A DNA stretch of 64,000 nt from an uncultured Acidobacteriota bacterium (lineage in GTDB: Bacteria > Acidobacteriota > Thermoanaerobaculia > UBA5066 > Gp7-AA6): NCBI GenBank assembly GCA_963847075.1, contig CAWJYL010000001.1, forward strand, positions 320,682 to 384,681. The letters are read 5' to 3'. Position 1 is the stretch's first letter, and the number at the start of each line of letters is the position of its first letter. Of this stretch, positions 1 through 64,000 are shown piece after piece. The notes under the pieces were generated by a model, which worked only from the letters and a program-made list of their open reading frames with translations, had not been told where the DNA came from and did not search any database. The translations under genes were made by a program, and so were the position numbers.

Positions 1-161
1 TCTTCTACCGGGCTGGCTCCTCCATGGGGATCCCGGTCGTCCTCGCGCTCGTGCTCTACCTCGTCAACCTGGTCCGCACGATGCGCGCAAAGCCGCGCGC
101 CACCGCGGAGGGCGGCGCCCCGGCCCGACCCGCCTTCGCCTCGACGCTGCCGGTGCGATAA
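1..161 (+). CDS. Partial CDS (3' end only; start lies upstream of the window): hydrophobic C-terminus of a membrane protein
   Basis: In-frame codons from position 3 with GC-rich third positions. Encodes ...MGIPVVLALVLYLVNLVRTMRAKPRATAEGGAPARPAFASTLPVR and ends at TAA 159-161. No start codon is in the window. Function unknown. Confidence 0.35.
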   Translation, partial: FYRAGSSMGIPVVLALVLYLVNLVRTMRAKPRATAEGGAPARPAFASTLPVR

Positions 162-169
162 TCCGCGGC

Positions 170-856
170 GTGCCGGCACGCCCTCCCGTTCCTTTCAATG
201 CCATCCCGGTCCTTGCCTCGCTGACGCAGGAGGATCGCGCCGAGCTGTCCCCGATCTGCGAGCTGCGTGCCTACGAGAAAGGCGCGACGATCTTCGAGGA
301 GGGGCAGCCAGCCCTCTTCATCCATTTCCTCTTCGTCGGGAGGGTCAAGATCGTCAAGGCCGCCCCCGAACGGGACCTCATCCTGGAGATCCTCGGCCCG
401 GGCGAGCCGGTCGGCGCCGTGGCGGTTTTCGAGAGGCGTCCTTTCCCCGCCTCCGCAATCGCCCTCGAACCGTCCGGCACGGTCTCGATTCCGGAACGGG
501 AGTTCTTCGGCCTCATCGAAAGGCGCCCCGAGATCACCCGCCGCCTGCTCGCCGGCCTGACGATGCGCTTGATGGCCTTGAATCGCCGACTCGCCGATAT
601 GACGGGATCGATCGAGTACCGCGCGGCGCGACTGTTCGAAACCCTCGCGGAACGCGTCGGGAAGCCTCGCCCGGAGGGGGTCTTCGTTCCGTTTCACCTC
701 TCGCGACAGGACATCGCGGACCTGCTCGGCACCACGATCGAAACGGCCATCCGCATCATGAGCCGCTGGCAGAAGGAAGGCGTGGTCGAAACCGACAAGG
801 ACGGATTCCTCATCCGAAAGATGGCGGCGCTGCGGGAGATGGCTCCGTCCCAATAG
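170..856 (+). CDS. Crp/Fnr family transcriptional regulator (cNMP-binding domain plus C-terminal HTH)
   Basis: 228 aa with a GTG start. cNMP-binding-like core (ATIFEEGQPALFIHFLFVGRVKIV...GPGEPVGAVAVF) and a C-terminal HTH (SRQDIADLLGTTIETAIRIMSRWQKEGVV), typical of the Crp/Fnr family. Confidence 0.85.
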   Translation: MPARPPVPFNAIPVLASLTQEDRAELSPICELRAYEKGATIFEEGQPALFIHFLFVGRVKIVKAAPERDLILEILGPGEPVGAVAVFERRPFPASAIALEPSGTVSIPEREFFGLIERRPEITRRLLAGLTMRLMALNRRLADMTGSIEYRAARLFETLAERVGKPRPEGVFVPFHLSRQDIADLLGTTIETAIRIMSRWQKEGVVETDKDGFLIRKMAALREMAPSQ

Positions 857-2158
857 CGACGCGTCGCCCCGTCGGGCGGCTCTTCCAGGCGACGTAGGGC
901 CGCGCAAGGCTCCGCAGGGCGCCGAGCTTCCACTCGTAGATGCGCGAAGAAAAGCTGGGCGCCGCGAGCGCCGCGGCCTCCTCCGGCTGCACGACCAGCG
1001 AGACCTCGATCGGGAGCAGTCCGATCGGCAATCCGGCGTCGCGGCAAGCCTCGTAGAGATACGCGAAGACCTCCTTCATCGGGCCGGGGTCCGGGGGAGC
1101 CGCGTGCTCGAGCTCGCTGCCGACGGTGGGACGGAAAATGCACACGGTCGGGAAAGCACCGGCCTCGACGATGCGGTCGATTCCGCGCATCGTGGCCTCG
1201 ATCGGCTCGAGTCCGGCGATGATCTCGCCCGATACGCGGCCGCGGCCGAGGCGCTTCGCGCGTGTACTCCATGGCCTCGAAGAAGCCTTCCTGACCGAGG
1301 GTGGCGGCCTTGCCGGGGCACAGTCGCGCGAAGCATTCCGGGTCCTCGAACTCGTAGCAGAAGGAGAAGTGGTCCGCGCCGGCGTCGATGAGCGCGTCGT
1401 ACTCGAAGAACTTGCGCTTCGGGGACCGGCATCGCCTGGACGCCGATGAAGCCTCCCACGTGCTCCCGGACGGCGCGCACGAAGGGCTCGCATTGCCGCA
1501 GGCCATGGATCGGCTCGAGCCGGTCGATCTCCTCGAAGTGATATCCCGTGTTGAAGTGCGTGAAGATGGCGCCCGACTCGTGTCCTGGCTGCGACTGCGC
1601 GACCTCGACGACGTCCTCGACCTTCTTGCGGGCTTGCTCCGCCACGCCGAGGTTTCTCCCGGTCGTGCAGAACTTGCAGGCGAGCGAGGGCGTCGACGCC
1701 CAGTACATGCACGCGTTCGAGACGTAGACGCCGAGGTAGTTGCCCTGCAATACGCCGATCCGGCTCATCGGAATGCCGGTCGAGGTCACACGCGAATACC
1801 AGGCCGGCTCTTCCGGAAGCGTCACCGGATAGACGCCCCCGTCGCGATCGTCGAGGATGCGGTAACCCTCCTCGTCCCTCGCCAGCCGGAAGGGTGAGGC
1901 GGCGGCGAAGGATTCCACGACGGGGACATTGATCCAGATCGGCTTCCGGGGAGCCGGCAGCACGAGTTCGAGCCCCGAACCCAGGCCCGCGCGTGTGCGC
2001 GCGATGCGCCGCCCGTCTTCCTCGAGAACGCAGCTCGCATCGATTCGCGCTCCCCGACAGAACAGCTCGATCTCGAGCTCGACAGGCGACAACATCGATC
2101 CCGAGCCTAGACGAACCCTGGAGGCCCGCACATGATGCAAATCATTCAGTTGACTCAT
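810..2158 (-). pseudogene. Radical SAM superfamily protein, disrupted by two frameshifts (pseudogene or local sequencing error)
   Basis: Three overlapping minus-strand ORFs (1076-2296, 694-1506, 810-1712) each hold one collinear, protein-like segment. Segment 1 has a Cys cluster, NACMYWASTPSLACKFCTTG. Segment 2 is KFFEYDALIDAGADHFSFCYEFEDPECFARLCPGKAATLGQEGFFEAMEYT. Segment 3 is SGEIIAGLEPIEATMRGIDRIVEAGAFPTVCIFRPTV..., a radical-SAM-barrel-like C-terminal half. Frame switches fall near 1430-1440 and near 1260. Confidence 0.5.
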
Positions 2159-2397
2159 CGTACGAGGCTTTCGGGGCGAATCGAGAGGCGCTGGGCGCGG
2201 CCAGGACGAAGGTCCAATCTGAATTGGATACAGCACTGGCGTCTCGCATCCGGCCCCTTGGCGATGGTTCTCGCCTGGTCGCCAACTCCCCGTCACGAGT
2301 CCCGGAGGCCCAAGGCATCGGGCTACGCAACGGCTGCCGCAACGGATATCTTCGGCTCCTCGAGCCGTTCCGGCTCGCGAAACGGAGGCTGATCCTC

Positions 2398-2850
2398 ATG
2401 GAGCTCAAGGTCCCCCAGTCGATCCAGATCGAACACGAGGAGTTGCACGAAGAGCTCGCCCGGGCCCTCAAGGCTGGCGGCAAGACAGGCGAGGCGGCGA
2501 GGGGTGTCATGAAAGTCCTCCAGCCGCACATGGCCCGGGAGGAGGAACTCGTCGCGCCCGCCCTCGCGCTGCTCGGCGCCGTTGCGGCGGGACAGATCAC
2601 GGACGAGATGGCCTCGGTTGCGCCCCGCATCGGGGCTCTCCGCGGCGAGCTTCCGCGAATGCTCGCGGAGCACCGACAGATGGTCGAGGCACTGCGCCGC
2701 CTCATGCAGGCCGCCACAGAAGAGAAGCAACTCGGGTTCGCCCGACTCGCACAGAGGCTGATCTCCCACGCGCAGGAAGAGGAAGAAATCCTCTACCCCG
2801 CCGCGATCCTCGTCGCAGACACCTTGAATCGGAGATTTGGGCAGTCCTAG
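2398..2850 (+). CDS. Hemerythrin-like (HHE cation-binding) domain protein
   Basis: ATG at 2398 preceded by GGAGG at 2384-2388. 150 aa: MELKVPQSIQIEHEELHEEL...HMAREEELVAPAL...HAQEEEEILYP, with repeated H/E-rich helices typical of hemerythrin HHE domains. The longer track ORF from 1993 has a low-complexity N-terminus antisense to the radical SAM gene. Confidence 0.75.
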   Translation: MELKVPQSIQIEHEELHEELARALKAGGKTGEAARGVMKVLQPHMAREEELVAPALALLGAVAAGQITDEMASVAPRIGALRGELPRMLAEHRQMVEALRRLMQAATEEKQLGFARLAQRLISHAQEEEEILYPAAILVADTLNRRFGQS

Positions 2851-3067
2851 TTCCCTGGGTTCGCGAGGGCAAGACCGGTCTGATGCCCTGTTGGCGCCTT
2901 CGGCCGAGCTATGGGTCATCGTGCCGGCCGGCCTCGCGACGCGGCGTCCGAACGGGGCCGACCTCTCGGGCACCGGCCTCAGGCTTAGACCCGCTCTTCC
3001 CGCCTGGTCGCGGCAAGAACCTGAGCGACGAGCAGGAGCATTCCTGCGTCGCGGGCGACGGCGATTT

Positions 3068-3439
3068 TCATGTCACGCATCCGCTCCGTCTCGGTTTTCG
3101 GAACCGGGGAGGTTCCGAAGCACCCGCAATCCACGGCTCGCCCCGCACCAGATTGATCGAGATCGCAACGATGAACACCAGGAGCAGGATGCCCAGGATT
3201 CTTGCCGCGCTGCGTCGGGCGAGCCCGAGGAACAGGGCAAGGCCCGCGACGACCTCGACCCACGGCAGGACGAGGGCCATCGCGTTGATCGCGATTCCCG
3301 GGACCAGCCGGTAGTTGTGAATCTCGTGCGCGAACCCGGGGGGATCCGCGATCTTTCCGACGCCCGCGACGACGAAAACCGCCGCCAGGACGAACTGGAC
3401 TCGTGAGGTCAGCCAGGTGGAGGTCAACCGTCCGTTCAC
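3068..3439 (-). CDS. DoxX/MauE-like small membrane protein
   Basis: 123 aa with 4 predicted TM helices (VQFVLAAVFVVAGVGKIADPPGFAHEI...LVLPWVEVVAGLALFLGL), the DoxX family pattern. Its start is overlapped by the stop of the upstream rhodanese gene (3436-3439). Confidence 0.75.
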   Translation of the reverse strand: MNGRLTSTWLTSRVQFVLAAVFVVAGVGKIADPPGFAHEIHNYRLVPGIAINAMALVLPWVEVVAGLALFLGLARRSAARILGILLLVFIVAISINLVRGEPWIAGASEPPRFRKPRRSGCVT

Positions 3440-4020
3440 CGCGGCTCACCCTTGCCGACCGGAAGACCGCGCTTGAGCCAATCGGGAAAGCCGTCCTTGT
3501 AGACGAGGACGTCGTCGAAGCCGACGAAATAGAGCTTCTGGCCGAGCATGTGGGAGTCCTCGCAATCGCCGCCGCTGCAATACACGACGATCGGAGCGTT
3601 CTGGTCGCGTCCCTCCGCGAAGAGCGCCTTCACCTTGTCATCGACGTCTGCCTCCCACACCGAGATGGACCGAGCCCCGGAAATGTGGCCATCGCGATAG
3701 ACGCTCGAGCGCCGGGCATCCAGGAACAGCACGTCCCCGCGGGCAAAGAGCGCCGCGACGTCATCTCCCGAGATCTCCACCCACGGCTTGGTCGGGTGGG
3801 GCGGGAAAGTCTTTCCCGCATCCGCCGCCATCGGCGTAATGCTCGACGATGGCGGCGCAACGGGCGGCACCGACGGGGCTACCGGCGATCCCTCCGCGTA
3901 GGTCGCCTCCCAGCGGAGCCGGCGCTCCGGCCCGGCCAGGACGTTCGAAACCACGGCGGCGACGACAGCCAGGACGAAGATCCCCAACGCCTCGCGCCAG
4001 AAGCTTCCCGGTCTTCTCAC
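3436..4020 (-). CDS. Rhodanese-domain sulfurtransferase with N-terminal signal/anchor
   Basis: 194 aa. N-terminal hydrophobic segment plus a rhodanese core: VLFLDARRSSVYRDGHISGARSI...PIVVYCSGGDCEDSHMLGQKL, with the catalytic-Cys loop CSGGDCE. Confidence 0.8.
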   Translation of the reverse strand: MRRPGSFWREALGIFVLAVVAAVVSNVLAGPERRLRWEATYAEGSPVAPSVPPVAPPSSSITPMAADAGKTFPPHPTKPWVEISGDDVAALFARGDVLFLDARRSSVYRDGHISGARSISVWEADVDDKVKALFAEGRDQNAPIVVYCSGGDCEDSHMLGQKLYFVGFDDVLVYKDGFPDWLKRGLPVGKGEPR

Positions 4021-4059
4021 CGGGCCATATTAGCCGAGCCGCGAAGGACGACGGCCGGC

Positions 4060-4887
4060 TCAGCCCGGATAGATCTGGATCTGCCGCACGAGTCGATCCG
4101 CCTCCTCCGGGTCGAGCAGCCTGTCCACTGCGGGATACAGGACCCTCTCTTCTTTGAGGTTGTGCTCGCCCAGGAGCCCCAGGAAGTCGCGCCGCACGTC
4201 CTCGACGGCCGAAGCGGGGTCGCCGATCCCGCCGTCGATCTGATCGAGCAGGTCCCGAATGCGCCGGTGCTCTGTTCGCATCATCGCCGTTGGTCCGGCC
4301 GACGGCGGAAGCCCTGCCCGGTCCTCGAACACCGGAAACACGATGCGTTCCTCGAATCCGATGTGGCGGCTCAGGCCTGCGGCGAACTCCGCGTAGAGAT
4401 CGAAGGCAGACTGAAGATCTCCGTCGGCCCGGGCCCGGAAGGCGGCCAGCTCGAGGGCGTCGAGGCGATCGTGGTCCCATGCCAGCGCCTCGGCGATCCG
4501 GCGCAGCCGCGTCGCCGAGTTCTCCCGCCTGGCAATCTCGATACGCCACGAAGACGGACCCATCTCCAGGGGCGACCACTCGAAGAGTCCGGGCCGATCC
4601 GCTTGCAGCAGTCGAAGTGCTTCCCCGCACGCTCCGCTGCTCACGAGCACGAATCGCTCCCCTGGCGCAAGCTCATCGAATCGCAACCTCGCCGCGGACG
4701 CCCACTCCGCGGCCCCGAGTCCCCGTGCGTCCAAAATGCGCTCCGCCGTCGCCAAGTGCACCATCGACCCCTCCCGTCGGTCCCATCCTGCCTGCCCGCC
4801 AGGCCGGATTCTTATGATCTTCATCATCTCGGGCGCGTTGAAATGATCCATTCGCATCAGGCCGATCGGCGCCGTCCGTACCCACAA
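4060..4887 (-). CDS. DUF2249-like (TusA-fold) domain fused to a hemerythrin HHE domain; start uncertain (M at 4887, or internal M near 4764)
   Basis: N-terminal half (ILDARGLGAAEWASAARLRFDELAPGERFVLVSSGACGEALRLLQADRPGLFEWSPLEMGPSSWRIEI) resembles DUF2249. C-terminal half (DHDRLDALELAAF...HIGFEERIVFPVFEDR...EHRRIRDLLDQI...HNLKEERVLYPAVD) is hemerythrin-like. Confidence 0.6.
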   Translation of the reverse strand: MWVRTAPIGLMRMDHFNAPEMMKIIRIRPGGQAGWDRREGSMVHLATAERILDARGLGAAEWASAARLRFDELAPGERFVLVSSGACGEALRLLQADRPGLFEWSPLEMGPSSWRIEIARRENSATRLRRIAEALAWDHDRLDALELAAFRARADGDLQSAFDLYAEFAAGLSRHIGFEERIVFPVFEDRAGLPPSAGPTAMMRTEHRRIRDLLDQIDGGIGDPASAVEDVRRDFLGLLGEHNLKEERVLYPAVDRLLDPEEADRLVRQIQIYPG

Positions 4888-4895
4888 TTCCAGGC

Positions 4896-5309
4896 ATGGA
4901 TGCGCCGCCGAAAACGTCGCTGCCGTTGGCTCCGGAGCAGCTGTCCCGGCCGGAAGCGATTGCGCGTCTTCGCGAAAAGCTGCAGACCCTCACCGACTCG
5001 GAACACTGCGTATGCGCCGTCGCCACGCGCCTCGGCTTCCCGTGCCACGGGTTCTCCCAGCTTTCCGATGACGAGTTCCGCAAGCGATTTGACTGGATCG
5101 TTCAGAAGCGCCCGCACGCCACACGGCAGGAGCTCGAGGAGTACGCAAACCTCTATCTTCTCGGCCGCCAGGAGGCGACGGGGGCCGCCCTCGCCTGCGA
5201 CGTCGAGACCCGCGAGCACGACCTCTGCGGAGGCTGGAACACGTTCGAGAACGTGAAGCTCGAGGAGTTTTACCGGGAGGTGTTCGGTCGCCCGGTTCGG
5301 ATCGGCTGA
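4896..5309 (+). CDS. Hypothetical protein (Cys/His-containing, no recognised domain)
   Basis: 137 aa ORF with balanced, protein-like composition (EHCVCAVATRLGFPCHGFSQLSDDEFRKRFDWIVQKRPHATRQELEEYANLYLLG). Its 3' end overlaps surE convergently by about 40 nt. No family recognised. Confidence 0.35.
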   Translation: MDAPPKTSLPLAPEQLSRPEAIARLREKLQTLTDSEHCVCAVATRLGFPCHGFSQLSDDEFRKRFDWIVQKRPHATRQELEEYANLYLLGRQEATGAALACDVETREHDLCGGWNTFENVKLEEFYREVFGRPVRIG

Positions 5310-6070
5310 GGCCTCACCTCCCCCAGGCGGTCCGCGACCTCCTCGAGCAACTCGAGAGACCGATAGTCCGTCAGATCGAGGTGCAGCGGGGTCATCGAAA
5401 TGAACTTGTCCTCGACCGCCGACAGGTCCGTCCCCTGCTCGAGCTCCCCCATCGGCGGCGTCGCGCCGATCCAGTAGTACGGACGCCCCCGCGGATCCTC
5501 TTTTTCGATCACGGCCTCGCCATAGCGGCGGCGTCCCTGGCGGACCACACGCAACCCCCGGGGCGCACCCGCCGGAACGTTCACGTTGACGAGCGTGCCG
5601 GCGGGAAGGGGCTGCTCCAGCAGATGACGCGCCAGCCGCGCGGCGAACTCGGCCGCGGCGTCAAACGTGAAGCCCGTCTCGATCTCCTGAGAGATCGCGA
5701 CCGAGGAGATGCCGATCAGCGTCCCCTCGAAGGCGGCGGAAACGGTGCCCGAGTACGTCACGTCGTCGCCGAGGTTCAAGCCCAGGTTGATGCCGGACAC
5801 GAGAAGCTTCGGCCGTTCGTCGCGCAGCAGATGCAGCACGCCCCAGTTCACGCAGTCGGTCGGCGTACCGTCGACCGACCAGCGCTGCGGCCCGACGAGC
5901 TTGGCCCGGAGCGGGTGATGGAGCGTCAGCGAGTGCCCCGCCGCGCTGCGTTCCTGGTCGGGGGCGACCGTGAAGACGTCGCCCACCTCCGAGAGGGACG
6001 CGGCCAGGCGCTCGATACCCTCCGAGAAGATCCCGTCGTCGTTAGTGACGAGGATCCGGGGACGGGTCAT
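5270..6070 (-). CDS. surE: 5'/3'-nucleotidase SurE
   Basis: 266 aa. N-terminal ILVTNDDGIFSEGIERLA...VFTVAPDQERSAAGHSLTLHHPLR...SGINLGLNLGDDVTYSGTVSAAFEG matches SurE signature motifs. Confidence 0.9.
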   Translation of the reverse strand: MTRPRILVTNDDGIFSEGIERLAASLSEVGDVFTVAPDQERSAAGHSLTLHHPLRAKLVGPQRWSVDGTPTDCVNWGVLHLLRDERPKLLVSGINLGLNLGDDVTYSGTVSAAFEGTLIGISSVAISQEIETGFTFDAAAEFAARLARHLLEQPLPAGTLVNVNVPAGAPRGLRVVRQGRRRYGEAVIEKEDPRGRPYYWIGATPPMGELEQGTDLSAVEDKFISMTPLHLDLTDYRSLELLEEVADRLGEVRPQPIRTGRPNTSR

Positions 6071-6285
6071 GCCGCAGCCTGGGGAGGAGGAGGCATGACG
6101 AACATGAGAATGATGTAGGCGAGGATCCCGGGAAACGCCACGGAGATGATCGAGATCAGCACGTACGCGACGCGAACGACCGTCGGGTCGAGCTCGAAGT
6201 ACTCGGCGATTCCACCGCAGACACCGGCGATCATCTTGTGCCGCGACGAGCGGGTCAGGCGGCGCGATGGCGATGGGGAGCTCAT
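6067..6285 (-). CDS. PspC-domain small membrane protein
   Basis: 72 aa: MSSPSPSRRLTRSSRHKMIAGVCGGIAEYFELDPTVVRVAYVLISIISVAFPGILAYIILMFVMP, a PspC-domain signature. AGGAGG is 8 nt upstream of ATG 6285. ATGA overlaps with queD upstream and surE downstream. The track ORF extends as Arg-rich low complexity and was rejected. Confidence 0.7.
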   Translation of the reverse strand: MSSPSPSRRLTRSSRHKMIAGVCGGIAEYFELDPTVVRVAYVLISIISVAFPGILAYIILMFVMPPPPQAAA

Positions 6286-6698
6286 CCTGTTCCTCCTTCG
6301 TAAACGACGCTGTTTCGTTCCGTCTCGTGCAGCGCGACCCGCACGAGCCTCGCCGGCGTCACTCGCGGCGCAAGCTCGCGCCAGATGCCGACGGCGATGT
6401 TCTCCGCGGTCGGATTGACTCCGGAGAGGAAGTCCACGTCGAAGTTCAAGTGCTTCCGATCGAGCCGCCGGATGACCCACTCCTCGACGAGGCGCTTCAG
6501 CCTGCCGAAATCCATCACGTACCCGGTCTCCGGGTCGATCTCGCCCTCGACGGTCACCTCGAGACCGTACGTGTGGCCGTGACCGTTTACGTGGTTGCAC
6601 TTGTCGAAGACGCGCCGGTTCTTTTCCTCATCCCAGTCCTCCCGATGGAGCCGGTGGGCCGCCGCAAAATGGGAGGCGGAGACGAGGCGAACGCGCAT
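6282..6698 (-). CDS. queD: 6-carboxy-5,6,7,8-tetrahydropterin synthase / 6-pyruvoyl-tetrahydropterin synthase family
   Basis: 138 aa: ASHFAAAHRLHREDWDEEKNRRVFDKCNHVNGHGHTYGLEVTVEG...MDFGRLKR, the PTPS/QueD motif CxxxxxHGH with zinc ligands. Confidence 0.9.
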   Translation of the reverse strand: MRVRLVSASHFAAAHRLHREDWDEEKNRRVFDKCNHVNGHGHTYGLEVTVEGEIDPETGYVMDFGRLKRLVEEWVIRRLDRKHLNFDVDFLSGVNPTAENIAVGIWRELAPRVTPARLVRVALHETERNSVVYEGGTG

Positions 6699-6761
6699 CG
6701 CCCGGATTCTAGCGCGGCGTTTGACAGTGCCCCCGGACCCTGTTCAAATGCGCTTCCCGGT

Positions 6762-6838
6762 CGGGATGTGGCGCAGTCTGGTAGCGTACCTGAATGGGGT
6801 TCAGGGGGTCCCGGGTTCGAATCCCGGCATCCCGACCA
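6762..6838 (+). tRNA. tRNA-Pro (anticodon GGG)
   Basis: Folded by hand. Acceptor CGGGATG/CATCCCG, D-arm GCGC-AGTCTGGTA-GCGT, anticodon stem CCTGA/TCAGG with loop ATGGGGT (anticodon GGG, G37), T-arm CCGGG-TTCGAAT-CCCGG, discriminator A, encoded CCA. 77 nt. Confidence 0.9.
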
Positions 6839-7182
6839 AAAACATACCGACCCGTTTCTATAGCCTCCCGCCTATCCCCTGCGCGCCTTCGATCGAGCAC
6901 CCGACGACGTGAAGCAGCCAACCGATGGTTCGCTCGCAGACCGCCCGCCGCACTGTTGCACCGGGTGTGCCGGAGCCCGCGCGAACGAGCCCACGGGAAC
7001 CTCTTCCGGACGACTTGATAGCGGGGCCAGGCTGGTCCGCCGTGCCCCGCGCTCGGAGGGCGGCGGCGGCTTGCGCTCCGCCCTCGTCCGCCCAACTCGA
7101 TCCCCGAGGGTTTGTCGAAGGAAGCCGTGGGCGCGGCTTCGGAGAGTCCGAACATAAACCGCTGATAAACTGCGGATAGTTT

Positions 7183-8238
7183 GTGATGCCTTCCAAAGCC
7201 GAGCGCGAAGGTCGCGCCAGGAATGTCTTCCGAGCGGTCCTCCTTCTGGCCGGCATCAGCCTGGCCGTGCTCCTCGTGTGGAAGACGGGCTGGCCGGCGG
7301 TGCAAGCCAACCTCGCCTCGATAGGCTGGACGTTTTTTGGCCTGACGGCCCTCTACCTGCTGGCCGAGATCGCCTTCGTCCTGGGATGGCGGTCCGTGAT
7401 GGAACCCCATCCCCCACTCTCCAGCCTGCCGAACCTGCTGCGTATCTATCTGGCCGGCAACTCGCTCAACTACCTCTCCCCCGGAAGCGTTGCTGGAGAG
7501 CCCGTGCGCGCCAGCATGCTGCGCGACCGAATGGAGACCGCCCGCGCGATTGCCTCGGTGACGATCTTCAAACATGCGCACCTTCTTTCGCAGGCCTTCT
7601 TCGTCGCTACGGGTCTGGCCGTCGCGGTCGTTTTCTTCGACCTCCCCGAGGGGGTGCGTTGGGCGGCCCTGGCGAGCGTGGTGGTGCTATGCGGGCTCCT
7701 CGTCCTGATGACGTGGGCGCTTCAGAAGGGATCCTTCTCGCCCATCCTCTCGGCACTGTGCCGCTTCAAGCCGCTGGCGGCGCGGCTCGAGCGCCACAGG
7801 GAAGGGGCTCAGGCCCTCGACGAGCTGATCCGGCGCTTCTATGTCCATCGGCGCTCGCACTTCTTCGCGGCGGCCTTCTGGTGCCTGGTCGGCTGGTGCG
7901 GAGGGCTCCTCGAGACGTACATCGTGCTGCGCCTTCTCGCCCCGGGTCGGGGGTGGGAGACCGCGTGTGCCGCCGAGTCCCTCGCCATGCTGCTCAACAA
8001 CATGTTCCTATTCGTTCCGGGCCGCGCCGGAACGGCCGAGGGCATCCGCACGGGCGTCTTCGTTCTGCTGGGACTGCCCGCTTCCACGGGTGTGGCCTAC
8101 GGTCTCGTCCGCCGTGCGCGAGAGCTGCTCTGGGTTCTTCCCGGACTCGCGTTTCTCGCGCGCCGGCCAGCCCGGATTGCGACGCGGGCGGCGGGCGTCA
8201 ACAGTCCAAAGCTCGTCAGATCCGAGCGGGCGCGATGA
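7183..8238 (+). CDS. Flippase-like polytopic membrane protein (lysyl-phosphatidylglycerol synthase TM-domain / UPF0104 family-like)
   Basis: 351 aa with about 8 TM helices. N-terminal basic segment then LLLAGISLAVLLVW...; resembles the MprF N-terminal flippase domain without a synthase domain. First gene of a 4-gene translationally coupled operon. Confidence 0.75.
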   Translation: MMPSKAEREGRARNVFRAVLLLAGISLAVLLVWKTGWPAVQANLASIGWTFFGLTALYLLAEIAFVLGWRSVMEPHPPLSSLPNLLRIYLAGNSLNYLSPGSVAGEPVRASMLRDRMETARAIASVTIFKHAHLLSQAFFVATGLAVAVVFFDLPEGVRWAALASVVVLCGLLVLMTWALQKGSFSPILSALCRFKPLAARLERHREGAQALDELIRRFYVHRRSHFFAAAFWCLVGWCGGLLETYIVLRLLAPGRGWETACAAESLAMLLNNMFLFVPGRAGTAEGIRTGVFVLLGLPASTGVAYGLVRRARELLWVLPGLAFLARRPARIATRAAGVNSPKLVRSERAR

Positions 8239-8930
8239 CCCATCTCGCCGGGCCTTCCGCCCGGGTTCTGCTCTTCGACTTCGGCGGCACGCTCGACGCC
8301 GAGGGTGTGCCCTGGAAAGAACGGTTCTTCCGGTTGGCCCGCGAGGAGGGCCTCGACGTGCCCCAGCATGAGTTCGACCCCGCGTTCTACGCAGCGACGG
8401 ACGCCCTCGAAGGGAAGATCCCGGCGGTCAGCGGATTTCGCGAGACCGTCGACCGTGTCGCCGACGGGCTTGCCGCCCGGCTCGGGCGCGATAGAGCCCT
8501 CCTTCGGAGAGTTGGAGATCGTTTCAGCGACGAGTCCTTGCGGCAGCTCGGCCAGAGCGCGGCCCTGCTCTCTCGTCTGGCCGCTCGCCACCGCCTCGGA
8601 ATCGTGTCCAACTTCTACGGAAACCTCGAGGCCGTCTGCGCCGAAGCGGGATTGACTTCCTCGATCGGCGTTTCCGTCGATTCGAGTCTCGTGGGCTTCA
8701 AGAAGCCCGACCCCAGGATCTTTCAGGCGGCGCTCGACGCCCTCGGGGCGTTGCCGGCAGAGGCGATCTTCGTGGGCGACTCCCTGCGGCGGGACATGGT
8801 CGGGGCACGGGCGATGGGGATGCGGCACATCTGGCTCCGCTCGGAGGGTGGCGGCGCAGACGACGGGCCCTGCTGCCCGGGGGATCCCGTGATCGCGCGC
8901 CTGGCGGAGCTTTCGGGGCTCGGAATATGA
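8235..8930 (+). CDS. HAD superfamily hydrolase (likely phosphatase)
   Basis: ATG at 8235 overlaps the upstream TGA (ATGA). 231 aa. Motif I VLLFDFGGTLD, motif II LGIVSNF, motif III/IV KKPDPRIF...IFVGDSLRRD are the canonical HAD-IA motifs. The track ORF from 7278 carries an upstream out-of-frame artifact. Confidence 0.8.
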   Translation: MTHLAGPSARVLLFDFGGTLDAEGVPWKERFFRLAREEGLDVPQHEFDPAFYAATDALEGKIPAVSGFRETVDRVADGLAARLGRDRALLRRVGDRFSDESLRQLGQSAALLSRLAARHRLGIVSNFYGNLEAVCAEAGLTSSIGVSVDSSLVGFKKPDPRIFQAALDALGALPAEAIFVGDSLRRDMVGARAMGMRHIWLRSEGGGADDGPCCPGDPVIARLAELSGLGI

Positions 8931-9823
8931 AGCGTAGAACCCCGGAACTTCCTAACTGTCTGGGCATTTTTCGGGAAGTCGAGCACTCTCCGGGCCGCGA
9001 GGCCGATGACGCCGGGATCCTGGAGGCGGCGGGCCTCAGACTCGAGGCCGCAGGTTCCGGGTTCGTCGACTATCGCAGGCCGGAGTCGCTCGATGGCCTC
9101 GAAGAAAGTCTGCCTTCGCTCGCCTTCTCGATGTGCGAGGGCATGGCGGCGCTCGAGCGGCTGCGCGACTGGGAGCGCCGCGGAGTCTGCGTCGTGAACA
9201 GTCCCCGCTCGGTCGTCAATACCCATCGCGAACGAACGATTCCGTTGCTCGAGAAGCTGGCAATCCCGGTGCCGGAGAGCCTCGTGCTGGACTGCGGGAG
9301 CCCCCTTCGAAGGGGCGGCGAGGAGGACAGGCTCTTCTCGGCGTGCTGGATCAAGCAGGCGAGCGAGCACAAGACGCGCGAGGGCGACGTCGTCTTCGCC
9401 ACGGACCCGGCTTCGGTCCGGAGTGCACTCGATCGGCTGCGCAGCCGGGGCCTGCCTCGCGCGGTCGTCCAGGGCCACGTGGAGGGCGACCTTCTGAAAT
9501 TCTACGGCGTCGCCGACGCCGCGGCGGCGGCCCACGACGAGACGCCTTCCGCGACCTGGTTCACGTGGTTCTACCCCCGGGAACGCCCCGTTACCGGCCA
9601 CGCCTTCGACGCCCGTGCCCTCCGCGACATCGCCTCCCGTGCCGCGGCCGCGCTCGGCCTCGATGTCTGGGGAGGCGACGCCATCGTCACACGCGAGGGC
9701 CGGATGTTCGTGATCGACATGAACGCGTGGCCAAGCTTCGCCCTGTTTCGCGAGCAGGCGGCCGATGCCATTGCTGCACACCTCTCCTCGCGACTGCGCC
9801 GACTCGCGAGCGTGGCGGTATGA
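8927..9823 (+). CDS. ATP-grasp domain ligase (RimK/D-Ala-D-Ala-ligase-like fold)
   Basis: ATGA overlap with HAD. 298 aa: LEKLAIPVPESLVL...WIKQASEHKTREGDVVFATD...VVQGHVEGDLLKFYGV...MFVIDMNAWPSFA, ATP-grasp B and C subdomain motifs. Confidence 0.75.
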   Translation: MKRRTPELPNCLGIFREVEHSPGREADDAGILEAAGLRLEAAGSGFVDYRRPESLDGLEESLPSLAFSMCEGMAALERLRDWERRGVCVVNSPRSVVNTHRERTIPLLEKLAIPVPESLVLDCGSPLRRGGEEDRLFSACWIKQASEHKTREGDVVFATDPASVRSALDRLRSRGLPRAVVQGHVEGDLLKFYGVADAAAAAHDETPSATWFTWFYPRERPVTGHAFDARALRDIASRAAAALGLDVWGGDAIVTREGRMFVIDMNAWPSFALFREQAADAIAAHLSSRLRRLASVAV

Positions 9824-11058
9824 CGCAAGCCGGGACGCTGATTCTCGCCACCGGGCCCGCGGCCCCCGGATCCCCATCGGCGGAAACGATCGTTCTCGGG
9901 TTGCCCGTCGTCCGGCGCACGGCGCTCGCGGCAGTGCGCGCGGGGTTCGATCGTGTGTACGTCCTCGGCGAAGATGCCGGAGCGGTGAACCGGGCTCTCG
10001 AGGGGACGGCTGCACGGCCCTTTCCGCGCAACCCCACCGGGTCGGAGTTGGCGCCCGGCCGGATCGTCCTGCTGCCGGATCGGGTCGTTGCGACTCCGCA
10101 ATGGCTTCGCGGCCTTCTCGAGGAGCCCGCCGAGCCGGGCCGCCTCCATCGCCTGGGTCCCGGGGCGATCGTCGAGACTTCCGAGCCGGCCCCGCTCGCG
10201 CGCGCCCTGGCGCTCCAGCCGCACCTTTCCGCCGTGATTTCCGAGTGGGCTCTGCTACTGCCTGCGGCTTCGGTCGCCTCTCTGCCCGCCCCCATGCCGC
10301 TTCCCCCGGACCTCGCGGGAGCGGAGAGTCTTCTCCTGAAGAGCGTCGTGAAGAAGGAGGACGGAGTCCTCACGCGGCTCATCAGCCGGAAGATCTCGCT
10401 TGCGGTGACCCGGCGGCTCGCCAGGACCCGCGTGACCCCCAACGTCATGACGATCGTGTGCGTCGCACTCGGACTGGCGGCGGCGTGGTCCTTCGCCTCT
10501 CCGGCGCTGTCCCGCCAGATCGCGGGCGGAACGCTCTTCCTTCTCCACTCGATCCTCGACGGCTGCGACGGCGAGCTCGCACGGCTCAAGTTCCAGGAGT
10601 CCCGCCTGGGCGGCATCCTCGACTTCTGGGGAGACAACGTCGTGCACGTTTCCGTCTTCTCCGCGTTTGCGCTCGCCTGGAGCTCCGCGTGCGGAGAATC
10701 GTGGCCGCTCGTCCTCGGGGCCGTGGCCGTTGCCGGAACGATTCTTTCGGCCGGCTTCGTCTACCTCTATGCGATGCGGCCAAGGGCTGGCTGGAAAACC
10801 CGCCTGACGGCCGCCTCGCCGTCGCGCCGGTCACGCATGGCGCTGGTCCTGGACGCCGTGTCCGGTCGCGATTTCATCTACGTCGTGATGGTCCTCGCCG
10901 TCTTCGGCAAGGCCTACTGGTTTCTGGCAGCGGCATGCCTGGGAACGCCGGGGTTCTTCGTGGCCGCGGTCGTCGCCGCGCTCGGCACCCGCAGGCTTCC
11001 GGGCGCAGAGCCGCCCCTGTCACCGGCCGGGCAATCGAGCTCCCCGTCCCTTCCGTAG
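9820..11058 (+). CDS. Two-domain protein: N-terminal nucleotidyltransferase-like domain fused to a C-terminal CDP-alcohol phosphatidyltransferase membrane domain (IPCT/DIPPS-like architecture)
   Basis: ATGA overlap at 9820-9823. 413 aa. C-terminal domain has a perfect CDP-OH_P_transf motif, DGELARLKFQESRLGGILDFWGD, which is D-G-x2-A-R-x8-G-x3-D-x3-D, within about 6 TM helices. The N-terminal ~190 aa (TLILATGPAAPGS...VVRRTALAAVRAGFDRVYVLGE) resembles a sugar/alcohol-phosphate nucleotidyltransferase. The track ORF from 9133 has a low-complexity out-of-frame lead. Confidence 0.75.
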   Translation: MTQAGTLILATGPAAPGSPSAETIVLGLPVVRRTALAAVRAGFDRVYVLGEDAGAVNRALEGTAARPFPRNPTGSELAPGRIVLLPDRVVATPQWLRGLLEEPAEPGRLHRLGPGAIVETSEPAPLARALALQPHLSAVISEWALLLPAASVASLPAPMPLPPDLAGAESLLLKSVVKKEDGVLTRLISRKISLAVTRRLARTRVTPNVMTIVCVALGLAAAWSFASPALSRQIAGGTLFLLHSILDGCDGELARLKFQESRLGGILDFWGDNVVHVSVFSAFALAWSSACGESWPLVLGAVAVAGTILSAGFVYLYAMRPRAGWKTRLTAASPSRRSRMALVLDAVSGRDFIYVVMVLAVFGKAYWFLAAACLGTPGFFVAAVVAALGTRRLPGAEPPLSPAGQSSSPSLP

Positions 11059-11077
11059 GCGCTATCCCGCACCGGGG

Positions 11078-12238
11078 TCAGTATTGGTAGTAGTGGTACG
11101 GGGCGCCCGGGCCATACCACTTGTGATTCTTGAAGTTGTAGTAGATGCCGGCCTGCGTGTAGGGAATCCGAAAGAAATTGAAGAAGGCCATGATGCCCTT
11201 GCCCCACCAGGTCGTTTCCGGCACCCCCAGGGCTCTGGCGATTTCCGCAAAATTGAGCCCGAGCTCGACACCCACTTCCTGGTAGCGCGTCGGCAACGGC
11301 GGATCGTAGCCGAAGCCCTTGGTGAAAAAGGCAAACGACGTCAGGAAATACCTGGCGATGCCGGGCTTCCCGTGGAGACGCGTGATGAGCCCACCGAGCT
11401 TGAGATCCGCGACGTAGATCTCGTCCGAGTAGCTCCGGCCGAGCGACGGCTGGCTCGAGCCGATGGCTGCGGCGGGAATATCCGTGTACGCGTCGCCGAG
11501 CCGCAGCCCGACCAGATCCTGCAGGCAGTTGCGCTGAATCAGCAGCCCGGCCGTCGCACCCAGGATGTCGACCGTCAGGTCCTGCCACGACCATCCGTAT
11601 ACCGTGACCGCGTCGCCCGTCTCGACGAACATTCCCGCCAGGACCGTCGTGGCGAGGGCCAGGGTGAAGGACTGGTCCATCGTATGCCCCTGCGTCTGGT
11701 ACACCTCGAAGAGCAGGCGCGAGACCCCGCTCGAGACAGTGAAGTGCGACGCCTTGTCCGCGCCGCCGGCATAGGTGTCGTACTGGAACCATTTTTCGTC
11801 GGTGAAGTGCCAGGGCTGTGTGCCGTATTGAAGCGGAGCGCCGATCCCCTGGAGCATACCGCCGAGCAGCGCGCCGACTGTCCAGAGGGTCGTACCCGTG
11901 GTGAAGAGCTTCTTCGGGGGCGGTGGCGAGGCGGGAGGGGCGGGTTCCTGCGAACCCACGGTGTCGGACGGCGCCGCAGTCTCCGCGTCCGAGTCGTCCT
12001 CGCTGCCCCCCCCAATCCAGGGATACGAATGCTCGAGGTCGAGGAGGCCGAGCCCCGGCTCGCCCTCGAAACGGACGTCGGCATGGTAGTGCGGGCGGGG
12101 CGGGGACGCCGGGAAAAGGCGGAACTCCTCGGCTTTCGCGCCGAAGGTGACCGCGCCGAGAGCGGCTGCGAGCAGCATCGCCCGTCGGAACCGCGCTTCG
12201 CGCGGCGTGGCCGCGCCCCCAATCCTGAAACAATTCAT
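11078..12238 (-). CDS. Hypothetical secreted (periplasmic/outer-membrane) protein
   Basis: Start taken at MNCFRIGGAATPREARFRRAMLLAAALGAVTFGAKA, a signal peptide. An acidic/Pro-rich linker is followed by a ~300 aa aromatic-rich globular domain ending ...GPGAPYHYYQY. No family assigned. Confidence 0.55.
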   Translation of the reverse strand: MNCFRIGGAATPREARFRRAMLLAAALGAVTFGAKAEEFRLFPASPPRPHYHADVRFEGEPGLGLLDLEHSYPWIGGGSEDDSDAETAAPSDTVGSQEPAPPASPPPPKKLFTTGTTLWTVGALLGGMLQGIGAPLQYGTQPWHFTDEKWFQYDTYAGGADKASHFTVSSGVSRLLFEVYQTQGHTMDQSFTLALATTVLAGMFVETGDAVTVYGWSWQDLTVDILGATAGLLIQRNCLQDLVGLRLGDAYTDIPAAAIGSSQPSLGRSYSDEIYVADLKLGGLITRLHGKPGIARYFLTSFAFFTKGFGYDPPLPTRYQEVGVELGLNFAEIARALGVPETTWWGKGIMAFFNFFRIPYTQAGIYYNFKNHKWYGPGAPYHYYQY

Positions 12239-12513
12239 GACTCTGTTATTTAGGGACGCCGCATTATCTCCAAATCGGAGATTGCCGCAAGGCGGTCGAT
12301 TCTGACCGTCCGCTCGGCGCCCCCTTGCGTTGAGAATAGGATTCGAGGTCTTCGCAATGGCGACACAACGGTGGCCAGAGGCGCTGTTTTCGGCGAGAGG
12401 CCGACGTCGGGCGCGCAACACTCCGCGCCCGACGGTCGAGTAGCGCCCTGACGGGGCGTTCCGCGATCCCGCAGCCGGTCGAGGCCGGAAGCCAGATTCC
12501 CGCGTTAACGGGA

Positions 12514-13632
12514 GTGCGGGCCCTGGCGGCCTTTCTCGTTTTTTTTCACCACCACCCCACCCGGTGGCTGGAAGCCGGGCCGCTGATTCTCTGGTGGGAG
12601 CTGCACATCGGGGTCACTCTGTTCTTCGTCCTGAGCGGGTTCGTCATAACCTGGCGATACGAACGGCAGGCCCAGGCCCCCGGCTCGTACCTCCGAAACT
12701 ATTTCGTCAACCGGTTCGCGCGGATCTATCCCCTCTACTTTGCCCTCGTCGTTCCGACGATGCTTCTCTGGGGCGAGCGCTCTCCGCGCGTCTGGTTCTG
12801 GAATCTGACGGTCTTCTCCTGCTTTCACTCTGGAATCCCGCAGGCCTGGTCGCTGAGGGTCGAGGAGTGCTTCTACCTCTGCGCCCCGCTCGTGTTTCTC
12901 GCGTGGCGCCGGCACCCGGCCCTTCCCCTCGGCATCGCGGCGGTCGTTCTCGCGAGCCTCTATCCCGTTGCGAGCCTCCCGGCAGCGGACGGAACGCTCG
13001 GCCCGCCGCGGGATCTCCTGCTTTACACCTTCCCCGGGCGTTTCTTCGAGTTCTATGTCGGCATGGCGCTCGCGCGTCGCGTCATGGCCGCCGGTACGCG
13101 TCGTCGCGCTTCACGCCCATTCCCCCTCTTCACACTGGCAGGTGCGGCCGGCATCGGGGCCATCGTCATGACTCTGGCCGCCATCCATGCCTCGGCACCG
13201 GGCGCGTATACCTACGGCCTGTATCACCCCGCCGGGATCGTCCTGAACAACCTCGTTCTGCCGCTCTTCATCGCCGCGTTCTACTGGGGACTCATCCACG
13301 AGCGCTCGTGGCTCCAGCGCGCGCTCTCCGGAAAGACCGCCAGCCTGCTCGGTCGGAGCTCCTACGCCTTCTACCTCATCCACCTCGGGGCACTGCGCGA
13401 CTACCTGCTTGGACTTCTGGTCCTCGCTGCAAGCTTGCTGGGGCCCGGTGCGACAGCTGCGGCCACCCGGTTGACCCACCATATCGGAGGGCTCTTCCTC
13501 TGCGTCAACCTGCTCGCGATCCTGCTTTACAAGGGTGTGGAAGCTCCGGCGAACCGCTTCTTGCGCCGGCGCTTCGCGTTGACACCGGGCCGCCACGAGC
13601 CATCGACGGATGGCGTAGGCGCTACCCCTTAG
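12514..13632 (+). CDS. Acyltransferase family 3 (OafA/OpgC-like membrane O-acyltransferase)
   Basis: 372 aa with about 10 TM helices. N-terminal (LTG)VRALAAFLVFFHH and WWELHIGVTLFFVLSGFVIT are acyltransferase_3 hallmarks. The conserved N-terminus appears to begin a few codons upstream of the first canonical start (GTG 12514). Confidence 0.75.
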   Translation: MRALAAFLVFFHHHPTRWLEAGPLILWWELHIGVTLFFVLSGFVITWRYERQAQAPGSYLRNYFVNRFARIYPLYFALVVPTMLLWGERSPRVWFWNLTVFSCFHSGIPQAWSLRVEECFYLCAPLVFLAWRRHPALPLGIAAVVLASLYPVASLPAADGTLGPPRDLLLYTFPGRFFEFYVGMALARRVMAAGTRRRASRPFPLFTLAGAAGIGAIVMTLAAIHASAPGAYTYGLYHPAGIVLNNLVLPLFIAAFYWGLIHERSWLQRALSGKTASLLGRSSYAFYLIHLGALRDYLLGLLVLAASLLGPGATAAATRLTHHIGGLFLCVNLLAILLYKGVEAPANRFLRRRFALTPGRHEPSTDGVGATP

Positions 13633-15406
13633 AACGCCTTGACGCGGGCACAGACCCTCCCCTGCTCATGAGCCGCGGAATGAGCAAGAGCGCGCCGCCG
13701 TAGAAAACGAATGCGACGAAGAGGGTCATCGGAGTGCCGGACGGAAGATCCTCGATGAGAAGCTTGACCCCGCCGATGACGAGTGCGAGATAAGCAAGCG
13801 TTCGGAGCTCTCTGCGCGACGTCACGCGCCACAGGCGGGCGAGCGCGTAGGCGGAGACGCTCACCACGACGGTGCGCAGAGCCGGAAGGGGCGCGGCGAG
13901 GAGAGCGGCTGCCGGACGGCGAAGGCCGAGTACGGCCACCGCGCCGAGCCCGATCGCGGAGAAGAGAGCCGCGGTGAAGGCGGGAAGAGGGCCCGCTGCC
14001 GGCGGCTGCCAGATCAGCAGGCCGGCGACCCCGGCAGCCGCTGCGAGCGTCAGGAGGGCCGGAGCGTCGACGGGGGCCAGGGCGTTCTCGGGAGCGCCAA
14101 AGGCGAAGAGGGACGTCCTCAGCATGCCCGAGGCCAACATGGCCGCTGTCGCGAAGACGGCTGCCTGCGGCTGAAGGATCACAGGCTCGAAGCGTAGGCT
14201 GGCGGCTGCCACGACGAGCCCGAGCAGAGCCCACAACAGCGCTGGTGCCGGCGCCCGCAGAAGACCGTCGCTCCCGATGACGACGAGCGCGAGCCCGAAC
14301 CAGGCCCAGTAGAGCCGGCCTACCCGCGTTCCCGGCTCGCGCTCGCGACGAAAGGCGAGCGCATAGCTGCCGGCACCGCATGCGAGTGCCGCTGCGGCCA
14401 GAAGCGCCGTATTGCCTCCGGCCGCCCGTATCAGACCCAGGGCACCGCGGAGGCCGACCGCGAGCGCCAGAATGGCCTGCGCGATCGCGACGCCCGAGAC
14501 CTGAGGATGTCCGAGGAGAGTGCGCAACAGGATGCTGCCCGGCCAGAGGATCACGAGCCCGAGCGCGAGGGCAATCGGGAGAAGAGAACCGGTTGCCTCC
14601 GTCGGCGCCGGCCCCAATGCGCTCGCGGTCGCCCACAGCGAGAGGCCCACGGCGCAGAGAGTCGGAGGCCACGGAAGAAGCTGCCAGGTCCAGCGGTCCG
14701 GGCGCCATGACGCGGCTGCCGAGAGCCCGAGGAGCAGAAGACCGGCCGGTGCCGGCTGTCCCGTGTTGACCGCGAGGTACACCCCCGTTGCGCACGCCGC
14801 GAGCGTGGTCGTCCAGGCGATCGCGGGGAGATCGTCGCGCCGGGCGAGCGCAAGCCCGAACCCGGTTGCGAGCGCGAGAATGGCAAGGCCCGCGCCGACC
14901 GAGAAGATCGCGAAGCGCGTCGTGGTCTCGGCCACGATCGCGTCCGCGATGAAGACCCCCGTCGAACCCAGAAAAGCGGCAGTCAATCGGTTGCCGCGGG
15001 CTGCGGCGCGGTCCGCGACGACGATTATCCCCAGCGCGTAGGCCAGGCCGAGAGCGACGCCGGGAGCGGTCGCCATCGCTCCCCGGTCCGTCATGGCCCG
15101 CACGAGAAAAGCGCCGGCGAGCGTGAGGACGGTCCAGCCCGTCCGGGCGAGAACCTCGAGCGCGAGCGTGGAGGCCCCCGATCGAGCCGACGCCGGCTCC
15201 ACCGGGCTCTCGAGCTCGGGGGAGACGGCGTCCTGTGGCGCGTGCCCCGCAACGGTCCCGGCCGGGCCCTTCGGCCCTTCGCGCAGGGCTTCCTCGATCC
15301 TCCCGACTCTTCTCTCGAGCTCGGAAAGGCGATCCTCCTGCGATGGCGGCCCGGGAAATTGCGCGGTCACTGAAAACAGCCTCGCCTCAGAGCGGCGCCT
15401 CGACAA
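13622..15406 (-). CDS. Large polytopic membrane protein, DUF2339-like (N-terminal coiled-coil then many TM helices)
   Basis: 594 aa. N-terminal RLSELERRVGRIEEALRE is followed by more than 12 Ala/Leu/Gly-rich hydrophobic segments. Codon third positions are consistent with coding. The opposite-strand track ORFs are low complexity. Confidence 0.6.
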   Translation of the reverse strand: MSRRRSEARLFSVTAQFPGPPSQEDRLSELERRVGRIEEALREGPKGPAGTVAGHAPQDAVSPELESPVEPASARSGASTLALEVLARTGWTVLTLAGAFLVRAMTDRGAMATAPGVALGLAYALGIIVVADRAAARGNRLTAAFLGSTGVFIADAIVAETTTRFAIFSVGAGLAILALATGFGLALARRDDLPAIAWTTTLAACATGVYLAVNTGQPAPAGLLLLGLSAAASWRPDRWTWQLLPWPPTLCAVGLSLWATASALGPAPTEATGSLLPIALALGLVILWPGSILLRTLLGHPQVSGVAIAQAILALAVGLRGALGLIRAAGGNTALLAAAALACGAGSYALAFRREREPGTRVGRLYWAWFGLALVVIGSDGLLRAPAPALLWALLGLVVAAASLRFEPVILQPQAAVFATAAMLASGMLRTSLFAFGAPENALAPVDAPALLTLAAAAGVAGLLIWQPPAAGPLPAFTAALFSAIGLGAVAVLGLRRPAAALLAAPLPALRTVVVSVSAYALARLWRVTSRRELRTLAYLALVIGGVKLLIEDLPSGTPMTLFVAFVFYGGALLLIPRLMSRGGSVPASRRSKG

Positions 15407-15497
15407 GATACAAAAGAATCAGGCCCCGTCCGTCGGCCACGGGCTCACGGCGGCCTGTGATACGAATACGAGGGCTTCTCAAGTCGAGGAGGCTTCC

Positions 15498-17942
15498 ATG
15501 CGCGGGTTTCTTCGCCTCGCCCTTTCCACCGTAATTCTGGCGGCCGCCCTGGGGGCGTGGATCGCCTTCGCGCAGGCTCCCCCTGCCGACACCGGCGAAT
15601 ACCAGGGCGATCTCGAGTGGCCGCGTGTCATCCGGGACGGCGGCGTCACCTTCACGGTCTACACACCGCAAATCGACAGGTTCGACGGCACGGTTCTGGA
15701 AGCGCGCGCCGCCGTCCAGGTCGAGACCCCCGTCGGAGAGAAGACGCAAACGGCCTACGGCGTCATCTGGATCACGGCCAACGCTTTTATCGACAAGGAG
15801 ACCCAACTCGTTCAGCTCGACGACATCCAGGTCACGAAGGCGAACTTCCCGACAGCGGGCGACAAGACCCCGCAGTACCTGGACGTGTTCCGGCGCAACG
15901 TCGAGGCGGGGCGCACGATCTCCCTCGCGCGCATCGAGGCGAACCTCGCCGTCGCACAGGCGGACAAGAAGGGCAACGCCGTGCCTCTCAAGAACGACCC
16001 GCCGAGGATCTACTACCGCACTTCTCCGGCGATTCTCGTCATGATCGACGGAGACCCCGTCCTTCGGCCCGTCGAGGGGTCGGGGCTTCAGCGCATTCTC
16101 AACACCCGCAGCCTGATCCTGCTCGACGGAGAGTCCTCTTTCATGCCACTGGCCGACCGCTGGCTCACGGCGCCCACCGCCACGGGCCCCTGGCGCCTCG
16201 CCACGAGCGTTCCCTCCAGTGCCCGGGCCACCCGTGACGCGATCGCCAAAGACGAGAATCAGTCCCAGACCGAGCTCCTCGAGGAGCCCGGCGACGAAGT
16301 CCTGCGGCTGCTCGCGGCGGGCAAGATCCCCGACGTCATCGTCAGCACGGTTCCCGCGGAGCTCATCGTGACCGAGGGCGCTCCCGACATGAAGCCGATC
16401 GCGGGAACGCAGCTCCTCTACGTCACCAACACCACGGGAGACATCCTCCTCGATCTGAACGACCAGAGTTACTACGTTCCCCTGACCGGCCGCTGGTTTC
16501 GGGGAAAGTCGCTCGACGGCCCGTGGCAGTTCGTGGATGGCGAAGCGCTCCCGAAGGACTTCGCCAGAATTCCCGAAAACAACCCGAAGTCGAGCGTTCT
16601 CGCCACCGTACCGGGCACACCGGCCGCGCAGGAGGCCGTCATCGCCAACAGCATTCCGCAGACCGCGGAGGTCAATCGCGAGGAGGCGAAGTTCGAAGCC
16701 CGGTACGACGGCGAGCCGAAGTTCGAGCCGGTCCCGGACACACCGCTTCAATACGCGGCGAACACTCCGGTTCCGGTCATCCAGGTCGACCCGACCACCT
16801 ACTACGCCGTTCAAACGGGGGTGTGGTTCACGGGTGGCTCTCCCTACGGGCCCTGGCTCGTCGCGACGTCGGTTCCATCCGCGATCTACGCGATACCCAC
16901 GGCCTCGCCGATTCACTATGTCACCTACGTCCGCATCTATCGGTACAGCCCGACCTATGTCTGGGTCGGTTACACGCCGGGCTATCTCGGCACCTGCTAT
17001 TCGCCCTGGGGGACCGTCGTCTACGGCACCGGCTGGTACTACCGGCCCTGGATCGGAACCTACTGGTACGGCGCTCCGATGACGTGGGGCTTCGGCGTTG
17101 GCATCAGCTGGAATCCCTGGTACGGCTGGAACGTCGGATTCGGCTGGGGCGGCTACCGTCCGATCTACCGCCCCTACTGGGGCCCCTACTACGGCTACCA
17201 CCCGCGGCCGGGAACGGGATGGTACGGGCGCACCCCCGGGCCGGGCCGGCCCACGCCGTATGGCGGGCGGCCGGGCGTGAGCATCTCCAACATCAACGTC
17301 TACAACCGGCCCGGCATCGCGCGCCCCGGCGTGCGCCCCGCTCCGCGGCCGGCTCCGGTGTCCGCGGTCCGACCCGCACCGTCGACCCGGCCGGCAACCG
17401 GCACGGGGCGGCCAACGACCACAGGACCTTCGACGCGGCCCGCGCCCGGCACGGGCCCATCCAGGCAGCCGGCACCCGGGACGACGAATCCCGCGACCCG
17501 GCCGGCGCCCTCGCGCCCGGATAACGTGTATGCCGGCAAGGACGGGAACGTCTATCGCCCCAGGCCGAGCGGCGGATGGGAAACGAACGAGAACGGCAAG
17601 TGGAAACCCGTGGACGCTCCGGCGCGGCCGGGCAAACCGGACCAGCGACCGGCACCGCAGCCCGAGTCGCGGCCGGCACAGGGCGCCCGACCCGCTCCGA
17701 TGCCCGAGACTCGTCCCGCCCAGCCCCAGGGGCGCCCGGCCCCGCAGACCCGGCCAGCGCCGAGCCGCCCGACAGTGGACCCGGGCACGATCAACCAGCT
17801 CTCCCGGGACCAAAAGGGCCGGGACATGGGCAACATGCGCGCAAACCCGCAACCGCAGCAGCGGACGGCGCCGGCCCCGCGCCCGGCCCCACAGAAGCCG
17901 GCGCCACAGAAGCCGCCGCCACAACCGAAGAAACCGAACTAG
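15498..17942 (+). CDS. Secreted protein with a ~530 aa globular region, a Tyr/Trp/Gly-rich segment and a Pro-rich RPAP-repeat C-terminal tail
   Basis: ATG 15498 with GAGGAGG 6 nt upstream. Signal peptide MRGFLRLALSTVILAAALGAWIAFAQA. Residues about 560-660 are YRYSPTYVWVGYTPGYLGTCYSPWGTVVYGTGWYYRPWIGTYWYGAPMTWGFGVGISWNPWYGWNVGFGWGGYRPIYRPYWGPYYGY. Then about 230 aa of RPAP/RPAPxxG repeats ending QKPPPQPKKPN. The track ORF from 15093 is a read-through artifact antisense to the upstream gene. Confidence 0.7.
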   Translation: MRGFLRLALSTVILAAALGAWIAFAQAPPADTGEYQGDLEWPRVIRDGGVTFTVYTPQIDRFDGTVLEARAAVQVETPVGEKTQTAYGVIWITANAFIDKETQLVQLDDIQVTKANFPTAGDKTPQYLDVFRRNVEAGRTISLARIEANLAVAQADKKGNAVPLKNDPPRIYYRTSPAILVMIDGDPVLRPVEGSGLQRILNTRSLILLDGESSFMPLADRWLTAPTATGPWRLATSVPSSARATRDAIAKDENQSQTELLEEPGDEVLRLLAAGKIPDVIVSTVPAELIVTEGAPDMKPIAGTQLLYVTNTTGDILLDLNDQSYYVPLTGRWFRGKSLDGPWQFVDGEALPKDFARIPENNPKSSVLATVPGTPAAQEAVIANSIPQTAEVNREEAKFEARYDGEPKFEPVPDTPLQYAANTPVPVIQVDPTTYYAVQTGVWFTGGSPYGPWLVATSVPSAIYAIPTASPIHYVTYVRIYRYSPTYVWVGYTPGYLGTCYSPWGTVVYGTGWYYRPWIGTYWYGAPMTWGFGVGISWNPWYGWNVGFGWGGYRPIYRPYWGPYYGYHPRPGTGWYGRTPGPGRPTPYGGRPGVSISNINVYNRPGIARPGVRPAPRPAPVSAVRPAPSTRPATGTGRPTTTGPSTRPAPGTGPSRQPAPGTTNPATRPAPSRPDNVYAGKDGNVYRPRPSGGWETNENGKWKPVDAPARPGKPDQRPAPQPESRPAQGARPAPMPETRPAQPQGRPAPQTRPAPSRPTVDPGTINQLSRDQKGRDMGNMRANPQPQQRTAPAPRPAPQKPAPQKPPPQPKKPN

Positions 17943-18060
17943 CCTCGCATGGGTATTGGGACTCGCCGCTCGTGGCCTCGGCTGCGTCCGCTGGCTCGAA
18001 CCCGTCGGCGGCGAGTTCGAGATGAAAAGCAACGGAGCTGACGGCTCCAAGGGAGGAAAC

Positions 18061-18417
18061 ATGCTCAAGGGATTTCGGGACTTCATCGCCCGCGGCAACG
18101 TGCTCGATCTTGCGGTCGGCGTCATCATCGGTGCAGCCTTCGGGGCGATCGTGGATTCGCTCGTCAAGGACCTGATCACGCCGATCATCGGCATGGCTGG
18201 CGGCACGCCGGATTTCTCCTCCTTGAAGCTCGGACCGATCGCGATCGGCAACTTCATCAACGCGGTCCTTGCCTTCCTCATCAAGGCGGCCGGCCTCTAT
18301 TTCCTGATCATCATGCCCTTCAACCGATTCGCCTCGAAGCTCGCCGCCGCTCCGGCGCCGCCGTCTCCCTCGGAGTCCTACCTGAGAGAGATTCGGGACT
18401 CCCTCGCAAAGAGGTAG
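18061..18417 (+). CDS. mscL: Large-conductance mechanosensitive channel
   Basis: 118 aa: MLKGFRDFIARGNVLDLAVGVIIGAAFGAIVDSLVKDLITPIIG...FINAVLAFLIKAAGLYFLII, the MscL signature. GGGAGG RBS 7 nt upstream. Confidence 0.9.
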   Translation: MLKGFRDFIARGNVLDLAVGVIIGAAFGAIVDSLVKDLITPIIGMAGGTPDFSSLKLGPIAIGNFINAVLAFLIKAAGLYFLIIMPFNRFASKLAAAPAPPSPSESYLREIRDSLAKR

Positions 18418-18418
18418 C

Positions 18419-19180
18419 TTGCGCCGCGCCGGTTTCGCCCTCTGCTGCCTCGCGCTCTCCCTCACGGCCTGCACCGCGGGAAGAAAGCCGACGGCGGGCG
18501 GCCCGCCGCCGAGCCCGACTCCGGCGCCAACGCCGCGCCCGGCACCTTCGCCGGTTCCCCCGCCCGGAGTTTCGGCGCGGCAGATCGCGGGCGGCTGGGG
18601 CCGGACGATCACGGCCGGCGTCTCCTGGAGTGAGGGCATCGAGCTCGCACCGGACGGCCGGCTCGGCTTGCTCGGCATCTCCAGCATGGACGGCGTAGCC
18701 TGGCGGCTCGACGGCGCCACGCTCGTTCTCTCGACGAACACGGAGCGGTATCCGGAGCCCGTCGAGAGCCGGTTCGTCGTGACCGAGCTCTCTCCGAGCC
18801 AGCTCGTTCTGACGGGAACGGACTATCTGGCCGGAGCCTGGGAGCGCCGCGACTTCGCCACCGTGACGGGGACGGTGACCTACCGGCAGCGCATCGCCCT
18901 CACGCCGGAAGCGATCGTCCAGGTCGAGCTGCGCGACGTCTCGCGCCAGGATGTCGAGGCTCCGCTTCTGGCCAAGCGCGTCATCCGCAAGCCGGGCCAG
19001 GTTCCGATTGCATTCGTTCTCGACTACGACCCTGCCGCGCTGGTGCCGGGCCACGCCTGCGCGATCTCCGCCCGCATCGCGGATCGCGGGCAGCTGCAGT
19101 TCGTGACGGACGTGCGGATCCCGGTCGTTACGAACGGGGCCCCGCCTGCCGCGGAGATCGTCGTGGTGCCGGTTCGGTAG
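18419..19180 (+). CDS. Lipoprotein, YbaY-like/META-domain-like
   Basis: TTG start. Lipobox LSLTAC, then a Pro-rich linker (PSPTPAPTPRPAPSPVPPPG). The C-terminal half, VTGTVTYRQRIALTPEAIVQVELRDVSRQDVEAPLLAKRV...IAFVLDYDPAAL, resembles the YbaY lipoprotein family. Confidence 0.6.
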   Translation: MRRAGFALCCLALSLTACTAGRKPTAGGPPPSPTPAPTPRPAPSPVPPPGVSARQIAGGWGRTITAGVSWSEGIELAPDGRLGLLGISSMDGVAWRLDGATLVLSTNTERYPEPVESRFVVTELSPSQLVLTGTDYLAGAWERRDFATVTGTVTYRQRIALTPEAIVQVELRDVSRQDVEAPLLAKRVIRKPGQVPIAFVLDYDPAALVPGHACAISARIADRGQLQFVTDVRIPVVTNGAPPAAEIVVVPVR

Positions 19181-19194
19181 GTCCGGCGCCCGGG

Positions 19195-20538
19195 TCAGCT
19201 CGAGAAACTGATTCCCATCCGGTCGAGCATCTTGAGAAACAGTCCCGGCCGCCCGCCCCGGTCTACCCGCCGCAGGGAGCGCGTCACGACCGAAACGGCA
19301 AGGCGCCGAAAGGGCTCGGGAGGGTAGGGAAACGGTTTCCTCCGCACCATCGAGAGCTCGAGCAGCGGGCTCGGGCGGTCGAGGGCGAGGTGAGCCAGGA
19401 TCTTCCCCGCCACGCGAGTCGATCCCACTCCGTGACCCGTGTAGCCCAGGCCATAGGACAAACACCCCCGGATCGTTCCGAAGAAGGGCGTCAGGCGCGT
19501 CGTCGAGGCGATGGGCCCGCCCCATGCGTACGCGAACTTCAGGCTCGATAGCTGCGGAAAGTGCCGCCGAAAGCTCTCCCGGAGCGCCGCATAGTGCACC
19601 GGCGAATTGTCGCAGGACGAATCGACGCGGTTACCACGATAGTAGGCCGCTTCGCTCGTCCCCCAGAGGATTCGCCCGTCGGCGGTGAGCCTGGAGTAGT
19701 TGAAGAACGTGCGCGCATCCACCACCCCCTGTCTCCCCCTCCAGCCGATCGCGTCATGCTCGGCACTGGTGAGCGGCTCGCTGACCAGGATGTAGTCGTA
19801 CAGGGGGAGGAATCGCCGCGTCAGGCCGGGGAAGAGGTGATGGGAGTACGCGTTGGTCGCGAGGACCACGCGACGCGCCCGCACGGTCCCGGACGCGGCC
19901 TCGACGGCGACTCCGTCCCGCGAGAACGCGAAGCCGCAGACCGCGGTTCTCTCGTGCAGCCGCACACCCAGGCGGATGGCCTGCTCGCGCAGCCCCTCGA
20001 TGAGGCCCACCGGATCGACGAGGGCGCTTCGCGGCGCAAGCAGCCCGCCTCGATACAAAGGGCTCAGGATTTCTGCCCGGGTCTGCGCCCCGGACAGCAT
20101 GCGCCAGCCTGTCGCTCCGACGCGCTCCGCCGCCACGAGTGAAACCTCGAGCGCATCGCGATGAGCCGGCGTCAGCGCCACGAGGAGCTGGCCGGGCCGC
20201 TCCCATCCCGCCTCGATCCCCCTCTCCCGAAGGAACCGCTCCATCTCGTCCAGATTGTCGCGGCCGATCCGGGCGAGCTCCTTCGCCTCGTCGAGCCCGA
20301 AGTGCGCGATGGCGAGATCGTGGGAGTGGTCCACCGTCTCGCCGACGATGCCCGCATTGCGGCCGCTCGCGCCATAGCCCGCGACCGCTTTCTCGAGCAC
20401 GACGACCGACGCCGACGGTTCGAGCTCTTTCAGGAAGATCGCAGTCCAGAGCCCCGTGAAGCCGGCGCCGATGATCGCGAAATCCGCGTCCGCCGTGCCT
20501 GAGAGCGCATCGGCCGGATGCGGCATCCGGGTCGCCAT
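19195..20538 (-). CDS. FAD-dependent oxidoreductase (DAO family; gamma-glutamylputrescine oxidase/PuuB-like)
   Basis: Start taken at MATRMPHP. Dinucleotide-binding DFAIIGAGFTGLWTAIFL...VLEKAVAGYGASGRNAG, with length and C-terminal motifs of the DAO family. The track ORF extends upstream to 20640. Confidence 0.8.
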   Translation of the reverse strand: MATRMPHPADALSGTADADFAIIGAGFTGLWTAIFLKELEPSASVVVLEKAVAGYGASGRNAGIVGETVDHSHDLAIAHFGLDEAKELARIGRDNLDEMERFLRERGIEAGWERPGQLLVALTPAHRDALEVSLVAAERVGATGWRMLSGAQTRAEILSPLYRGGLLAPRSALVDPVGLIEGLREQAIRLGVRLHERTAVCGFAFSRDGVAVEAASGTVRARRVVLATNAYSHHLFPGLTRRFLPLYDYILVSEPLTSAEHDAIGWRGRQGVVDARTFFNYSRLTADGRILWGTSEAAYYRGNRVDSSCDNSPVHYAALRESFRRHFPQLSSLKFAYAWGGPIASTTRLTPFFGTIRGCLSYGLGYTGHGVGSTRVAGKILAHLALDRPSPLLELSMVRRKPFPYPPEPFRRLAVSVVTRSLRRVDRGGRPGLFLKMLDRMGISFSS

Positions 20539-20679
20539 CCAGTAGCAGGACCGCTCGACGGGCGGGAAGTTCCCGTCATCCCGAGGGCCGGAGGTCCGAG
20601 GGATCCCTTCCTGCGCCGGGGTGTGACTGGGTTCGCTCAAAAGGGATCCCTCGCTCCGCTCGGGGTGACGGAAGGACGC

Positions 20680-22029
20680 TTACAGCCGGTGCTCCCTGTA
20701 TACGTCCTGGATCGACGCCTCGAGTGCGGCGAGGAAGCGATCGATCTCCGGGTAACTGATGACGAGCGGAGGCTCGACCCGCAGGACCTGCGCATTGATG
20801 TACGTGCCGGAAATCAGGATGCCGCGGCCGAAGAGCGCCTTGGCGACCGCGTACCCGAGGTCGTGGTTGACGAACTCCATGCCGAGCATGAGTCCCCGGC
20901 CCCGCGCGCCCTGCATGACCTTCGGATACTTTCCCGCCAGAGCATTCATCCGCGGGAGCATGTAGGCGCCCTTCTCTCCCGCTTGCTTCGGCAGATCCTC
21001 CTCGAGCAGGACGTGGATCGTGGCGATCGCGGCGGCGCAGCACACCGGGTTGCCGCCGAAGGTGGTCGTGTGGAGGAACGGGTTGTCGATGTATCTCTCC
21101 CAGGTCTTCGGCGTCCCGACGCAGACCCCGATCGGCATCACGCCGCCGCCGAAACCCTTGCCGAGCGCCATCAGATCCGGCACCACGCCGTCGTGCTCGC
21201 AGCAGAACATCTTCCCGCTGCGCCCCATGCCGCTCTGGACCTCGTCGAAGACGAGCACGGCGCCGTACCTGTCGCAGATCTCGCGCGCCGCGGCGAGGTA
21301 TCCCGGGGGCGCCACGTTGATCCCGCCCTCTCCCTGGATCGGCTCGATGACGACCGCGGCGACTTTGTCCCCGGAGAAGTCGCCGCTCGCGACGATCATC
21401 CGGAGCGCGTCGGCGTCGCCGAAGGGGACGTGAGTCCAGCGCTTGAGCGGCAGGAAGGGCTCGCGGAATACCGCCTTGGAGGTGCCTCCGAGCGATCCGA
21501 GCGACTTGCCGTGAAAGGCGCCGATCGTCCCGACGAAATGGTGCCGTCCGGTCGTCAGGATCGCCATCTTGAGGCAGGCCTCGATCGATTCCGTACCCGA
21601 GTTCGTGAAGAACGAGTACTGGAGATCCCCCGGCGTGATCATCGCCACCAGGCGCGCGAGGTACGTCCGCAGCGGGTCGATCAGCTCCTGGGAGTGGATG
21701 GCCTGCTTGTCCAGCTGCTCCCGGACGGCTTTCAGGACCTTGGGATGCCGGTGCCCGGTGACGTAGATGCCAAAGCCCCCGAGCATGTCGAGAAACTCCT
21801 TACCCTGGACGTCGCGAAAGACCGCCCCCTCGTCGGACCACTCGACGGCCGTGTAATCCGTGCTGACGGACTTGCGGTACTCGAGAAAGGCCGGGTTCAC
21901 GTAGTCGGTCCAGTAGCGGACCGACTCCTCGATGACCCGTTTCTGCTCCGGGGGGGTCAGAGCCTTCTTGCCGATGAGCTCCAGGACGTGCGCGGATTCC
22001 TCGCGCGCGGCCTTCAAGTTCTGGGCCAT
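20680..22029 (-). CDS. patA: Class-III aminotransferase, putrescine aminotransferase (PatA/YgjG)-like
   Basis: Start at MAQNLKAAREE (ATG 22029) with GGAAGGGAGA RBS. FLEYRKSVSTDY..., PLP-lysine region DEVQSGMGRSGKMF, TTFGGNP. About 450 aa. Confidence 0.85.
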   Translation of the reverse strand: MAQNLKAAREESAHVLELIGKKALTPPEQKRVIEESVRYWTDYVNPAFLEYRKSVSTDYTAVEWSDEGAVFRDVQGKEFLDMLGGFGIYVTGHRHPKVLKAVREQLDKQAIHSQELIDPLRTYLARLVAMITPGDLQYSFFTNSGTESIEACLKMAILTTGRHHFVGTIGAFHGKSLGSLGGTSKAVFREPFLPLKRWTHVPFGDADALRMIVASGDFSGDKVAAVVIEPIQGEGGINVAPPGYLAAAREICDRYGAVLVFDEVQSGMGRSGKMFCCEHDGVVPDLMALGKGFGGGVMPIGVCVGTPKTWERYIDNPFLHTTTFGGNPVCCAAAIATIHVLLEEDLPKQAGEKGAYMLPRMNALAGKYPKVMQGARGRGLMLGMEFVNHDLGYAVAKALFGRGILISGTYINAQVLRVEPPLVISYPEIDRFLAALEASIQDVYREHRL

Positions 22030-22186
22030 TGCTGCTGTCTCCCTTCCGCGAAATCGGCGCGATGCTATCACCGCAAAACTCAGTGCCGCAGTGACTTCCG
22101 AGCCGTTGCAGACCCCCTCTGGCGGCCCTTCATGCCCCCGTGGTAGGCTGGCATTTCCTCGTTCAAACCTGCTCGGGTGCTTCATC
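22030..22186. promoter_or_regulatory. Divergent intergenic/promoter region between the patA-like gene (minus strand) and the gabT-like gene (plus strand)
   Basis: 157 bp non-coding between two divergently oriented start codons. No confident promoter motif was identified. Confidence 0.3.
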
Positions 22187-23503
22187 ATGCCCAGTTCGAT
22201 TCGCTTGAAGACCGCTCTCCCCGGGCCGCGCTCCCTCGAGCTGGCGGCGCGGAGAAATCAGGCCGTGCCGAAGGGGGTCGGGCACTCCACCCCCCTGTAC
22301 GCCGAGAGCGCCCGCGGCGCCCTGCTGACCGACGTGGACGGCAATGTCCTGATCGACTTCGCCGGCGGCATCGGAACCCTGAACGCCGGACATGCGAACC
22401 CCGAGGTGCTGGAGGCTGCTGCGGCACAGCTCGCGAAATTCACCCACACCTGCTTCAGCGTGGCCCCATACGAGGGCTACGTGGCGCTCGCCGAGAAGCT
22501 GAACCGGATGACGCCCGGGACCTTTCCCAAGAAGACGCTTCTGACCAACAGCGGCGCCGAGGCCCTGGAGAACGCGGTCAAGATCGCCCGGCACGCTACC
22601 GGACGAGAAGCGGCCGTCGTCTTCGAACACGCCTTCCACGGACGCACGCTGCTCACGATGAGCATGACGAGCAAGGTTCGACCCTACAAGCTGGGGTTTG
22701 GCCCCTTCGCGCCCGAGGTCTACCGTCTGCCTTTCCCCTACGAATATCGCGGCCACTACGCCGGCGCCGCTGCGGCAGCCAGGTCGCTCGACGAGTTCTT
22801 CAAGACGCAGGTCTCGGCCGACAACGTCGCATGCGTCGTCATCGAACTCGTCCTCGGCGAGGGTGGGTTCGTGGTGGCGCCGCCGGAGTACGTGGCCGCT
22901 CTCTCGCGCCTGTGCAAGGAGAACGGCATCCTGCTCGTGGCCGACGAGGTCCAGACCGGGTTCGGGCGCACCGGCAAGATGTTCGCGAGCGAGCACTACG
23001 GACTCGAGCCCGATATCCTGACCATGGCGAAGTCGCTCGGCGCAGGCCTTCCAATCTCCGCCGTGACCGGACGGGCGGAAGTCATGGACAGCGCCCAGGT
23101 GGGCGGCCTCGGCGGAACCTATGCCGGCAACCCGGTCGCGTGCGCGGCGGCGCTCGCGGCCGTGGAATTCATCGAGCGGGAACGGCTGCCGGAGCGGGCC
23201 GCCGCAATCGGCGTCATCGTGGGAGAACGCTTCCGGGCCTTCGTCGAACGGTTCCCCTTCGTGGGTGACGCGCGTGGCATCGGAGCCATGCGCGCCCTCG
23301 AACTCGTGAAGGACAAGGCGGGCAGGGAGCCCGACAAGGACCGCACCGACCGCGTCATCCGCAAGGCGTACGAGAGCGGCCTCGTTCTCGTGGGCGCCGG
23401 AACCTATGGGAACGTCATACGCACCCTCATGCCGCTCGTCATCACCGACGGCGAGCTCCGGGAGGGACTCGATGTGCTCGAACATGCGCTTGCGACGGCC
23501 TAA
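22187..23503 (+). CDS. gabT: 4-aminobutyrate (GABA) aminotransferase, class-III PLP enzyme
   Basis: Start at MPSSIRLKTALPGPRS (ATG 22187). NAGHANPEV, DEVQTGFGRTGKMFA, GGTYAGNPVACAAALA. 438 aa. The upstream part of the track ORF was rejected. Confidence 0.85.
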   Translation: MPSSIRLKTALPGPRSLELAARRNQAVPKGVGHSTPLYAESARGALLTDVDGNVLIDFAGGIGTLNAGHANPEVLEAAAAQLAKFTHTCFSVAPYEGYVALAEKLNRMTPGTFPKKTLLTNSGAEALENAVKIARHATGREAAVVFEHAFHGRTLLTMSMTSKVRPYKLGFGPFAPEVYRLPFPYEYRGHYAGAAAAARSLDEFFKTQVSADNVACVVIELVLGEGGFVVAPPEYVAALSRLCKENGILLVADEVQTGFGRTGKMFASEHYGLEPDILTMAKSLGAGLPISAVTGRAEVMDSAQVGGLGGTYAGNPVACAAALAAVEFIERERLPERAAAIGVIVGERFRAFVERFPFVGDARGIGAMRALELVKDKAGREPDKDRTDRVIRKAYESGLVLVGAGTYGNVIRTLMPLVITDGELREGLDVLEHALATA

Positions 23504-23587
23504 GCACTGGTTCTGCGCGGGAGACTCTTAGCCGCCGCTCCCCGGCGGAAGGCGGGGCTTCATCATTCATGAGAAACGGGGACGCAC

Positions 23588-25000
23588 ATGAGCACTCAGG
23601 AACTCACGACGGGATCTCAGGGGACGCGCATGAACACGCAGGAGCTCATTCAGGAATCGCAAAGGTGGCTCGACATCATCTCGGCAAAGGAGCTTTCGCA
23701 GGAACAAAAGGACAAGATCGCGCACGATACCGTCGATAACTTTTCCTTCTATTACAACCGCGGCTACCTCGAGTACCGCAAGTCGATCATCGAGATGCGC
23801 GACAACCCGGCGCTCGAATGGGCGGGCGAGGGCTCGACGTTCCAGGACCTCGCGGGCCGCACGTACATCGACTGCCTGGGCGGGTACGGCATCTACAGCG
23901 CCGGCATCCGGCACCCGAAGATCCTCAAGGCGGTCGCCGATCAGCTCCAGCGCATGCCGCTGTCCTCCCAGGAGCTGCTCGACCCGCTGCGGGGCGCGCT
24001 CGCCGAGCTACTCGGCGAGATCACGCCGGGCGACCTGCAGTACTCCTTTTTCATCAACAACGGCACCGACGCCGTCGAAGGGGCGATCAAGCTCGCCCGC
24101 ATCTACACGGGGCGCACGAACTTCATCAGCTCGATCCGCGGATTCCACGGGAAGAGCTGCGGGTCGCTGTCCTTGCTCGGAAAGTGGGAGTACCGCGAGC
24201 CCTTTCTTCCGCTCCTGCCCGGCATCCACTTCGTCGAGTTCGGCGACGCGGACTCCGTCATCGAGGAGCTCTACAAGGCCGACGCCACGGGAAAGGGCGT
24301 CGCTGGCGTCATCATGGAGCCCATCCAGGGCGAAGCCGGAGCCATCGTGCCACCGGACGACTTCTGGCCGCGCATCCGCAAGGCCTGCGACGAGTATGGC
24401 GCGCTCCTGATTGCCGACGAGGTCCAGACCGGTCTCGGCCGGACGGGCAAACTGTTCGGCGTGGACCACTGGAACGTCGTGCCCGACATCATGTGCCTCG
24501 GAAAGGCAATCGGCGGCGGCGTGATGCCCCTTTCGGCCTTCATCTCGACACCCAAGATCTGGAGCGTGCTCGAGACGAATCCCTTCATCCACTCCTCGAC
24601 CTTCGGCGGAAATCCGCTCGCGTGCGCGGCAGGCATTGCGGCCATCAACGTGACCCTCGAGGAGGACCTGGCGGGTCAGGCCGCCAGAAAGGGCAAGTCC
24701 CTGCTCGCCCAGCTCATCCGGCTGAAGCTGCGCTTCGACCGGCTGATTCGCCGGGCCGGCGGAAAGGGCTTGCTCCTCGGTATCGAGTTCGTCAACACCG
24801 AGGTCGGCTACAAGGTCGTCTCCGGGCTCTTCCGCCGGGGCGTCCTCGTGGCCGGTACGCTCACGAATTCGAAGGTCGTCCGGATCGAGCCGGCGCTCAA
24901 CATCCCGGACACGCTGATCCAGGAGGTCCTCGGCGCCCTCGAAGAGACGCTCAAGGAGGTCGACGCGTCCACTCCCATCATGAAGGCCGACGAGGAGTGA
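23588..25000 (+). CDS. Second PatA-like class-III aminotransferase (paralog of 20680-22029)
   Basis: 470 aa. YLEYRKSIIEMRD..., DEVQTGLGRTGKLF, STFGGNP. About 55% identity by eye to the other PatA-like protein. Confidence 0.85.
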   Translation: MSTQELTTGSQGTRMNTQELIQESQRWLDIISAKELSQEQKDKIAHDTVDNFSFYYNRGYLEYRKSIIEMRDNPALEWAGEGSTFQDLAGRTYIDCLGGYGIYSAGIRHPKILKAVADQLQRMPLSSQELLDPLRGALAELLGEITPGDLQYSFFINNGTDAVEGAIKLARIYTGRTNFISSIRGFHGKSCGSLSLLGKWEYREPFLPLLPGIHFVEFGDADSVIEELYKADATGKGVAGVIMEPIQGEAGAIVPPDDFWPRIRKACDEYGALLIADEVQTGLGRTGKLFGVDHWNVVPDIMCLGKAIGGGVMPLSAFISTPKIWSVLETNPFIHSSTFGGNPLACAAGIAAINVTLEEDLAGQAARKGKSLLAQLIRLKLRFDRLIRRAGGKGLLLGIEFVNTEVGYKVVSGLFRRGVLVAGTLTNSKVVRIEPALNIPDTLIQEVLGALEETLKEVDASTPIMKADEE

Positions 25001-25043
25001 TGCTCCACTCGGGAGCCGGCGGCCGAACAGCGGGCCGGGCCGT

Positions 25044-26156
25044 ATGAGGATCGCCATCCTCGGCGCTGCGGGCGCCATGGCACAGGTCGTCCTGCGCGAT
25101 CTCCTCGAGTTCGTCCCCGAAGTTTCGGTGACCGCGGCGGATCTGCGGCCGCCGACGGCGCACGACCCGCGCGTACAGCCGGCGACCCTCGACGTTTCCG
25201 ACGAGACGGCGACGGCGCGCCTCCTCGAAGGCCACGACGCGGTCTTGAACTGCGTGACGTACTACTTCAACGTACCCGTGATGCGGGCGGCGCTCGCTGC
25301 CCGTGTTCCGTATGCCGATCTCGGAGGGCTCTACCACGGGACCGTGAAGCAGTTCGGCCTTCACGAGGACTTCGTGCGGGGCGGCGTTCCGGCGCTCCTC
25401 GGCATGGGATCGACCCCCGGAATCACCAACGTCATGGCCGGTGCGCTCGCTCGCGGCCTCGACTACGTGGAGGCGATCCACGTCCGCGTGGGATGCATCG
25501 ACCGGTCCGCATCGGGGCCTCTGCCGATCCCCTATGCCCTCGACACCGTGATCGACGAGTTCGCCCTCCCGCCGATGGTCTTTCGCGACGGAAGAGTCGA
25601 GGCCGTGGCGCCGATGAGCGGCCGCGAGACGATCACTTTCCCTCCTCCCGTGGGGGAGGTCGAGGCCCTCTACACGCTCCACTCCGAGGTTGCCATGTTT
25701 CCGCGCTCTTTTCCCGGACTGCGGCAGGCGAGCTTCAAGGTCGCCTTCGAGCCCGAGTTCACGCGCAAGATGGGCTTCCTCGTCGACCTCGGCTTTGCAT
25801 CGCGCGAGAAGGTGCTCGGCGAGGTGTCTCCGCGGTCCATGCTCCTGGCGCTCGCCGCACGCCAGCCCTCACCTGCGGGCGAACCCGCCGATAGCGACGC
25901 CATTCGGGTGGACCTGCACGGTCGACTCGGCCGTCAGGACGTCGAGCGGAGGGCGGAATTGATCGCGCTTCCCCACCCGGCCTGGAAGATGGCAGCGGGC
26001 TCGGTGGACACGGGTGTCCCGCTGTCCATTGCAGGGCAGCTGCTGGCCAGCCGCACGATCCGCACTCCGGGAGTGCTCTGCCCGGAGACCGCCGTGCCTG
26101 CCGACCTTTTCTTCGAGCTGCTCGAGCGGCGCGGCATGCACGTGCGCTGGAGCTGA
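25044..26156 (+). CDS. Saccharopine dehydrogenase NADP-binding family protein
   Basis: 370 aa. N-terminal Rossmann MRIAILGAAGAMAQVVLRDL, and GMGSTPGITNVMAGAL typical of the Sacchrp_dh family, which includes lysine 6-DH, carboxy(nor)spermidine DH and homospermidine synthase. Confidence 0.75.
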   Translation: MRIAILGAAGAMAQVVLRDLLEFVPEVSVTAADLRPPTAHDPRVQPATLDVSDETATARLLEGHDAVLNCVTYYFNVPVMRAALAARVPYADLGGLYHGTVKQFGLHEDFVRGGVPALLGMGSTPGITNVMAGALARGLDYVEAIHVRVGCIDRSASGPLPIPYALDTVIDEFALPPMVFRDGRVEAVAPMSGRETITFPPPVGEVEALYTLHSEVAMFPRSFPGLRQASFKVAFEPEFTRKMGFLVDLGFASREKVLGEVSPRSMLLALAARQPSPAGEPADSDAIRVDLHGRLGRQDVERRAELIALPHPAWKMAAGSVDTGVPLSIAGQLLASRTIRTPGVLCPETAVPADLFFELLERRGMHVRWS

Positions 26157-26179
26157 CCGGAAGGACGAGAGGGCGACAC

Positions 26180-27544
26180 GTGGCCATCGCATCCATCAAC
26201 CCGACGACCGGCGCGACGCTGGAGATCTTCTCGCCGTTGTCGGAAACCGCTCTCGAGAAGCGGCTGGAACGCGCAGCGCGAGAATTCCCGCGCTGGCGCG
26301 CGGTTCCCTTTTCCGAGCGCGCCATGCGCCTGGTCCGCACTGCCGAAATCCTGGAGACCGAGAAGTCCGCCTGGGGCCGGATCATGACGCTCGAGATGGG
26401 AAAGCCCATCGGATCCGCGATTGCCGAGGCTGAAAAGTGTGCGTGGGCCTGCCGCTACTACGCCGAAAACGCGGAACGTTTTCTCGCCGAGGAGCCCGTG
26501 GCGACCGATGCCTCCGCGAGCGCGATCCGTTACGACCCTCTCGGTCCGATCCTCGCCGTGATGCCGTGGAACTTTCCGTTCTGGCAGGTCTTTCGCTTCG
26601 CCGCTCCGGCGCTGATGGCCGGCAACGTCGGCCTCCTGAAGCACGCATCCAACGTCCCGCGCTGCGCCCTGGCGATCGAGGAGATCCTGCGACGTTCGGG
26701 GGTTCCCGAGGGAGCGTTCCAGACGCTCCTCGTTGGCTCCGAGCGGGTCGCGAGGCTCATCGAGGACCCGCGTATCGCGGCCGTGACTCTCACGGGCAGC
26801 GAGGGCGCCGGCGTGAGTGTCGGCCGCACGGCGGGGGCAGCGCTCAAGAAGACGGTCCTCGAGCTCGGCGGCAGCGACCCGTTCATCGTCATGCCGAGCG
26901 CGGACGTCGAGGCCGCCGCCATCACCGCCGTCAGGGCTCGCACGATCAACAACGGGCAGTCCTGCATCGCAGCCAAGCGCTTCATCGTCCATCGCGACGT
27001 CGCCGTTGCGTTCGAGCGGCGCTTCGTGGAACGCATGCAGGCCCTCAAGGTGGGTGACCCGCTCGATCCGTCGGTCGAGATCGGGCCCCTGGCCACCCCG
27101 GCAATCGCGGCCGAGGTCGACGACATCGTGCGCCGCAGCGTGGCCGCAGGCGCGCGGCTCCTCCTCGGGGGAAACCGCCTGGCCGGCCCGGGCAACTTCT
27201 ATGCCCCCACGGTCCTCGCAGACGTCCCCCCCGACAGCCCGGCCGCCGCCGAGGAGATCTTCGGCCCTGTGGCGAGCCTCTTTCGGGTCGCGAACCTCGA
27301 CGAGGCCATCGCCCTTGCCAACCAGACGCGTTTTGGTCTCGGCGCGTCGGCCTGGACGGGCGACCCCGCCGAGCGCAATCGCCTCGTCCGGGAGATCGAG
27401 GCCGGCGCCGTCTTCATCAACGGCATGGTCAAGAGCGACCCGAGGCTTCCTTTCGGAGGCATCAAGAAGTCCGGCTACGGCCGCGAGCTCGCCCTCCAGG
27501 GAATCCGCGAGTTCGTCAACGTCAAGAGCGTCTGGATAGCATAG
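26180..27544 (+). CDS. gabD: NAD(P)-dependent succinate-semialdehyde dehydrogenase-like aldehyde dehydrogenase
   Basis: GTG start. 454 aa. ALDH motifs LELGGSDPFIV (the catalytic-Glu motif ELGG), catalytic-Cys region GQSCIAAKR, and C-terminal EEIFGPV. Confidence 0.8.
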   Translation: MAIASINPTTGATLEIFSPLSETALEKRLERAAREFPRWRAVPFSERAMRLVRTAEILETEKSAWGRIMTLEMGKPIGSAIAEAEKCAWACRYYAENAERFLAEEPVATDASASAIRYDPLGPILAVMPWNFPFWQVFRFAAPALMAGNVGLLKHASNVPRCALAIEEILRRSGVPEGAFQTLLVGSERVARLIEDPRIAAVTLTGSEGAGVSVGRTAGAALKKTVLELGGSDPFIVMPSADVEAAAITAVRARTINNGQSCIAAKRFIVHRDVAVAFERRFVERMQALKVGDPLDPSVEIGPLATPAIAAEVDDIVRRSVAAGARLLLGGNRLAGPGNFYAPTVLADVPPDSPAAAEEIFGPVASLFRVANLDEAIALANQTRFGLGASAWTGDPAERNRLVREIEAGAVFINGMVKSDPRLPFGGIKKSGYGRELALQGIREFVNVKSVWIA

Positions 27545-27620
27545 AGACACGGGTCGTTCCGAAGAGCGCCCGATCCCCTGTCATCCCGAGGAGCCCTTCG
27601 ACTGCGCTCGGGCCCGCCGG

Positions 27621-29078
27621 TCAACTCGGCAGGAAGCTCGCCCCGACAGCCTGCGCAATCCGGGCCATGACGTGCTTGACCTGCGTGTAGTCCTCGATCG
27701 CGTACATCGACATGTCCTTGCCGTAGCCTGACTGCTTGTAGCCGCCGTGGGGCATCTCGGACACGAGCGGCAGGTGGTCGTTGATCCAGACAGTTCCGAA
27801 ACGGAGCTGGCGCGCCGCGTTGAGCGCGCGGTTGACGTTGGTCGTCCAGACCGAGGCCGAGAGGCCGTAGTCCACGTCGTTGGCCCAACGCAGTGCCTCG
27901 TCGTCGTCCTTGAAGCGCGTCACCGTGATCACGGGGCCAAAGACCTCCTTTTTCACGATTTCGTCGCCCTGCCGCGCATCCGCGACGATCGTCGGCGAGA
28001 GCCAGAAGCCCTTCCCCGCCATGGCCGCGCCGCCGAGCATCCGCACGTGTCCCGTCGCCTTCGCCCGATCGAGAAACCCCGAAACGCGCTTGCGATGCTC
28101 GGCCGAGATGACCGGCCCCATGTTCGTGGCCTCGTCCTGGATGTCGCCGACCTTCAGCGACTCGACGGCGGGTACGAGCGCCGACAGGAACTTCTCGTAG
28201 ACCCGTTCGCTCGCATACAGACGGCAGGCCGCCGTGCAGTCCTGGCCGCTGTTGGCGAAGCCCGCCATCTTGATCCCGGGAATGACGAGATCCATGTCCG
28301 CGTCGTCGAAGATGAGAACGGGCGCCTTGCCGCCGAGCTCGAGATGGACTTTCTTCAGGGACGCGGCGGCGGTGCGCGCAATCTCCTTGCCCGTGGCGAC
28401 GTCGCCGGTCAACGAGACCATGTTGACCCTCGGGTGCCGCACGATCCCCGCTCCCACCGGCTCGCCATGTCCCGTGATGACGTTCAGGACGCCCGGAGGG
28501 AAGATGTCGCCCGCGAGCTCCATGAGACGAAGGGACGTCAGTGGAGTCTGCTCCGAGGGCTTGAGGACGACGGTATTGCCCGCCGCAAGCGCCGGGCCGA
28601 TTTTCCAGACCGCCATCATCAGGGGATAGTTCCACGGGGCGATCGACCCGACCACCCCGACCGGCTCCCGGCGGATCATGCTGGTATAGCCGGCCAGATA
28701 CTCGCCCGCGGCCTTACCCTCGAGACAGCGGCAGGCGCCCGCGAAGAAGCGCAGATTGTCCACCATGAAGGGGACCTCCGACTTCGCGAGGCCGATCGGC
28801 TTGCCCACGTTCTCGGCCTCGAGCGCCGCGAGCTCGTCGGCATTCTGCTCGATTCGGTCGGCGAGCTTCAGGAGCATCGCGCTGCGTTCCGCCGGCGTCG
28901 AGTCCTGCCACGTCTCGAAAGCCACGGCGGCGGCGTCCACGGCCCGATCCACGTCCTTCTCGGTGCACTTGGGCACCCGGCCGATGGTTTCCTCGTTGAC
29001 CGGGCTGATGATCGGCTCGGTCTGGCCCTCGACGGCGTCCACCATCCGACCGTTGACGTAGTTCTTGTAGGTCTTCAT
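27621..29078 (-). CDS. Aldehyde dehydrogenase, gamma-aminobutyraldehyde dehydrogenase (PatD/PuuC)-like
   Basis: 485 aa: MKTYKNYVNGRMVDA..., LELGGKAPVLIF, GQDCTAACR, EVFGPV. Confidence 0.85.
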   Translation of the reverse strand: MKTYKNYVNGRMVDAVEGQTEPIISPVNEETIGRVPKCTEKDVDRAVDAAAVAFETWQDSTPAERSAMLLKLADRIEQNADELAALEAENVGKPIGLAKSEVPFMVDNLRFFAGACRCLEGKAAGEYLAGYTSMIRREPVGVVGSIAPWNYPLMMAVWKIGPALAAGNTVVLKPSEQTPLTSLRLMELAGDIFPPGVLNVITGHGEPVGAGIVRHPRVNMVSLTGDVATGKEIARTAAASLKKVHLELGGKAPVLIFDDADMDLVIPGIKMAGFANSGQDCTAACRLYASERVYEKFLSALVPAVESLKVGDIQDEATNMGPVISAEHRKRVSGFLDRAKATGHVRMLGGAAMAGKGFWLSPTIVADARQGDEIVKKEVFGPVITVTRFKDDDEALRWANDVDYGLSASVWTTNVNRALNAARQLRFGTVWINDHLPLVSEMPHGGYKQSGYGKDMSMYAIEDYTQVKHVMARIAQAVGASFLPS

Positions 29079-29115
29079 GACGTCGCGACTCCTTTCGATT
29101 CCCGGCGCCCGTATC

Positions 29116-30180
29116 CTACTGCGCCTTGATCTCCGTCCAGTACTCGTCCAGGATCGACGTCGCCTCGCCGATGTCCTCGATGAATTCGCACTTGGACAGC
29201 GCTTCCTCCGAGGGATAGATCGCCGGGTCGTTCAGGATCTCGGGTCGGATGAAGGCGCGCGCCGGCAAGTTCGGGCTGGCGTAGCTGATGCCATTCACGA
29301 TCTTCGCGTCGACCTCGGGCTCCAGGACGTAGTCGAGGAAGGCATAGATCGCGTCGATGTTGCGGGCCCGGGCCGGGATGCACACGCTGTCCATCCAGAT
29401 CGTCGCCCCTTCCTTCGGCAGCACGAAGGCGAACTTGCGGGGATCCCGGGCGGCGAGCTTTGCGAGCTGGCCGTTGTAGCCGTGGGCGTAGGCGACGTCC
29501 CCGGCAGCCAGGATGTTCTCGTAGTCCCCGCTGTTGTAGGTCTTCACGAGCTCCTTCTGCTTCTTGAGCAGGTCCGCCGCCCGTCTCAGGACCCCGGGGT
29601 CCGTCGCGTTGAGAGACTGCCCCTGGAATTTCAGCGCGGCCGCGAAGCACTCGCGCATGTCATCGAGCATCAGGATCTGTCCCTTGTTCGCGGGGTCGAA
29701 CAGGGGGGCCCAGGAGTCCAGGGAGCGTCCGGCTCGGCCGCGGTTGTAGCCGTAGCCTGTCGTGCCCCACACGTAGGGAAGCGAATAGACGTTCTTCGGA
29801 TCGAACTGCTTGTCGAGAAAGCGTGGATCGAGGTTCCCGAAGTTCCTCAGCCGGGCCCGATCGAGCGGGCGCAGCAGCCTCAGGTAACTGAGGATTCGCA
29901 CCATGTAATCCGAGGGAACGACGAGGTCGTAGTCGGCGACGCCGGACTGGAGTTTCTCGAGAACGGGCTCGTTCGAGTCGTACAGGTCGTATCGCACCGC
30001 AATGCCGGTCCTCCTCGTGAACTCCTCGATGACGTCCTTCGGGAGGTACTCGGACCAGATGTAGACGTTCAGCTTCTTCTCGCCGGGCCCGGGATAGAGC
30101 GGCTCGTCGCGGCCCGGGCCGCACGCCGAGGCCGCCATGGCCGCGCAGAGCGTCAGCGCCGCGGCGTTCTGCCGAGTCAG
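29116..30180 (-). CDS. potD: Spermidine/putrescine ABC transporter periplasmic substrate-binding lipoprotein; start uncertain
   Basis: The C-terminal ~330 aa is PotD/PotF-like (KKLNVYIWSEYLPKDVIEEFTRRTGIAVRYDLYDSNE...). The signal/lipobox LTLCAAMAASAC lies upstream of the first ATG (30138) with no canonical start visible, and overlaps the potC 3' end. The track ORF to 31053 is a read-through artifact. Confidence 0.8.
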   Translation of the reverse strand: MTRQNAAALTLCAAMAASACGPGRDEPLYPGPGEKKLNVYIWSEYLPKDVIEEFTRRTGIAVRYDLYDSNEPVLEKLQSGVADYDLVVPSDYMVRILSYLRLLRPLDRARLRNFGNLDPRFLDKQFDPKNVYSLPYVWGTTGYGYNRGRAGRSLDSWAPLFDPANKGQILMLDDMRECFAAALKFQGQSLNATDPGVLRRAADLLKKQKELVKTYNSGDYENILAAGDVAYAHGYNGQLAKLAARDPRKFAFVLPKEGATIWMDSVCIPARARNIDAIYAFLDYVLEPEVDAKIVNGISYASPNLPARAFIRPEILNDPAIYPSEEALSKCEFIEDIGEATSILDEYWTEIKAQ

Positions 30181-30968
30181 GACGTTTCCCCGCGCTCCCG
30201 CGCCGGCTGCTGCAGCCGCTGTGCGATGACGATCAGTACGACCGTGACCGCCAGGAGCAGAGTCGAGACGGCATTCACCTCCGGCGTCACACCGACCTTC
30301 AGCATCGAGTAGATCTGGAGCGGCAGCGTCGTCGCCCCGACGCCCGCGACAAACGAAGTGATGACGTAGTCGTCGATCGAGATCGTGAAGCACAGGAGCG
30401 CGCCCGCCACGATCCCTGGCGCGATCAGCGGCAGCGTCACCCGCCAGAACGTCTGGACGGGCCTCGCTCCGAGGTCGAGCGCGGCCTCCTCGAGCGAGCG
30501 GTCGAAGCCGGACAACCGCGCGCGGACGACGATCGCCACGTACGAGACCGAAAACACCACGTGCGCCAGCACGACCGTCCAGAGCGACAGGCGCAGGGTC
30601 ACGGCGCCGAAGAAGGTCACCAGCGCCGCACCGATGACGATCTCCGGGATGATGATCGGCAGGTACAGAAGACTCCTCGTGAATCCCGAGCCCCGGAACT
30701 CGTAGCGCCCCAGGGCGAGCGCCGCGAGGGTGCCGAACACGGTCGCAACGGCCGTCGCGATCACGCCCACGATCAGGCTGTTCTTGACCGAGGCAAGGAT
30801 CAGCTCGTTGTGGACGAGTCTTCGATACCAGCCGAGCGTGACCCCCTCCCACACCGCCGTCTGCGTCCCCCGATTGAACGAGAAGACGACGAGAATCGCG
30901 ATCGGGGCGTAGAGAAACAGATACACGAGCCAGGCGTACCCCGCCAGAAAGCGGCCCCGGCCCCTCAC
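30177..30968 (-). CDS. potC: Spermidine/putrescine ABC transporter permease
   Basis: 263 aa, 6 TM, with the EAA-like loop EEAALDLGARPVQTFWRVTLPL. Confidence 0.85.
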   Translation of the reverse strand: MRGRGRFLAGYAWLVYLFLYAPIAILVVFSFNRGTQTAVWEGVTLGWYRRLVHNELILASVKNSLIVGVIATAVATVFGTLAALALGRYEFRGSGFTRSLLYLPIIIPEIVIGAALVTFFGAVTLRLSLWTVVLAHVVFSVSYVAIVVRARLSGFDRSLEEAALDLGARPVQTFWRVTLPLIAPGIVAGALLCFTISIDDYVITSFVAGVGATTLPLQIYSMLKVGVTPEVNAVSTLLLAVTVVLIVIAQRLQQPARERGETS

Positions 30969-31867
30969 AGGAGCACGTCCTGCCCCTTGCGCTTCGTGTA
31001 CAGCGTGTAGGCAAAGAGCAGAGCGAGAACCGCGGCCGTGAGCTCGAAGGCAATTGCGGCGCCGAAGGGCTTGTTACGCGCCACGGCGAACTGGTTCTGG
31101 ATCAGGTTGCCGGCCAGGATCGTCCTGGCTCCCCCGAGAAGGTCGGACACGATGAACTGCCCGAGGCTCGGCACGAACACGAGGATCACGCCGGCCACGA
31201 TCCCCGGCATCGTCAGCGGCACGGTGACCCGCCGAAAGGCCGCGACGCGCCCCGCCCCGAGGTCCTGCGCGGCTTCCAGGAGGGACAGGTCGAGTTTTTC
31301 GAGCGATGCGAAGAGCGGAAGGACCATGAACGGCAGCTCGCCGTACACGAGGCCTATGAGCACGGCAAAGTTGTTGTACAGGAGCTCCACCGGATGGGAC
31401 ACGATGCCTGCCGCCATCAGGACCCGATTGACGAGACCCTCGGTCCGCAACAGGAACATCCAGGCATACGTACGAATCAGGAAGCTCGTCCAGAATGGCA
31501 CGACCACGAGCCCGAGCAACAGATTGCGTCGGCGCACAGCGGCCGTCACGGCGATGTAGTAGGCGACCGGATAGCTGATCGCCAGGCAGAGCAGGGTCGT
31601 CACCGTGGCCATCCAGATCGAGCGCCAGGAGATCTGCAGGTAGATCGGGTGAAACGACCGCGCGTAGTTGGCCAGGAACTTCCCCGAGGAGAGGTAGAGC
31701 CACGGGTTATTGATCGGCTTCAATCCGCCGTAGGTGGCGCGCTGGCCGAAGCTGACGACGAAGAGAATCCCGAGCGGAAGCAGGAAGAAGATGCCGAGCG
31801 TGGCCCAGGTGGGAAGAACGAGGGGGTAGGCCGCCCGACCGGTCCGCCCGGGCGCGTTCGGTGTCAT
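30965..31867 (-). CDS. potB: Spermidine/putrescine ABC transporter permease
   Basis: 300 aa, 6 TM, LEAAQDLGAGRVAAFRRVTVPL. 4-nt overlaps with potA and potC. Confidence 0.85.
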   Translation of the reverse strand: MTPNAPGRTGRAAYPLVLPTWATLGIFFLLPLGILFVVSFGQRATYGGLKPINNPWLYLSSGKFLANYARSFHPIYLQISWRSIWMATVTTLLCLAISYPVAYYIAVTAAVRRRNLLLGLVVVPFWTSFLIRTYAWMFLLRTEGLVNRVLMAAGIVSHPVELLYNNFAVLIGLVYGELPFMVLPLFASLEKLDLSLLEAAQDLGAGRVAAFRRVTVPLTMPGIVAGVILVFVPSLGQFIVSDLLGGARTILAGNLIQNQFAVARNKPFGAAIAFELTAAVLALLFAYTLYTKRKGQDVLL

Positions 31868-32979
31868 TTCGGCGGCGCCCCGCTACGGATCACGACGGCG
31901 TGTCTCGCGTTCCAGCACAGGAAGGCGCGGCCGCCCACGCTGAACTTCGAGTCTTCCTCGAACGGCTTCTCGTTCTGCTCGTAGACGAAGAACCGCTCGT
32001 CCGCCCGATCGCGCACGATCCAGACGGTGCTCACGCCCTGGTAGACCCGGTCCTCGATCGTCACCGGCAGCGACGGAACGCCGTGGGCCGACAGGTCGCG
32101 GCCGCGCAGGTCGAGCTTCTCCGGGCGCACGAGGAACCGGACATCCTCGCCGACCGCGTAGTGGACTCCCTCCGAGGGCAGCCGTACGTCGCCCCCGGCT
32201 TTCAGGGCGAGCGCGACGGTGCCGTCGACGACCTCGCTCACCCGGGCGGCGAAGAAGTTCGAGGCGCCCATGAAATTGGCGACGAACTCCGTCGCCGGCT
32301 TCTCGAACACGCGCGCGGCCTCGTCCACCTGCTCGACCCGTCCGCGACTCATGACCGCGATCCGGTCGCTCATGGTCAGGGCCTCCTCCTGGTCGTGCGT
32401 CACGAAGATGAACGTAATGCCGAGCGAACGCTGCAGACGCTTGAGCTCCACCTGCACTTCCTTGCGCAGCTTCTGATCGAGGGCTCCCAGAGGTTCGTCG
32501 AGCAGGAGCACGGCGGGTTCGAGCGCGAGCGCACGGGCGAGCGCGACGCGCTGCCGCTGCCCGCCCGAGAGTTGCGCCGGAAGTCTCTTCTCGAAGCCGC
32601 TGAGCCGTACGAGAGCGAGAGCGTCCGCCACCCGCCGCCCTTCGGCCGATCGCGGCGTGCTCCCGTACCGCATGCCGAAGGCGATGTTCTCGCCGACCGT
32701 CAGGTGGGGAAAGAGCGCGTAGCTCTGGAAGACCATGTTGACGGGGCGCTCGTACGGCGGAGCGAGGGTCACGTCCGAGCCCTCGATGAGGATGGATCCG
32801 CTGCTCGGCGCCTCGAACCCGCCGATCATCCGCAGCAGCGTCGTCTTGCCACAGCCCGAGGGCCCGAGCAGGGAGAAGAACTCGCCGCGCCGGATATCGA
32901 GAGACACCGCATCGACCGCGGCCACGTCGCCGAAGCGTTTCGTCAGGATCCGGATCTCGACGCTGTTTTCAGTCGCCAT
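31864..32979 (-). CDS. potA: Spermidine/putrescine ABC transporter ATP-binding protein
   Basis: 371 aa. Walker A GPSGCGKTT, signature LSGGQRQRVALARAL, Walker B LLLDEPLGALD, and a C-terminal TOBE-like domain. Confidence 0.9.
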   Translation of the reverse strand: MATENSVEIRILTKRFGDVAAVDAVSLDIRRGEFFSLLGPSGCGKTTLLRMIGGFEAPSSGSILIEGSDVTLAPPYERPVNMVFQSYALFPHLTVGENIAFGMRYGSTPRSAEGRRVADALALVRLSGFEKRLPAQLSGGQRQRVALARALALEPAVLLLDEPLGALDQKLRKEVQVELKRLQRSLGITFIFVTHDQEEALTMSDRIAVMSRGRVEQVDEAARVFEKPATEFVANFMGASNFFAARVSEVVDGTVALALKAGGDVRLPSEGVHYAVGEDVRFLVRPEKLDLRGRDLSAHGVPSLPVTIEDRVYQGVSTVWIVRDRADERFFVYEQNEKPFEEDSKFSVGGRAFLCWNARHAVVIRSGAPPK

Positions 32980-32990
32980 CGGGACCGATC

Positions 32991-33100
32991 GTCATCCCGA
33001 GGGCCTTCGGCCCGAGGGATCCCCTTCAAGTCTCGATGGGACTGAGAAAGAGATCTCTCGCGGAGCCTGCCCTGAGCGAAGTCGAAGGGCTCGGGATGAC
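32991..33100. repeat. MITE/REP-like intergenic repeat, copy 1 (terminal inverted repeats GTCATCCCGAG...CTCGGGATGAC)
   Basis: 110 bp between potA and the TonB receptor. It is bounded by 11-bp inverted termini and holds the internal twin motif CCCGAGGG-CCTTCGG-CCCGAGGG. Its reverse complement aligns with copy 2 at 38086-38191 over about 45 nt at one end and about 25 nt at the other. Confidence 0.55.
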
Positions 33101-33126
33101 AACGGAATCAACGGGACGACACGTCG

Positions 33127-35979
33127 CTAGAAACTCACCCGGAATCCCAATCGCAGGGTCCGCGCCTGCTGATAGGTGTTGGGCTGGCCGTAGTGCGCGT
33201 TGGTCGGCGTCGGCGACTCATTGTCGACCTGTTGATTGGCCCAGACCTGGTCGATCTGCGTGGCTGCCTGGCGGTTCAAGAGATTGAAGGCGTCGGCCAG
33301 GATGTGAACAGTCACCGGCCCGAGACCGAGCCCGTAGTCGAAATGCATGTCCACCTCGTAGAGAGAGGGCGAGCGCCCCTCCGACCCGCGCGGCGCGAGG
33401 AACAGTTCCGGCCCTCCGTACCCGTCCCACCATCCGATCTTCGAGAGCGGGGCGCCGCTCAGGTAGTACGCCGACACCGATGTCGTGAGGTTGAACGGAA
33501 AGACATAGGCAGCCTGGACCTTCGCCTGCTGCGGCCGGTCGAGAGTGAGGTTCCCGGACGAGTTCACGGTGAACTCCGGATAGTCGAAGTCGTCCGTGAT
33601 GTTCGGGTCCTTGGCGTTGAAGCCCCCGATGGCGCGGAAGCTCCCGTCGAAATTGCCCTTCAGCGTCGAATAGAGATAGCTGGCATAGAGAAACCAGCGA
33701 TCCGACAGCCGTTTTTGAGCCGTGAATTGGATGGCCCGGAAGTAGCGCTGCGCCTGCGGGAAGGCCTGTCCGTTGTAGCAGGGGTAGGCGAAATCCGGCG
33801 GGCACGGCACCACGGTGCTGTGCCCGGGGTTGAAGAAGGCGTAATTGTCGCAGACGTCGACCGGAACGCAGGTGTCCTCGACGACGCTGCGAATACTGCG
33901 GTACATCCCCTGTAACCCGAAATTCCAGTCCCCGACCTGGCGCTCGACGCCGACCACGACCTCCTGCAGGTACTCGGTCGAGAGAAGCGGATCGATCTGG
34001 TTGACCGCGCTGCCCTTCAGCGCGGTCGGGTAACCGGCATCCACGAGCTCCTGGGCAGGAACGGCCGAGGTCGGGTCGAAGTTGAACGTCGTCGCATCGC
34101 GCTCGCCGTTGAGCGACCGGATGTTCATGTCCATGGGGATCGACTCGACGAAGTCGCCGTACGACGCGAAGAGCTTGGTCTTCCCGTCGTTCAGGAAGTC
34201 CCAGGAAACCCCCACACGCGGCGAGAAGTGATTGATGTTGATGTAGGTCGTGAGCGGGCCTTGGACGAGGGAGCCTTCCGGGCCGGTGTACGAGGCGCCC
34301 TGGATGATCTGCTGTTCCCAGCGCAGGCCGGCATTGATCGTCAAGTTCGGCAGGACCTTCCAACTGTCCTGCGCAAAGGCCGAGTAAACGTATTGCGCCG
34401 GGTTCGCCTGCAAGGGAGCCGAGACGGGATTGTCGACGGTCGAGTTCAGCGAGGCAAAGAAGATGTGGGAGTAGATCGGCGAGCCGCCTTCCTCGAGGGG
34501 GTTCAGAATCTGCACGAGCTGCCCACCCGAGTCGGGCGTGGCGCCGGAGAAATTTCGGAGCACGTTCGCGGAAACGCGCTCCCAGTCGAACCCCACCTTG
34601 ATGTCGTGGTTGGCCAGCAGGTACGAGCCGGTCAGGACGGCCGCGTCGCGCGTGAACTTCTTGTTGTCCCACTGGCCGTTGCCCGAGACTCCTCCGAAGC
34701 CGCCGTAGGCGGTCACCACGTCCCCGGTGGTGTCCTGATAGGCGAACTGGTTCCCGCCAATGCCCGGCAGATGCGACGCCGTCTCCACGTGGCTCCCCCC
34801 CTGCGCGGTCAACAGCCAGTTCGAGCCGAAGATCCCCTCGTAGCGCAGACCCCAGTCGGTCCCGCCGACGTCGGTCGTCCCGTTGTACGTGGTGCCCGGC
34901 CCGATGAGCTGGCCGATGGCGCCGGTGTCGGTGGTCGGATCGCCGAAGACCGAGCCGATCACCGTGTTCGAGTCGTTCAGATGCCAGGTCAACTTGGCGG
35001 AATAGAGGTTTCCGGAGCTTTTCAAGTTGGCGGTCTCGCCCGACGTCGGCCCGATCGTGACCTCGCGATTGAGACTATTGGTAACCCGGTCGTACGCTCC
35101 AAAGAACCAGAGACTATCCTTCAGGATGAAGCCCCCGATATCCGCGCCGTAATCTTCGTTCGAAAACCCGAGCGTGATCCCGTCGGGCGTCTGGGATTCG
35201 ACGTGCTTGCTGTTGGCCTGGAGGCTGGCTGTGTTGAAGTATCCAAAACCGTCGCCGTGGTAACTGTTCCCGCCGGACTTCGTGACGACGTTCAGGATGC
35301 CGCCGGTCGCATGGCCGAACTCCGCCTCGTAGCCGCCGGACTTGAATTCCACCTCCTGGATGAACTCGAAGTTCAGCGTCTTTCCCTGACTGCCGAACTC
35401 CACGCCCGTCGTGTTCGCGCCGTCGACCAGGTAGGTATTCTCGAGACCCGTCGATCCGTAGACCGTGATGGACTTCTGGCGGGTGTCCGATCCGTCCGTA
35501 CCGACCCCGGCGTCCAACTGCGCGACCGTTGCATAGTTGCGCCCGGTCGGCAGCGCCTCGAACGTCTTTGCGTCCATGTTCCGTCCGATGGCGCTGTCTT
35601 CCGTCGCGACCACGGCCGTCTCGGCCGTGACCGTAACGCTTTCCGTCTTCGCCTGAATGAGGTCCACGTTGAGCGTGGCTGCCTGCCCCAGTCCGAGAGA
35701 CAGGGTCTGGCGCCTGGGCGCGAAACCCTCCAGAGTCGCCGTAATCGTGTAGGTTCCCGGCGGCAGCAGCGTCAGGTTGAAGCGTCCCTCTCCATCTGTG
35801 ACGGTCGTGCGGCTTCCCTGGAGGCTCGGGCTCTTCGCCTCCACGGTGACACCCGGCAGTGCCGTCCCCCCTGTCCCGACAACCCCGCGGATGCTGCCCG
35901 TCGTTTGTGCGGCGAGCGGGAGACAGCCGGCGAGAAGCAGAACGAGCGCCCCGAACACGCGGCCGAGAGGCTTTTTCAT
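33127..35979 (-). CDS. TonB-dependent outer-membrane receptor with N-terminal carboxypeptidase-regulatory-like domain
   Basis: 950 aa. Signal peptide MKKPLGRVFGALVLLLAGCLPLAAQ. CarboxypepD_reg-like N-domain (GSIRGVVGTGGTALPGVTVEAKS...TDGEGRFNLTLLPPGTYTITA). Plug and barrel motifs, and a C-terminal aromatic residue (...RLGFRVSF). Confidence 0.8.
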   Translation of the reverse strand: MKKPLGRVFGALVLLLAGCLPLAAQTTGSIRGVVGTGGTALPGVTVEAKSPSLQGSRTTVTDGEGRFNLTLLPPGTYTITATLEGFAPRRQTLSLGLGQAATLNVDLIQAKTESVTVTAETAVVATEDSAIGRNMDAKTFEALPTGRNYATVAQLDAGVGTDGSDTRQKSITVYGSTGLENTYLVDGANTTGVEFGSQGKTLNFEFIQEVEFKSGGYEAEFGHATGGILNVVTKSGGNSYHGDGFGYFNTASLQANSKHVESQTPDGITLGFSNEDYGADIGGFILKDSLWFFGAYDRVTNSLNREVTIGPTSGETANLKSSGNLYSAKLTWHLNDSNTVIGSVFGDPTTDTGAIGQLIGPGTTYNGTTDVGGTDWGLRYEGIFGSNWLLTAQGGSHVETASHLPGIGGNQFAYQDTTGDVVTAYGGFGGVSGNGQWDNKKFTRDAAVLTGSYLLANHDIKVGFDWERVSANVLRNFSGATPDSGGQLVQILNPLEEGGSPIYSHIFFASLNSTVDNPVSAPLQANPAQYVYSAFAQDSWKVLPNLTINAGLRWEQQIIQGASYTGPEGSLVQGPLTTYININHFSPRVGVSWDFLNDGKTKLFASYGDFVESIPMDMNIRSLNGERDATTFNFDPTSAVPAQELVDAGYPTALKGSAVNQIDPLLSTEYLQEVVVGVERQVGDWNFGLQGMYRSIRSVVEDTCVPVDVCDNYAFFNPGHSTVVPCPPDFAYPCYNGQAFPQAQRYFRAIQFTAQKRLSDRWFLYASYLYSTLKGNFDGSFRAIGGFNAKDPNITDDFDYPEFTVNSSGNLTLDRPQQAKVQAAYVFPFNLTTSVSAYYLSGAPLSKIGWWDGYGGPELFLAPRGSEGRSPSLYEVDMHFDYGLGLGPVTVHILADAFNLLNRQAATQIDQVWANQQVDNESPTPTNAHYGQPNTYQQARTLRLGFRVSF

Positions 35980-36128
35980 CGCGGCTCCTGTCTGGTTCTG
36001 AAATTTGGGCCTACGCTATGGCGCCTTCAATCGGGCTGTCAAGGTGTCCCGCGGTCACATCTCGCTATTGTTGGGATCGTGGTCGGCCGAGAGGCGGCCG
36101 GATCGAGGTCGAACCGGCCCGGCAAGCG

Positions 36129-36638
36129 CTACTTCTTCTGGCTCCGATCCAAGAGTTTCGCGATCTCTTTGAGCTCGCGGAGAACCCGCTTGCGGTCGAA
36201 ATCGGGCGCCGACACCCCGGCCGCGGCGGCCAGGGGGAGCCCTGGCGACGACGAGACGGCTCTGGGCGCCGGAGACTCGGCCTTTCGCGAGGATGCCGGC
36301 GGCGCACCGGCTTTCCGGGACACCGACGCCGGTTCGGTCTTCCGCTGCGCGGCAACGGGCGGCGCGGGAGCGAGGCCGTCGTCGAAGCGGCCCTCGACGA
36401 TTTCCGCGTCGAGGCGTTTCTTCGCGCCCGCGACCGTGAACCCCTCGTCGTAGAGGAGCTCGCGAATGCGGGCGATGATCTTGACGTCGCGCGCCGTGTA
36501 GAGCTTGGTCGCGCTGCGGTCCTTGCCCTCCGACAGAGCGGGGAACTCCGTCTCCCAGTAGCGCAGCACGTACGGCGCGACTTCCGCGATCCGGCACGCC
36601 TCGGCAGGCCTGTAGACCTCGGACTCCACCTTACCCAC
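36129..36638 (-). CDS. MerR family transcriptional regulator
   Basis: 169 aa. N-terminal HTH_MerR (YRPAEACRIAEVAPYVLRYWETEFPALSEGKDRSATKLYTARDVKIIARIRELL), then an Ala/Pro-rich linker and a C-terminal coiled region. Confidence 0.75.
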   Translation of the reverse strand: MGKVESEVYRPAEACRIAEVAPYVLRYWETEFPALSEGKDRSATKLYTARDVKIIARIRELLYDEGFTVAGAKKRLDAEIVEGRFDDGLAPAPPVAAQRKTEPASVSRKAGAPPASSRKAESPAPRAVSSSPGLPLAAAAGVSAPDFDRKRVLRELKEIAKLLDRSQKK

Positions 36639-36647
36639 GCCGATAAT

Positions 36648-38054
36648 CTACCTCGAACGGGGCTTGCCGCGGGAAGACTTTGCTCGCCGGGGCGGGGACT
36701 CCCGGCGCCCGGACCGCTCCCGCACCACGATCCGGATCGGGGCCCCCGAGAAATCGGCGGACTCACGGATGAGGTTCTCGATCCGGCGCTCCTCCGAGAA
36801 ATGCAGGGGCTCGGCCCGGTTCGCGACGAGGGCAAAGATCGGCGGCGCTACGCCGGTCTGCGCAACGTAGAAGACCTTCAGGGCGCGCCCGGATGCGGCG
36901 TGGGGTGCCTTGTCCCGCAGGGCCCGGCCGAGGACCCGGTTGAGCTCCCCGGTCGAGATCCGGCGGTGGCGGTTCTCGGCGGCGGCGGCCACAGCCCGCA
37001 GAATCCGGGACACGCCCCGGCCCGTGTGTGCCGATACCAGGAGGATCGGCGCGTGTCGGGCGAACGGGATCTGGTCCGCCAGCGCCTCCCGGAAGTCGTC
37101 TGCGGTCCCGACCTCGCGCTCGGCGGCGAGGTCCCACTTGTTCGCGATGAGGACCAACCCCTTGCCCGCCTCGTCGACATAGGAGGCCACGCTCGCGTCC
37201 TGCCCGGTCGGGCCCTCGCTCGCGTCCACGATCAGCAGCGCCACGTCGCACTCCTCGATTCGCTTGCGGGCCTGCACGACCGAGAGCACTTCCGGTCCGC
37301 GCTCGGTCTTGCCGCGGCGCCGAATGCCCGCGGTGTCGATCAGGCGGAAGCGCCTCCCGCCGGACTCCACCCGCGCATCGACCGAGTCGCGCGTAGTCCC
37401 GGCGACCTCCGAAACGATCGACCGCTCCTCGCCGAGCAGTGCGTTGAGAAGCGACGACTTGCCGACGTTGGGCCGGCCGACGACCGCCACCGCGATCTCG
37501 GGCTGTGAGGGAGCCGGAGCCGCCTCTCCCCCGGAAGGAGCCGCCGATAATTGCTCGGCGATCACGGCCTGCAGGTCGTCCACGCCGATGTCGTGCTCGG
37601 CCGAAATACCGAGGACCTCCGGAAACCCGAGCTCCCACGCCTCGACCTCGCCCTCGCTCCCCTCGCGTCGATCGATCTTGTTGGCGACCACCACGCAGTG
37701 TCGCCCGGCCTCCCGAACCAGTCGGGCCGCCGCACGGTCTCCACCGAGAATCCCGGCGGAAGCATCCACGACGAGCACGACGAGGTCCGCGCTGCGGATC
37801 GCGGCGACCGCCTTCTCCCGGACCGCGGCGGGGATCTTTTCCCGGCCTTCGGGGTCGTAGCCTCCCGTATCGAAGACGCGATACGTCCGTTCGTCCGGCA
37901 GCCGCGCCTCTTCCTCGAGCACGTCGCGCGTCATCCCCGGAAGATCGTGAACCAGGGAGCGTCGCCGCCGGACGAGCCGGTTGAAGAGCGCCGACTTTCC
38001 GACGTTCGGCCGCCCGGCGATGACGACGCGAAACGGGCCCTTCTTCATCCTCAC
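36648..38054 (-). CDS. der: Ribosome-biogenesis GTPase Der (EngA), tandem GTPase domains plus KH-like C-terminus
   Basis: 468 aa. Two G-domains (GRPNVGKSALFNRL...DTGG; GRPNVGKSSLLNAL...DTAG...NKWD). Confidence 0.9.
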   Translation of the reverse strand: MRMKKGPFRVVIAGRPNVGKSALFNRLVRRRRSLVHDLPGMTRDVLEEEARLPDERTYRVFDTGGYDPEGREKIPAAVREKAVAAIRSADLVVLVVDASAGILGGDRAAARLVREAGRHCVVVANKIDRREGSEGEVEAWELGFPEVLGISAEHDIGVDDLQAVIAEQLSAAPSGGEAAPAPSQPEIAVAVVGRPNVGKSSLLNALLGEERSIVSEVAGTTRDSVDARVESGGRRFRLIDTAGIRRRGKTERGPEVLSVVQARKRIEECDVALLIVDASEGPTGQDASVASYVDEAGKGLVLIANKWDLAAEREVGTADDFREALADQIPFARHAPILLVSAHTGRGVSRILRAVAAAAENRHRRISTGELNRVLGRALRDKAPHAASGRALKVFYVAQTGVAPPIFALVANRAEPLHFSEERRIENLIRESADFSGAPIRIVVRERSGRRESPPRRAKSSRGKPRSR

Positions 38055-38085
38055 CCGCCGAGCGGCATGACGCCGCCGGACCGCG

Positions 38086-38191
38086 TCATCAAGAGCCCCT
38101 CGACTTGGCTCGGGGCAGGCTTCGCGAGGGAACCCTTTGAAGTCATGATGCGGCTCGGAAAGGGACCCCTCGGGCTTTCGGCCCTCGGGGC
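38086..38191. repeat. MITE/REP-like intergenic repeat, copy 2
   Basis: Between der and the downstream secreted-protein gene. Begins GTCATCAAGAGCCCCTCGACTTGGCTCGGGGCAGGCTTCGCGAGG and ends CCCTCGGGCTTTCGGCCCTCGGGG, homologous to the reverse complement of copy 1. Confidence 0.5.
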
Positions 38192-38204
38192 AACCGCTGC
38201 GCGG

Positions 38205-38732
38205 TCACTTGCCGGCCTTCGCAACTCCTCCCACGAGCTTCAGCTGAAAGCGCGGGTTCACGAACGGGTGGACTTCGGGAAAGCGCGTGAAGATCCAGCC
38301 CGCAAAGATCTCCTTGCCCTTCTCGAACACGGTGATCCGGGCGGCAGGGTTCTTCTCCTCGATACCGTCGGAGGTAATCGAGCCGCCTCCCATCGTGAAG
38401 GCCGGCAGGTAGGCGTCTCCCCGCACGACGAGCGACGGGTCCGGAAGAGGGGTTGCCCCTCCCAGGGGAACCTCGATGACGCCTTCCTTCCCGTCGGACT
38501 TATCCTTCCACCCGATCTTGATGCCGGTGAAAGCTTGGACGACCGCGGGCGGGACGTCGAGCACGGTCGGCACCTCGGCGCCGGCGCCCGAGCCCTGGCC
38601 CGCTGCCGGCGGGACGGCCTGTTCGTGCGAGATGGCCATGCGGACGTTCGGGTCGGGCCGGCCGCGCTCGCGACACGCCGTGGTGGCCGCCCATCCACCC
38701 AGGGCCAACAGAATGAGGGCGAGTCTCTTCAT
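38205..38732 (-). CDS. Secreted/lipoprotein of unknown function
   Basis: 175 aa. Start ATG 38732 with GGAGGA RBS. Signal peptide MKRLALILLALGGWAATTAC. ATGA overlap with the rnr stop. The longer track ORF to 39131 was rejected as a low-complexity antisense lead. Confidence 0.6.
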   Translation of the reverse strand: MKRLALILLALGGWAATTACRERGRPDPNVRMAISHEQAVPPAAGQGSGAGAEVPTVLDVPPAVVQAFTGIKIGWKDKSDGKEGVIEVPLGGATPLPDPSLVVRGDAYLPAFTMGGGSITSDGIEEKNPAARITVFEKGKEIFAGWIFTRFPEVHPFVNPRFQLKLVGGVAKAGK

Positions 38733-41095
38733 GGTTTCCTCCGGCGGGGTCGCCGCCCGTATGCCTCCGGGACCCGGGTGCGGACGGGCACAGCATCCCC
38801 GCCCAAACGAAAGTCGAGCCGGCGGCGAACCTCGTCGATCGCCACGAGCTTGACGTGCATCGAGTCGCCGAGGCGAAACGTCTTGCCCGAGCTTCGGCCT
38901 TTCAGCCGGTGCTGCTTCTGTTCGTACACGAAGAAGTCGTTGCCGAGGGCGGACATCGGGACGAGCCCCTCGACGAAGAAGTCCTTGAGCGTCACGAATA
39001 CGCCGAAGGAGGCGACACCCGTCGCGTAGGCGTCGAACTCCCGTCCGACCTTGTCCTTCATGAAGACGATCTTCTTCCAGAGCAGGCTCTCCCGCTCCGC
39101 CTGCTCCGCGCGGCGCTCGCGCTCCGAGCAAAGGGACGAAATCCCCTTGAGTCCCTCGTTGGCAGCCTCGAAGTCCTTCGCCGGGATGGCGCGTCCCTCA
39201 TCGAGTAGCCGCGAGAGCGCCCGATGCACGACCAGGTCGGGATACCGGCGAATCGGCGACGTGAAATGGCAGTAATAGGGTGCCGCCAGCGCGTAGTGTC
39301 CTCGGCAGTCCTCGCTGTAGACGGCCTTGCGCTGCGCGCGTAGAAGCAGGTCGTGCAGCAACCGCTCCTCGGGCTTGCCCTCGATCTCCGTCAGAAGGCG
39401 CTGGAACTCGGAGGGATCGAGCTCCTCGAGGTCTCCCTTCAGCGCGTATCCGAAGCTCTCCAGAACGTCGCGCAGGTCCACCAGCCGGTCCGGATCCGGA
39501 CGGTCGTGGACCCGATAAATCGCCGGCTGTTTCGCGAAGAGCAGTTTCTTCGCAACCGCCTCGTTGGCGGCCAGCATGAATTCCTCGATCAGGCGGTGGG
39601 CGACGTTTCGCGATTCCGGAACGATCCCCACGACGAGCCCGGCGTCGTCGAGCACGATGTCGGCATCGGGCAGGTCGAAGTCGATCGAGCCCCGCGCTTC
39701 GCGCCTGGATCGGAGCAGCGCCGCGACCTCCCCCATCGTCCGGAAATCCTCGAGAGCGGCGCCGTAGCGGCGGGCGTCTTCGGTCGTGGGCGCCGTCTCG
39801 AGCAGGCGGGCGATCTCGGTATAGGTCATGCGATGGGCGCTGCGGATGACCCCCTTGCAGAACTCCGTTCCGGTGACGCGCCCCTTGCGATCGATCTCCA
39901 GGATCGCCGAAAGCACGAGCCGATCGACCCGCGGGTTAAGGGAGCAAAGGCCGTTCGAGAGCCGCTCCGGCAACATGGGCAGGACGCGCCCCGGAAAGTA
40001 GACCGACGTGCCACGGGACCGGGCTTCGTCGTCGAGGGACGTCCCCTCGGCGACATAGTGCGACACGTCCGCGATGTGAACGCCGAGCCGGAAGCCCGAT
40101 GCCGTGCGCTCGACTTCCACGGCGTCGTCGAAATCCTTCGCCGTCTCGCCGTCGATGGTGACGATCCGACGCTCGCGGAAGTCACGGCGCCCGAGCAGAT
40201 CGTCCGTGCTCACTTCCTCCGGGAACCGTTCCGACTCGGTCACCACCGGCTCCGGAAACCGGGGCGGCAGGTTGTGCGAGCGCAGAACGATCTCGATATC
40301 GACGCCCGGCTCCCCGAGAAAGCCGAGGCGCTCCTCCACGACGCCGTGGGCCACGCGGCGGGCGTCCGGAAAGGCAGTGAGCCGCACTTCGACGATCTCT
40401 CCCTCGCGCGCCCGCAGTCCCTTTCCCTCGGCGATCCGGACGAGCGCGTCGATCTTCGGGTCGTACGGGAGAACGACCTTGCGCCCGTCCTTGGTCTCGA
40501 AGCGGCCGACTACCCGTTCGCGGGCCCGGTCGAGCACCTTGACGACCGTTCCGGACGTTCTACCGTCGTCCTTGCCGCGGCGCCCCGCTGCGCGAGAGCG
40601 TTCCTCCCGCGCAAGAACGGTGTCGCCGTCGAGCGCCCCGTGCATGCCCGACCGCGGTACGAAGAGATCCTCCCCATCCTTGACGAGCACGAAGCCAAAC
40701 CCCTCGGGCCGGACGGTCAGCCGGCCCGCGACGAGGTTGGAGAACTCGATCGCCGAGTACTTTTCTCCCCGTACACGGGCGATCTCGCCGCGCCGCTCGA
40801 GGGAGTCCAGGCGCTCGCGCAGCCCGTCCTGGGCCGACTCGCCGACCCGCAAGGCCTTCGCAAGGTCCTGAAACGACAGGACCCGCGAGTCCTTGCGACG
40901 AAGACGCTCCAGGATCTCGGAGTCGGGCGGCAACACGCCGGCGAGTCTATCGTGCGAGCGAGCCGGCGTTTCGAAGGCTACTTGTCCGGCTTCTCGTCGT
41001 CTCTGTCGGCCCGCGGCTGGAACAGACCGGGCAGGTCGTCCAAGGACTCGGGCTCGGGCGCGGTCACTCTCCGCTGCCAGCCGCACGAGTGGCAC
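38729..41095 (-). CDS. rnr: Ribonuclease R; true start probably internal (GTG near 40936), because the first ~40 codons overlap the upstream DUF309 gene
   Basis: RNB catalytic domain (IVTIDGETAKDFDDAV..., HYALAAPYYCHFTSPIRRYPDLVVHR), a C-terminal S1 domain (GVASFGVFVTLKDFFVEGLV), and a basic tail. Confidence 0.9.
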   Translation of the reverse strand: MPLVRLAAESDRARARVLGRPARSVPAAGRQRRREAGQVAFETPARSHDRLAGVLPPDSEILERLRRKDSRVLSFQDLAKALRVGESAQDGLRERLDSLERRGEIARVRGEKYSAIEFSNLVAGRLTVRPEGFGFVLVKDGEDLFVPRSGMHGALDGDTVLAREERSRAAGRRGKDDGRTSGTVVKVLDRARERVVGRFETKDGRKVVLPYDPKIDALVRIAEGKGLRAREGEIVEVRLTAFPDARRVAHGVVEERLGFLGEPGVDIEIVLRSHNLPPRFPEPVVTESERFPEEVSTDDLLGRRDFRERRIVTIDGETAKDFDDAVEVERTASGFRLGVHIADVSHYVAEGTSLDDEARSRGTSVYFPGRVLPMLPERLSNGLCSLNPRVDRLVLSAILEIDRKGRVTGTEFCKGVIRSAHRMTYTEIARLLETAPTTEDARRYGAALEDFRTMGEVAALLRSRREARGSIDFDLPDADIVLDDAGLVVGIVPESRNVAHRLIEEFMLAANEAVAKKLLFAKQPAIYRVHDRPDPDRLVDLRDVLESFGYALKGDLEELDPSEFQRLLTEIEGKPEERLLHDLLLRAQRKAVYSEDCRGHYALAAPYYCHFTSPIRRYPDLVVHRALSRLLDEGRAIPAKDFEAANEGLKGISSLCSERERRAEQAERESLLWKKIVFMKDKVGREFDAYATGVASFGVFVTLKDFFVEGLVPMSALGNDFFVYEQKQHRLKGRSSGKTFRLGDSMHVKLVAIDEVRRRLDFRLGGDAVPVRTRVPEAYGRRPRRRKP

Positions 41096-41673
41096 CGGAT
41101 CACGCCTTCCACGGGGGTCGAGCTTTCGTTGTGCGGATCCTCGCAGTAGGGATTCGGGCAGTTCCAGGGCAGGTTCGCAAACGGCATGACAGCCCCCGGG
41201 GCTCGCCGCGATTTTACGCTCGTTTCCGTCTCGAGGCGTGGAACACAGCCGTCATCCAGATCACCCCTCTCGCCCATGAGCCACCGGCGCGCCTCGGCCA
41301 GACTGCGAGACACCTCGTCTTTGAACGCTGCGAGCGAAAGCCCCGGAAGCGTCTCTCTCCCCGCGTCGAGTTTCAGCAGCCCTGCCTCCAGCAGCCGAAC
41401 GCACCCCGCCGGCTGACGAAGGGTGACGCCCTTGTGAAAGCCGGCCGTGATCTGGATGAGCCCCTGGAGGAGCTTTCGGGTCGGCTCCGGCTCCGAACGC
41501 CACGCCTCCTCCCAGATTTCGTGAGCCTCGAAGAACTTCCCCGCATTGAACAGTCCGCGCCCCCGCTCGAGGCTTGCGGCAGTCGGCGATGGGCCTGCAG
41601 AAGGCTGTTGCGGATCGCTCGCCACGATTCGGGTTGGCGCGACGGGAGGGACTCGAAAGCTCACAGTGCCCAC
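40978..41673 (-). CDS. DUF309-domain protein with C-terminal Cys-rich (zinc-ribbon-like) segment
   Basis: 231 aa. GRGLFNAGKFFEAHEIWEEAWR...LLQGLIQITAGFHK is the DUF309 signature. C-terminus has CPNPYC...CHSCGW. Confidence 0.7.
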   Translation of the reverse strand: MGTVSFRVPPVAPTRIVASDPQQPSAGPSPTAASLERGRGLFNAGKFFEAHEIWEEAWRSEPEPTRKLLQGLIQITAGFHKGVTLRQPAGCVRLLEAGLLKLDAGRETLPGLSLAAFKDEVSRSLAEARRWLMGERGDLDDGCVPRLETETSVKSRRAPGAVMPFANLPWNCPNPYCEDPHNESSTPVEGVIRCHSCGWQRRVTAPEPESLDDLPGLFQPRADRDDEKPDK

Positions 41674-41710
41674 CGGTTCCTGAGCCTATCCGCACTTTGC
41701 GCGGATCGGC

Positions 41711-42037
41711 TCAGCGGTGCCGGGGCATATAGGCCTTCGCGAAGGCTATCCTCGCCTTCTCCAAGCCGTCGGCGGCTTGCCCATGCTTCGGGTCGGCCAG
41801 CGCCACCATGCGGAGGCCCGCAACAGCATCCCGGACCCATTTCTCAAAGGCTTCAGGCATCCCGCGCTCTTCGAGCGCTGTCACCACGTTTGGGTTGCGG
41901 TTCCCTCGAAGCCAGTGGAGCACCTGGTCGATCTCGGGGAGTCCTTGCCCCAATCGAACCGTCGAAACCTTCTCCCCGAAGAGGAGAGCCTCTCGAACCT
42001 GGTCCACGGCGGCCGTTTTGGCGTCAGTTTCGGCCAT
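41711..42037 (-). CDS. Hypothetical protein
   Basis: 108 aa ORF with balanced composition (MAETDAKTAAVDQVREALLFGEKVSTVRLGQGLPEIDQVLHWLRGNRNPNVVTALEERGMPEAFEKWVRD...). No family recognised and no clear RBS. Confidence 0.35.
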   Translation of the reverse strand: MAETDAKTAAVDQVREALLFGEKVSTVRLGQGLPEIDQVLHWLRGNRNPNVVTALEERGMPEAFEKWVRDAVAGLRMVALADPKHGQAADGLEKARIAFAKAYMPRHR

Positions 42038-42273
42038 TCAGCCCGGATTGTAACGCCCCTCAGCGGCTGCCGAAAGGAACCGCCTTGGGTTCCAATTGCC
42101 CCGAGCATCGGTCGTGGCGAGGTTGCTCCGCACTCCGCCTGAGACGTCACGGACCTCTACGTGCAGCCGGGCGTCGAGGACTGCCTCGCGGCCTTGAACC
42201 GCGCGGCGCTACTGATCGACGCAGGCGGGTCAGAACGCCGTGCAGCTCTCGCGCGGCGAGCAGAAAACCGCAG

Positions 42274-42305
42274 AAAAAAACGGCCGTAGGATTTTGAGAC
42301 GGCCC
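42274..42305 (-). terminator. Rho-independent terminator downstream of tRNA-Leu
   Basis: On the minus strand: GGCCGU stem, 11-nt loop, ACGGCC stem, followed by a UUUUUUU run (A7 on the plus strand at 42274-42280). Lies about 45 nt 3' of the tRNA. Confidence 0.5.
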
Positions 42306-42347
42306 GATGGACACGCGAGAGCGACGCAAGGGTTTGACGCCAAAGGT

Positions 42348-42432
42348 TGGTGCGAAAGGAGGGACTCGAACCCTCACGGTGTTACCCACAGGTTCCTGAA
42401 ACCTGCGCGTCTACCAGTTCCGCCACTTTCGC
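42348..42432 (-). tRNA. tRNA-Leu (anticodon CAG), type II with long variable arm
   Basis: The reverse complement reads GCGAAAGTGGCGGAACTGGTAGACGCGCAGGTTTCAGGAACCTGTGGGTAACACCGTGAGGGTTCGAGTCCCTCCTTTCGCACCA. Anticodon stem CAGGT/ACCTG with loop TTCAGGA. Near-identical architecture to E. coli tRNA-Leu(CAG). 85 nt including CCA. Confidence 0.9.
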
Positions 42433-42718
42433 AGAGCTTTGAAGAATAGCCGCCGTCCTTCCAACCGTCAACTGAGCACGCTGGCGGGCTCCCGGTTCCG
42501 GGTTGCCTCCGCTACGCATCTCCCAGTTCCGTTATTCTCAGGAGAATGCGGATAATGGCGCCCAAAATTCTCGCGGACGGATCCGCAGCCAGGCCCCATC
42601 CGACCCCGGCAGAACGCGAGTATTTGGCCTTGGGGCACCGGAGATAACTGATCTAATAGCGAGACGCGCCAGGGCATCCCGCCCTTGACCGAATCCCTCA
42701 CCTTCGAGAAGGAGATCC

Positions 42719-44341
42719 ATGAAGAGTCGCAGTCATCCAATCCTCCCCCTACTGGCGGCATCACTCGCCGTTCTGGTGCTCGCGGCCACGCCCGCAGGAG
42801 CCCAGACGGCGGGAAAGAAGCCCAACATCATCTTCATCATGGGAGACGACATCGGCTGGTCGAACATCGGGGCCTACAACCAGGGGATCATGTCGGGCAG
42901 GACGCCGAACCTCGACCGGCTCGCCTCCGAGGGCATGCGCTTCACGGACTATTATGCCGAGGCGAGCTGCACGGCCGGCCGCGCGAATTTCATCACCGGC
43001 GAGATCCCGATTCGCACGGGAATGACGACGGTCGGCCAGGCCGGCGCGAAGATCGGAATCCCGGCCGAGGCGGTGACGATCGCGACGGCGCTCAAATCCA
43101 TGGGCTACGCCACGGGACAGTTCGGCAAGAATCACCTCGGCGATTTGAACGAGTTCCTGCCGACCGTCCACGGTTTCGACGAGTTCTTCGGCTACCTCTA
43201 CCATTTGGATGCGATGGAAGACCCATGTCACGCCAATTACCCCCCCGCCGCGAAGGACGCTGTCGGACCGCGCCACATGCTCCACACCTGGGCAACCGAC
43301 GTGGACGACCCGACGGTGCAGCCCCGGTGGGGCAAAGTCGGCAAGCAAAAGATCGAGGACGCCGGCACGCTCTGTCCGGATCGGATGGAGACGGTGGACG
43401 ACGAGATCCTGAGCAACGCCTTGAAGTTCGTCGACAAGGCGCGGGCGGCCAACAAGCCCTTCTTCCTGTGGCTCAACCCGACGCGCATGCACGTCGTCAC
43501 CCACCTCGCGCCGAAGTACCAGGCGATGCGCAATTCCCTCAACGGCTGGTCCATCCAGGAAGCTGGGATGGCGCAGCTCGATGACATCGTCGGCTCCGTC
43601 ATGAAATACGTCAAGGACAACGGACTCGACGACAACACCGTGATCGCGTTCTCCACGGACAACGGCGCCGAGAACTTCACGTGGCCCGACGGCGGCCAGA
43701 CTCCATTTGCCGGAGGCAAGGGAACGGCGCTCGAAGGCGGATTCCGGGTGCCAGCGCTCATCCGCTGGCCGGGCAAGATTCCTGCCGGCAAGATCGAGAA
43801 CGGCATCTTCTCCGGGCTCGATTGGTTCCCGACCTTCGTTGCGTGGGCCGGAGACCCGAACATCGTCGACGAGCTGAAGAAGGGCAAGGCACTTGGTGGG
43901 CAGACCTACAAGGTCCATCTCGACGGCTACGATCAGACCAACGTTCTCATGGGCAAGGGCCCGTCGAACCGTCACGAGGTCTTCTATTTCACGGAGGGCA
44001 CGCTCTCGGCGGTGCGAATCGACGATTACAAGTACCGTTTCACCGATCAGCCCAACGGCTGGCTCGGGGCTACGGTAAAGGTCGACTGGCCGATTCTCGT
44101 CAACATCCGCCTCGATCCTTACGAGCGGACGGGCATGTACAACGGCAAGGACAACGGGTCGATCGCCTACTACAATTGGTTCGCGTACGAGTTCTGGCGC
44201 TTCGTGTACGTCCAGCAGGAAGTCGCGAAGGCCGCCCAGACGTTCCTCGAGTTTCCGCCGATGCAGAAGGGCGCGAGCTTCAATCTCCAGCAGCTGAAGG
44301 AGGAACTCGAAAAGAGAATGGCGAACCAGCAGGCCCAGTAA
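42719..44341 (+). CDS. Sulfatase (arylsulfatase family), secreted
   Basis: 540 aa. Signal peptide, then IIFIMGDDIGW, the active-site motif SCTAGRANFITG (C-x-A-x-R at C84-R88, nt 42968-42982) and GKNHLGD. GC of the CDS is about 55%, against about 70% in the flanks. Confidence 0.85.
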   Translation: MKSRSHPILPLLAASLAVLVLAATPAGAQTAGKKPNIIFIMGDDIGWSNIGAYNQGIMSGRTPNLDRLASEGMRFTDYYAEASCTAGRANFITGEIPIRTGMTTVGQAGAKIGIPAEAVTIATALKSMGYATGQFGKNHLGDLNEFLPTVHGFDEFFGYLYHLDAMEDPCHANYPPAAKDAVGPRHMLHTWATDVDDPTVQPRWGKVGKQKIEDAGTLCPDRMETVDDEILSNALKFVDKARAANKPFFLWLNPTRMHVVTHLAPKYQAMRNSLNGWSIQEAGMAQLDDIVGSVMKYVKDNGLDDNTVIAFSTDNGAENFTWPDGGQTPFAGGKGTALEGGFRVPALIRWPGKIPAGKIENGIFSGLDWFPTFVAWAGDPNIVDELKKGKALGGQTYKVHLDGYDQTNVLMGKGPSNRHEVFYFTEGTLSAVRIDDYKYRFTDQPNGWLGATVKVDWPILVNIRLDPYERTGMYNGKDNGSIAYYNWFAYEFWRFVYVQQEVAKAAQTFLEFPPMQKGASFNLQQLKEELEKRMANQQAQ

Positions 44342-44407
44342 TTCGTTTCCGGAATCCGACGCCCCTCTCTTCCTTTGGGGGAGAGGGGCGCTTTCGTTCT
44401 CCGCGTC

Positions 44408-44674
44408 CTACGCCGGCGGCAGCCCCAACTCCACGTCCGACTTCGGAAGGACGATCGCGGTCTCCTTAAAGCCACGGTCCACGCAGACGAAACAGGCCTT
44501 GTAGACGTCGTCCTGGGCCATCTTCATCTCGCGGTCCGTGACGAAGACGTCACGCCTCGGATACCGCTCGTCGATTCGCTGGAGCGTCACCAGGATCCCG
44601 CCCGGGACGCGGGCGCGCTCGACGATGGAGAAGCGGTGGGGCGGCTCGTGCGTGCACTCGAAGGACGCGGCGAC
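44408..44674 (-). CDS. Small hypothetical protein (possible GTG start just after the STAS gene stop)
   Basis: The distal ~88 codons of track ORF 44408-44797 are not overlapped by the STAS gene and read ...THEPPHRFSIVERARVPGGILVTLQRIDERYPRRDVFVTDREMKMAQDDVYKACFVCVDRGFKETAIVLPKSDVELG. Weak evidence. Confidence 0.3.
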   Translation of the reverse strand, partial: VAASFECTHEPPHRFSIVERARVPGGILVTLQRIDERYPRRDVFVTDREMKMAQDDVYKACFVCVDRGFKETAIVLPKSDVELGLPPA

Positions 44675-44675
44675 C

Positions 44676-45047
44676 TCAGTGCTCACTGGTCTCTTCCTCC
44701 TGGGAGGCCAGATTTGCAACCGCCAGAGCCGCATCCGCGGTCGGGAACACCCGAAAGACCGTGTCGAGATGGGTGATTCGGAAGACCGAAGCGACACGCT
44801 CCCGGAGGTTTACGAGGTAGAAGCGTCGGCCCTGCGCCTCGAACCGCTTCAGTCCGCCCACGAACACTCCGATCGCGGTCGAATCCAGGTGCTCCAGGTC
44901 CGAGAGGTCGAGCACCACGGCCCCGGTCCGCTCATTGGCAATCGTGTCGAATCGCTCCTGGAGCGCGCGGGTGGCGTCACCGAGCGCGAGCGTGCCGCCA
45001 ATCCGCAGGATCGTGTGGGCTCCCCGCTCCTCTTGCGTCAGTTTCAT
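44676..45047 (-). CDS. STAS-domain protein (anti-sigma-factor antagonist / MlaB-like)
   Basis: 123 aa: ILRIGGTLALGDATRALQERFDTI...AVVLDLSDLEHLDSTAIGVFVGGLKRFEAQGRRFYLVNLRERV, the SpoIIAA/STAS fold pattern. Confidence 0.75.
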   Translation of the reverse strand: MKLTQEERGAHTILRIGGTLALGDATRALQERFDTIANERTGAVVLDLSDLEHLDSTAIGVFVGGLKRFEAQGRRFYLVNLRERVASVFRITHLDTVFRVFPTADAALAVANLASQEEETSEH

Positions 45048-45478
45048 GGCCGAAATCCGATCGCAGCGATCGCCGACTCGGCAGCCCGCCGCACGAGCAC
45101 GCTGCCTCGGGCCAGGATCCTTCCATCGCAGGAAACCTCGCCGTCAAACCGAAGGATCGCGCCGAACCGCGCCGCCAGACGAACCGAGATGTCCAACGTT
45201 TCGCCGGCCGCGGGCGGACGCTCGACCTCGAAGCCCTCGATCCCCGCAAGGAAGCCCCCTCGCGCCGCCTCGGCGTCGCCGCCCTCGAGCAGGAGCGCGG
45301 CCTGAGCGATCGCCTCGGCGAGAAGCAGCGGGCTTTGCCACCGCGGCCCCATCGCGCCTCGCCCGTTCGCGGAGACCCTCGTCCTGACGCTGCCTCGGGA
45401 GAAGGTCGCGTCCCGCCGCTCCAGGACTTCGTCCACGAACCGAAACGGATAGACCTGCGGAAGTGCAGCGAGCGCCAT
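45044..45478 (-). CDS. Hotdog-fold FabZ/FabA-like protein (beta-hydroxyacyl-ACP dehydratase-like, apparently lacking the catalytic His motif)
   Basis: 144 aa. N-terminal LPQVYPFRFVDEVLE matches the FabZ N-terminus (LPHRYPFLLVDRV). No HF(P)xxPxMPG catalytic segment is recognisable. Confidence 0.65.
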   Translation of the reverse strand: MALAALPQVYPFRFVDEVLERRDATFSRGSVRTRVSANGRGAMGPRWQSPLLLAEAIAQAALLLEGGDAEAARGGFLAGIEGFEVERPPAAGETLDISVRLAARFGAILRFDGEVSCDGRILARGSVLVRRAAESAIAAIGFRP

Positions 45479-45738
45479 CAGGCGGTTTTCTTCTGGTCGA
45501 TGAAATCGCAGAGAGCATTGACGGAGGCAAACGCCTTGACGCCGACCTCCTCGTCGTCCACCTTGATCTGGAACTCCTGCTCGAGACCCAGGACCAGCTC
45601 GAGAGCGTCGATCGAGTCGAGGCCCAGGCCCTCTCCGAACAGGGGTGCCGCGTCGTCGATCGTCTTCGGGTCGATTTCGAGCTTCAGGCGCCGCACGATC
45701 AGATCCTTGACCCGCAGCGCCAGTTCTTCCCGGGACAT
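45478..45738 (-). CDS. acpP: Acyl carrier protein
   Basis: Start at MSREELALRVKDL (ATG 45738) with AAGGAG RBS. Phosphopantetheine attachment motif GLGLDSIDALELV. 86 aa. Confidence 0.85.
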   Translation of the reverse strand: MSREELALRVKDLIVRRLKLEIDPKTIDDAAPLFGEGLGLDSIDALELVLGLEQEFQIKVDDEEVGVKAFASVNALCDFIDQKKTA

Positions 45739-45776
45739 TCCGCTCTCCTTCACGCGGCGATTATAGCCGCGCTTGC

Positions 45777-46505
45777 TCATGCCATTCCCCCATCGGCCCG
45801 CCAGACCTGGCCCGTCACGTAGGACGCCTTGTCCGAGGCGAGGAACCCGACGACGGCGGCGATCTCCTCGGGCGCCCCAAATCGAGCCATGGGTATCCGC
45901 CCGAGGAACTCGCGGCGGGCGTCGTCTTTCAGGTGCGCAATAATTTCGGTCTCGACGAGGCCGGGCGCGACCGCGTTGACGGTGATCGCACGCGGTGCGA
46001 GCTCGAGGGCGAGCGCTTTCGTGAAGGCGATCAGCCCTCCCTTTGCGGCCGAGTAATTCGCCTGGCCCGCATGGCCCGAGATCCCGCTGACCGAGACGAC
46101 GTTGATGATCCGACCCGACTTCTTGTGGAGCATTCCCCGAATGAGCGCCTTCGTCACCCGAAACGCGCCCTTCAGGTCCACGTCCATCACGTAGTCCCAG
46201 TCCTCCTCCTTCATGAAGGGAAAGAGCGCGTCCTTGATGACGCCGGCGTTGTTGACCAGGATGTCCGCGCCGCCGAAGTCCGCGCCGACGCGTTCGGAGA
46301 GGGCCCGGACCTGTTCCGGCTCCCGGACGTCCATCGCGAGAGCCACGGCGGCTCCGCCCGTACCTTTGATCTCCCGGACCGTCGCCTCGGCGCGGGCGAG
46401 ATCGGTTCGGCAGGTCAGCACGACCTGCGCCCCGGCCGCTGCGAGCTCGAGGGAGATCGCCCGCCCGATTCCGCGGGAGCCGCCGGTGACGACCGCCGTT
46501 TTCAT
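45777..46505 (-). CDS. fabG: 3-oxoacyl-ACP reductase (SDR)
   Basis: Start at MKTAVVTGGSRGIGRAI. NNAG, and the YSAAK catalytic tetrad. 242 aa. The upstream part of the track ORF was rejected. Confidence 0.85.
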   Translation of the reverse strand: MKTAVVTGGSRGIGRAISLELAAAGAQVVLTCRTDLARAEATVREIKGTGGAAVALAMDVREPEQVRALSERVGADFGGADILVNNAGVIKDALFPFMKEEDWDYVMDVDLKGAFRVTKALIRGMLHKKSGRIINVVSVSGISGHAGQANYSAAKGGLIAFTKALALELAPRAITVNAVAPGLVETEIIAHLKDDARREFLGRIPMARFGAPEEIAAVVGFLASDKASYVTGQVWRADGGMA

Positions 46506-47434
46506 CCTGCCCGCACTATATCCACGGCGGCGCGAATTCCCGGCAAGGTGCCCGCGGGATGACAGCGCGTCGTTCGGTCGATCCAGCGCACCATCTTCGA
46601 CAGCATGTCGCCCGGACCGACCTCGAGAAAGAGCCGCCGGCCGTCGGATGTCATCGACTCGAAGGTGTCCTTCCAAAGAGTCGGAAAGCAGAAAGCCGTG
46701 GCGAGAAGCCGCCGGATCTCCTCCCCGCGCGTCACCGCCCTGCCCTCGGGACCGTAGTACGGGACCTCCGGGTCGCGGATGCTCCCGAGACCCGCCACGA
46801 GCGGGCCGATCGCCTCGGCGACAGGCCGCATCAGCTCGCTGTGGATTGGCCAGCTCATCGCGAGCGGCAGGACCGACAGCGCTCGCGGCCGCAACTCGTC
46901 GCAGGCCGCCTCGACCCCCTCGGTCGTTCCCGTGAGGACGAACTGCGTCGATGCATTCACGTTGCCGATCCAGACGGGAAGACCCCGGCCCCGAAGGCGC
47001 TCACACGATCCCTCGACGGCGTCGCGCCGGGCGCCGATGATGGCAGCCATCGAGCCCCGAATCCCCCTGCTCTCGGTCTCGCGCCAGACCGCCACCAGGA
47101 CGTCGAGGGCCTCCTCGTAGGAGACCGCCCCGGCGGCGACCATCGCCGCGTAGTTGCCGAGGCTGTAACCGGCGGTGCAGTCCGGCCGGACGCCCTGCCC
47201 GACGAGCGCCCGGCAGGCGAGCGTCGACACGAGGTACACGCCGGCCTGGGCAGCGAGATTCTCGTGCAGCGCATCCTCCGGGCCAACCGCCAGGATTCGG
47301 CCGAGGTCGCGGCCGCAGCGCTTCGCCGTGAGGGCGGCGAGCGCACGGGCCGCCGGGTCCTCCTCGAGGAAGTCCAGGCCCATGCCGATCCACTCGGACA
47401 GCTGGCCCGGGAAGAGGAATGCCGCGCCGCTCAT
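46502..47434 (-). CDS. fabD: Malonyl-CoA:ACP transacylase
   Basis: Start at MSGAAFLFPGQLSEWIGMG. Active site GYSLGNYAA (GHSLGE-type). 310 aa. 4-nt overlaps with both flanking genes. Confidence 0.85.
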   Translation of the reverse strand: MSGAAFLFPGQLSEWIGMGLDFLEEDPAARALAALTAKRCGRDLGRILAVGPEDALHENLAAQAGVYLVSTLACRALVGQGVRPDCTAGYSLGNYAAMVAAGAVSYEEALDVLVAVWRETESRGIRGSMAAIIGARRDAVEGSCERLRGRGLPVWIGNVNASTQFVLTGTTEGVEAACDELRPRALSVLPLAMSWPIHSELMRPVAEAIGPLVAGLGSIRDPEVPYYGPEGRAVTRGEEIRRLLATAFCFPTLWKDTFESMTSDGRRLFLEVGPGDMLSKMVRWIDRTTRCHPAGTLPGIRAAVDIVRAG

Positions 47435-48306
47435 GCCGGGACGAGCGTGGAAAGAACATCGCCCAGAGCGACCGTACGGTCCCGGGCGAGCCAGCGCGAG
47501 AAGCGCGCCGGCAGATCCGCGCGCCCGAGAAAGTGAACGAGCCGGGTGATCGCCGGAAGTCCGTCCATCGGGGGGTGCTCGGGATCGAACTCCCAGGGGT
47601 GGACGGTGAATACCGCGGGCTGGCCCCGGCTGCGAAAGCCATTCTCTGCGGCCTCGACCCGCTTCTCCGACAGAATCCGGAACGGCCAGGCTCCGCCGAG
47701 CGGGAGCCGGCGCCCCCAGACGCGGCCCGTCAGGGGCGGAATCTCGACGAGCGACCATCCCCCGCACTCGATCCGGAACGGCCCGGTCGCGTTGGCCGGA
47801 TCACCGAGGGGCGGAACCGGCATCATGGACGCATCGCACGCAAAGCCCGCCGCCGCCAGCTCTGCGACCGCCCGGGAGCCCGGACCTCGAATCGACCACT
47901 CGGGCGCGCGATAGACGCCGGCTCTTGCGCCGCCCGCGTCTTCGACGCTCGTCCGGGCACGCCCGAGGTCCAGACCAAACTCTGCCGCGCTCATTTCGTC
48001 GGCGCGGGCGTGGAGATCTCCGTGGACGCCGAGCTCGTGACCGCGGCGCGCCGCGGCGCGGACGATGTGCGGATAACGCCGCGCGATCCAGCCGAGGAAG
48101 AAGATCGTCGCGCGGTGCCCGCCCGACTCGAGCGCCGCGAGAAGCAACTCCATCGTTGCCTCGAACCGGGGCGTGAACGTGTCCCAACGCCGCCAATCGG
48201 AGTAATACCCGTCGCCGCAGACGTGAAACCAGTCCTCGGCGTCGATGGTCAGGACCCGCGGCGCGCGGCCCGGCGTGCGCAGGTGCGTAATGGTCGGCTC
48301 GGGCAC
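47431..48306 (-). CDS. Polysaccharide deacetylase family protein (NodB-homology; ArnD/DUF3473-like)
   Basis: 291 aa. LTIDAEDWFHV...ATIFFLGWIARRYPHIVRAAARRGHELGVHGDLH carries the NodB motifs. Confidence 0.8.
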   Translation of the reverse strand: MPEPTITHLRTPGRAPRVLTIDAEDWFHVCGDGYYSDWRRWDTFTPRFEATMELLLAALESGGHRATIFFLGWIARRYPHIVRAAARRGHELGVHGDLHARADEMSAAEFGLDLGRARTSVEDAGGARAGVYRAPEWSIRGPGSRAVAELAAAGFACDASMMPVPPLGDPANATGPFRIECGGWSLVEIPPLTGRVWGRRLPLGGAWPFRILSEKRVEAAENGFRSRGQPAVFTVHPWEFDPEHPPMDGLPAITRLVHFLGRADLPARFSRWLARDRTVALGDVLSTLVPA

Positions 48307-48332
48307 GGCATGGGATTGTAGCGGCTGGAGTC

Positions 48333-48411
48333 GTCATCCTGGGCAACGAAGCGGCGAAGGCTTCCGGGCTCGATAAGTCCGGGATCCCTCGGGCCTGCGG
48401 CCCTCGGGATG
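48333..48411. repeat. MITE/REP-like intergenic repeat, copy 3 (short variant)
   Basis: GTCATCCTGGGCAACGAAGCGGCGAAGG...GGGATCCCTCGGGCCTGCGGCCCTCGGGATG. It shares the GTCATCC terminus and the twin CCCTCGGG core with copies 1 and 2. Confidence 0.45.
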
Positions 48412-48453
48412 TTCGAGACGGACTGACGGCTTTGCCGTCAGTCCGTCTCGAAC
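48411..48453. other. Perfect 20-bp inverted repeat (stem-loop) overlapping the stop codon of the GT2 gene
   Basis: GTTCGAGACGGACTGACGGC-TTT-GCCGTCAGTCCGTCTCGAAC. It has no U-tract on either strand. It abuts repeat copy 3. Confidence 0.6.
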
Positions 48454-49115
48454 ACCTTGTAGTAAACCGCTCCCCACGAGATTACCCAGGTGTCGCGAAA
48501 CGGCTGGTAGTGCGAGGGACCACCGTAGATCGCGCGAACGGGCACGTGGCAAAAGCGTCGGACGTGGCGAGCCGCCTTCAGCAGGATCTCGGTCTCGATG
48601 ATGTACCCGCGCGCATTCAGGCAGAGGCGACGCAGCAGCTCCGCGGCCACGACGCGATATCCCGACTGTGCATCCTCGACCTCGAGCCCGGTCATCCGGG
48701 AAAGGACCAGGCTTCCAATCTCGTTAGTGCGGAACCGATATCTCGGAATGAGCGCGGGGTCCGCCATCCTCGAGCCGATGACGAAGTCCTCCCCCGCACG
48801 GGCCCGTGCGAGCAGGACCGGCAGGTCTCGCGGGTCGTGCTGGCCGTCGGCATCCAGAAAAGCCACGTGCGTGGCATCGGAATCGAGCACCCGCGCGAGG
48901 CCGGCGCGCAGAGCCACGCCCTTTCCGCAGTTCGCCTCGAGACGCAGCACCTCCGCCCCCGCCCGCCGGGCTTCCGACCCGGTCCGGTCTTGCGAGCCGT
49001 CGTCCACCACGACGACGCGCGGCACGTGCTCGAGCAGCCCGCGCACGACATCGCCGACCGTGGCCTCCGCCGCGTAGGCAGGAACCAGGGCGCACGGACG
49101 AAAAGGGTGCGGCAC
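48438..49115 (-). CDS. Family-2 glycosyltransferase (polyprenyl-phosphate sugar transferase, DPM1/ArnC/GtrB-like)
   Basis: 225 aa. VVVVDDGSQDRT...FLDADGQHDP...VIGSR carries the GT2 D/DxD motifs. Confidence 0.8.
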   Translation of the reverse strand: MPHPFRPCALVPAYAAEATVGDVVRGLLEHVPRVVVVDDGSQDRTGSEARRAGAEVLRLEANCGKGVALRAGLARVLDSDATHVAFLDADGQHDPRDLPVLLARARAGEDFVIGSRMADPALIPRYRFRTNEIGSLVLSRMTGLEVEDAQSGYRVVAAELLRRLCLNARGYIIETEILLKAARHVRRFCHVPVRAIYGGPSHYQPFRDTWVISWGAVYYKVFETD

Positions 49116-49221
49116 CCGGGAATCCTAACGCGCCCGAATTACACGCCGGTGCGGTTAACCCTTTTCTCTCTTCGACATGCGTTGACTCGTCTCTGCCCTT
49201 GTGAAAAAGTTCACCCGCCCC

Positions 49222-49575
49222 ATGCCTGAGAGTTTCGTACCGATCCTCCTCCTGCTCGGTCTCGCCGCGGGGATGGCGGCGACGATCCTGTTTCTCAACA
49301 CCCTTTTCGCGCCGAAGCTGCGGACGCGGAAGAAGCTGGAGATCTACGAGAGCGGCGTTCCTCTGGTCGACGCCTCGCACAAGCGGGTCTCGATCCGATT
49401 TTTCGTGATTGCGATGGTCTTCATCCTGTTCGACGTGGAGATCGCGTTCATCTACCCATGGGCGCTCGTGTTTCGATCGGCCGGTTGGCCGCTCTTCGTC
49501 GAGATGCTCTCCTTCCTGGGCGTCCTCGCCGTCGGCTATGCCTACATCTGGCGGAAAGGGGCGTTTGACTGGTGA
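49222..49575 (+). CDS. nuoA: NADH-quinone oxidoreductase subunit A
   Basis: MPESFVPILLLLGLAAGMAA...EIYESGVPLVD...RFFVIAMVFILFDVEIAFIYPWA is the NuoA signature. An alternative GTG start lies at 49201. Confidence 0.85.
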   Translation: MPESFVPILLLLGLAAGMAATILFLNTLFAPKLRTRKKLEIYESGVPLVDASHKRVSIRFFVIAMVFILFDVEIAFIYPWALVFRSAGWPLFVEMLSFLGVLAVGYAYIWRKGAFDW

Positions 49576-50090
49576 GCCACACACGCTACCGGATCGAGCA
49601 GGCCGGAGACACCCGGAAGTTCCCGCCCGAGGCCGTCGCCCGGATCGAGAGGATTCTCACCCGCTATCCCACCAAACAGGCGGCCCTTCTTCCGGTCCTG
49701 TGGGTCGCGCAGGAGACCTGGGGCTGGATCTCGAAGGAGTCCTCCGAAGAGGTCGCCCGGATCCTCGACCTTCCCGTGTCGCACGTGGATGGCGTCCTGA
49801 CTTTCTACACGATGTTCAACTTGCGTCCCGTGGGCAAGCACCTCCTGCAGGTCTGCACCTCGATCTCCTGCCATCTTGCCGGAGCCGACGCTCTCGTCGC
49901 GCACTGCAGCAGGCGCCTCGGGATCGATCTCGAGGAGACGACCGGGGACGGCAAGTTCACGCTGGTCGAGGTGGAATGCATCGCCGGGTGCGACAAGGCG
50001 CCTTCGATGATGGTCAACGACCGGTACTTCGAGCCGATGGACGCGGCGAAGCTCGACCAACTCCTCGACCGGCTCGGCCGGGAGTCCTGA
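49572..50090 (+). CDS. nuoE: NADH-quinone oxidoreductase subunit E (24 kDa, 2Fe-2S)
   Basis: GTGA overlap with nuoA. Four Cys in ...CTSISCHLAG...CIAGCDKAP. 172 aa. Confidence 0.9.
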   Translation: MSHTRYRIEQAGDTRKFPPEAVARIERILTRYPTKQAALLPVLWVAQETWGWISKESSEEVARILDLPVSHVDGVLTFYTMFNLRPVGKHLLQVCTSISCHLAGADALVAHCSRRLGIDLEETTGDGKFTLVEVECIAGCDKAPSMMVNDRYFEPMDAAKLDQLLDRLGRES

Positions 50091-50091
50091 C

Positions 50092-51399
50092 GTGGAACCG
50101 ATCCTGACGAGGCGCGTCGGCAAGCCCAACTCGCGCTCGATCGACACGTATCTCGCCGACGGCGGTTACACGGCGGTCCGGAAGGTCCTGACCGGCGGGT
50201 GGACGCCCGAGCAGGTCACCGAGGAGGTCAAAAAGTCGGGCCTGCGCGGACGCGGCGGCGCCGGTTTTCCGACGGGTGTCAAGTGGGGCTTCATCCCGAA
50301 GGATGCGAAGGGAAAGCCCGTCTACCTGCTCTGCAACGCGGACGAGTCGGAGCCGGGGACGTTCAAGGACCGGCTCCTGATGGAACAGGATCCCCACCAG
50401 CTCATCGAGGCGATGGTCGTCTCCTCGTACGCGATCAAGTGCCGGACCGCATACATCTATATCCGGGGCGAGTTCTACCTCGGCGCCCGCGTTCTCGAGG
50501 ACGCCGTCGCCGAAGCGTACGCGAAGGGCTACCTCGGCGAAAACATCCTTGGCTCGGGCTACTCGCTCGACATCACGGTCCACCGCGGCGCGGGCGCCTA
50601 CATCTGCGGGGAAGAAACCGGACTGATCGAGAGCCTCGAGGGAAAGCGCGGCCAGCCGCGCATCAAACCGCCCTTCCCGGCCGTCGCGGGCGCCTTCGCC
50701 TCACCGACGATCGTCAACAACGTCGAGACGTTGTGCTGCGTGACCCACATCCTCAACAACGGCGCGGACTGGTTCGCCAAGATGGGCCGCAACGAGAAGA
50801 ACACCGGGCCGAAGCTCTACTGCATTTCCGGGCACGTCAACCGGCCCGGGGTCTATGAAGCCGAGATGGGGCTGCAACTCAAGGACCTCATTTTCGGGGA
50901 CGCGTATGCGCGCGGCATGAAGGGCGGCCGCAAGGTCAAGGCGGTCATCCCCGGCGGCGCCTCCGCGAACATGCTCACCGCGGCAGAGATCGAGGACTGC
51001 CCGCTCGACTTCGACGGCGTCGCGGCGAAGGGCTCGATGCTGGGATCGGCGGCAATCATCGTGATGAACGAGGACACCTGCATCGTCGAGGCGGCGCAAA
51101 ATCTGTCGAAGTTCTTCTCGCACGAGTCCTGCGGTCAGTGCACCCCCTGCAGGGAGGGCACACCGTGGCTCTACAAGGTCCTCACCCGGATCGAGCGGGG
51201 CGAGGGCCGCATGGAGGACATCGACCTGCTCGAACGCGTCTGCAACCAGATGGCCAACGGCATGACGATCTGCGTCTTCTCCGACGCGGCGATCGCACCG
51301 CCGCTGTCGTCGGTGAAGAAGTTCCGGCACGAGTACGAACACCACGTGCGCCAGAAACGCTGCCTGGTCGAGGCACGCTCGGCCCCGGTGATGGCATGA
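50092..51399 (+). CDS. nuoF: NADH-quinone oxidoreductase subunit F (51 kDa; FMN, NADH, 4Fe-4S)
   Basis: GRGGAGFPTGVKW, YICGEETGLIESLEG, ESCGQCTPCREG. 435 aa. Confidence 0.9.
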   Translation: MEPILTRRVGKPNSRSIDTYLADGGYTAVRKVLTGGWTPEQVTEEVKKSGLRGRGGAGFPTGVKWGFIPKDAKGKPVYLLCNADESEPGTFKDRLLMEQDPHQLIEAMVVSSYAIKCRTAYIYIRGEFYLGARVLEDAVAEAYAKGYLGENILGSGYSLDITVHRGAGAYICGEETGLIESLEGKRGQPRIKPPFPAVAGAFASPTIVNNVETLCCVTHILNNGADWFAKMGRNEKNTGPKLYCISGHVNRPGVYEAEMGLQLKDLIFGDAYARGMKGGRKVKAVIPGGASANMLTAAEIEDCPLDFDGVAAKGSMLGSAAIIVMNEDTCIVEAAQNLSKFFSHESCGQCTPCREGTPWLYKVLTRIERGEGRMEDIDLLERVCNQMANGMTICVFSDAAIAPPLSSVKKFRHEYEHHVRQKRCLVEARSAPVMA

Positions 51400-53045
51400 G
51401 CAGCCCTCCGACGACGCCGCCCAAGGACACCTTCACGGTCATCTTCGACGGCGCGCCGCACGAGGTTCCCAAGAACCTCAACCTCATCGACGCGGCGAAG
51501 CTGGCCGGCGTGGACATCCCGCACTTCTGCTACCACCCGCGCCTGTCCGTCGTCGGCCAGTGCCGCATGTGTCTCGTCGAGATCGAGGGCATTCCCAAGA
51601 TCCAGGCCGCCTGTACGGTCCCGCTGCGCGATGGCCTCTCCGTCAAGACCACGACCGACAAGGTGAAGAGCTCGCGCGCCGCCACGATGGAATTCCTTCT
51701 CATCAACCATCCGCTCGATTGCCCCATCTGCGATCAGGCTGGCGAGTGCACCCTCCAGGACAACGCGTTCGGCTACGGGAACCAGATCTCCGATTTCGAC
51801 GAGAGCAAGCGGCAGTACCCGAGCTTCGACCGCACGATGATCGGCCCCCACGTCATCGCGGACATGACGCGCTGCATCCAGTGCACGCGATGCATAAGGT
51901 TCACGCACGAGATCGCGGGCACGAGCGAGCTCACGTTCCTCGACCGGGGCGGGCGCACGCTGGTCTGGACGCACGACGGGAGACCGCTGGCCAACGACTG
52001 GTCCGGCTGCGCCGCGGATGTCTGCCCGGTGGGCGCTCTCACCGTCCGTGAGTTCCGCTTTCGCAGCCGCGTCTGGTACCTCGACAAGACGAAGTCGGTA
52101 TGCCCGGGCTGCAACGTGGGCTGCAATCTCTCGATCGAGTCCAGGGACGACGTCGTCTACCGCTTCCTCCCGCGCCTGAACCCGGAGGTGAACGACTACT
52201 GGCTCTGCGACCACGGCCGTTTTCTCGCGGAGAGCCTCAACGACCGCGACGTGCGTCGCGCCACCGTGCGCGAGGGCGACGACGTCCGCGACGTCATCGT
52301 GCCGGCGGCGATCGAACGGATCGCGCGCGAGATCCGGCAAACGATCGACGGCACCGGGCCCTCGGGCCTCTTCTTTCTCGGCTCGGCGCATCTTTCGAAC
52401 GAGGAGAACTTCGTTCTCCGCAAGCTCGCCGATCACCTCGGCTGCCCAAACCGCGACGTCGTCGTCGACAAATCTCGCCCGAGAAAGATCAAGTCGCGCA
52501 CGGCCTGGGTCGAGGGGGACGATGCCGCCCCCAATTTTCGCGGCGCGAGGGACATGGGCCTTTCGCCCGGCCGCGGAGGCTTCGGCCTCGACGCCATCCT
52601 GTCCGGAAAGGCGTCTCCCGAGGTGATCGTCGTCGCCGACGGGGCGTTCGCAGCGCTCGCGGACGAACCCGAGAAGGTCGCTGCTCTCGACCGTGCCCGG
52701 CTTCTGGCGGTGGCCGCGCGCGGCACCAACGCTCTCACGCGCTCTGCCGACGTCGTGCTTCCCGCGGCTTCGCTCTCCGAGAAGGAGGGCACCTTTACGA
52801 ACGTGCAGGGTCGCGTGCAGAGATTCGAGCGCGCCTTCCTGCCGAAGCCGCCCGCCCGCACCCACGGGGAGATCCTCCTCATGCTCGCAACGGCGCTCGG
52901 ATGGGGCGACCCCAACTGGACCCCGTCGGACATCCGGGCGCTGATCGCCGCGGAAGTCGAGGCCTACGCCAGCGTGCGAGAGGAGGAGCTCGAGGGCGGC
53001 TCGCTCCTCAAGAAGGGCGACTTCGCCTGGGCGGGAGCGCTGTGA
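51396..53045 (+). CDS. nuoG: NADH-quinone oxidoreductase subunit G (75 kDa), short form
   Basis: ATGA overlap with nuoF. N-terminal 2Fe-2S and 4Fe-4S motifs (CYHPRLSVVGQCRMCLVEI; HPLDCPICDQAGEC; CIQCTRCIRF; CPVGAL). Only 549 aa, so it lacks the long C-terminal extension. The track ORF start at 51138 was rejected. Confidence 0.85.
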   Translation: MSSPPTTPPKDTFTVIFDGAPHEVPKNLNLIDAAKLAGVDIPHFCYHPRLSVVGQCRMCLVEIEGIPKIQAACTVPLRDGLSVKTTTDKVKSSRAATMEFLLINHPLDCPICDQAGECTLQDNAFGYGNQISDFDESKRQYPSFDRTMIGPHVIADMTRCIQCTRCIRFTHEIAGTSELTFLDRGGRTLVWTHDGRPLANDWSGCAADVCPVGALTVREFRFRSRVWYLDKTKSVCPGCNVGCNLSIESRDDVVYRFLPRLNPEVNDYWLCDHGRFLAESLNDRDVRRATVREGDDVRDVIVPAAIERIAREIRQTIDGTGPSGLFFLGSAHLSNEENFVLRKLADHLGCPNRDVVVDKSRPRKIKSRTAWVEGDDAAPNFRGARDMGLSPGRGGFGLDAILSGKASPEVIVVADGAFAALADEPEKVAALDRARLLAVAARGTNALTRSADVVLPAASLSEKEGTFTNVQGRVQRFERAFLPKPPARTHGEILLMLATALGWGDPNWTPSDIRALIAAEVEAYASVREEELEGGSLLKKGDFAWAGAL

Positions 53046-54088
53046 CGTTCGTTGACTGGCTGATCCTCGTCCTGAGGGTCTGCCTTCCCGCCATGCTTCT
53101 GCCCGCGTTCGTGGTGCCCCTGACGTGGATCGAGCGGCGCGGCGCCGGCTTCATCCAGGACCGTCCCGGCCCCAATCGCGTCGGCCCCTTTGGCTTGCTG
53201 CAACCCGTGGCAGACGCGCTGAAGATGTTCACCAAGGAGCCCATCACGCCGGAAAGCGCCGACCGCCTCCTGTACCTCCTCGCGCCGGGAATCGCAATCT
53301 TCGCGGCGCTTTCGACTTTCGCCGTCATCCCGTACGGCTCGACGCTCGAGCTCGGCGGAAGGACCATCCCGCTCATCGGTGCCGACGTCTCGATCGGTCT
53401 CCTCTACGTCTTCGCGATCACGTCGCTCTCCGTCTACGCCATCGTCCTCGCCGGTTGGAGCTCGAACAGCAAGTTCTCGCTCATCGGCGGCATCCGCTCG
53501 AGCGCCCAGATCATCTCCTACGAACTCGCCATGACGACCGCCGCCGCCGGCGTCATCCTGGCCGCGAGCTCCTTCAAGTTGACCGACGTCGTCGCGGCGC
53601 AGCAGGGTACGTATCACCTGCTGCCGATCCTGCCCCGCTGGAACGTGTTCCCCCAGTTCTTCGGCTTCATCGTGTTTCTGGTCGCCGCGTTCGCGGAAAC
53701 GAATCGCCTGCCCTTCGATCTGCCCGAGGCCGAAGCCGAGCTCGTCGCCGGGTACCACACGGAGTACTCCGCAATGCGGTTTGGCGCCTTCCAGATGGCC
53801 GAGTACGTCAACATCATCGTCGTCTGCGCCATGATCATCACCCTGTATTTCGGCGGGTGGTCGCTGCCGGGGCTCGCGCCCCATGGCCTGGCGGGCAGCA
53901 TCCTCTCGATCGTCGTCTTCGCCGCGAAGACGCTCTTCTTCGTCTGCGTCTTTGTCTGGGTGCGCTGGACGCTGCCGCGCTTCCGGTACGACCAGCTCAT
54001 GCGGCTCGGCTGGAAGGCGCTCCTGCCGCTCGCCCTGGCGAATCTCTTGTGGATCGCGGCGCTCGAGACCTGGAGGAGCGCGACCTAG
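53042..54088 (+). CDS. nuoH: NADH-quinone oxidoreductase subunit H
   Basis: GTGA overlap with the nuoG stop. FIQDRPGPNRVGPFGLLQPVADALKMF...AETNRLPFDLPEAEAELVAGYHTEYS is the NuoH signature. 348 aa. Confidence 0.9.
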   Translation: MTFVDWLILVLRVCLPAMLLPAFVVPLTWIERRGAGFIQDRPGPNRVGPFGLLQPVADALKMFTKEPITPESADRLLYLLAPGIAIFAALSTFAVIPYGSTLELGGRTIPLIGADVSIGLLYVFAITSLSVYAIVLAGWSSNSKFSLIGGIRSSAQIISYELAMTTAAAGVILAASSFKLTDVVAAQQGTYHLLPILPRWNVFPQFFGFIVFLVAAFAETNRLPFDLPEAEAELVAGYHTEYSAMRFGAFQMAEYVNIIVVCAMIITLYFGGWSLPGLAPHGLAGSILSIVVFAAKTLFFVCVFVWVRWTLPRFRYDQLMRLGWKALLPLALANLLWIAALETWRSAT

Positions 54089-54090
54089 CC

Positions 54091-54600
54091 ATGGGACGCC
54101 TCGTGTTTGACGCGGCTGCGGCAGTCGCGATCGTCTTCGCGGGGCTGATGGTCGTCGGCCGCAACCCCGTGAAGAACGTGCTGGCGCTCGTCGTTTCGTT
54201 CTTCGGACTCGCGGCGTGCTACCTCATGCTGCTGTCGCCGTTCATCGCGGTCATCCAGGTGATCGTCTATGCGGGGGCGATCCTGGTGCTGTTCCTCTTC
54301 GTCCTGATGCTCCTGAACGTCGGGCCCGAGCGGCCGGACATGGCGAGCCGCCCGATCCAGACGATCCTCGGCAGCCTCACCATTCTCGCCTTCGCCGGCC
54401 TCCTCTTCGGCATGCTGCGGGCAAGCGCCGGGCGCGTTCCGGCAGTCCCGGTCGGCGACCCCGCGGCGCTCGGCGAACCGGCGGCGCTCGCCCGGCTCCT
54501 CTTTGGCGATTATCTCCTTCACTTCGAGGCCGTGTCCGTCCTGCTCCTGGCGGCCCTGGTCGGCGCGTTCGTCCTCGCCAAACGCGAGGACGCCTCATGA
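54091..54600 (+). CDS. nuoJ: NADH-quinone oxidoreductase subunit J
   Basis: ATG 54091 with GGAGGAG RBS. 169 aa, 5 TM. NPVKNVLALVVSFFGLAACYLML...YAGAILVLFLFVLMLLN. Confidence 0.85.
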   Translation: MGRLVFDAAAAVAIVFAGLMVVGRNPVKNVLALVVSFFGLAACYLMLLSPFIAVIQVIVYAGAILVLFLFVLMLLNVGPERPDMASRPIQTILGSLTILAFAGLLFGMLRASAGRVPAVPVGDPAALGEPAALARLLFGDYLLHFEAVSVLLLAALVGAFVLAKREDAS

Positions 54601-54908
54601 TCGGGTCCATACCCCTGTCGGACGTGCTGCTCGCGTCGGGCGCACTCTTCTGCATCGGCGTCACGGGAGCCCTCCTGCGCCGCAACGCGATCCAGATCTT
54701 CCTTTCGATCGAGTTGATGATGAATGCGGCAAACTTGGCGCTGCTCGGGTACGGAGCCGCCCTCGGAGCTCCGGAGGGCCAGATCATCGTCTTTTTCGTC
54801 ATCGCCATCGCGGCCGCCGAGGCCTCGGTGGGCCTGGCGATATTCGTGGCGCTCTTCCGGCACACGGAGACGATCGACGTGAACAAGATCAATCTCCTCA
54901 AGTGGTGA
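54597..54908 (+). CDS. nuoK: NADH-quinone oxidoreductase subunit K
   Basis: ATGA overlap. 103 aa. LFCIGVTGALLRRNAIQIFLSIELMMNAANLALL is the NuoK signature. Confidence 0.9.
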   Translation: MIGSIPLSDVLLASGALFCIGVTGALLRRNAIQIFLSIELMMNAANLALLGYGAALGAPEGQIIVFFVIAIAAAEASVGLAIFVALFRHTETIDVNKINLLKW

Positions 54909-54921
54909 GGCGAGCCCGCGC

Positions 54922-56862
54922 ATGACGGTACCGCTCTGGCTGCTCCCGGTGATCCCGCTGGCGGGATTCGCTGTCAACGGCCTGCTCGGGACGCGCCTCG
55001 GCAAGTCGTTCGTCTCCGCGGTCGGAGTCGGCGCGGCGGGCCTGGTGACGCTCGCCGCCTACAGCCGCCTCGTCCCGTTTGCCTCGGGCGACCATGCGAC
55101 GGTGGTCGAGCCGGTCGCCCGCTGGATCACGGTCTCCGACCTCTCGATCGACCTGTCCTTCCGCCTCGATCCCCTCTCGGCGCTCATGCTGTCCTTCGTG
55201 ACCCTCGTCGCTTTCCTCATCCACATCTATGCGATCGGCTACATGCATGGCGACCATGCGACCGACGCGGGCTATGCAAGGTTCTTCGCCTACCTGAACC
55301 TGTTTCTCTTTGCGATGCTGACCCTCGTCCTGGCGGAGAGCTTTGTGTTCATGTTCGTGGGATGGGAGGGCGTGGGCCTCTGCTCGTATCTGCTCGTCGG
55401 CTACTACTTCGACCGCGAATACGCGGCCGCGGCCGGGCGCAAGGCCTTCGTCGTCAACCGGATCGGCGACTATGGATTCCTCCTCGGAATGTTCGGCATC
55501 TTCGCCGCCTTCGGGTCGCTCAACTACTCCGAGGTCTTCGCGAAGGCCGCGGCTCAGCCGGCCCACTTCTCCCCGGTTCTCTCGGCCATCTGCCTTTGCC
55601 TTTTCATCGGAGCGATGGGCAAGAGCGCGCAGGTGCCCCTCTACGTCTGGCTGCCGGACGCCATGGCCGGGCCCACCCCGGTTTCGGCTCTCATTCACGC
55701 CGCCACGATGGTCACGGCCGGCGTCTATATGGTCACCCGCTGCAACGTGCTCTTCCGCCTCGCGCCGGAGGTGATGGTCTTCGTGGCCGTGATCGGCTGC
55801 TTCACCGCGCTCTTCGCGGGCACGATCGCGGTCGCCCAGAACGACCTGAAGAGGGTCCTCGCCTACTCCACCATTTCGCAGCTCGGCTACATGTTCCTCG
55901 CCTGCGGCGTCGGCGCCTTCACGGTCGGCATGTTTCACGTCATGACGCACGCCTGCTTCAAGGCCTGCCTCTTCCTCGGCGCCGGCTCGGTCATGCACGC
56001 CATGTCCGACGACCTCGACGTCCGGCACATGGGGGGCCTGAAGGCAAAGATGCCCATCACCTTCTGGACCTTCCTCGCGGCGACGCTTGCGATCGCCGGC
56101 ATCCCGCCGTTCGCCGGATTCTTCTCCAAGGACGCGATCCTCGCGAGTTCGTTCGAGGCGCCGGGCCTCGGCAAGCTGCTCTGGTTCGTCGGCCTCTTCA
56201 CGGCCGGCCTGACGGCCTTCTACATGTACCGCATCGTCTCGCTGACTTTCTTCGGCAAGTTCCGGGGAACGGCCGAGCAGGCGCATCACGTACACGAGTC
56301 ACCGGGGTCCATGACGTTGCCGCTCGTCGTACTGGGCCTGCTCTCGCTGACGGCCGGATGGCTCGGCCTTCCCGCGGTCTTCGGCGAGCACCGGGACGTC
56401 ATCGGCGCCTTCCTTGCCCCCATCGTCTCGCCCATCGCCGGCCACGCGGCTTCCCGGGAATCCATGCCGCACGCGACCGAGTGGCTGCTGATGGCCGTGT
56501 CCGTCGCGGTGGCCGCCTCCGGCCTCGTGCTCGCATACCAGTGGTATGCGAAACAGGGCGGCCGGACCCCCGCCCGGATCGCCGCCTCCCTGCCGGGCGC
56601 CTACGCGCTCGTCGCGGACAAGTTCCGCATCGACGAGCTCTACGACTTTCTCTTCGTGCGCCCCTATGCCTGGCTCGCCCGCGTCCTCTGGAAGGTCGTC
56701 GACGTGCTCATCATCGACGGAGTCCTGAATGCCGGCGCGTTCCTCGTCGAGCTTGCGGGCGACTTCCTGCGCTTCCTCCAGACCGGAAACGTCCGCAACT
56801 ACGCACTCTCGTTTCTTCTCGGCCTCGTCGCCCTCCTCGTGTTCGTCGTGGGGGCGATGTAG
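54922..56862 (+). CDS. nuoL: NADH-quinone oxidoreductase subunit L
   Basis: 646 aa antiporter-like subunit. WLPDAMAGPTPVSALIHAATMVTAGVY. A long amphipathic C-terminal region. Confidence 0.9.
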   Translation: MTVPLWLLPVIPLAGFAVNGLLGTRLGKSFVSAVGVGAAGLVTLAAYSRLVPFASGDHATVVEPVARWITVSDLSIDLSFRLDPLSALMLSFVTLVAFLIHIYAIGYMHGDHATDAGYARFFAYLNLFLFAMLTLVLAESFVFMFVGWEGVGLCSYLLVGYYFDREYAAAAGRKAFVVNRIGDYGFLLGMFGIFAAFGSLNYSEVFAKAAAQPAHFSPVLSAICLCLFIGAMGKSAQVPLYVWLPDAMAGPTPVSALIHAATMVTAGVYMVTRCNVLFRLAPEVMVFVAVIGCFTALFAGTIAVAQNDLKRVLAYSTISQLGYMFLACGVGAFTVGMFHVMTHACFKACLFLGAGSVMHAMSDDLDVRHMGGLKAKMPITFWTFLAATLAIAGIPPFAGFFSKDAILASSFEAPGLGKLLWFVGLFTAGLTAFYMYRIVSLTFFGKFRGTAEQAHHVHESPGSMTLPLVVLGLLSLTAGWLGLPAVFGEHRDVIGAFLAPIVSPIAGHAASRESMPHATEWLLMAVSVAVAASGLVLAYQWYAKQGGRTPARIAASLPGAYALVADKFRIDELYDFLFVRPYAWLARVLWKVVDVLIIDGVLNAGAFLVELAGDFLRFLQTGNVRNYALSFLLGLVALLVFVVGAM

Positions 56863-58431
56863 ATGGAGCCGATCCTCCGCGACCACCTGCTGTCGGTCCT
56901 CGTGTTCCTTCCGGCCGCGGGAGCCGCGCTGTTGTTGCTCTTTCCGCGGTCCGCGGTCGCCCCGGCCCGCACCTTCGCCCTGCTGGTCTCGGTCCTCGAG
57001 CTCGCCCTTTCTCTGCCGCTCTGGATCCGCTTCGACCTCGTGCAGCACGGGTTCCAGTTCCGCGAAAAGCTCGCCTGGATTCCGCAGCTCGGCATCTCCT
57101 ACAGCCTCGGCATCGACGGGATTTCGCTGCTGCTCGTCCTGCTGACGACCGTCCTCACTCCCGTCGCACTCCTTTTCTCCCTCTCGCACGTCGAGAAGGA
57201 AGTCCGCGGCTTTTCCCTCGCCTTCCTCCTCCTGGAGACGGGCATGCTGGGGAGCCTCGTCGCGCTCGACCTGGCCCTTTTCTACGTATTCTGGGAAGTG
57301 ATGCTCGTGCCGATGTACTTCATCATCGGCATCTGGGGCGGCCCGCGGCGCATCTACGCCTCGATGAAGTTCTTCCTGTTCACCATGGCGGGAAGCCTCC
57401 TGATGTTCCTGGCCATCCTCTTCCTCGCGATCCGCCACCACGTCGCGACCGGGGTCTGGTCGTTCGCCCTCGAGGACCTGTACCGCCTGACCTTCAGCGG
57501 CCGGACCGAGACGCTGCTGTTCCTCGCCTTCGCGCTCGCTTTCGCAATCAAGGTTCCCGTCTTCCCGCTCCATACCTGGCTTCCGGATGCGCACACGGAG
57601 GCCCCGACAGCCGGATCGATCATCCTCGCCGGCGTGCTCCTTAAGCTCGGGGTGTACGGATACCTGCGATTCGCGCTGCCGCTCTTCCCCGACGCCGCCA
57701 TGCGCTACGCGCCCTGGCTCGGCGTTCTGGGCGTCGTCGGCGTGATCTACGGGGCTCTGGTGGCCTACGCGCAGCACGACATGAAGCGCCTCGTGGCCTA
57801 CTCCTCCGTCTCGCACCTCGGGCTCGTCGTCATCGGGGTCGGCGCCTTCACGACGATGTCGCTCTCGGGCTCCATTCTCCAGATGATCAACCACGGCCTG
57901 TCGACCGGCGCGCTCTTCCTGCTCGTCGGCTGCCTCTACGAGCGCCGGCACACGCGCGAGCTCGACGCATATGGCGGCGTGGCGGGCGTGGTGCCGGTGA
58001 CGGCAACGCTCTTCGTCATCGCCACGCTTTCGTCGATCGGACTGCCAGGATTGAACGGGTTCGTCGGCGAGTTCACCATTCTCCTCGGCACGTGGATGTC
58101 GCCCCACCGCTGGTGGGCGGCGGCCGCCACGACCGGCGTGGTTCTCTCGGCCATCTACATGCTGACCGTGGTTCAGCGGGTGTTCTGGAATCCTCTGGCA
58201 CACGAAGAGAACCGAAGCCTGACGGACACGCGCCCGAGCGAGTTCGTGGCCGCAGCCGTTCTCGTGGTCCTGATGATCTGGATCGGCGTGCGGCCGAACG
58301 ACGTCCTCGATCGGATCCGCCCGTCGGTCGAGACCCTCCAGGCAACCGTCGCACAGAAACAGCTCGCATCGCTCGCCGTCCGCGAGCGGGAAGTCGGGAC
58401 GCCTTCGCCCCGGAGGGCGACCGCGCCATGA
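56863..58431 (+). CDS. nuoM: NADH-quinone oxidoreductase subunit M
   Basis: 522 aa. TWLPDAHTEAPTAGSIILAGVLLKLGVYG. Confidence 0.9.
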   Translation: MEPILRDHLLSVLVFLPAAGAALLLLFPRSAVAPARTFALLVSVLELALSLPLWIRFDLVQHGFQFREKLAWIPQLGISYSLGIDGISLLLVLLTTVLTPVALLFSLSHVEKEVRGFSLAFLLLETGMLGSLVALDLALFYVFWEVMLVPMYFIIGIWGGPRRIYASMKFFLFTMAGSLLMFLAILFLAIRHHVATGVWSFALEDLYRLTFSGRTETLLFLAFALAFAIKVPVFPLHTWLPDAHTEAPTAGSIILAGVLLKLGVYGYLRFALPLFPDAAMRYAPWLGVLGVVGVIYGALVAYAQHDMKRLVAYSSVSHLGLVVIGVGAFTTMSLSGSILQMINHGLSTGALFLLVGCLYERRHTRELDAYGGVAGVVPVTATLFVIATLSSIGLPGLNGFVGEFTILLGTWMSPHRWWAAAATTGVVLSAIYMLTVVQRVFWNPLAHEENRSLTDTRPSEFVAAAVLVVLMIWIGVRPNDVLDRIRPSVETLQATVAQKQLASLAVREREVGTPSPRRATAP

Positions 58432-59885
58432 CCGGAAGCTTCGTTCGCTTCACACCCGCCGACCTCGCGGCGATCCGCCCCGAGATGGCGCTCGCCGTGA
58501 CCGGGTGCCTGATCCTGCTGCTCGAGGCCTTCCTTCCCCGCCTGCGCCGTTCGTTCGCGTCCATTGCGCTGGCCGGCGTGGCGGCGTCCCTGTACTTCCT
58601 GCTCCGGATTCCCGCGGGCGCGACCTTCGGCGGGCGTCTCGACACCTCCCCGCTCACGGTCCTCGTCGGGCTCTTTCTCGGAGCGGCGGCCGCCTTGGCG
58701 ATTCTCGTCGCCAGGCCCTACCTGGAGCGCGCGGGCGAGGAAAAAGGCGAATTCTACGCCCTGCTGCTCTGGGGACACCTCGGCGTCTCGCTCATGACGC
58801 GCGGCCTCGATTTGCTCATCGTATTCATCGGCCTCGAGACTCTGTCGCTGGCGTTTTACGTCCTCGCCGCTTTCTTCCGTACCGTTCCCGCCTCCGCGGA
58901 GGCCGGCCTCAAGTACTTCCTCACGGGCGCCTTCGGCTCGGCGTTCACCCTGTACGGCATCGTCCTGCTCTTCGGAGCGAGCGGCGGCACGAAGATCGAG
59001 GGGTTGGCGCGTTCCGATCTCATGGACAATCCGGCTGCCGCGTTCGGCCTGCTCCTTCTTCTGGTCGGATTCGGATTCAAGATGTCGCTCGCTCCGTTCC
59101 ACGCCTGGGCCCCCGACGTGTACCAGGGAATGCCGACCCCGGCCGTCGCCTACCTCTCCGTCGCCCCGAAGGGTGCCAGCGTCGTGGTGCTGTACCGGGT
59201 TTTTGCCGCCGCCTTCGAGGAGGGCATGCCAGACCGTTTTCGCGTCGCGCTCGCAGCCCTCGCGATCCTCTCGATGACCCTCGGAAACGTCGTCGCCCTC
59301 GCGCAGCGCGACGCCAAGCGGCTCCTCGCCTACTCCGGGATCGCCCACATGGGGTACGTCACGATCGCCCTCGCCGTGTTCGGGCGCGACGCGCTGGCCG
59401 CGGTGATCGTCTACTTCTTCGCATACCTCGTCTCCAACGCCGGCGCATTCGCCGCCATCGCTGCCCTCTATCGCGACGAGACGAAGGCCCATCCCGTGGC
59501 GCTCCTTGCGGGAGAGGGCCGCCGGGCACCGTTTGCGTCCGCGGTGTTCGCGCTCTGTCTCTTTTCGCTGGCGGGCATTCCGGCGACCGCCGGCTTCATC
59601 GGCAAGTTCTTCCTCTTCAAGGCCGCCCTCGAAAAGGGCTTTTACGCCCTCGCGCTCATCGGCGTCGCCAACAGCCTCGTGTCGATCGGTTACTATCTGA
59701 AGGTCGTCTACATCCTTTACATGCGCGATCCGGTGGAGGAGCAGGGGCCGCCTCCCCTTGCGGCCGCCGACCGGCTGGCCCTCGCCCTCTGCGCCGCCGG
59801 GATCTTTGCGATCGGGATCTTCCCCTCTTCACTCTGGGAAGTCGCCCGCCGCGCCGCCGCGAACCTCCCTTTTCTCGGACCCTGA
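58428..59885 (+). CDS. nuoN: NADH-quinone oxidoreductase subunit N
   Basis: ATGA overlap with nuoM. 485 aa. FHAWAPDVYQGMPTPAVAYLSVAPKGA. The track ORF start at 58092 was rejected. Confidence 0.9.
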   Translation: MTGSFVRFTPADLAAIRPEMALAVTGCLILLLEAFLPRLRRSFASIALAGVAASLYFLLRIPAGATFGGRLDTSPLTVLVGLFLGAAAALAILVARPYLERAGEEKGEFYALLLWGHLGVSLMTRGLDLLIVFIGLETLSLAFYVLAAFFRTVPASAEAGLKYFLTGAFGSAFTLYGIVLLFGASGGTKIEGLARSDLMDNPAAAFGLLLLLVGFGFKMSLAPFHAWAPDVYQGMPTPAVAYLSVAPKGASVVVLYRVFAAAFEEGMPDRFRVALAALAILSMTLGNVVALAQRDAKRLLAYSGIAHMGYVTIALAVFGRDALAAVIVYFFAYLVSNAGAFAAIAALYRDETKAHPVALLAGEGRRAPFASAVFALCLFSLAGIPATAGFIGKFFLFKAALEKGFYALALIGVANSLVSIGYYLKVVYILYMRDPVEEQGPPPLAAADRLALALCAAGIFAIGIFPSSLWEVARRAAANLPFLGP

Positions 59886-59953
59886 GCCCCGGCACCGCAA
59901 CGCCGTCCCCGAACACAGCAAAGACGAACAACGCACAACGCGAAGGAGCATCC

Positions 59954-61267
59954 ATGGTAACGAAGCGCAAGGCAACGCCCACGACACCCGCGAGGCGGTC
60001 GCACGCGGCCCCCGGCGCGGCTCCGGAAAACCTGAATCCGTACGACTTCGCCCTCCTCCAGTTCGGACGGGCGGCCGAGGTCCTGGGGCTCGATGACGGC
60101 ACACGCCAGCTTTTGAGCCTGCCGAAACGGCAGCTCATCGTCTCGGTCCCCATCAAGCTCGACAACAAGAAGATTCGGGTTTTCACGGGCTACCGGGTCC
60201 AGCACTCGATCGCGCGCGGACCGTCGAAGGGCGGCATCCGCTTCCATCCGGGCGTCACACTCGACGAGGTCAAGGCCCTCGCGATGTGGATGACGTGGAA
60301 ATGCGCCGTCGTGAACATCCCCTTCGGCGGTGCCAAGGGCGGAATCACGGTCGACCCGAAGAAGCTCTCCATGGATGAGAACGAGCGCCTGACGCGACGC
60401 TACACGTCGGAAATCGCGATCGTGCTCGGCCACGATCGTGACATACCGGCCCCGGACGTCTACACGACCCCGCAGCACATGGCGTGGATCATGGACACCT
60501 TCTCGATGACCCAGGGTTACTCGACGCTCGGCGTCGTCACGGGAAAGCCGATTCCGCTCGGCGGCTCGGCCGGCCGCAACGAGGCGACCGCCGAGGGCTG
60601 TTTCGTCGCAATCGACGAGGCCGCCAAGCGGATGAGGCTCCCGCTCAAAGGCGCGACGGCGGCGGTCCAGGGCTACGGGAACGCGGGCTCGCACGTGGCG
60701 CGCTTTCTCGAGGAATCGGGCGCGAAGGTGCTGGCCGTCTCCGACTCGAAGGGTGGCATTTACGACAGGAAGGGCCTGCGCATGGAGCTCGTCAACGCCG
60801 CCAAGGACAAGAAGGGCACCGTCACCGCCGCCCGCGGCCAGAAAATCACGAACGCGGAGCTCCTCGAGCTACCGGTCGACATCCTGGTGCCCGCGGCGCT
60901 CGAGGGGGCGATCACGCGGGAGAACGCCTCGCGCGTCAAGGCCAAGATCATCGCCGAGGCGGCCAACGGCCCGACGACGCCCGACGCCGACGACATCCTC
61001 CGCAGCAACGGTGCCGTCGTAATTCCCGATATCCTGGCCAACGCGGGCGGCGTGACGGTCTCGTACTTCGAATGGGTGCAGGACCTCTACTCGTTCTTCT
61101 GGGATCCGGACGTCGTCCGCACCCACCTCGAACGCACCATCCGGCGCGCCTACGAGGACGTCGCAGAGACCGCACGCCGGCACGACACGGATCTGCGCAC
61201 GGGAGCTCTCATCCTGGCGGTCGGCCGCGTCGCGGAGGCCACCCGGCTCCGGGGCCTGTTTCCCTAG
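59954..61267 (+). CDS. gdhA: Glutamate dehydrogenase (Glu/Leu/Phe/Val dehydrogenase family)
   Basis: ATG 59954 with GAAGGAG RBS. GGAKGGI...KCAVVNIPFGGAKGG, and a Rossmann GYGNAGSHVARFL. 437 aa. The upstream track ORF from 58505 was rejected. Confidence 0.85.
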   Translation: MVTKRKATPTTPARRSHAAPGAAPENLNPYDFALLQFGRAAEVLGLDDGTRQLLSLPKRQLIVSVPIKLDNKKIRVFTGYRVQHSIARGPSKGGIRFHPGVTLDEVKALAMWMTWKCAVVNIPFGGAKGGITVDPKKLSMDENERLTRRYTSEIAIVLGHDRDIPAPDVYTTPQHMAWIMDTFSMTQGYSTLGVVTGKPIPLGGSAGRNEATAEGCFVAIDEAAKRMRLPLKGATAAVQGYGNAGSHVARFLEESGAKVLAVSDSKGGIYDRKGLRMELVNAAKDKKGTVTAARGQKITNAELLELPVDILVPAALEGAITRENASRVKAKIIAEAANGPTTPDADDILRSNGAVVIPDILANAGGVTVSYFEWVQDLYSFFWDPDVVRTHLERTIRRAYEDVAETARRHDTDLRTGALILAVGRVAEATRLRGLFP

Positions 61268-61591
61268 CAGATTGCTGAAAAAGGGTGTGGGATGGCGTTA
61301 CGAGCGCCGTTGGGTCAGATGCAAGGAAGCGCGAGGACGGCGATGCGAGAGCATCCTTCGCCGCCCCGGGCGGCTCAGGACCTCGGAGCGATGACGAGGC
61401 AGATGGCCCGACGCCGCCGTAACCCGAAAGGTGGCCGGCACTTTGCCGGCGCCCGCTCGGAGTGCGAACCTGTGAGAGAAGCTGCAGGCTGGATCGGGCG
61501 CCGGATGCAAAGTGCCGGACACGACGCCCGCATCCATTTTTGAGCACCCTGCTAGGGTGCGCGTCGGCGCCGGCGACACATTAGCGGCGGC

Positions 61592-62179
61592 TTATGCTTT
61601 TATGAGCACGGCGCGCACGGGCGAAGCGTCGAGGCTCTCGAACCGGAGGGGAAGAGCCACGAGCTGATACTCTCCCTCGGCCACCGCGGCGAGGTCGAGG
61701 TCCTCGAGCAGTGCGACGCCGCGCTCGAGCAGGGCCCGGTGCGCCGGAAGATCTTCCGCGTCCTCCGGATCGATCGACCCGGCATCCGTGCCAACCAGGA
61801 TCGCGCCTCTCTCCGCCAGCCGCAAGGCCGCCAGCGGCGAGAGCGACGCCCGCCCGCCGCTGCGAAACAGGACCCGGGCGACACCGAGGCAGCGGCGCGG
61901 CAGGGCGTCCGGCCCCGTCTCCCCGAGGCCGGGCAGGGCCACGACGCGTGCCGGCCCGAGGTAGGACGCCAGGGGCGCCGACGCGATGGTCTTCCCGTCG
62001 GCAAAGACGTGACTCGGAGCGTCGGCGTGCGTGCCGCAGTGGGCGCTCATCGTGAAGCAGGTCGAGCCCCACGTCGGACCTCCCCCGGGCCCCTTCGTCT
62101 CCCGCCACGTGAAGGGCACGTCGCCCGGCCACACGGGCGTGTCCTCGGAGATCCGGCGCGAGATGTCGTAGATCTTCAT
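61592..62179 (-). CDS. Cyclase family protein (kynurenine formamidase/arylformamidase-like)
   Basis: 195 aa. HCGTHADAPSHV matches the cyclase-family HxGTHxDxPxH metal-binding motif. Confidence 0.8.
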   Translation of the reverse strand: MKIYDISRRISEDTPVWPGDVPFTWRETKGPGGGPTWGSTCFTMSAHCGTHADAPSHVFADGKTIASAPLASYLGPARVVALPGLGETGPDALPRRCLGVARVLFRSGGRASLSPLAALRLAERGAILVGTDAGSIDPEDAEDLPAHRALLERGVALLEDLDLAAVAEGEYQLVALPLRFESLDASPVRAVLIKA

Positions 62180-62634
62180 CGCATTCGGCGGACGGTCTTC
62201 TTCTCCGCGAAGCGCTCGGCGACGTGGGGATCGTAGCCCTTGAGTCGCGGATGAACGGGCATGTCCCGATATTCGGCGTCACAGCGATAGCAGATCGTCA
62301 CCGGCCGGATCCGCGTCGCGACGACCCAGTCGATGAGGACGGACACGAGGAGGACGGGCGTGAACCAGATCCATCCGAGCTTCCAGCCAACCGCAAGCGC
62401 CGCCGCCAGAGACACGGCCATGACCAGGCAGCCGAGGCGCTGGTCGAAGTCCTTCTGAAGGAAGAGCGCGGCGTTCTCACAGAACACGCAACGCTCGATC
62501 CCCTCGAGGCCGACGGCGCCGTCGAAACGGGCCGTGTAGTCTCTTCCGCACTTTTCGCAACGCAGATTGCCCGACTCTTCCGGCGGGAACTCACGCGCCG
62601 TGAGGCAGTCGGGGCAGTAGTACCTCGCTTTCAT
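62176..62634 (-). CDS. Zinc-ribbon (four CxxC) protein with two TM helices
   Basis: 152 aa. Start ATG 62634. CPDC...CEKC...CVFC...CYRC, and a central hydrophobic pair. ATGA overlap with the cyclase gene. The upstream 390 codons of the track ORF are Arg/Gly low complexity and were rejected. Confidence 0.55.
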   Translation of the reverse strand: MKARYYCPDCLTAREFPPEESGNLRCEKCGRDYTARFDGAVGLEGIERCVFCENAALFLQKDFDQRLGCLVMAVSLAAALAVGWKLGWIWFTPVLLVSVLIDWVVATRIRPVTICYRCDAEYRDMPVHPRLKGYDPHVAERFAEKKTVRRMR

Positions 62635-62651
62635 CCGCGCTCGCCAGGCGC

Positions 62652-63410
62652 CTACGCGGGAAATCCCGTAGCCACGGTCAGGTAGGCCGACAAGAGCTCC
62701 CCGATCAGAACGAAGACGAGTGCCACATACAAGAGGCCCGTGGCGGCCTGATTCGATTTCATCTCCGCCGTGCGCCAGATGAAGTACGAGAGCGCGAGGG
62801 GACCCGCGATTCCCCACAGGACGCGGAAGAGGAAGAAAAGACCATCTTTCTCGACGGAAAGGAGCGTGTGGAGTCCCTCGCCTCCCGCGTCGACCGCGAT
62901 CGCCACCCCCAGATAGACGGTGCGAAAGACCGCGAGCCCTGCGAAGAGCGCCGCCCCGCGGGCCAGTAGCTGAAAAGGCAACGACCGGGACACGAGGTAC
63001 CAGTGGCCGAGATTCATGATCAGCAGGACCGACCCCAGGAAGAGGCCACCCCCTACTGCGCCGATGACCGTCCAGGCGCTCCCCGGCTCGAGCGGTGCCG
63101 TGAGCGCCACGCGCGCCAGGCCCCATCCCGCCAGGGTGGCCCCGGCAGGCAAGAGTGGTCGTGCGGCGGAAGCGAGACCCCAGTGAGCAAGGAGGGTGTA
63201 TGCGGCAAGAGTGACGGTCGCTGCCACGGCCGCACCTTGAGTCAGGCCGGCGGGTCGAACCAAGAGGGCCAGCGCTGCGAAGCTGGTCGCCAGCGCCCCG
63301 TGCAGCACGAAGAAGCCCCGCCCCAGCACGCCCGGAGGGAAGAAGAGGAGGAGAAACGCGGTGCCCGCACAGGCTTCGAGCAGGAAAAGGCCGAGGCCGG
63401 AAAGCGCCAT
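62652..63410 (-). CDS. Polytopic membrane protein of unknown function
   Basis: 252 aa with about 7 hydrophobic helices and GC-biased third positions. Confidence 0.55.
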   Translation of the reverse strand: MALSGLGLFLLEACAGTAFLLLFFPPGVLGRGFFVLHGALATSFAALALLVRPAGLTQGAAVAATVTLAAYTLLAHWGLASAARPLLPAGATLAGWGLARVALTAPLEPGSAWTVIGAVGGGLFLGSVLLIMNLGHWYLVSRSLPFQLLARGAALFAGLAVFRTVYLGVAIAVDAGGEGLHTLLSVEKDGLFFLFRVLWGIAGPLALSYFIWRTAEMKSNQAATGLLYVALVFVLIGELLSAYLTVATGFPA

Positions 63411-63422
63411 GAGCCGCCGATT

Positions 63423-64000
63423 CTATCCGGCCGCAGCGGCTGCCAGGATCTCTCTTGCGATCCCGTCGACATGCGTGACGAGGCCGTGATCCCCTCCGGT
63501 GATCGGGATGAACTTCGACCCGACCGGGAGCCGGCCGCTCGCCTCCCAGCGCCTCCAGACAGCTTGCACGCCCTCGAAGGGCACGCTCGCGTCCTCGGTT
63601 CCCATGAGGACCGTTACGGGCATCGCCGGCGGATCTCGGTCCACCTCGACCCGAGCCATCTGTTCGAAGAAGCGCCGATGGATGCCGAGCTCCCGATTCT
63701 CGCCGTGATGAAAGATCGGGACCGGGTCGCCCGGCTCGAGCTTGTCCGTCCACCGAGTCCCAAAGCCCAGGGCCGGCGCAATCAGGACGAGTGGCGCTCT
63801 CACCCCGCGCCGACACGACTCGAGCGCAACGAGCGCGCCCAGCGAGCTTCCCACGACGACGGACGGAGGCTGCACGGAGGCCGCCTGCACAGCCTCCCCG
63901 GCGATCGCGCCGAAGTCCAGCCTCTCGAAGGACGGCCGGTTCAGGTCGGGCGCAACGACCTCATACTCCTCGGTCGGCAGCGCCTCCCTCAATAGCGCGA
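63423..64000 (-). CDS. Alpha/beta-hydrolase (esterase-like), 5' end probably beyond the window
   Basis: GSSLGA nucleophile elbow, with catalytic Asp and His downstream (GGDHGL). The reading frame stays open to the window edge. The first in-frame start is TTG at 63992. Confidence 0.65.
   Translation of the reverse strand, partial: ALLREALPTEEYEVVAPDLNRPSFERLDFGAIAGEAVQAASVQPPSVVVGSSLGALVALESCRRGVRAPLVLIAPALGFGTRWTDKLEPGDPVPIFHHGENRELGIHRRFFEQMARVEVDRDPPAMPVTVLMGTEDASVPFEGVQAVWRRWEASGRLPVGSKFIPITGGDHGLVTHVDGIAREILAAAAAG

Follow-up and report, generated by a model that had tools for sequence, protein, structure and literature searches.

The four plus-strand genes at positions 7183-11058 of the 64-kb window (the whole stretch of DNA analyzed) form a genuine and tightly coupled operon of an uncultured soil Acidobacterium. 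As judged by sequence comparison, the operon is a reduced, Acidobacteriota-specific paralog (type A) of a widespread eight-gene cluster (type B). We tentatively assign type A to a widespread, uncharacterized inositol-dependent pathway, in which its most likely, though far from assured, role is to build an inositol-type phosphodiester head group that is passed outward. No characterized counterpart of the operon was found in the literature or the comparisons searched, in keeping with the initial annotation of this DNA.

Operon organization and the sister cluster

The genes g1 (7183-8238, 351 aa), g2 (8235-8930, 231 aa), g3 (8927-9823, 298 aa), and g4 (9820-11058) are all on the + strand and are chained by ATGA start/stop overlaps, read from the sequence at 8235-8238, 8927-8930, and 9820-9823, as the initial annotation had described. 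Among related loci, the 4-bp overlap is kept in 26/26 cases for g1|g2, 25/26 for g2|g3, and 21/25 for g3|g4, indicating coupling beyond chance. Two of the g3|g4 exceptions (L018 and L022) replace the overlap with an in-frame g3::g4 fusion. The same gene order and overlaps, and the fusion as well, recur across 24 related Acidobacteriota loci, and no promoter- or terminator-like sites within the operon rise above shuffled expectation. The genes had been taken for an obligate co-expressed module, and the neighborhood comparison bears this out, with all four co-occurring across genomes.

The type B order is g1-HAD-NTase-g3-Aminotran_3-GFO/IDH/MocA-g4-MIPS, shared by up to 53 of the 55 loci, which come from Acidobacteriota, Methylomirabilota/Rokubacteria, and Nitrospirota. 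Beyond the type A genes, it contains a myo-inositol-1-phosphate synthase (MIPS), a presumably active NTP transferase, an aminotransferase, and a GFO/IDH/MocA oxidoreductase. This larger MIPS-containing sister cluster was overlooked in the earlier work. A type B cluster is present as well in at least 17 of the genomes with type A, and all homologs derive from uncultured MAGs. The presence of MIPS in type B ties the paralogous core enzymes to inositol-1-phosphate, and residues of g3 (R16, E17, H20, S21, P22, G23, R24, D27, D28, D264, and N266) and of g4 that are invariant across both types indicate the same core chemistry. MIPS, the NTP transferase, squalene-hopene cyclase (SHC), and a type B cluster are all absent from the 64-kb window, so the donor and acceptor of this particular copy are guesses.

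A close pathway counterpart in logic is the di-myo-inositol-phosphate (DIP) pathway (MIPS, IPCT/DIPPS, and DIPP phosphatase), which has a DIPPS-type CDP-alcohol phosphotransferase and a phosphatase step expected after transfer, as here. The sister type B clusters, with MIPS and a cytidylyltransferase-type gene, carry its full gene logic, and a minimal variant (L030, HAD-NTase-g3-g4-MIPS) amounts to the DIP gene set plus the ATP-grasp gene. The operon departs from it in the degenerate cytidylyltransferase domain of g4, in a probable phosphatase of the HAD-IA type with Gly at D+2, and in the added ATP-grasp enzyme, PF03706 protein, and DUF2279 neighbor; type B further adds the aminotransferase and oxidoreductase. 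The operon hosts are uncultured bacteria represented by soil and groundwater MAGs.

The CDP-alcohol phosphotransferase

The C-terminal domain of g4 (10300-11058, +) is a 6-TM class I CDP-alcohol phosphotransferase, matching PF01066 with 41 bits over residues 205-326. The catalytic signature D247xxD250GxxAR(x8)GxxxD268xxxD272 is complete, contains the previously quoted motif DGELARLKFQESRLGGILDFWGD, and is invariant in 56 homologs. The structural model predicts one juxtamembrane helix followed by six TM helices. AF2299 of Archaeoglobus fulgidus (4o6m) is the best sequence match (6.5e-19 with a single sequence, 7.9e-34 with a profile), followed by IPCT/DIPPS (4mnd; 5e-13 and 9.5e-22, respectively), and these two are also closest in fold, supporting the initial assignment to the DIPPS/AF2299 type. 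The similarity to PIPS is far weaker (4e-13, against 7.9e-34 and 9.5e-22). The best NCBIfam match is the IPCT/DIPPS equivalog, which scores 85.7 against a cut-off of 580 and covers the DIPPS half only.

AF2299 has the same build as g4, a short nucleotidyltransferase-like cytosolic domain lacking the catalytic signature joined to a 6-TM CDP-alcohol phosphotransferase. The two proteins share 'LLGLxLxxR..RAGF', 'RK[IV]SL', and 'HSI[LI]DGCDGE[LI]ARLKFxES'; the juxtamembrane R-K-[IV]-S-L motif is also common to IPCT/DIPPS and is missing from PIPS. AF2299 differs in being archaeal and stand-alone, with no ATP-grasp, HAD, or PF03706 partners, and after the fourth catalytic Asp (D272) g4 has 'NVVH' rather than 'R[YF]xD'. 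The AF2299 structure was determined in complex with CDP-glycerol. Neither AF2299 nor DIPPS acts on lipids, and the acceptor of a 6-TM CDP-alcohol phosphotransferase is expected to be soluble (PMC4634129). A soluble product is thus conceivable here, in which case g1 would have no explanation.

The N-terminal domain (9820-10299, +, residues about 1-160) has a nucleotidyltransferase fold and is cytidylyltransferase-like, though probably non-catalytic. The GxGxR...K CTP-binding signature is absent, only G42 and R81 are invariant, and the Asp of 'LLPDRVV' is not conserved; R32, R33, R40, and R81 are conserved arginines. The related type B clusters encode a separate NTP_transf_3 protein with a canonical 'AAGEGSRLR..PKPLV' motif. 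Together, these features make the N-domain resemble that of AF2299, in which the cytidylyltransferase-like domain is non-catalytic (PMC4634129). It is most likely a pseudo-cytidylyltransferase, and the initial proposal of a bifunctional IPCT/DIPPS enzyme is not supported.

The partner enzymes

g3 is, as originally claimed, an ATP-grasp enzyme; it belongs to an unnamed family and has a RimK/LysX-like fold. RimK, LysX, and ArgX are its top structural matches and RimK-family ligases its top profile matches, in both cases across the whole domain. It is assigned to no Pfam family, and its sole Pfam match is Ins134_P3_kin (E = 0.057). ITPK1 matches span a D-x-N-A-[WF]-P motif. These last two observations raise the possibility, which we regard as doubtful, that g3 is a kinase rather than a ligase, acting with the HAD protein to re-position or install a cyclitol phosphate and so supply the alcohol-phosphate acceptor for g4. 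The g3::g4 fusion suggests such consecutive steps, and g3 is kept in the L030 cluster, where there is no aminotransferase and so no amine to acylate. The predominance of ligases among the leading matches argues against a kinase, as does its apparent redundancy in type B, where MIPS already delivers inositol-1-phosphate. This reading concerns g3 only and fits any of the products considered below.

g2 is a HAD-IA hydrolase (PF00702, PF13419, and PF13242; 71 bits against the HAD profile), with the DREG-2 subfamily as its best NCBIfam match, below cut-off. Its motif I, FDFGGTLD, places Gly at D+2, the general acid/base position, and all 70 orthologs recovered have [FL]D[FL]GGTLD with this Gly invariant. 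The protein is a probable phosphatase with an atypical motif I; it is a HAD protein, as given initially, and not a textbook phosphatase.

g1 is a polytopic PF03706 protein (LPG_synthase_TM, 'flippase-like'; 98 bits), which the profile search confirms as initially described, and is found in 24/24 type A loci. It exceeds the cut-off of the flippase-like domain model TIGR00374 (53.6 bits) and scores best against HpnL (TIGR03476; 133 bits, under the 195.65 cut-off), a hopanoid-locus membrane protein of uncharacterized function whose canonical members are mainly proteobacterial. Relatives of the operon sit in hopanoid loci, whereas the window copy is not beside hopanoid genes. MprF, an aminoacyl-phosphatidylglycerol synthase/flippase, has the same PF03706 transmembrane module and offers an analogous idea, a head-group-modifying enzyme paired with a flippase. 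Here, g1 is a separate protein, the operon has no tRNA-dependent synthase domain, and any acylation would depend on the ATP-grasp enzyme.

Convergent to the operon lies g5 (11078-12238, -), a DUF2279 protein (YfiM-DUF2279 'Lipocone'; PF10043, 49 bits against a cut-off of 28.6). Its start is uncertain, with the ORF reaching 12421; the protein has a predicted signal sequence, its C-terminal region finishes with aromatic residues, and it partially matches the YfiM family. In 19/24 type A loci a DUF2279 gene lies next to the operon in convergent orientation, a conserved neighbor that the initial annotation overlooked. By prediction, this family remodels the phosphoesters of lipid head groups in the outer membrane (PMC12419801).

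Proposed function and alternatives

The analysis establishes how the genes are arranged, their folds and motifs, and their conservation, fusion, and synteny, whereas every substrate, the order of steps, and the flipping are inferred. The head group would be assembled on the cytoplasmic side of the inner membrane before being passed outward. g4 would use a CDP-alcohol produced elsewhere, moving its alcohol phosphate onto a soluble, probably inositol-derived alcohol phosphate, with the N-domain of g4 serving as a scaffold or binding a ligand; candidate donors are CDP-inositol and CDP-inosamine, which the type B NTP transferase would provide, and CDP-diacylglycerol. g2 would then strip the residual phosphate, as in the DIPP, PIP, and PGP synthase steps. 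The RimK-like g3, which would work physically with g4, may add a carboxylate (amino acid) to the head group or feed g4 its substrate. The HpnL-like g1 would translocate a lipid-linked product, and the outer-membrane DUF2279 Lipocone might remodel or transfer the head group in the envelope of hopanoid-rich membranes. The missing canonical acid/base Asp of the HAD protein counts against this scheme.

A phosphatidylinositol-type product is unlikely. In that case g4 would resemble PIP synthase (CDP-diacylglycerol plus inositol(-amine) phosphate) and g2 would be the PIP phosphatase, with g3 decorating the head group, g1 flipping the lipid, and DUF2279 using it in the outer membrane. Enzyme class, 6-TM fold, proposed inositol-phosphate acceptor, and phosphatase finish are all shared with PIP synthase and PIP phosphatase, and the build suits a lipid donor with a soluble acceptor. 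CDP-diacylglycerol is a ubiquitous CDP-alcohol, and no nucleotidyltransferase gene belongs to type A. g4 is also matched by the PIP and AIP synthase models, its 'RRSR' aligns with the RxxR acceptor motif of PIPS, and both the flippase-like g1 and the Lipocone indicate a lipid. However, g4 is far nearer AF2299 and DIPPS, reaching 40.9 bits against the 170 cut-off for PIP synthase; PIPS has neither a cytosolic N-domain nor the juxtamembrane motif, the g4 family does not keep the RxxR arginines, and the dedicated soluble nucleotidyltransferase of type B implies a soluble CDP-alcohol.

Both cluster types repeatedly adjoin an SHC or HpnN-like gene, a linkage to hopanoid loci that had also been overlooked. 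It is conceivable, yet improbable, that bacteriohopanepolyols receive a phospho-(amino)cyclitol from the module, or that the module flips the conjugate, g1 being an HpnL-type flippase, as its best-scoring model would suggest. In 13/24 type A loci an SHC gene occurs no more than 8 kb away, and type A sits inside a hopanoid supercluster, exemplified by L008 (SHC, HpnA-like, HpnG, DXS, and LytB); the P0070 locus additionally has HpnH, and in both, DUF2279 is encoded on the same strand as shc and the remaining hpn genes, downstream of them. In four Methylomirabilis-type loci (L027, L031, L038, and L042) type B comes immediately downstream of SHC, and in Rokubacteria it neighbors an ArnT-like GT-C and an RND transporter resembling HpnN. 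Against this, no SHC lies within 8 kb of 51/55 type B loci, the hopanoid adjacency has been lost in the window's subclade although DUF2279 is kept there, the HpnL score of g1 is below cut-off, g4 does not have the extra helices found in lipid-acceptor enzymes, and no inositol-bearing hopanoid, phospho-BHP, or matching lipid is reported in the literature searched.

The least probable account is the original one, in which a truly bifunctional g4 synthesizes the CDP-alcohol itself before making a soluble, DIP-like phosphodiester that the HAD protein and ATP-grasp aminoacylation turn into a compatible solute: the top NCBIfam match, the soluble substrates of AF2299 and DIPPS, the L030 gene set, and N-domain arginines that could still bind a phosphorylated ligand are consistent with it, but the degenerate N-domain, the restriction of the NCBIfam match to the DIPPS half, the separate type B nucleotidyltransferase, and soil and groundwater hosts that are probably mesophiles oppose it, and it leaves the PF03706 protein, the DUF2279 neighbor, and the hopanoid synteny unexplained. 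What stands of that account is the co-expressed module, the class of the g4 C-domain, the ATP-grasp enzyme, and the flippase-like g1.

The outward-passed head group that we favor draws its membrane and envelope direction from the HpnL-like g1 and from DUF2279 in 19/24 loci. Arn (L-Ara4N lipid A modification) may be a logic analog of type B, with a nucleotide-activated polyol or sugar, oxidoreductase and aminotransferase, integral-membrane transfer, a flippase, and periplasmic or outer-membrane transfer; the ArnT-like GT-C adjoins type B in Rokubacteria locus L036. The enzyme families differ, a CDP-alcohol phosphotransferase standing in place of ArnC and PF03706 in place of ArnE/F, with inositol rather than a pentose, and the parallel goes no further than analogy. 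The operon probably makes and exports a polar head group that has yet to be described.

Operon structure and genomic setting

The four plus-strand genes described as a chain in the initial annotation encode an HpnL-like membrane protein (g1, 7183-8238, 351 aa), a HAD protein (g2, 8235-8930, 231 aa), an ATP-grasp protein (g3, 8927-9823, 298 aa), and a two-domain CDP-alcohol phosphotransferase (g4, 9820-11058, 412 aa). The reading frames and junction sequences confirm that arrangement, with each start codon overlapping the preceding stop within an ATGA at 8235-8238, 8927-8930, and 9820-9823. A convergent gene, g5 (11078-12238, minus strand), which encodes a DUF2279 protein, has its stop codon 19 bp from that of g4. 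On the 5′ side lie a tRNA-Pro gene (6762-6838), a PTPS/QueD gene, and surE. With Rfam, the spacer upstream of the operon matches tRNA-Pro only, and no promoter- or terminator-like site within the g1-g4 block exceeds shuffled expectation.

Homologues of g3 and g4 are numerous (~1200 and ~1750 protein clusters, respectively); among the matches listed, none has a specific name and all derive from metagenomes or MAGs. Searching the GTDB species genomes with the g3 alignment turned up relatives in 330 of them, from which 79 loci were retrieved. The hosts are mostly Acidobacteriota (including Thermoanaerobaculia), Methylomirabilota/Rokubacteria, and Nitrospirota, with a few Elusimicrobia, Verrucomicrobia, and Alphaproteobacteria MAGs. 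The neighborhoods of two homologous proteins, P0040 and P0070, were also examined. Based on tblastn of the window proteins against the retrieved loci, two types are distinguished. The ATP-grasp protein clusters number more than 1200 in a search anchored on type A and more than 2200 in a search with type B.

Type A comprises 24 loci that share the compact g1-g2-g3-g4 block of the window at 56-84% identity. The 4-bp overlaps are retained at g1|g2 in 26/26, at g2|g3 in 25/26, and at g3|g4 in 21/25 loci, which bears out the expectation that the four genes co-occur in related genomes. At the last junction, g3 and g4 are fused in frame in L018 (8001-10073), L022 (8001-10016), and P0070 (61% identity to g3 over 291 residues). 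These checked fusions carry an ATP-grasp, a pseudo-cytidylyltransferase, and a CDP-alcohol phosphotransferase, and all fall within the type A clade, which is separate and confined to Acidobacteriota in neighbor-joining trees of both g3 and g4. About 10 g4 matches are ~700 aa long, a length suggesting that P0074, P0077, P0080, P0081, P0086, P0088, P0089, P0094, and P0102 are g3::g4 fusions.

The 55 type B loci are larger and ~45% identical to the window proteins. Their order is g1, HAD, NTP_transf_3 nucleotidyltransferase, g3, class-III aminotransferase, GFO/IDH/MocA oxidoreductase, g4, and then myo-inositol-1-phosphate synthase (MIPS); the nucleotidyltransferase and aminotransferase are each present in 53 loci, the oxidoreductase in 48, g4 in 46, and MIPS in at least 27. 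On a short contig, L030 has only HAD, nucleotidyltransferase, g3, g4, and MIPS, which is the gene set of di-myo-inositol-phosphate (DIP) synthesis plus an ATP-grasp. An extended version occupies L036 1-16783 (Ca. Rokubacteria CSP1-6, LDXP01000007.1). Its core order is g4-HAD-nucleotidyltransferase-g3-aminotransferase-oxidoreductase, flanked on one side by an IPCT-like nucleotidyltransferase, a short DIPPS-like CDP-alcohol phosphotransferase, an HpnL-like protein (176 bits), and a divergent MIPS, and on the other by an ArnT-like GT-C protein and an HpnN-like RND transporter (TIGR03480, 594 bits, below the cut-off). The locus thus holds two nucleotidyltransferases and two CDP-alcohol phosphotransferases. 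Among type B loci whose flank is complete, L026 (Acidobacteriota MFD04944.bin.2.204) alone lacks g4, the oxidoreductase, and MIPS 3′ of the aminotransferase. Three Methylomirabilis-type loci (L027 at 13918-15195, L031, and L038) have a purple-acid-phosphatase-like metallophosphoesterase after MIPS, at the end of the cluster. A query with type B for a cultured host returned MAG proteins only among the 120 matches listed.

A type B cluster is present as well in at least 17 of the genomes with type A, lying 5-7 kb off or on a separate contig, and the closest relative of the window has both (L024, type A; L075, type B). Within the 64 kb of the window there is no type B cluster, MIPS, nucleotidyltransferase, or squalene-hopene cyclase (SHC) gene. 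The window has a G+C content of ~67%. Just beyond g5 are an Acyl_transf_3 membrane acyltransferase (12514-13632, plus) and a DUF2339 membrane protein (13622-15406, minus), neither of which is kept beside type A in other loci. A 966-aa reading frame at 15042-17942 (plus) has a strong coding signature (GC3 0.84) and no Pfam match at E ≤ 0.001. The block at 19195-29231 resembles an island for the catabolism of amines or lysine, with a DAO-family FAD oxidase (19195-20679, minus), class-III aminotransferases at 20683-22257 (minus), 21917-23503 (plus), and 23573-25000 (plus), a saccharopine dehydrogenase-like gene (24984-26156), and an aldehyde dehydrogenase (27621-29231, minus). The aminotransferases are 31-35% identical to that of type B and are therefore not its orthologues. 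Elsewhere in the window are genes for hemerythrin/DUF2249, SurE, PTPS, YscW-like lipoprotein, TonB-type receptor, RNase R, and sulfatase proteins and two Proton_antipo_M subunits (complex I/Mrp type). Outside the operon and g5, the large genes of the window serve housekeeping or catabolic functions, and none of them is a hopanoid or inositol gene.

The ATP-grasp protein g3

The assignment of the third gene as an ATP-grasp holds. The AlphaFold model, built with 63 homologues (pLDDT 90.8), has the three-domain ATP-grasp fold with the conserved ATP/Mg ligands (Lys; Asp/Glu-x-Asn), and the family profile agrees. No Pfam family covers g3; its one faint match is with the ATP-grasp domain of ITPK (E 0.057). 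Together with a profile match to ITPK at the D-x-N-A-W-P motif, this could indicate a kinase instead of a ligase. We consider a kinase somewhat unlikely, since the ITPK profile match is limited to that C-terminal motif, whereas the match to RimK (5e-7) spans ~210 residues. The RimK likeness is one of remote profile similarity, with no Pfam RimK (PF08443) match to the window protein and scores of 19.7 bits against a cut-off of 143.4 for TIGR00768 and 24.8 against 350 for MptN, which place g3 outside the RimK family. From model and profile, g3 is predicted to be an ATP-grasp enzyme most similar to RimK-type ligases.

The membrane domain of g4

The CDP-alcohol phosphotransferase motif reported in the last gene stands up well. 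PF01066 matches residues 205-326 of g4 with 40.9 bits (cut-off 22), and the signature D247xxD250GxxAR(x8)GxxxD268xxxD272 is invariant among 56 homologues (D247, D250, G251, A254, R255, G264, D268, and D272). Signature and score together identify a class I enzyme. The top PDB relative is AF2299 (6.5e-19 with the single sequence, 7.9e-34 with the profile), followed by the A. fulgidus IPCT/DIPPS (5e-13 and 9.5e-22). In the g4 homologue P0095 (510 aa, Ca. Rokubacteria 13_1_40CM_2_70_45), ~100 residues covering TM1-TM4 are duplicated internally without any change, probably through an error of assembly or gene calling.

A module making a PI-type phospholipid from CDP-DAG would be expected to resemble the PIP synthases (PIPS), but these are far weaker relatives of g4 than AF2299 or IPCT/DIPPS, and the PIPS model NF045883 gives 40.9 bits (cut-off 170). 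The juxtamembrane R-K-[IV]-S-L motif is common to g4, AF2299, and DIPPS and missing from PIPS. The g4 segment RRSR does align with RPER of PIPS, though those arginines vary within the g4 family, and aligning the g4 pocket with the conserved acceptor arginines of PIPS (RxxR plus a TM6 Arg) gives an ambiguous result. We judge the PI-type module quite unlikely. The alternative of a standard PgsA or PIPS locus beside unrelated genes is rejected because of the conserved synteny, the g3::g4 fusions, and the low PgsA and PIPS scores.

The flippase-like and phosphatase-like proteins

The g1 protein matches PF03706 (LPG_synthase_TM, 98 bits) and scores above the cut-off of TIGR00374, a generic model of flippase-like domains. 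Among curated models, HpnL (TIGR03476) fits it best, with 133.3 bits, below the cut-off of 195.65; with no hopanoid genes in the window, g1 lacks both the score and the locus of a true HpnL. The sequence search for relatives of solved structure found none. MprF is excluded, as the 351 residues correspond to PF03706 alone, without the C-terminal aminoacyl-tRNA-dependent synthase domain. The function of HpnL itself is still called unknown in papers from 2025-2026.

Profile matches assign g2 to the HAD-IA hydrolases. Its motif I, FDFGGTLD, keeps the predicted nucleophile Asp, D14, and has Gly at the D+2 acid/base position of the DxDx[TV] consensus; the Ser of motif II (IVSN), the Lys of motif III (KKPDP), and motif IV (GDSLRRD) are in place and ordinary. 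All 70 orthologues recovered from the window and L001-L080 share [FL]D[FL]GGTLD with Gly at D+2, so the Gly is a feature of the family rather than a lesion. Gly at D+2 also occurs in YihX-type HAD phosphatases. Judged by sequence, this invariant motif sets g2 and its orthologues apart as a HAD-IA subfamily of their own, which may catalyze something other than simple phosphomonoester hydrolysis.

Hopanoid and envelope neighbors

A convergent DUF2279 gene follows type A in 19/24 loci. Within the Lipocone superfamily, DUF2279 falls into the YfiM-DUF2279 family, whose members are predicted to work in the outer membrane on the phosphoesters of lipid head groups and mostly occur fused or linked to an OMP β-barrel (PMC12419801). 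The window protein g5 scores 49 bits with PF10043 (gathering score 28.6) and apparently carries a signal sequence; its C-terminus is aromatic (...YHYYQY). There is no Pfam match in its C-terminal 150 residues, for which the alternating pattern and aromatic terminus suggest a β-barrel; no relative of solved structure was found by sequence.

In the P0070 locus, type A is bordered on one side by part of a type B cluster plus DXS and LytB and on the other by DUF2279, SQS_PSY, HpnG-like, HpnA-like, HpnH, and SHC genes. L008 is arranged in the same way (DUF2279 and hpn region at 10164-16815). In both, DUF2279 lies 3′ of shc and the remaining hpn genes on the same strand, converging on type A; the HpnA-like and HpnG-like genes are common to the two loci, and HpnH is present in the P0070 locus. 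Of the 24 type A loci, 13 have SHC within 8 kb, and four Methylomirabilis-type loci (L027, L031, L038, and L042) have it directly 5′ of type B on the same strand. The SHC neighbors of type A, together with HpnL as the best model for g1, favor direct modification of hopanoids by the operon. Against it stands the window, where g5 has no hopanoid genes beside it and still adjoins the operon, and we regard this function as decidedly unlikely. The window's type A subclade has left the hopanoid locus and kept its DUF2279 neighbor.

The cytosolic domain of g4 and the proposed pathway

With a nucleotidyltransferase fold preceding a six-helix CDP-alcohol phosphotransferase, g4 has the two-domain layout of IPCT/DIPPS. 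The initial annotation took the N-terminal domain for a cytidylyltransferase. This survives at the level of the fold, since the g4 family profile aligns LLGLpLvrR..aeRAGF to the AF2299 N-domain, and fails at the level of catalysis, where the Gly-rich GxGxR loop and Lys are absent and replaced by the variable, Pro-rich stretch ATGPAAPGSPSAE. No nucleotidyltransferase model in Pfam or NCBIfam matches residues 1-160. Only G42 and R81 are invariant across the whole domain, and the Asp of LLPDRVV is unconserved. The domain is thus best described as "cytidylyltransferase-like," a term applied to AF2299 and AfDIPPS (PMC4634129), and is probably non-catalytic; the conserved R32, R33, R40, and R81 suggest that it still binds some ligand. 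An active bifunctional IPCT/DIPPS making a solute is highly unlikely despite the shared architecture, given the missing signature and a score of 85.7 bits against a cut-off of 580 for NF041135, restricted to profile positions 207-348. The canonical NTP_transf_3 motif (AAGEGSRLR...PKPLV) occurs instead in a separate protein of related clusters, in 60 loci. This separation and the loss of the signature make g4 best called AF2299-like, in keeping with its homology to AF2299 over both the non-catalytic N-domain and the membrane domain.

CDP-alcohol phosphotransferases with lipid acceptors have extra helices, and AF2299 and DIPPS handle soluble CDP-alcohols (PMC4634129). The six predicted TM helices of g4, the motif shared with AF2299 and DIPPS, and the inositol-1-phosphate and nucleotidyltransferase functions of type B lead to the best-supported reading of the operon. 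The g4 enzyme would join a CDP-alcohol to an inositol-type alcohol phosphate, and g2 would take off the leftover phosphate. Physically coupled to g4, g3 would modify the head group or prepare the substrate; g1 would move the lipid-linked product across the membrane, and DUF2279 would act on it in the outer membrane. This sequence of five steps is advanced tentatively, at slightly less than even confidence. What the analysis demonstrates is the gene structure, folds, motifs, synteny, and fusion, and we infer the donor, the acceptor, the lipid or solute nature of the product, the order of steps, and the flipping.

A more specific proposal, and a quite doubtful one, is that types A and B place a phospho-(amino)cyclitol on a hopanoid or other envelope lipid. 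The head group would come from myo-inositol-1-phosphate through a CDP-cyclitol, the RimK-like ATP-grasp would provide a tRNA-independent acyl or aminoacyl decoration, and the conjugate would be flipped by the HpnL-type protein and transferred by the outer-membrane DUF2279 Lipocone protein.

The closest known protein to g4 is AF2299 and the closest known pathway to the operon is DIP synthesis, with PIP/PI synthesis, MprF, and the Arn pathway as partial analogues. All of these lack the ATP-grasp, the PF03706 partner, and the Gly-D+2 HAD of the operon as well as its DUF2279 neighbor. In searches of the literature on hopanoids, inositol, and CDP-alcohol enzymes, we found neither a description of the cluster nor inositol-bearing hopanoids. 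We rate the operon as a variant of the CDP-alcohol-based inositol phosphodiester pathways, with a real chance that it stands for a new class of envelope or hopanoid lipid.

The core enzymes form large families for which no characterized member was found, in phyla that are abundant and uncultured in soil and groundwater (Acidobacteriota, Methylomirabilota/Rokubacteria, and Nitrospirota). The recurrent links to SHC, HpnN-like, and HpnL-like proteins suggest a further branch of envelope/hopanoid lipid chemistry and touch on the role of HpnL. If the phospho-(amino)cyclitol lipid is real, it would be a new lipid class in these phyla and a candidate biomarker, and would provide the first functions for the HpnL-like, DUF2279, and g3-type ATP-grasp families.
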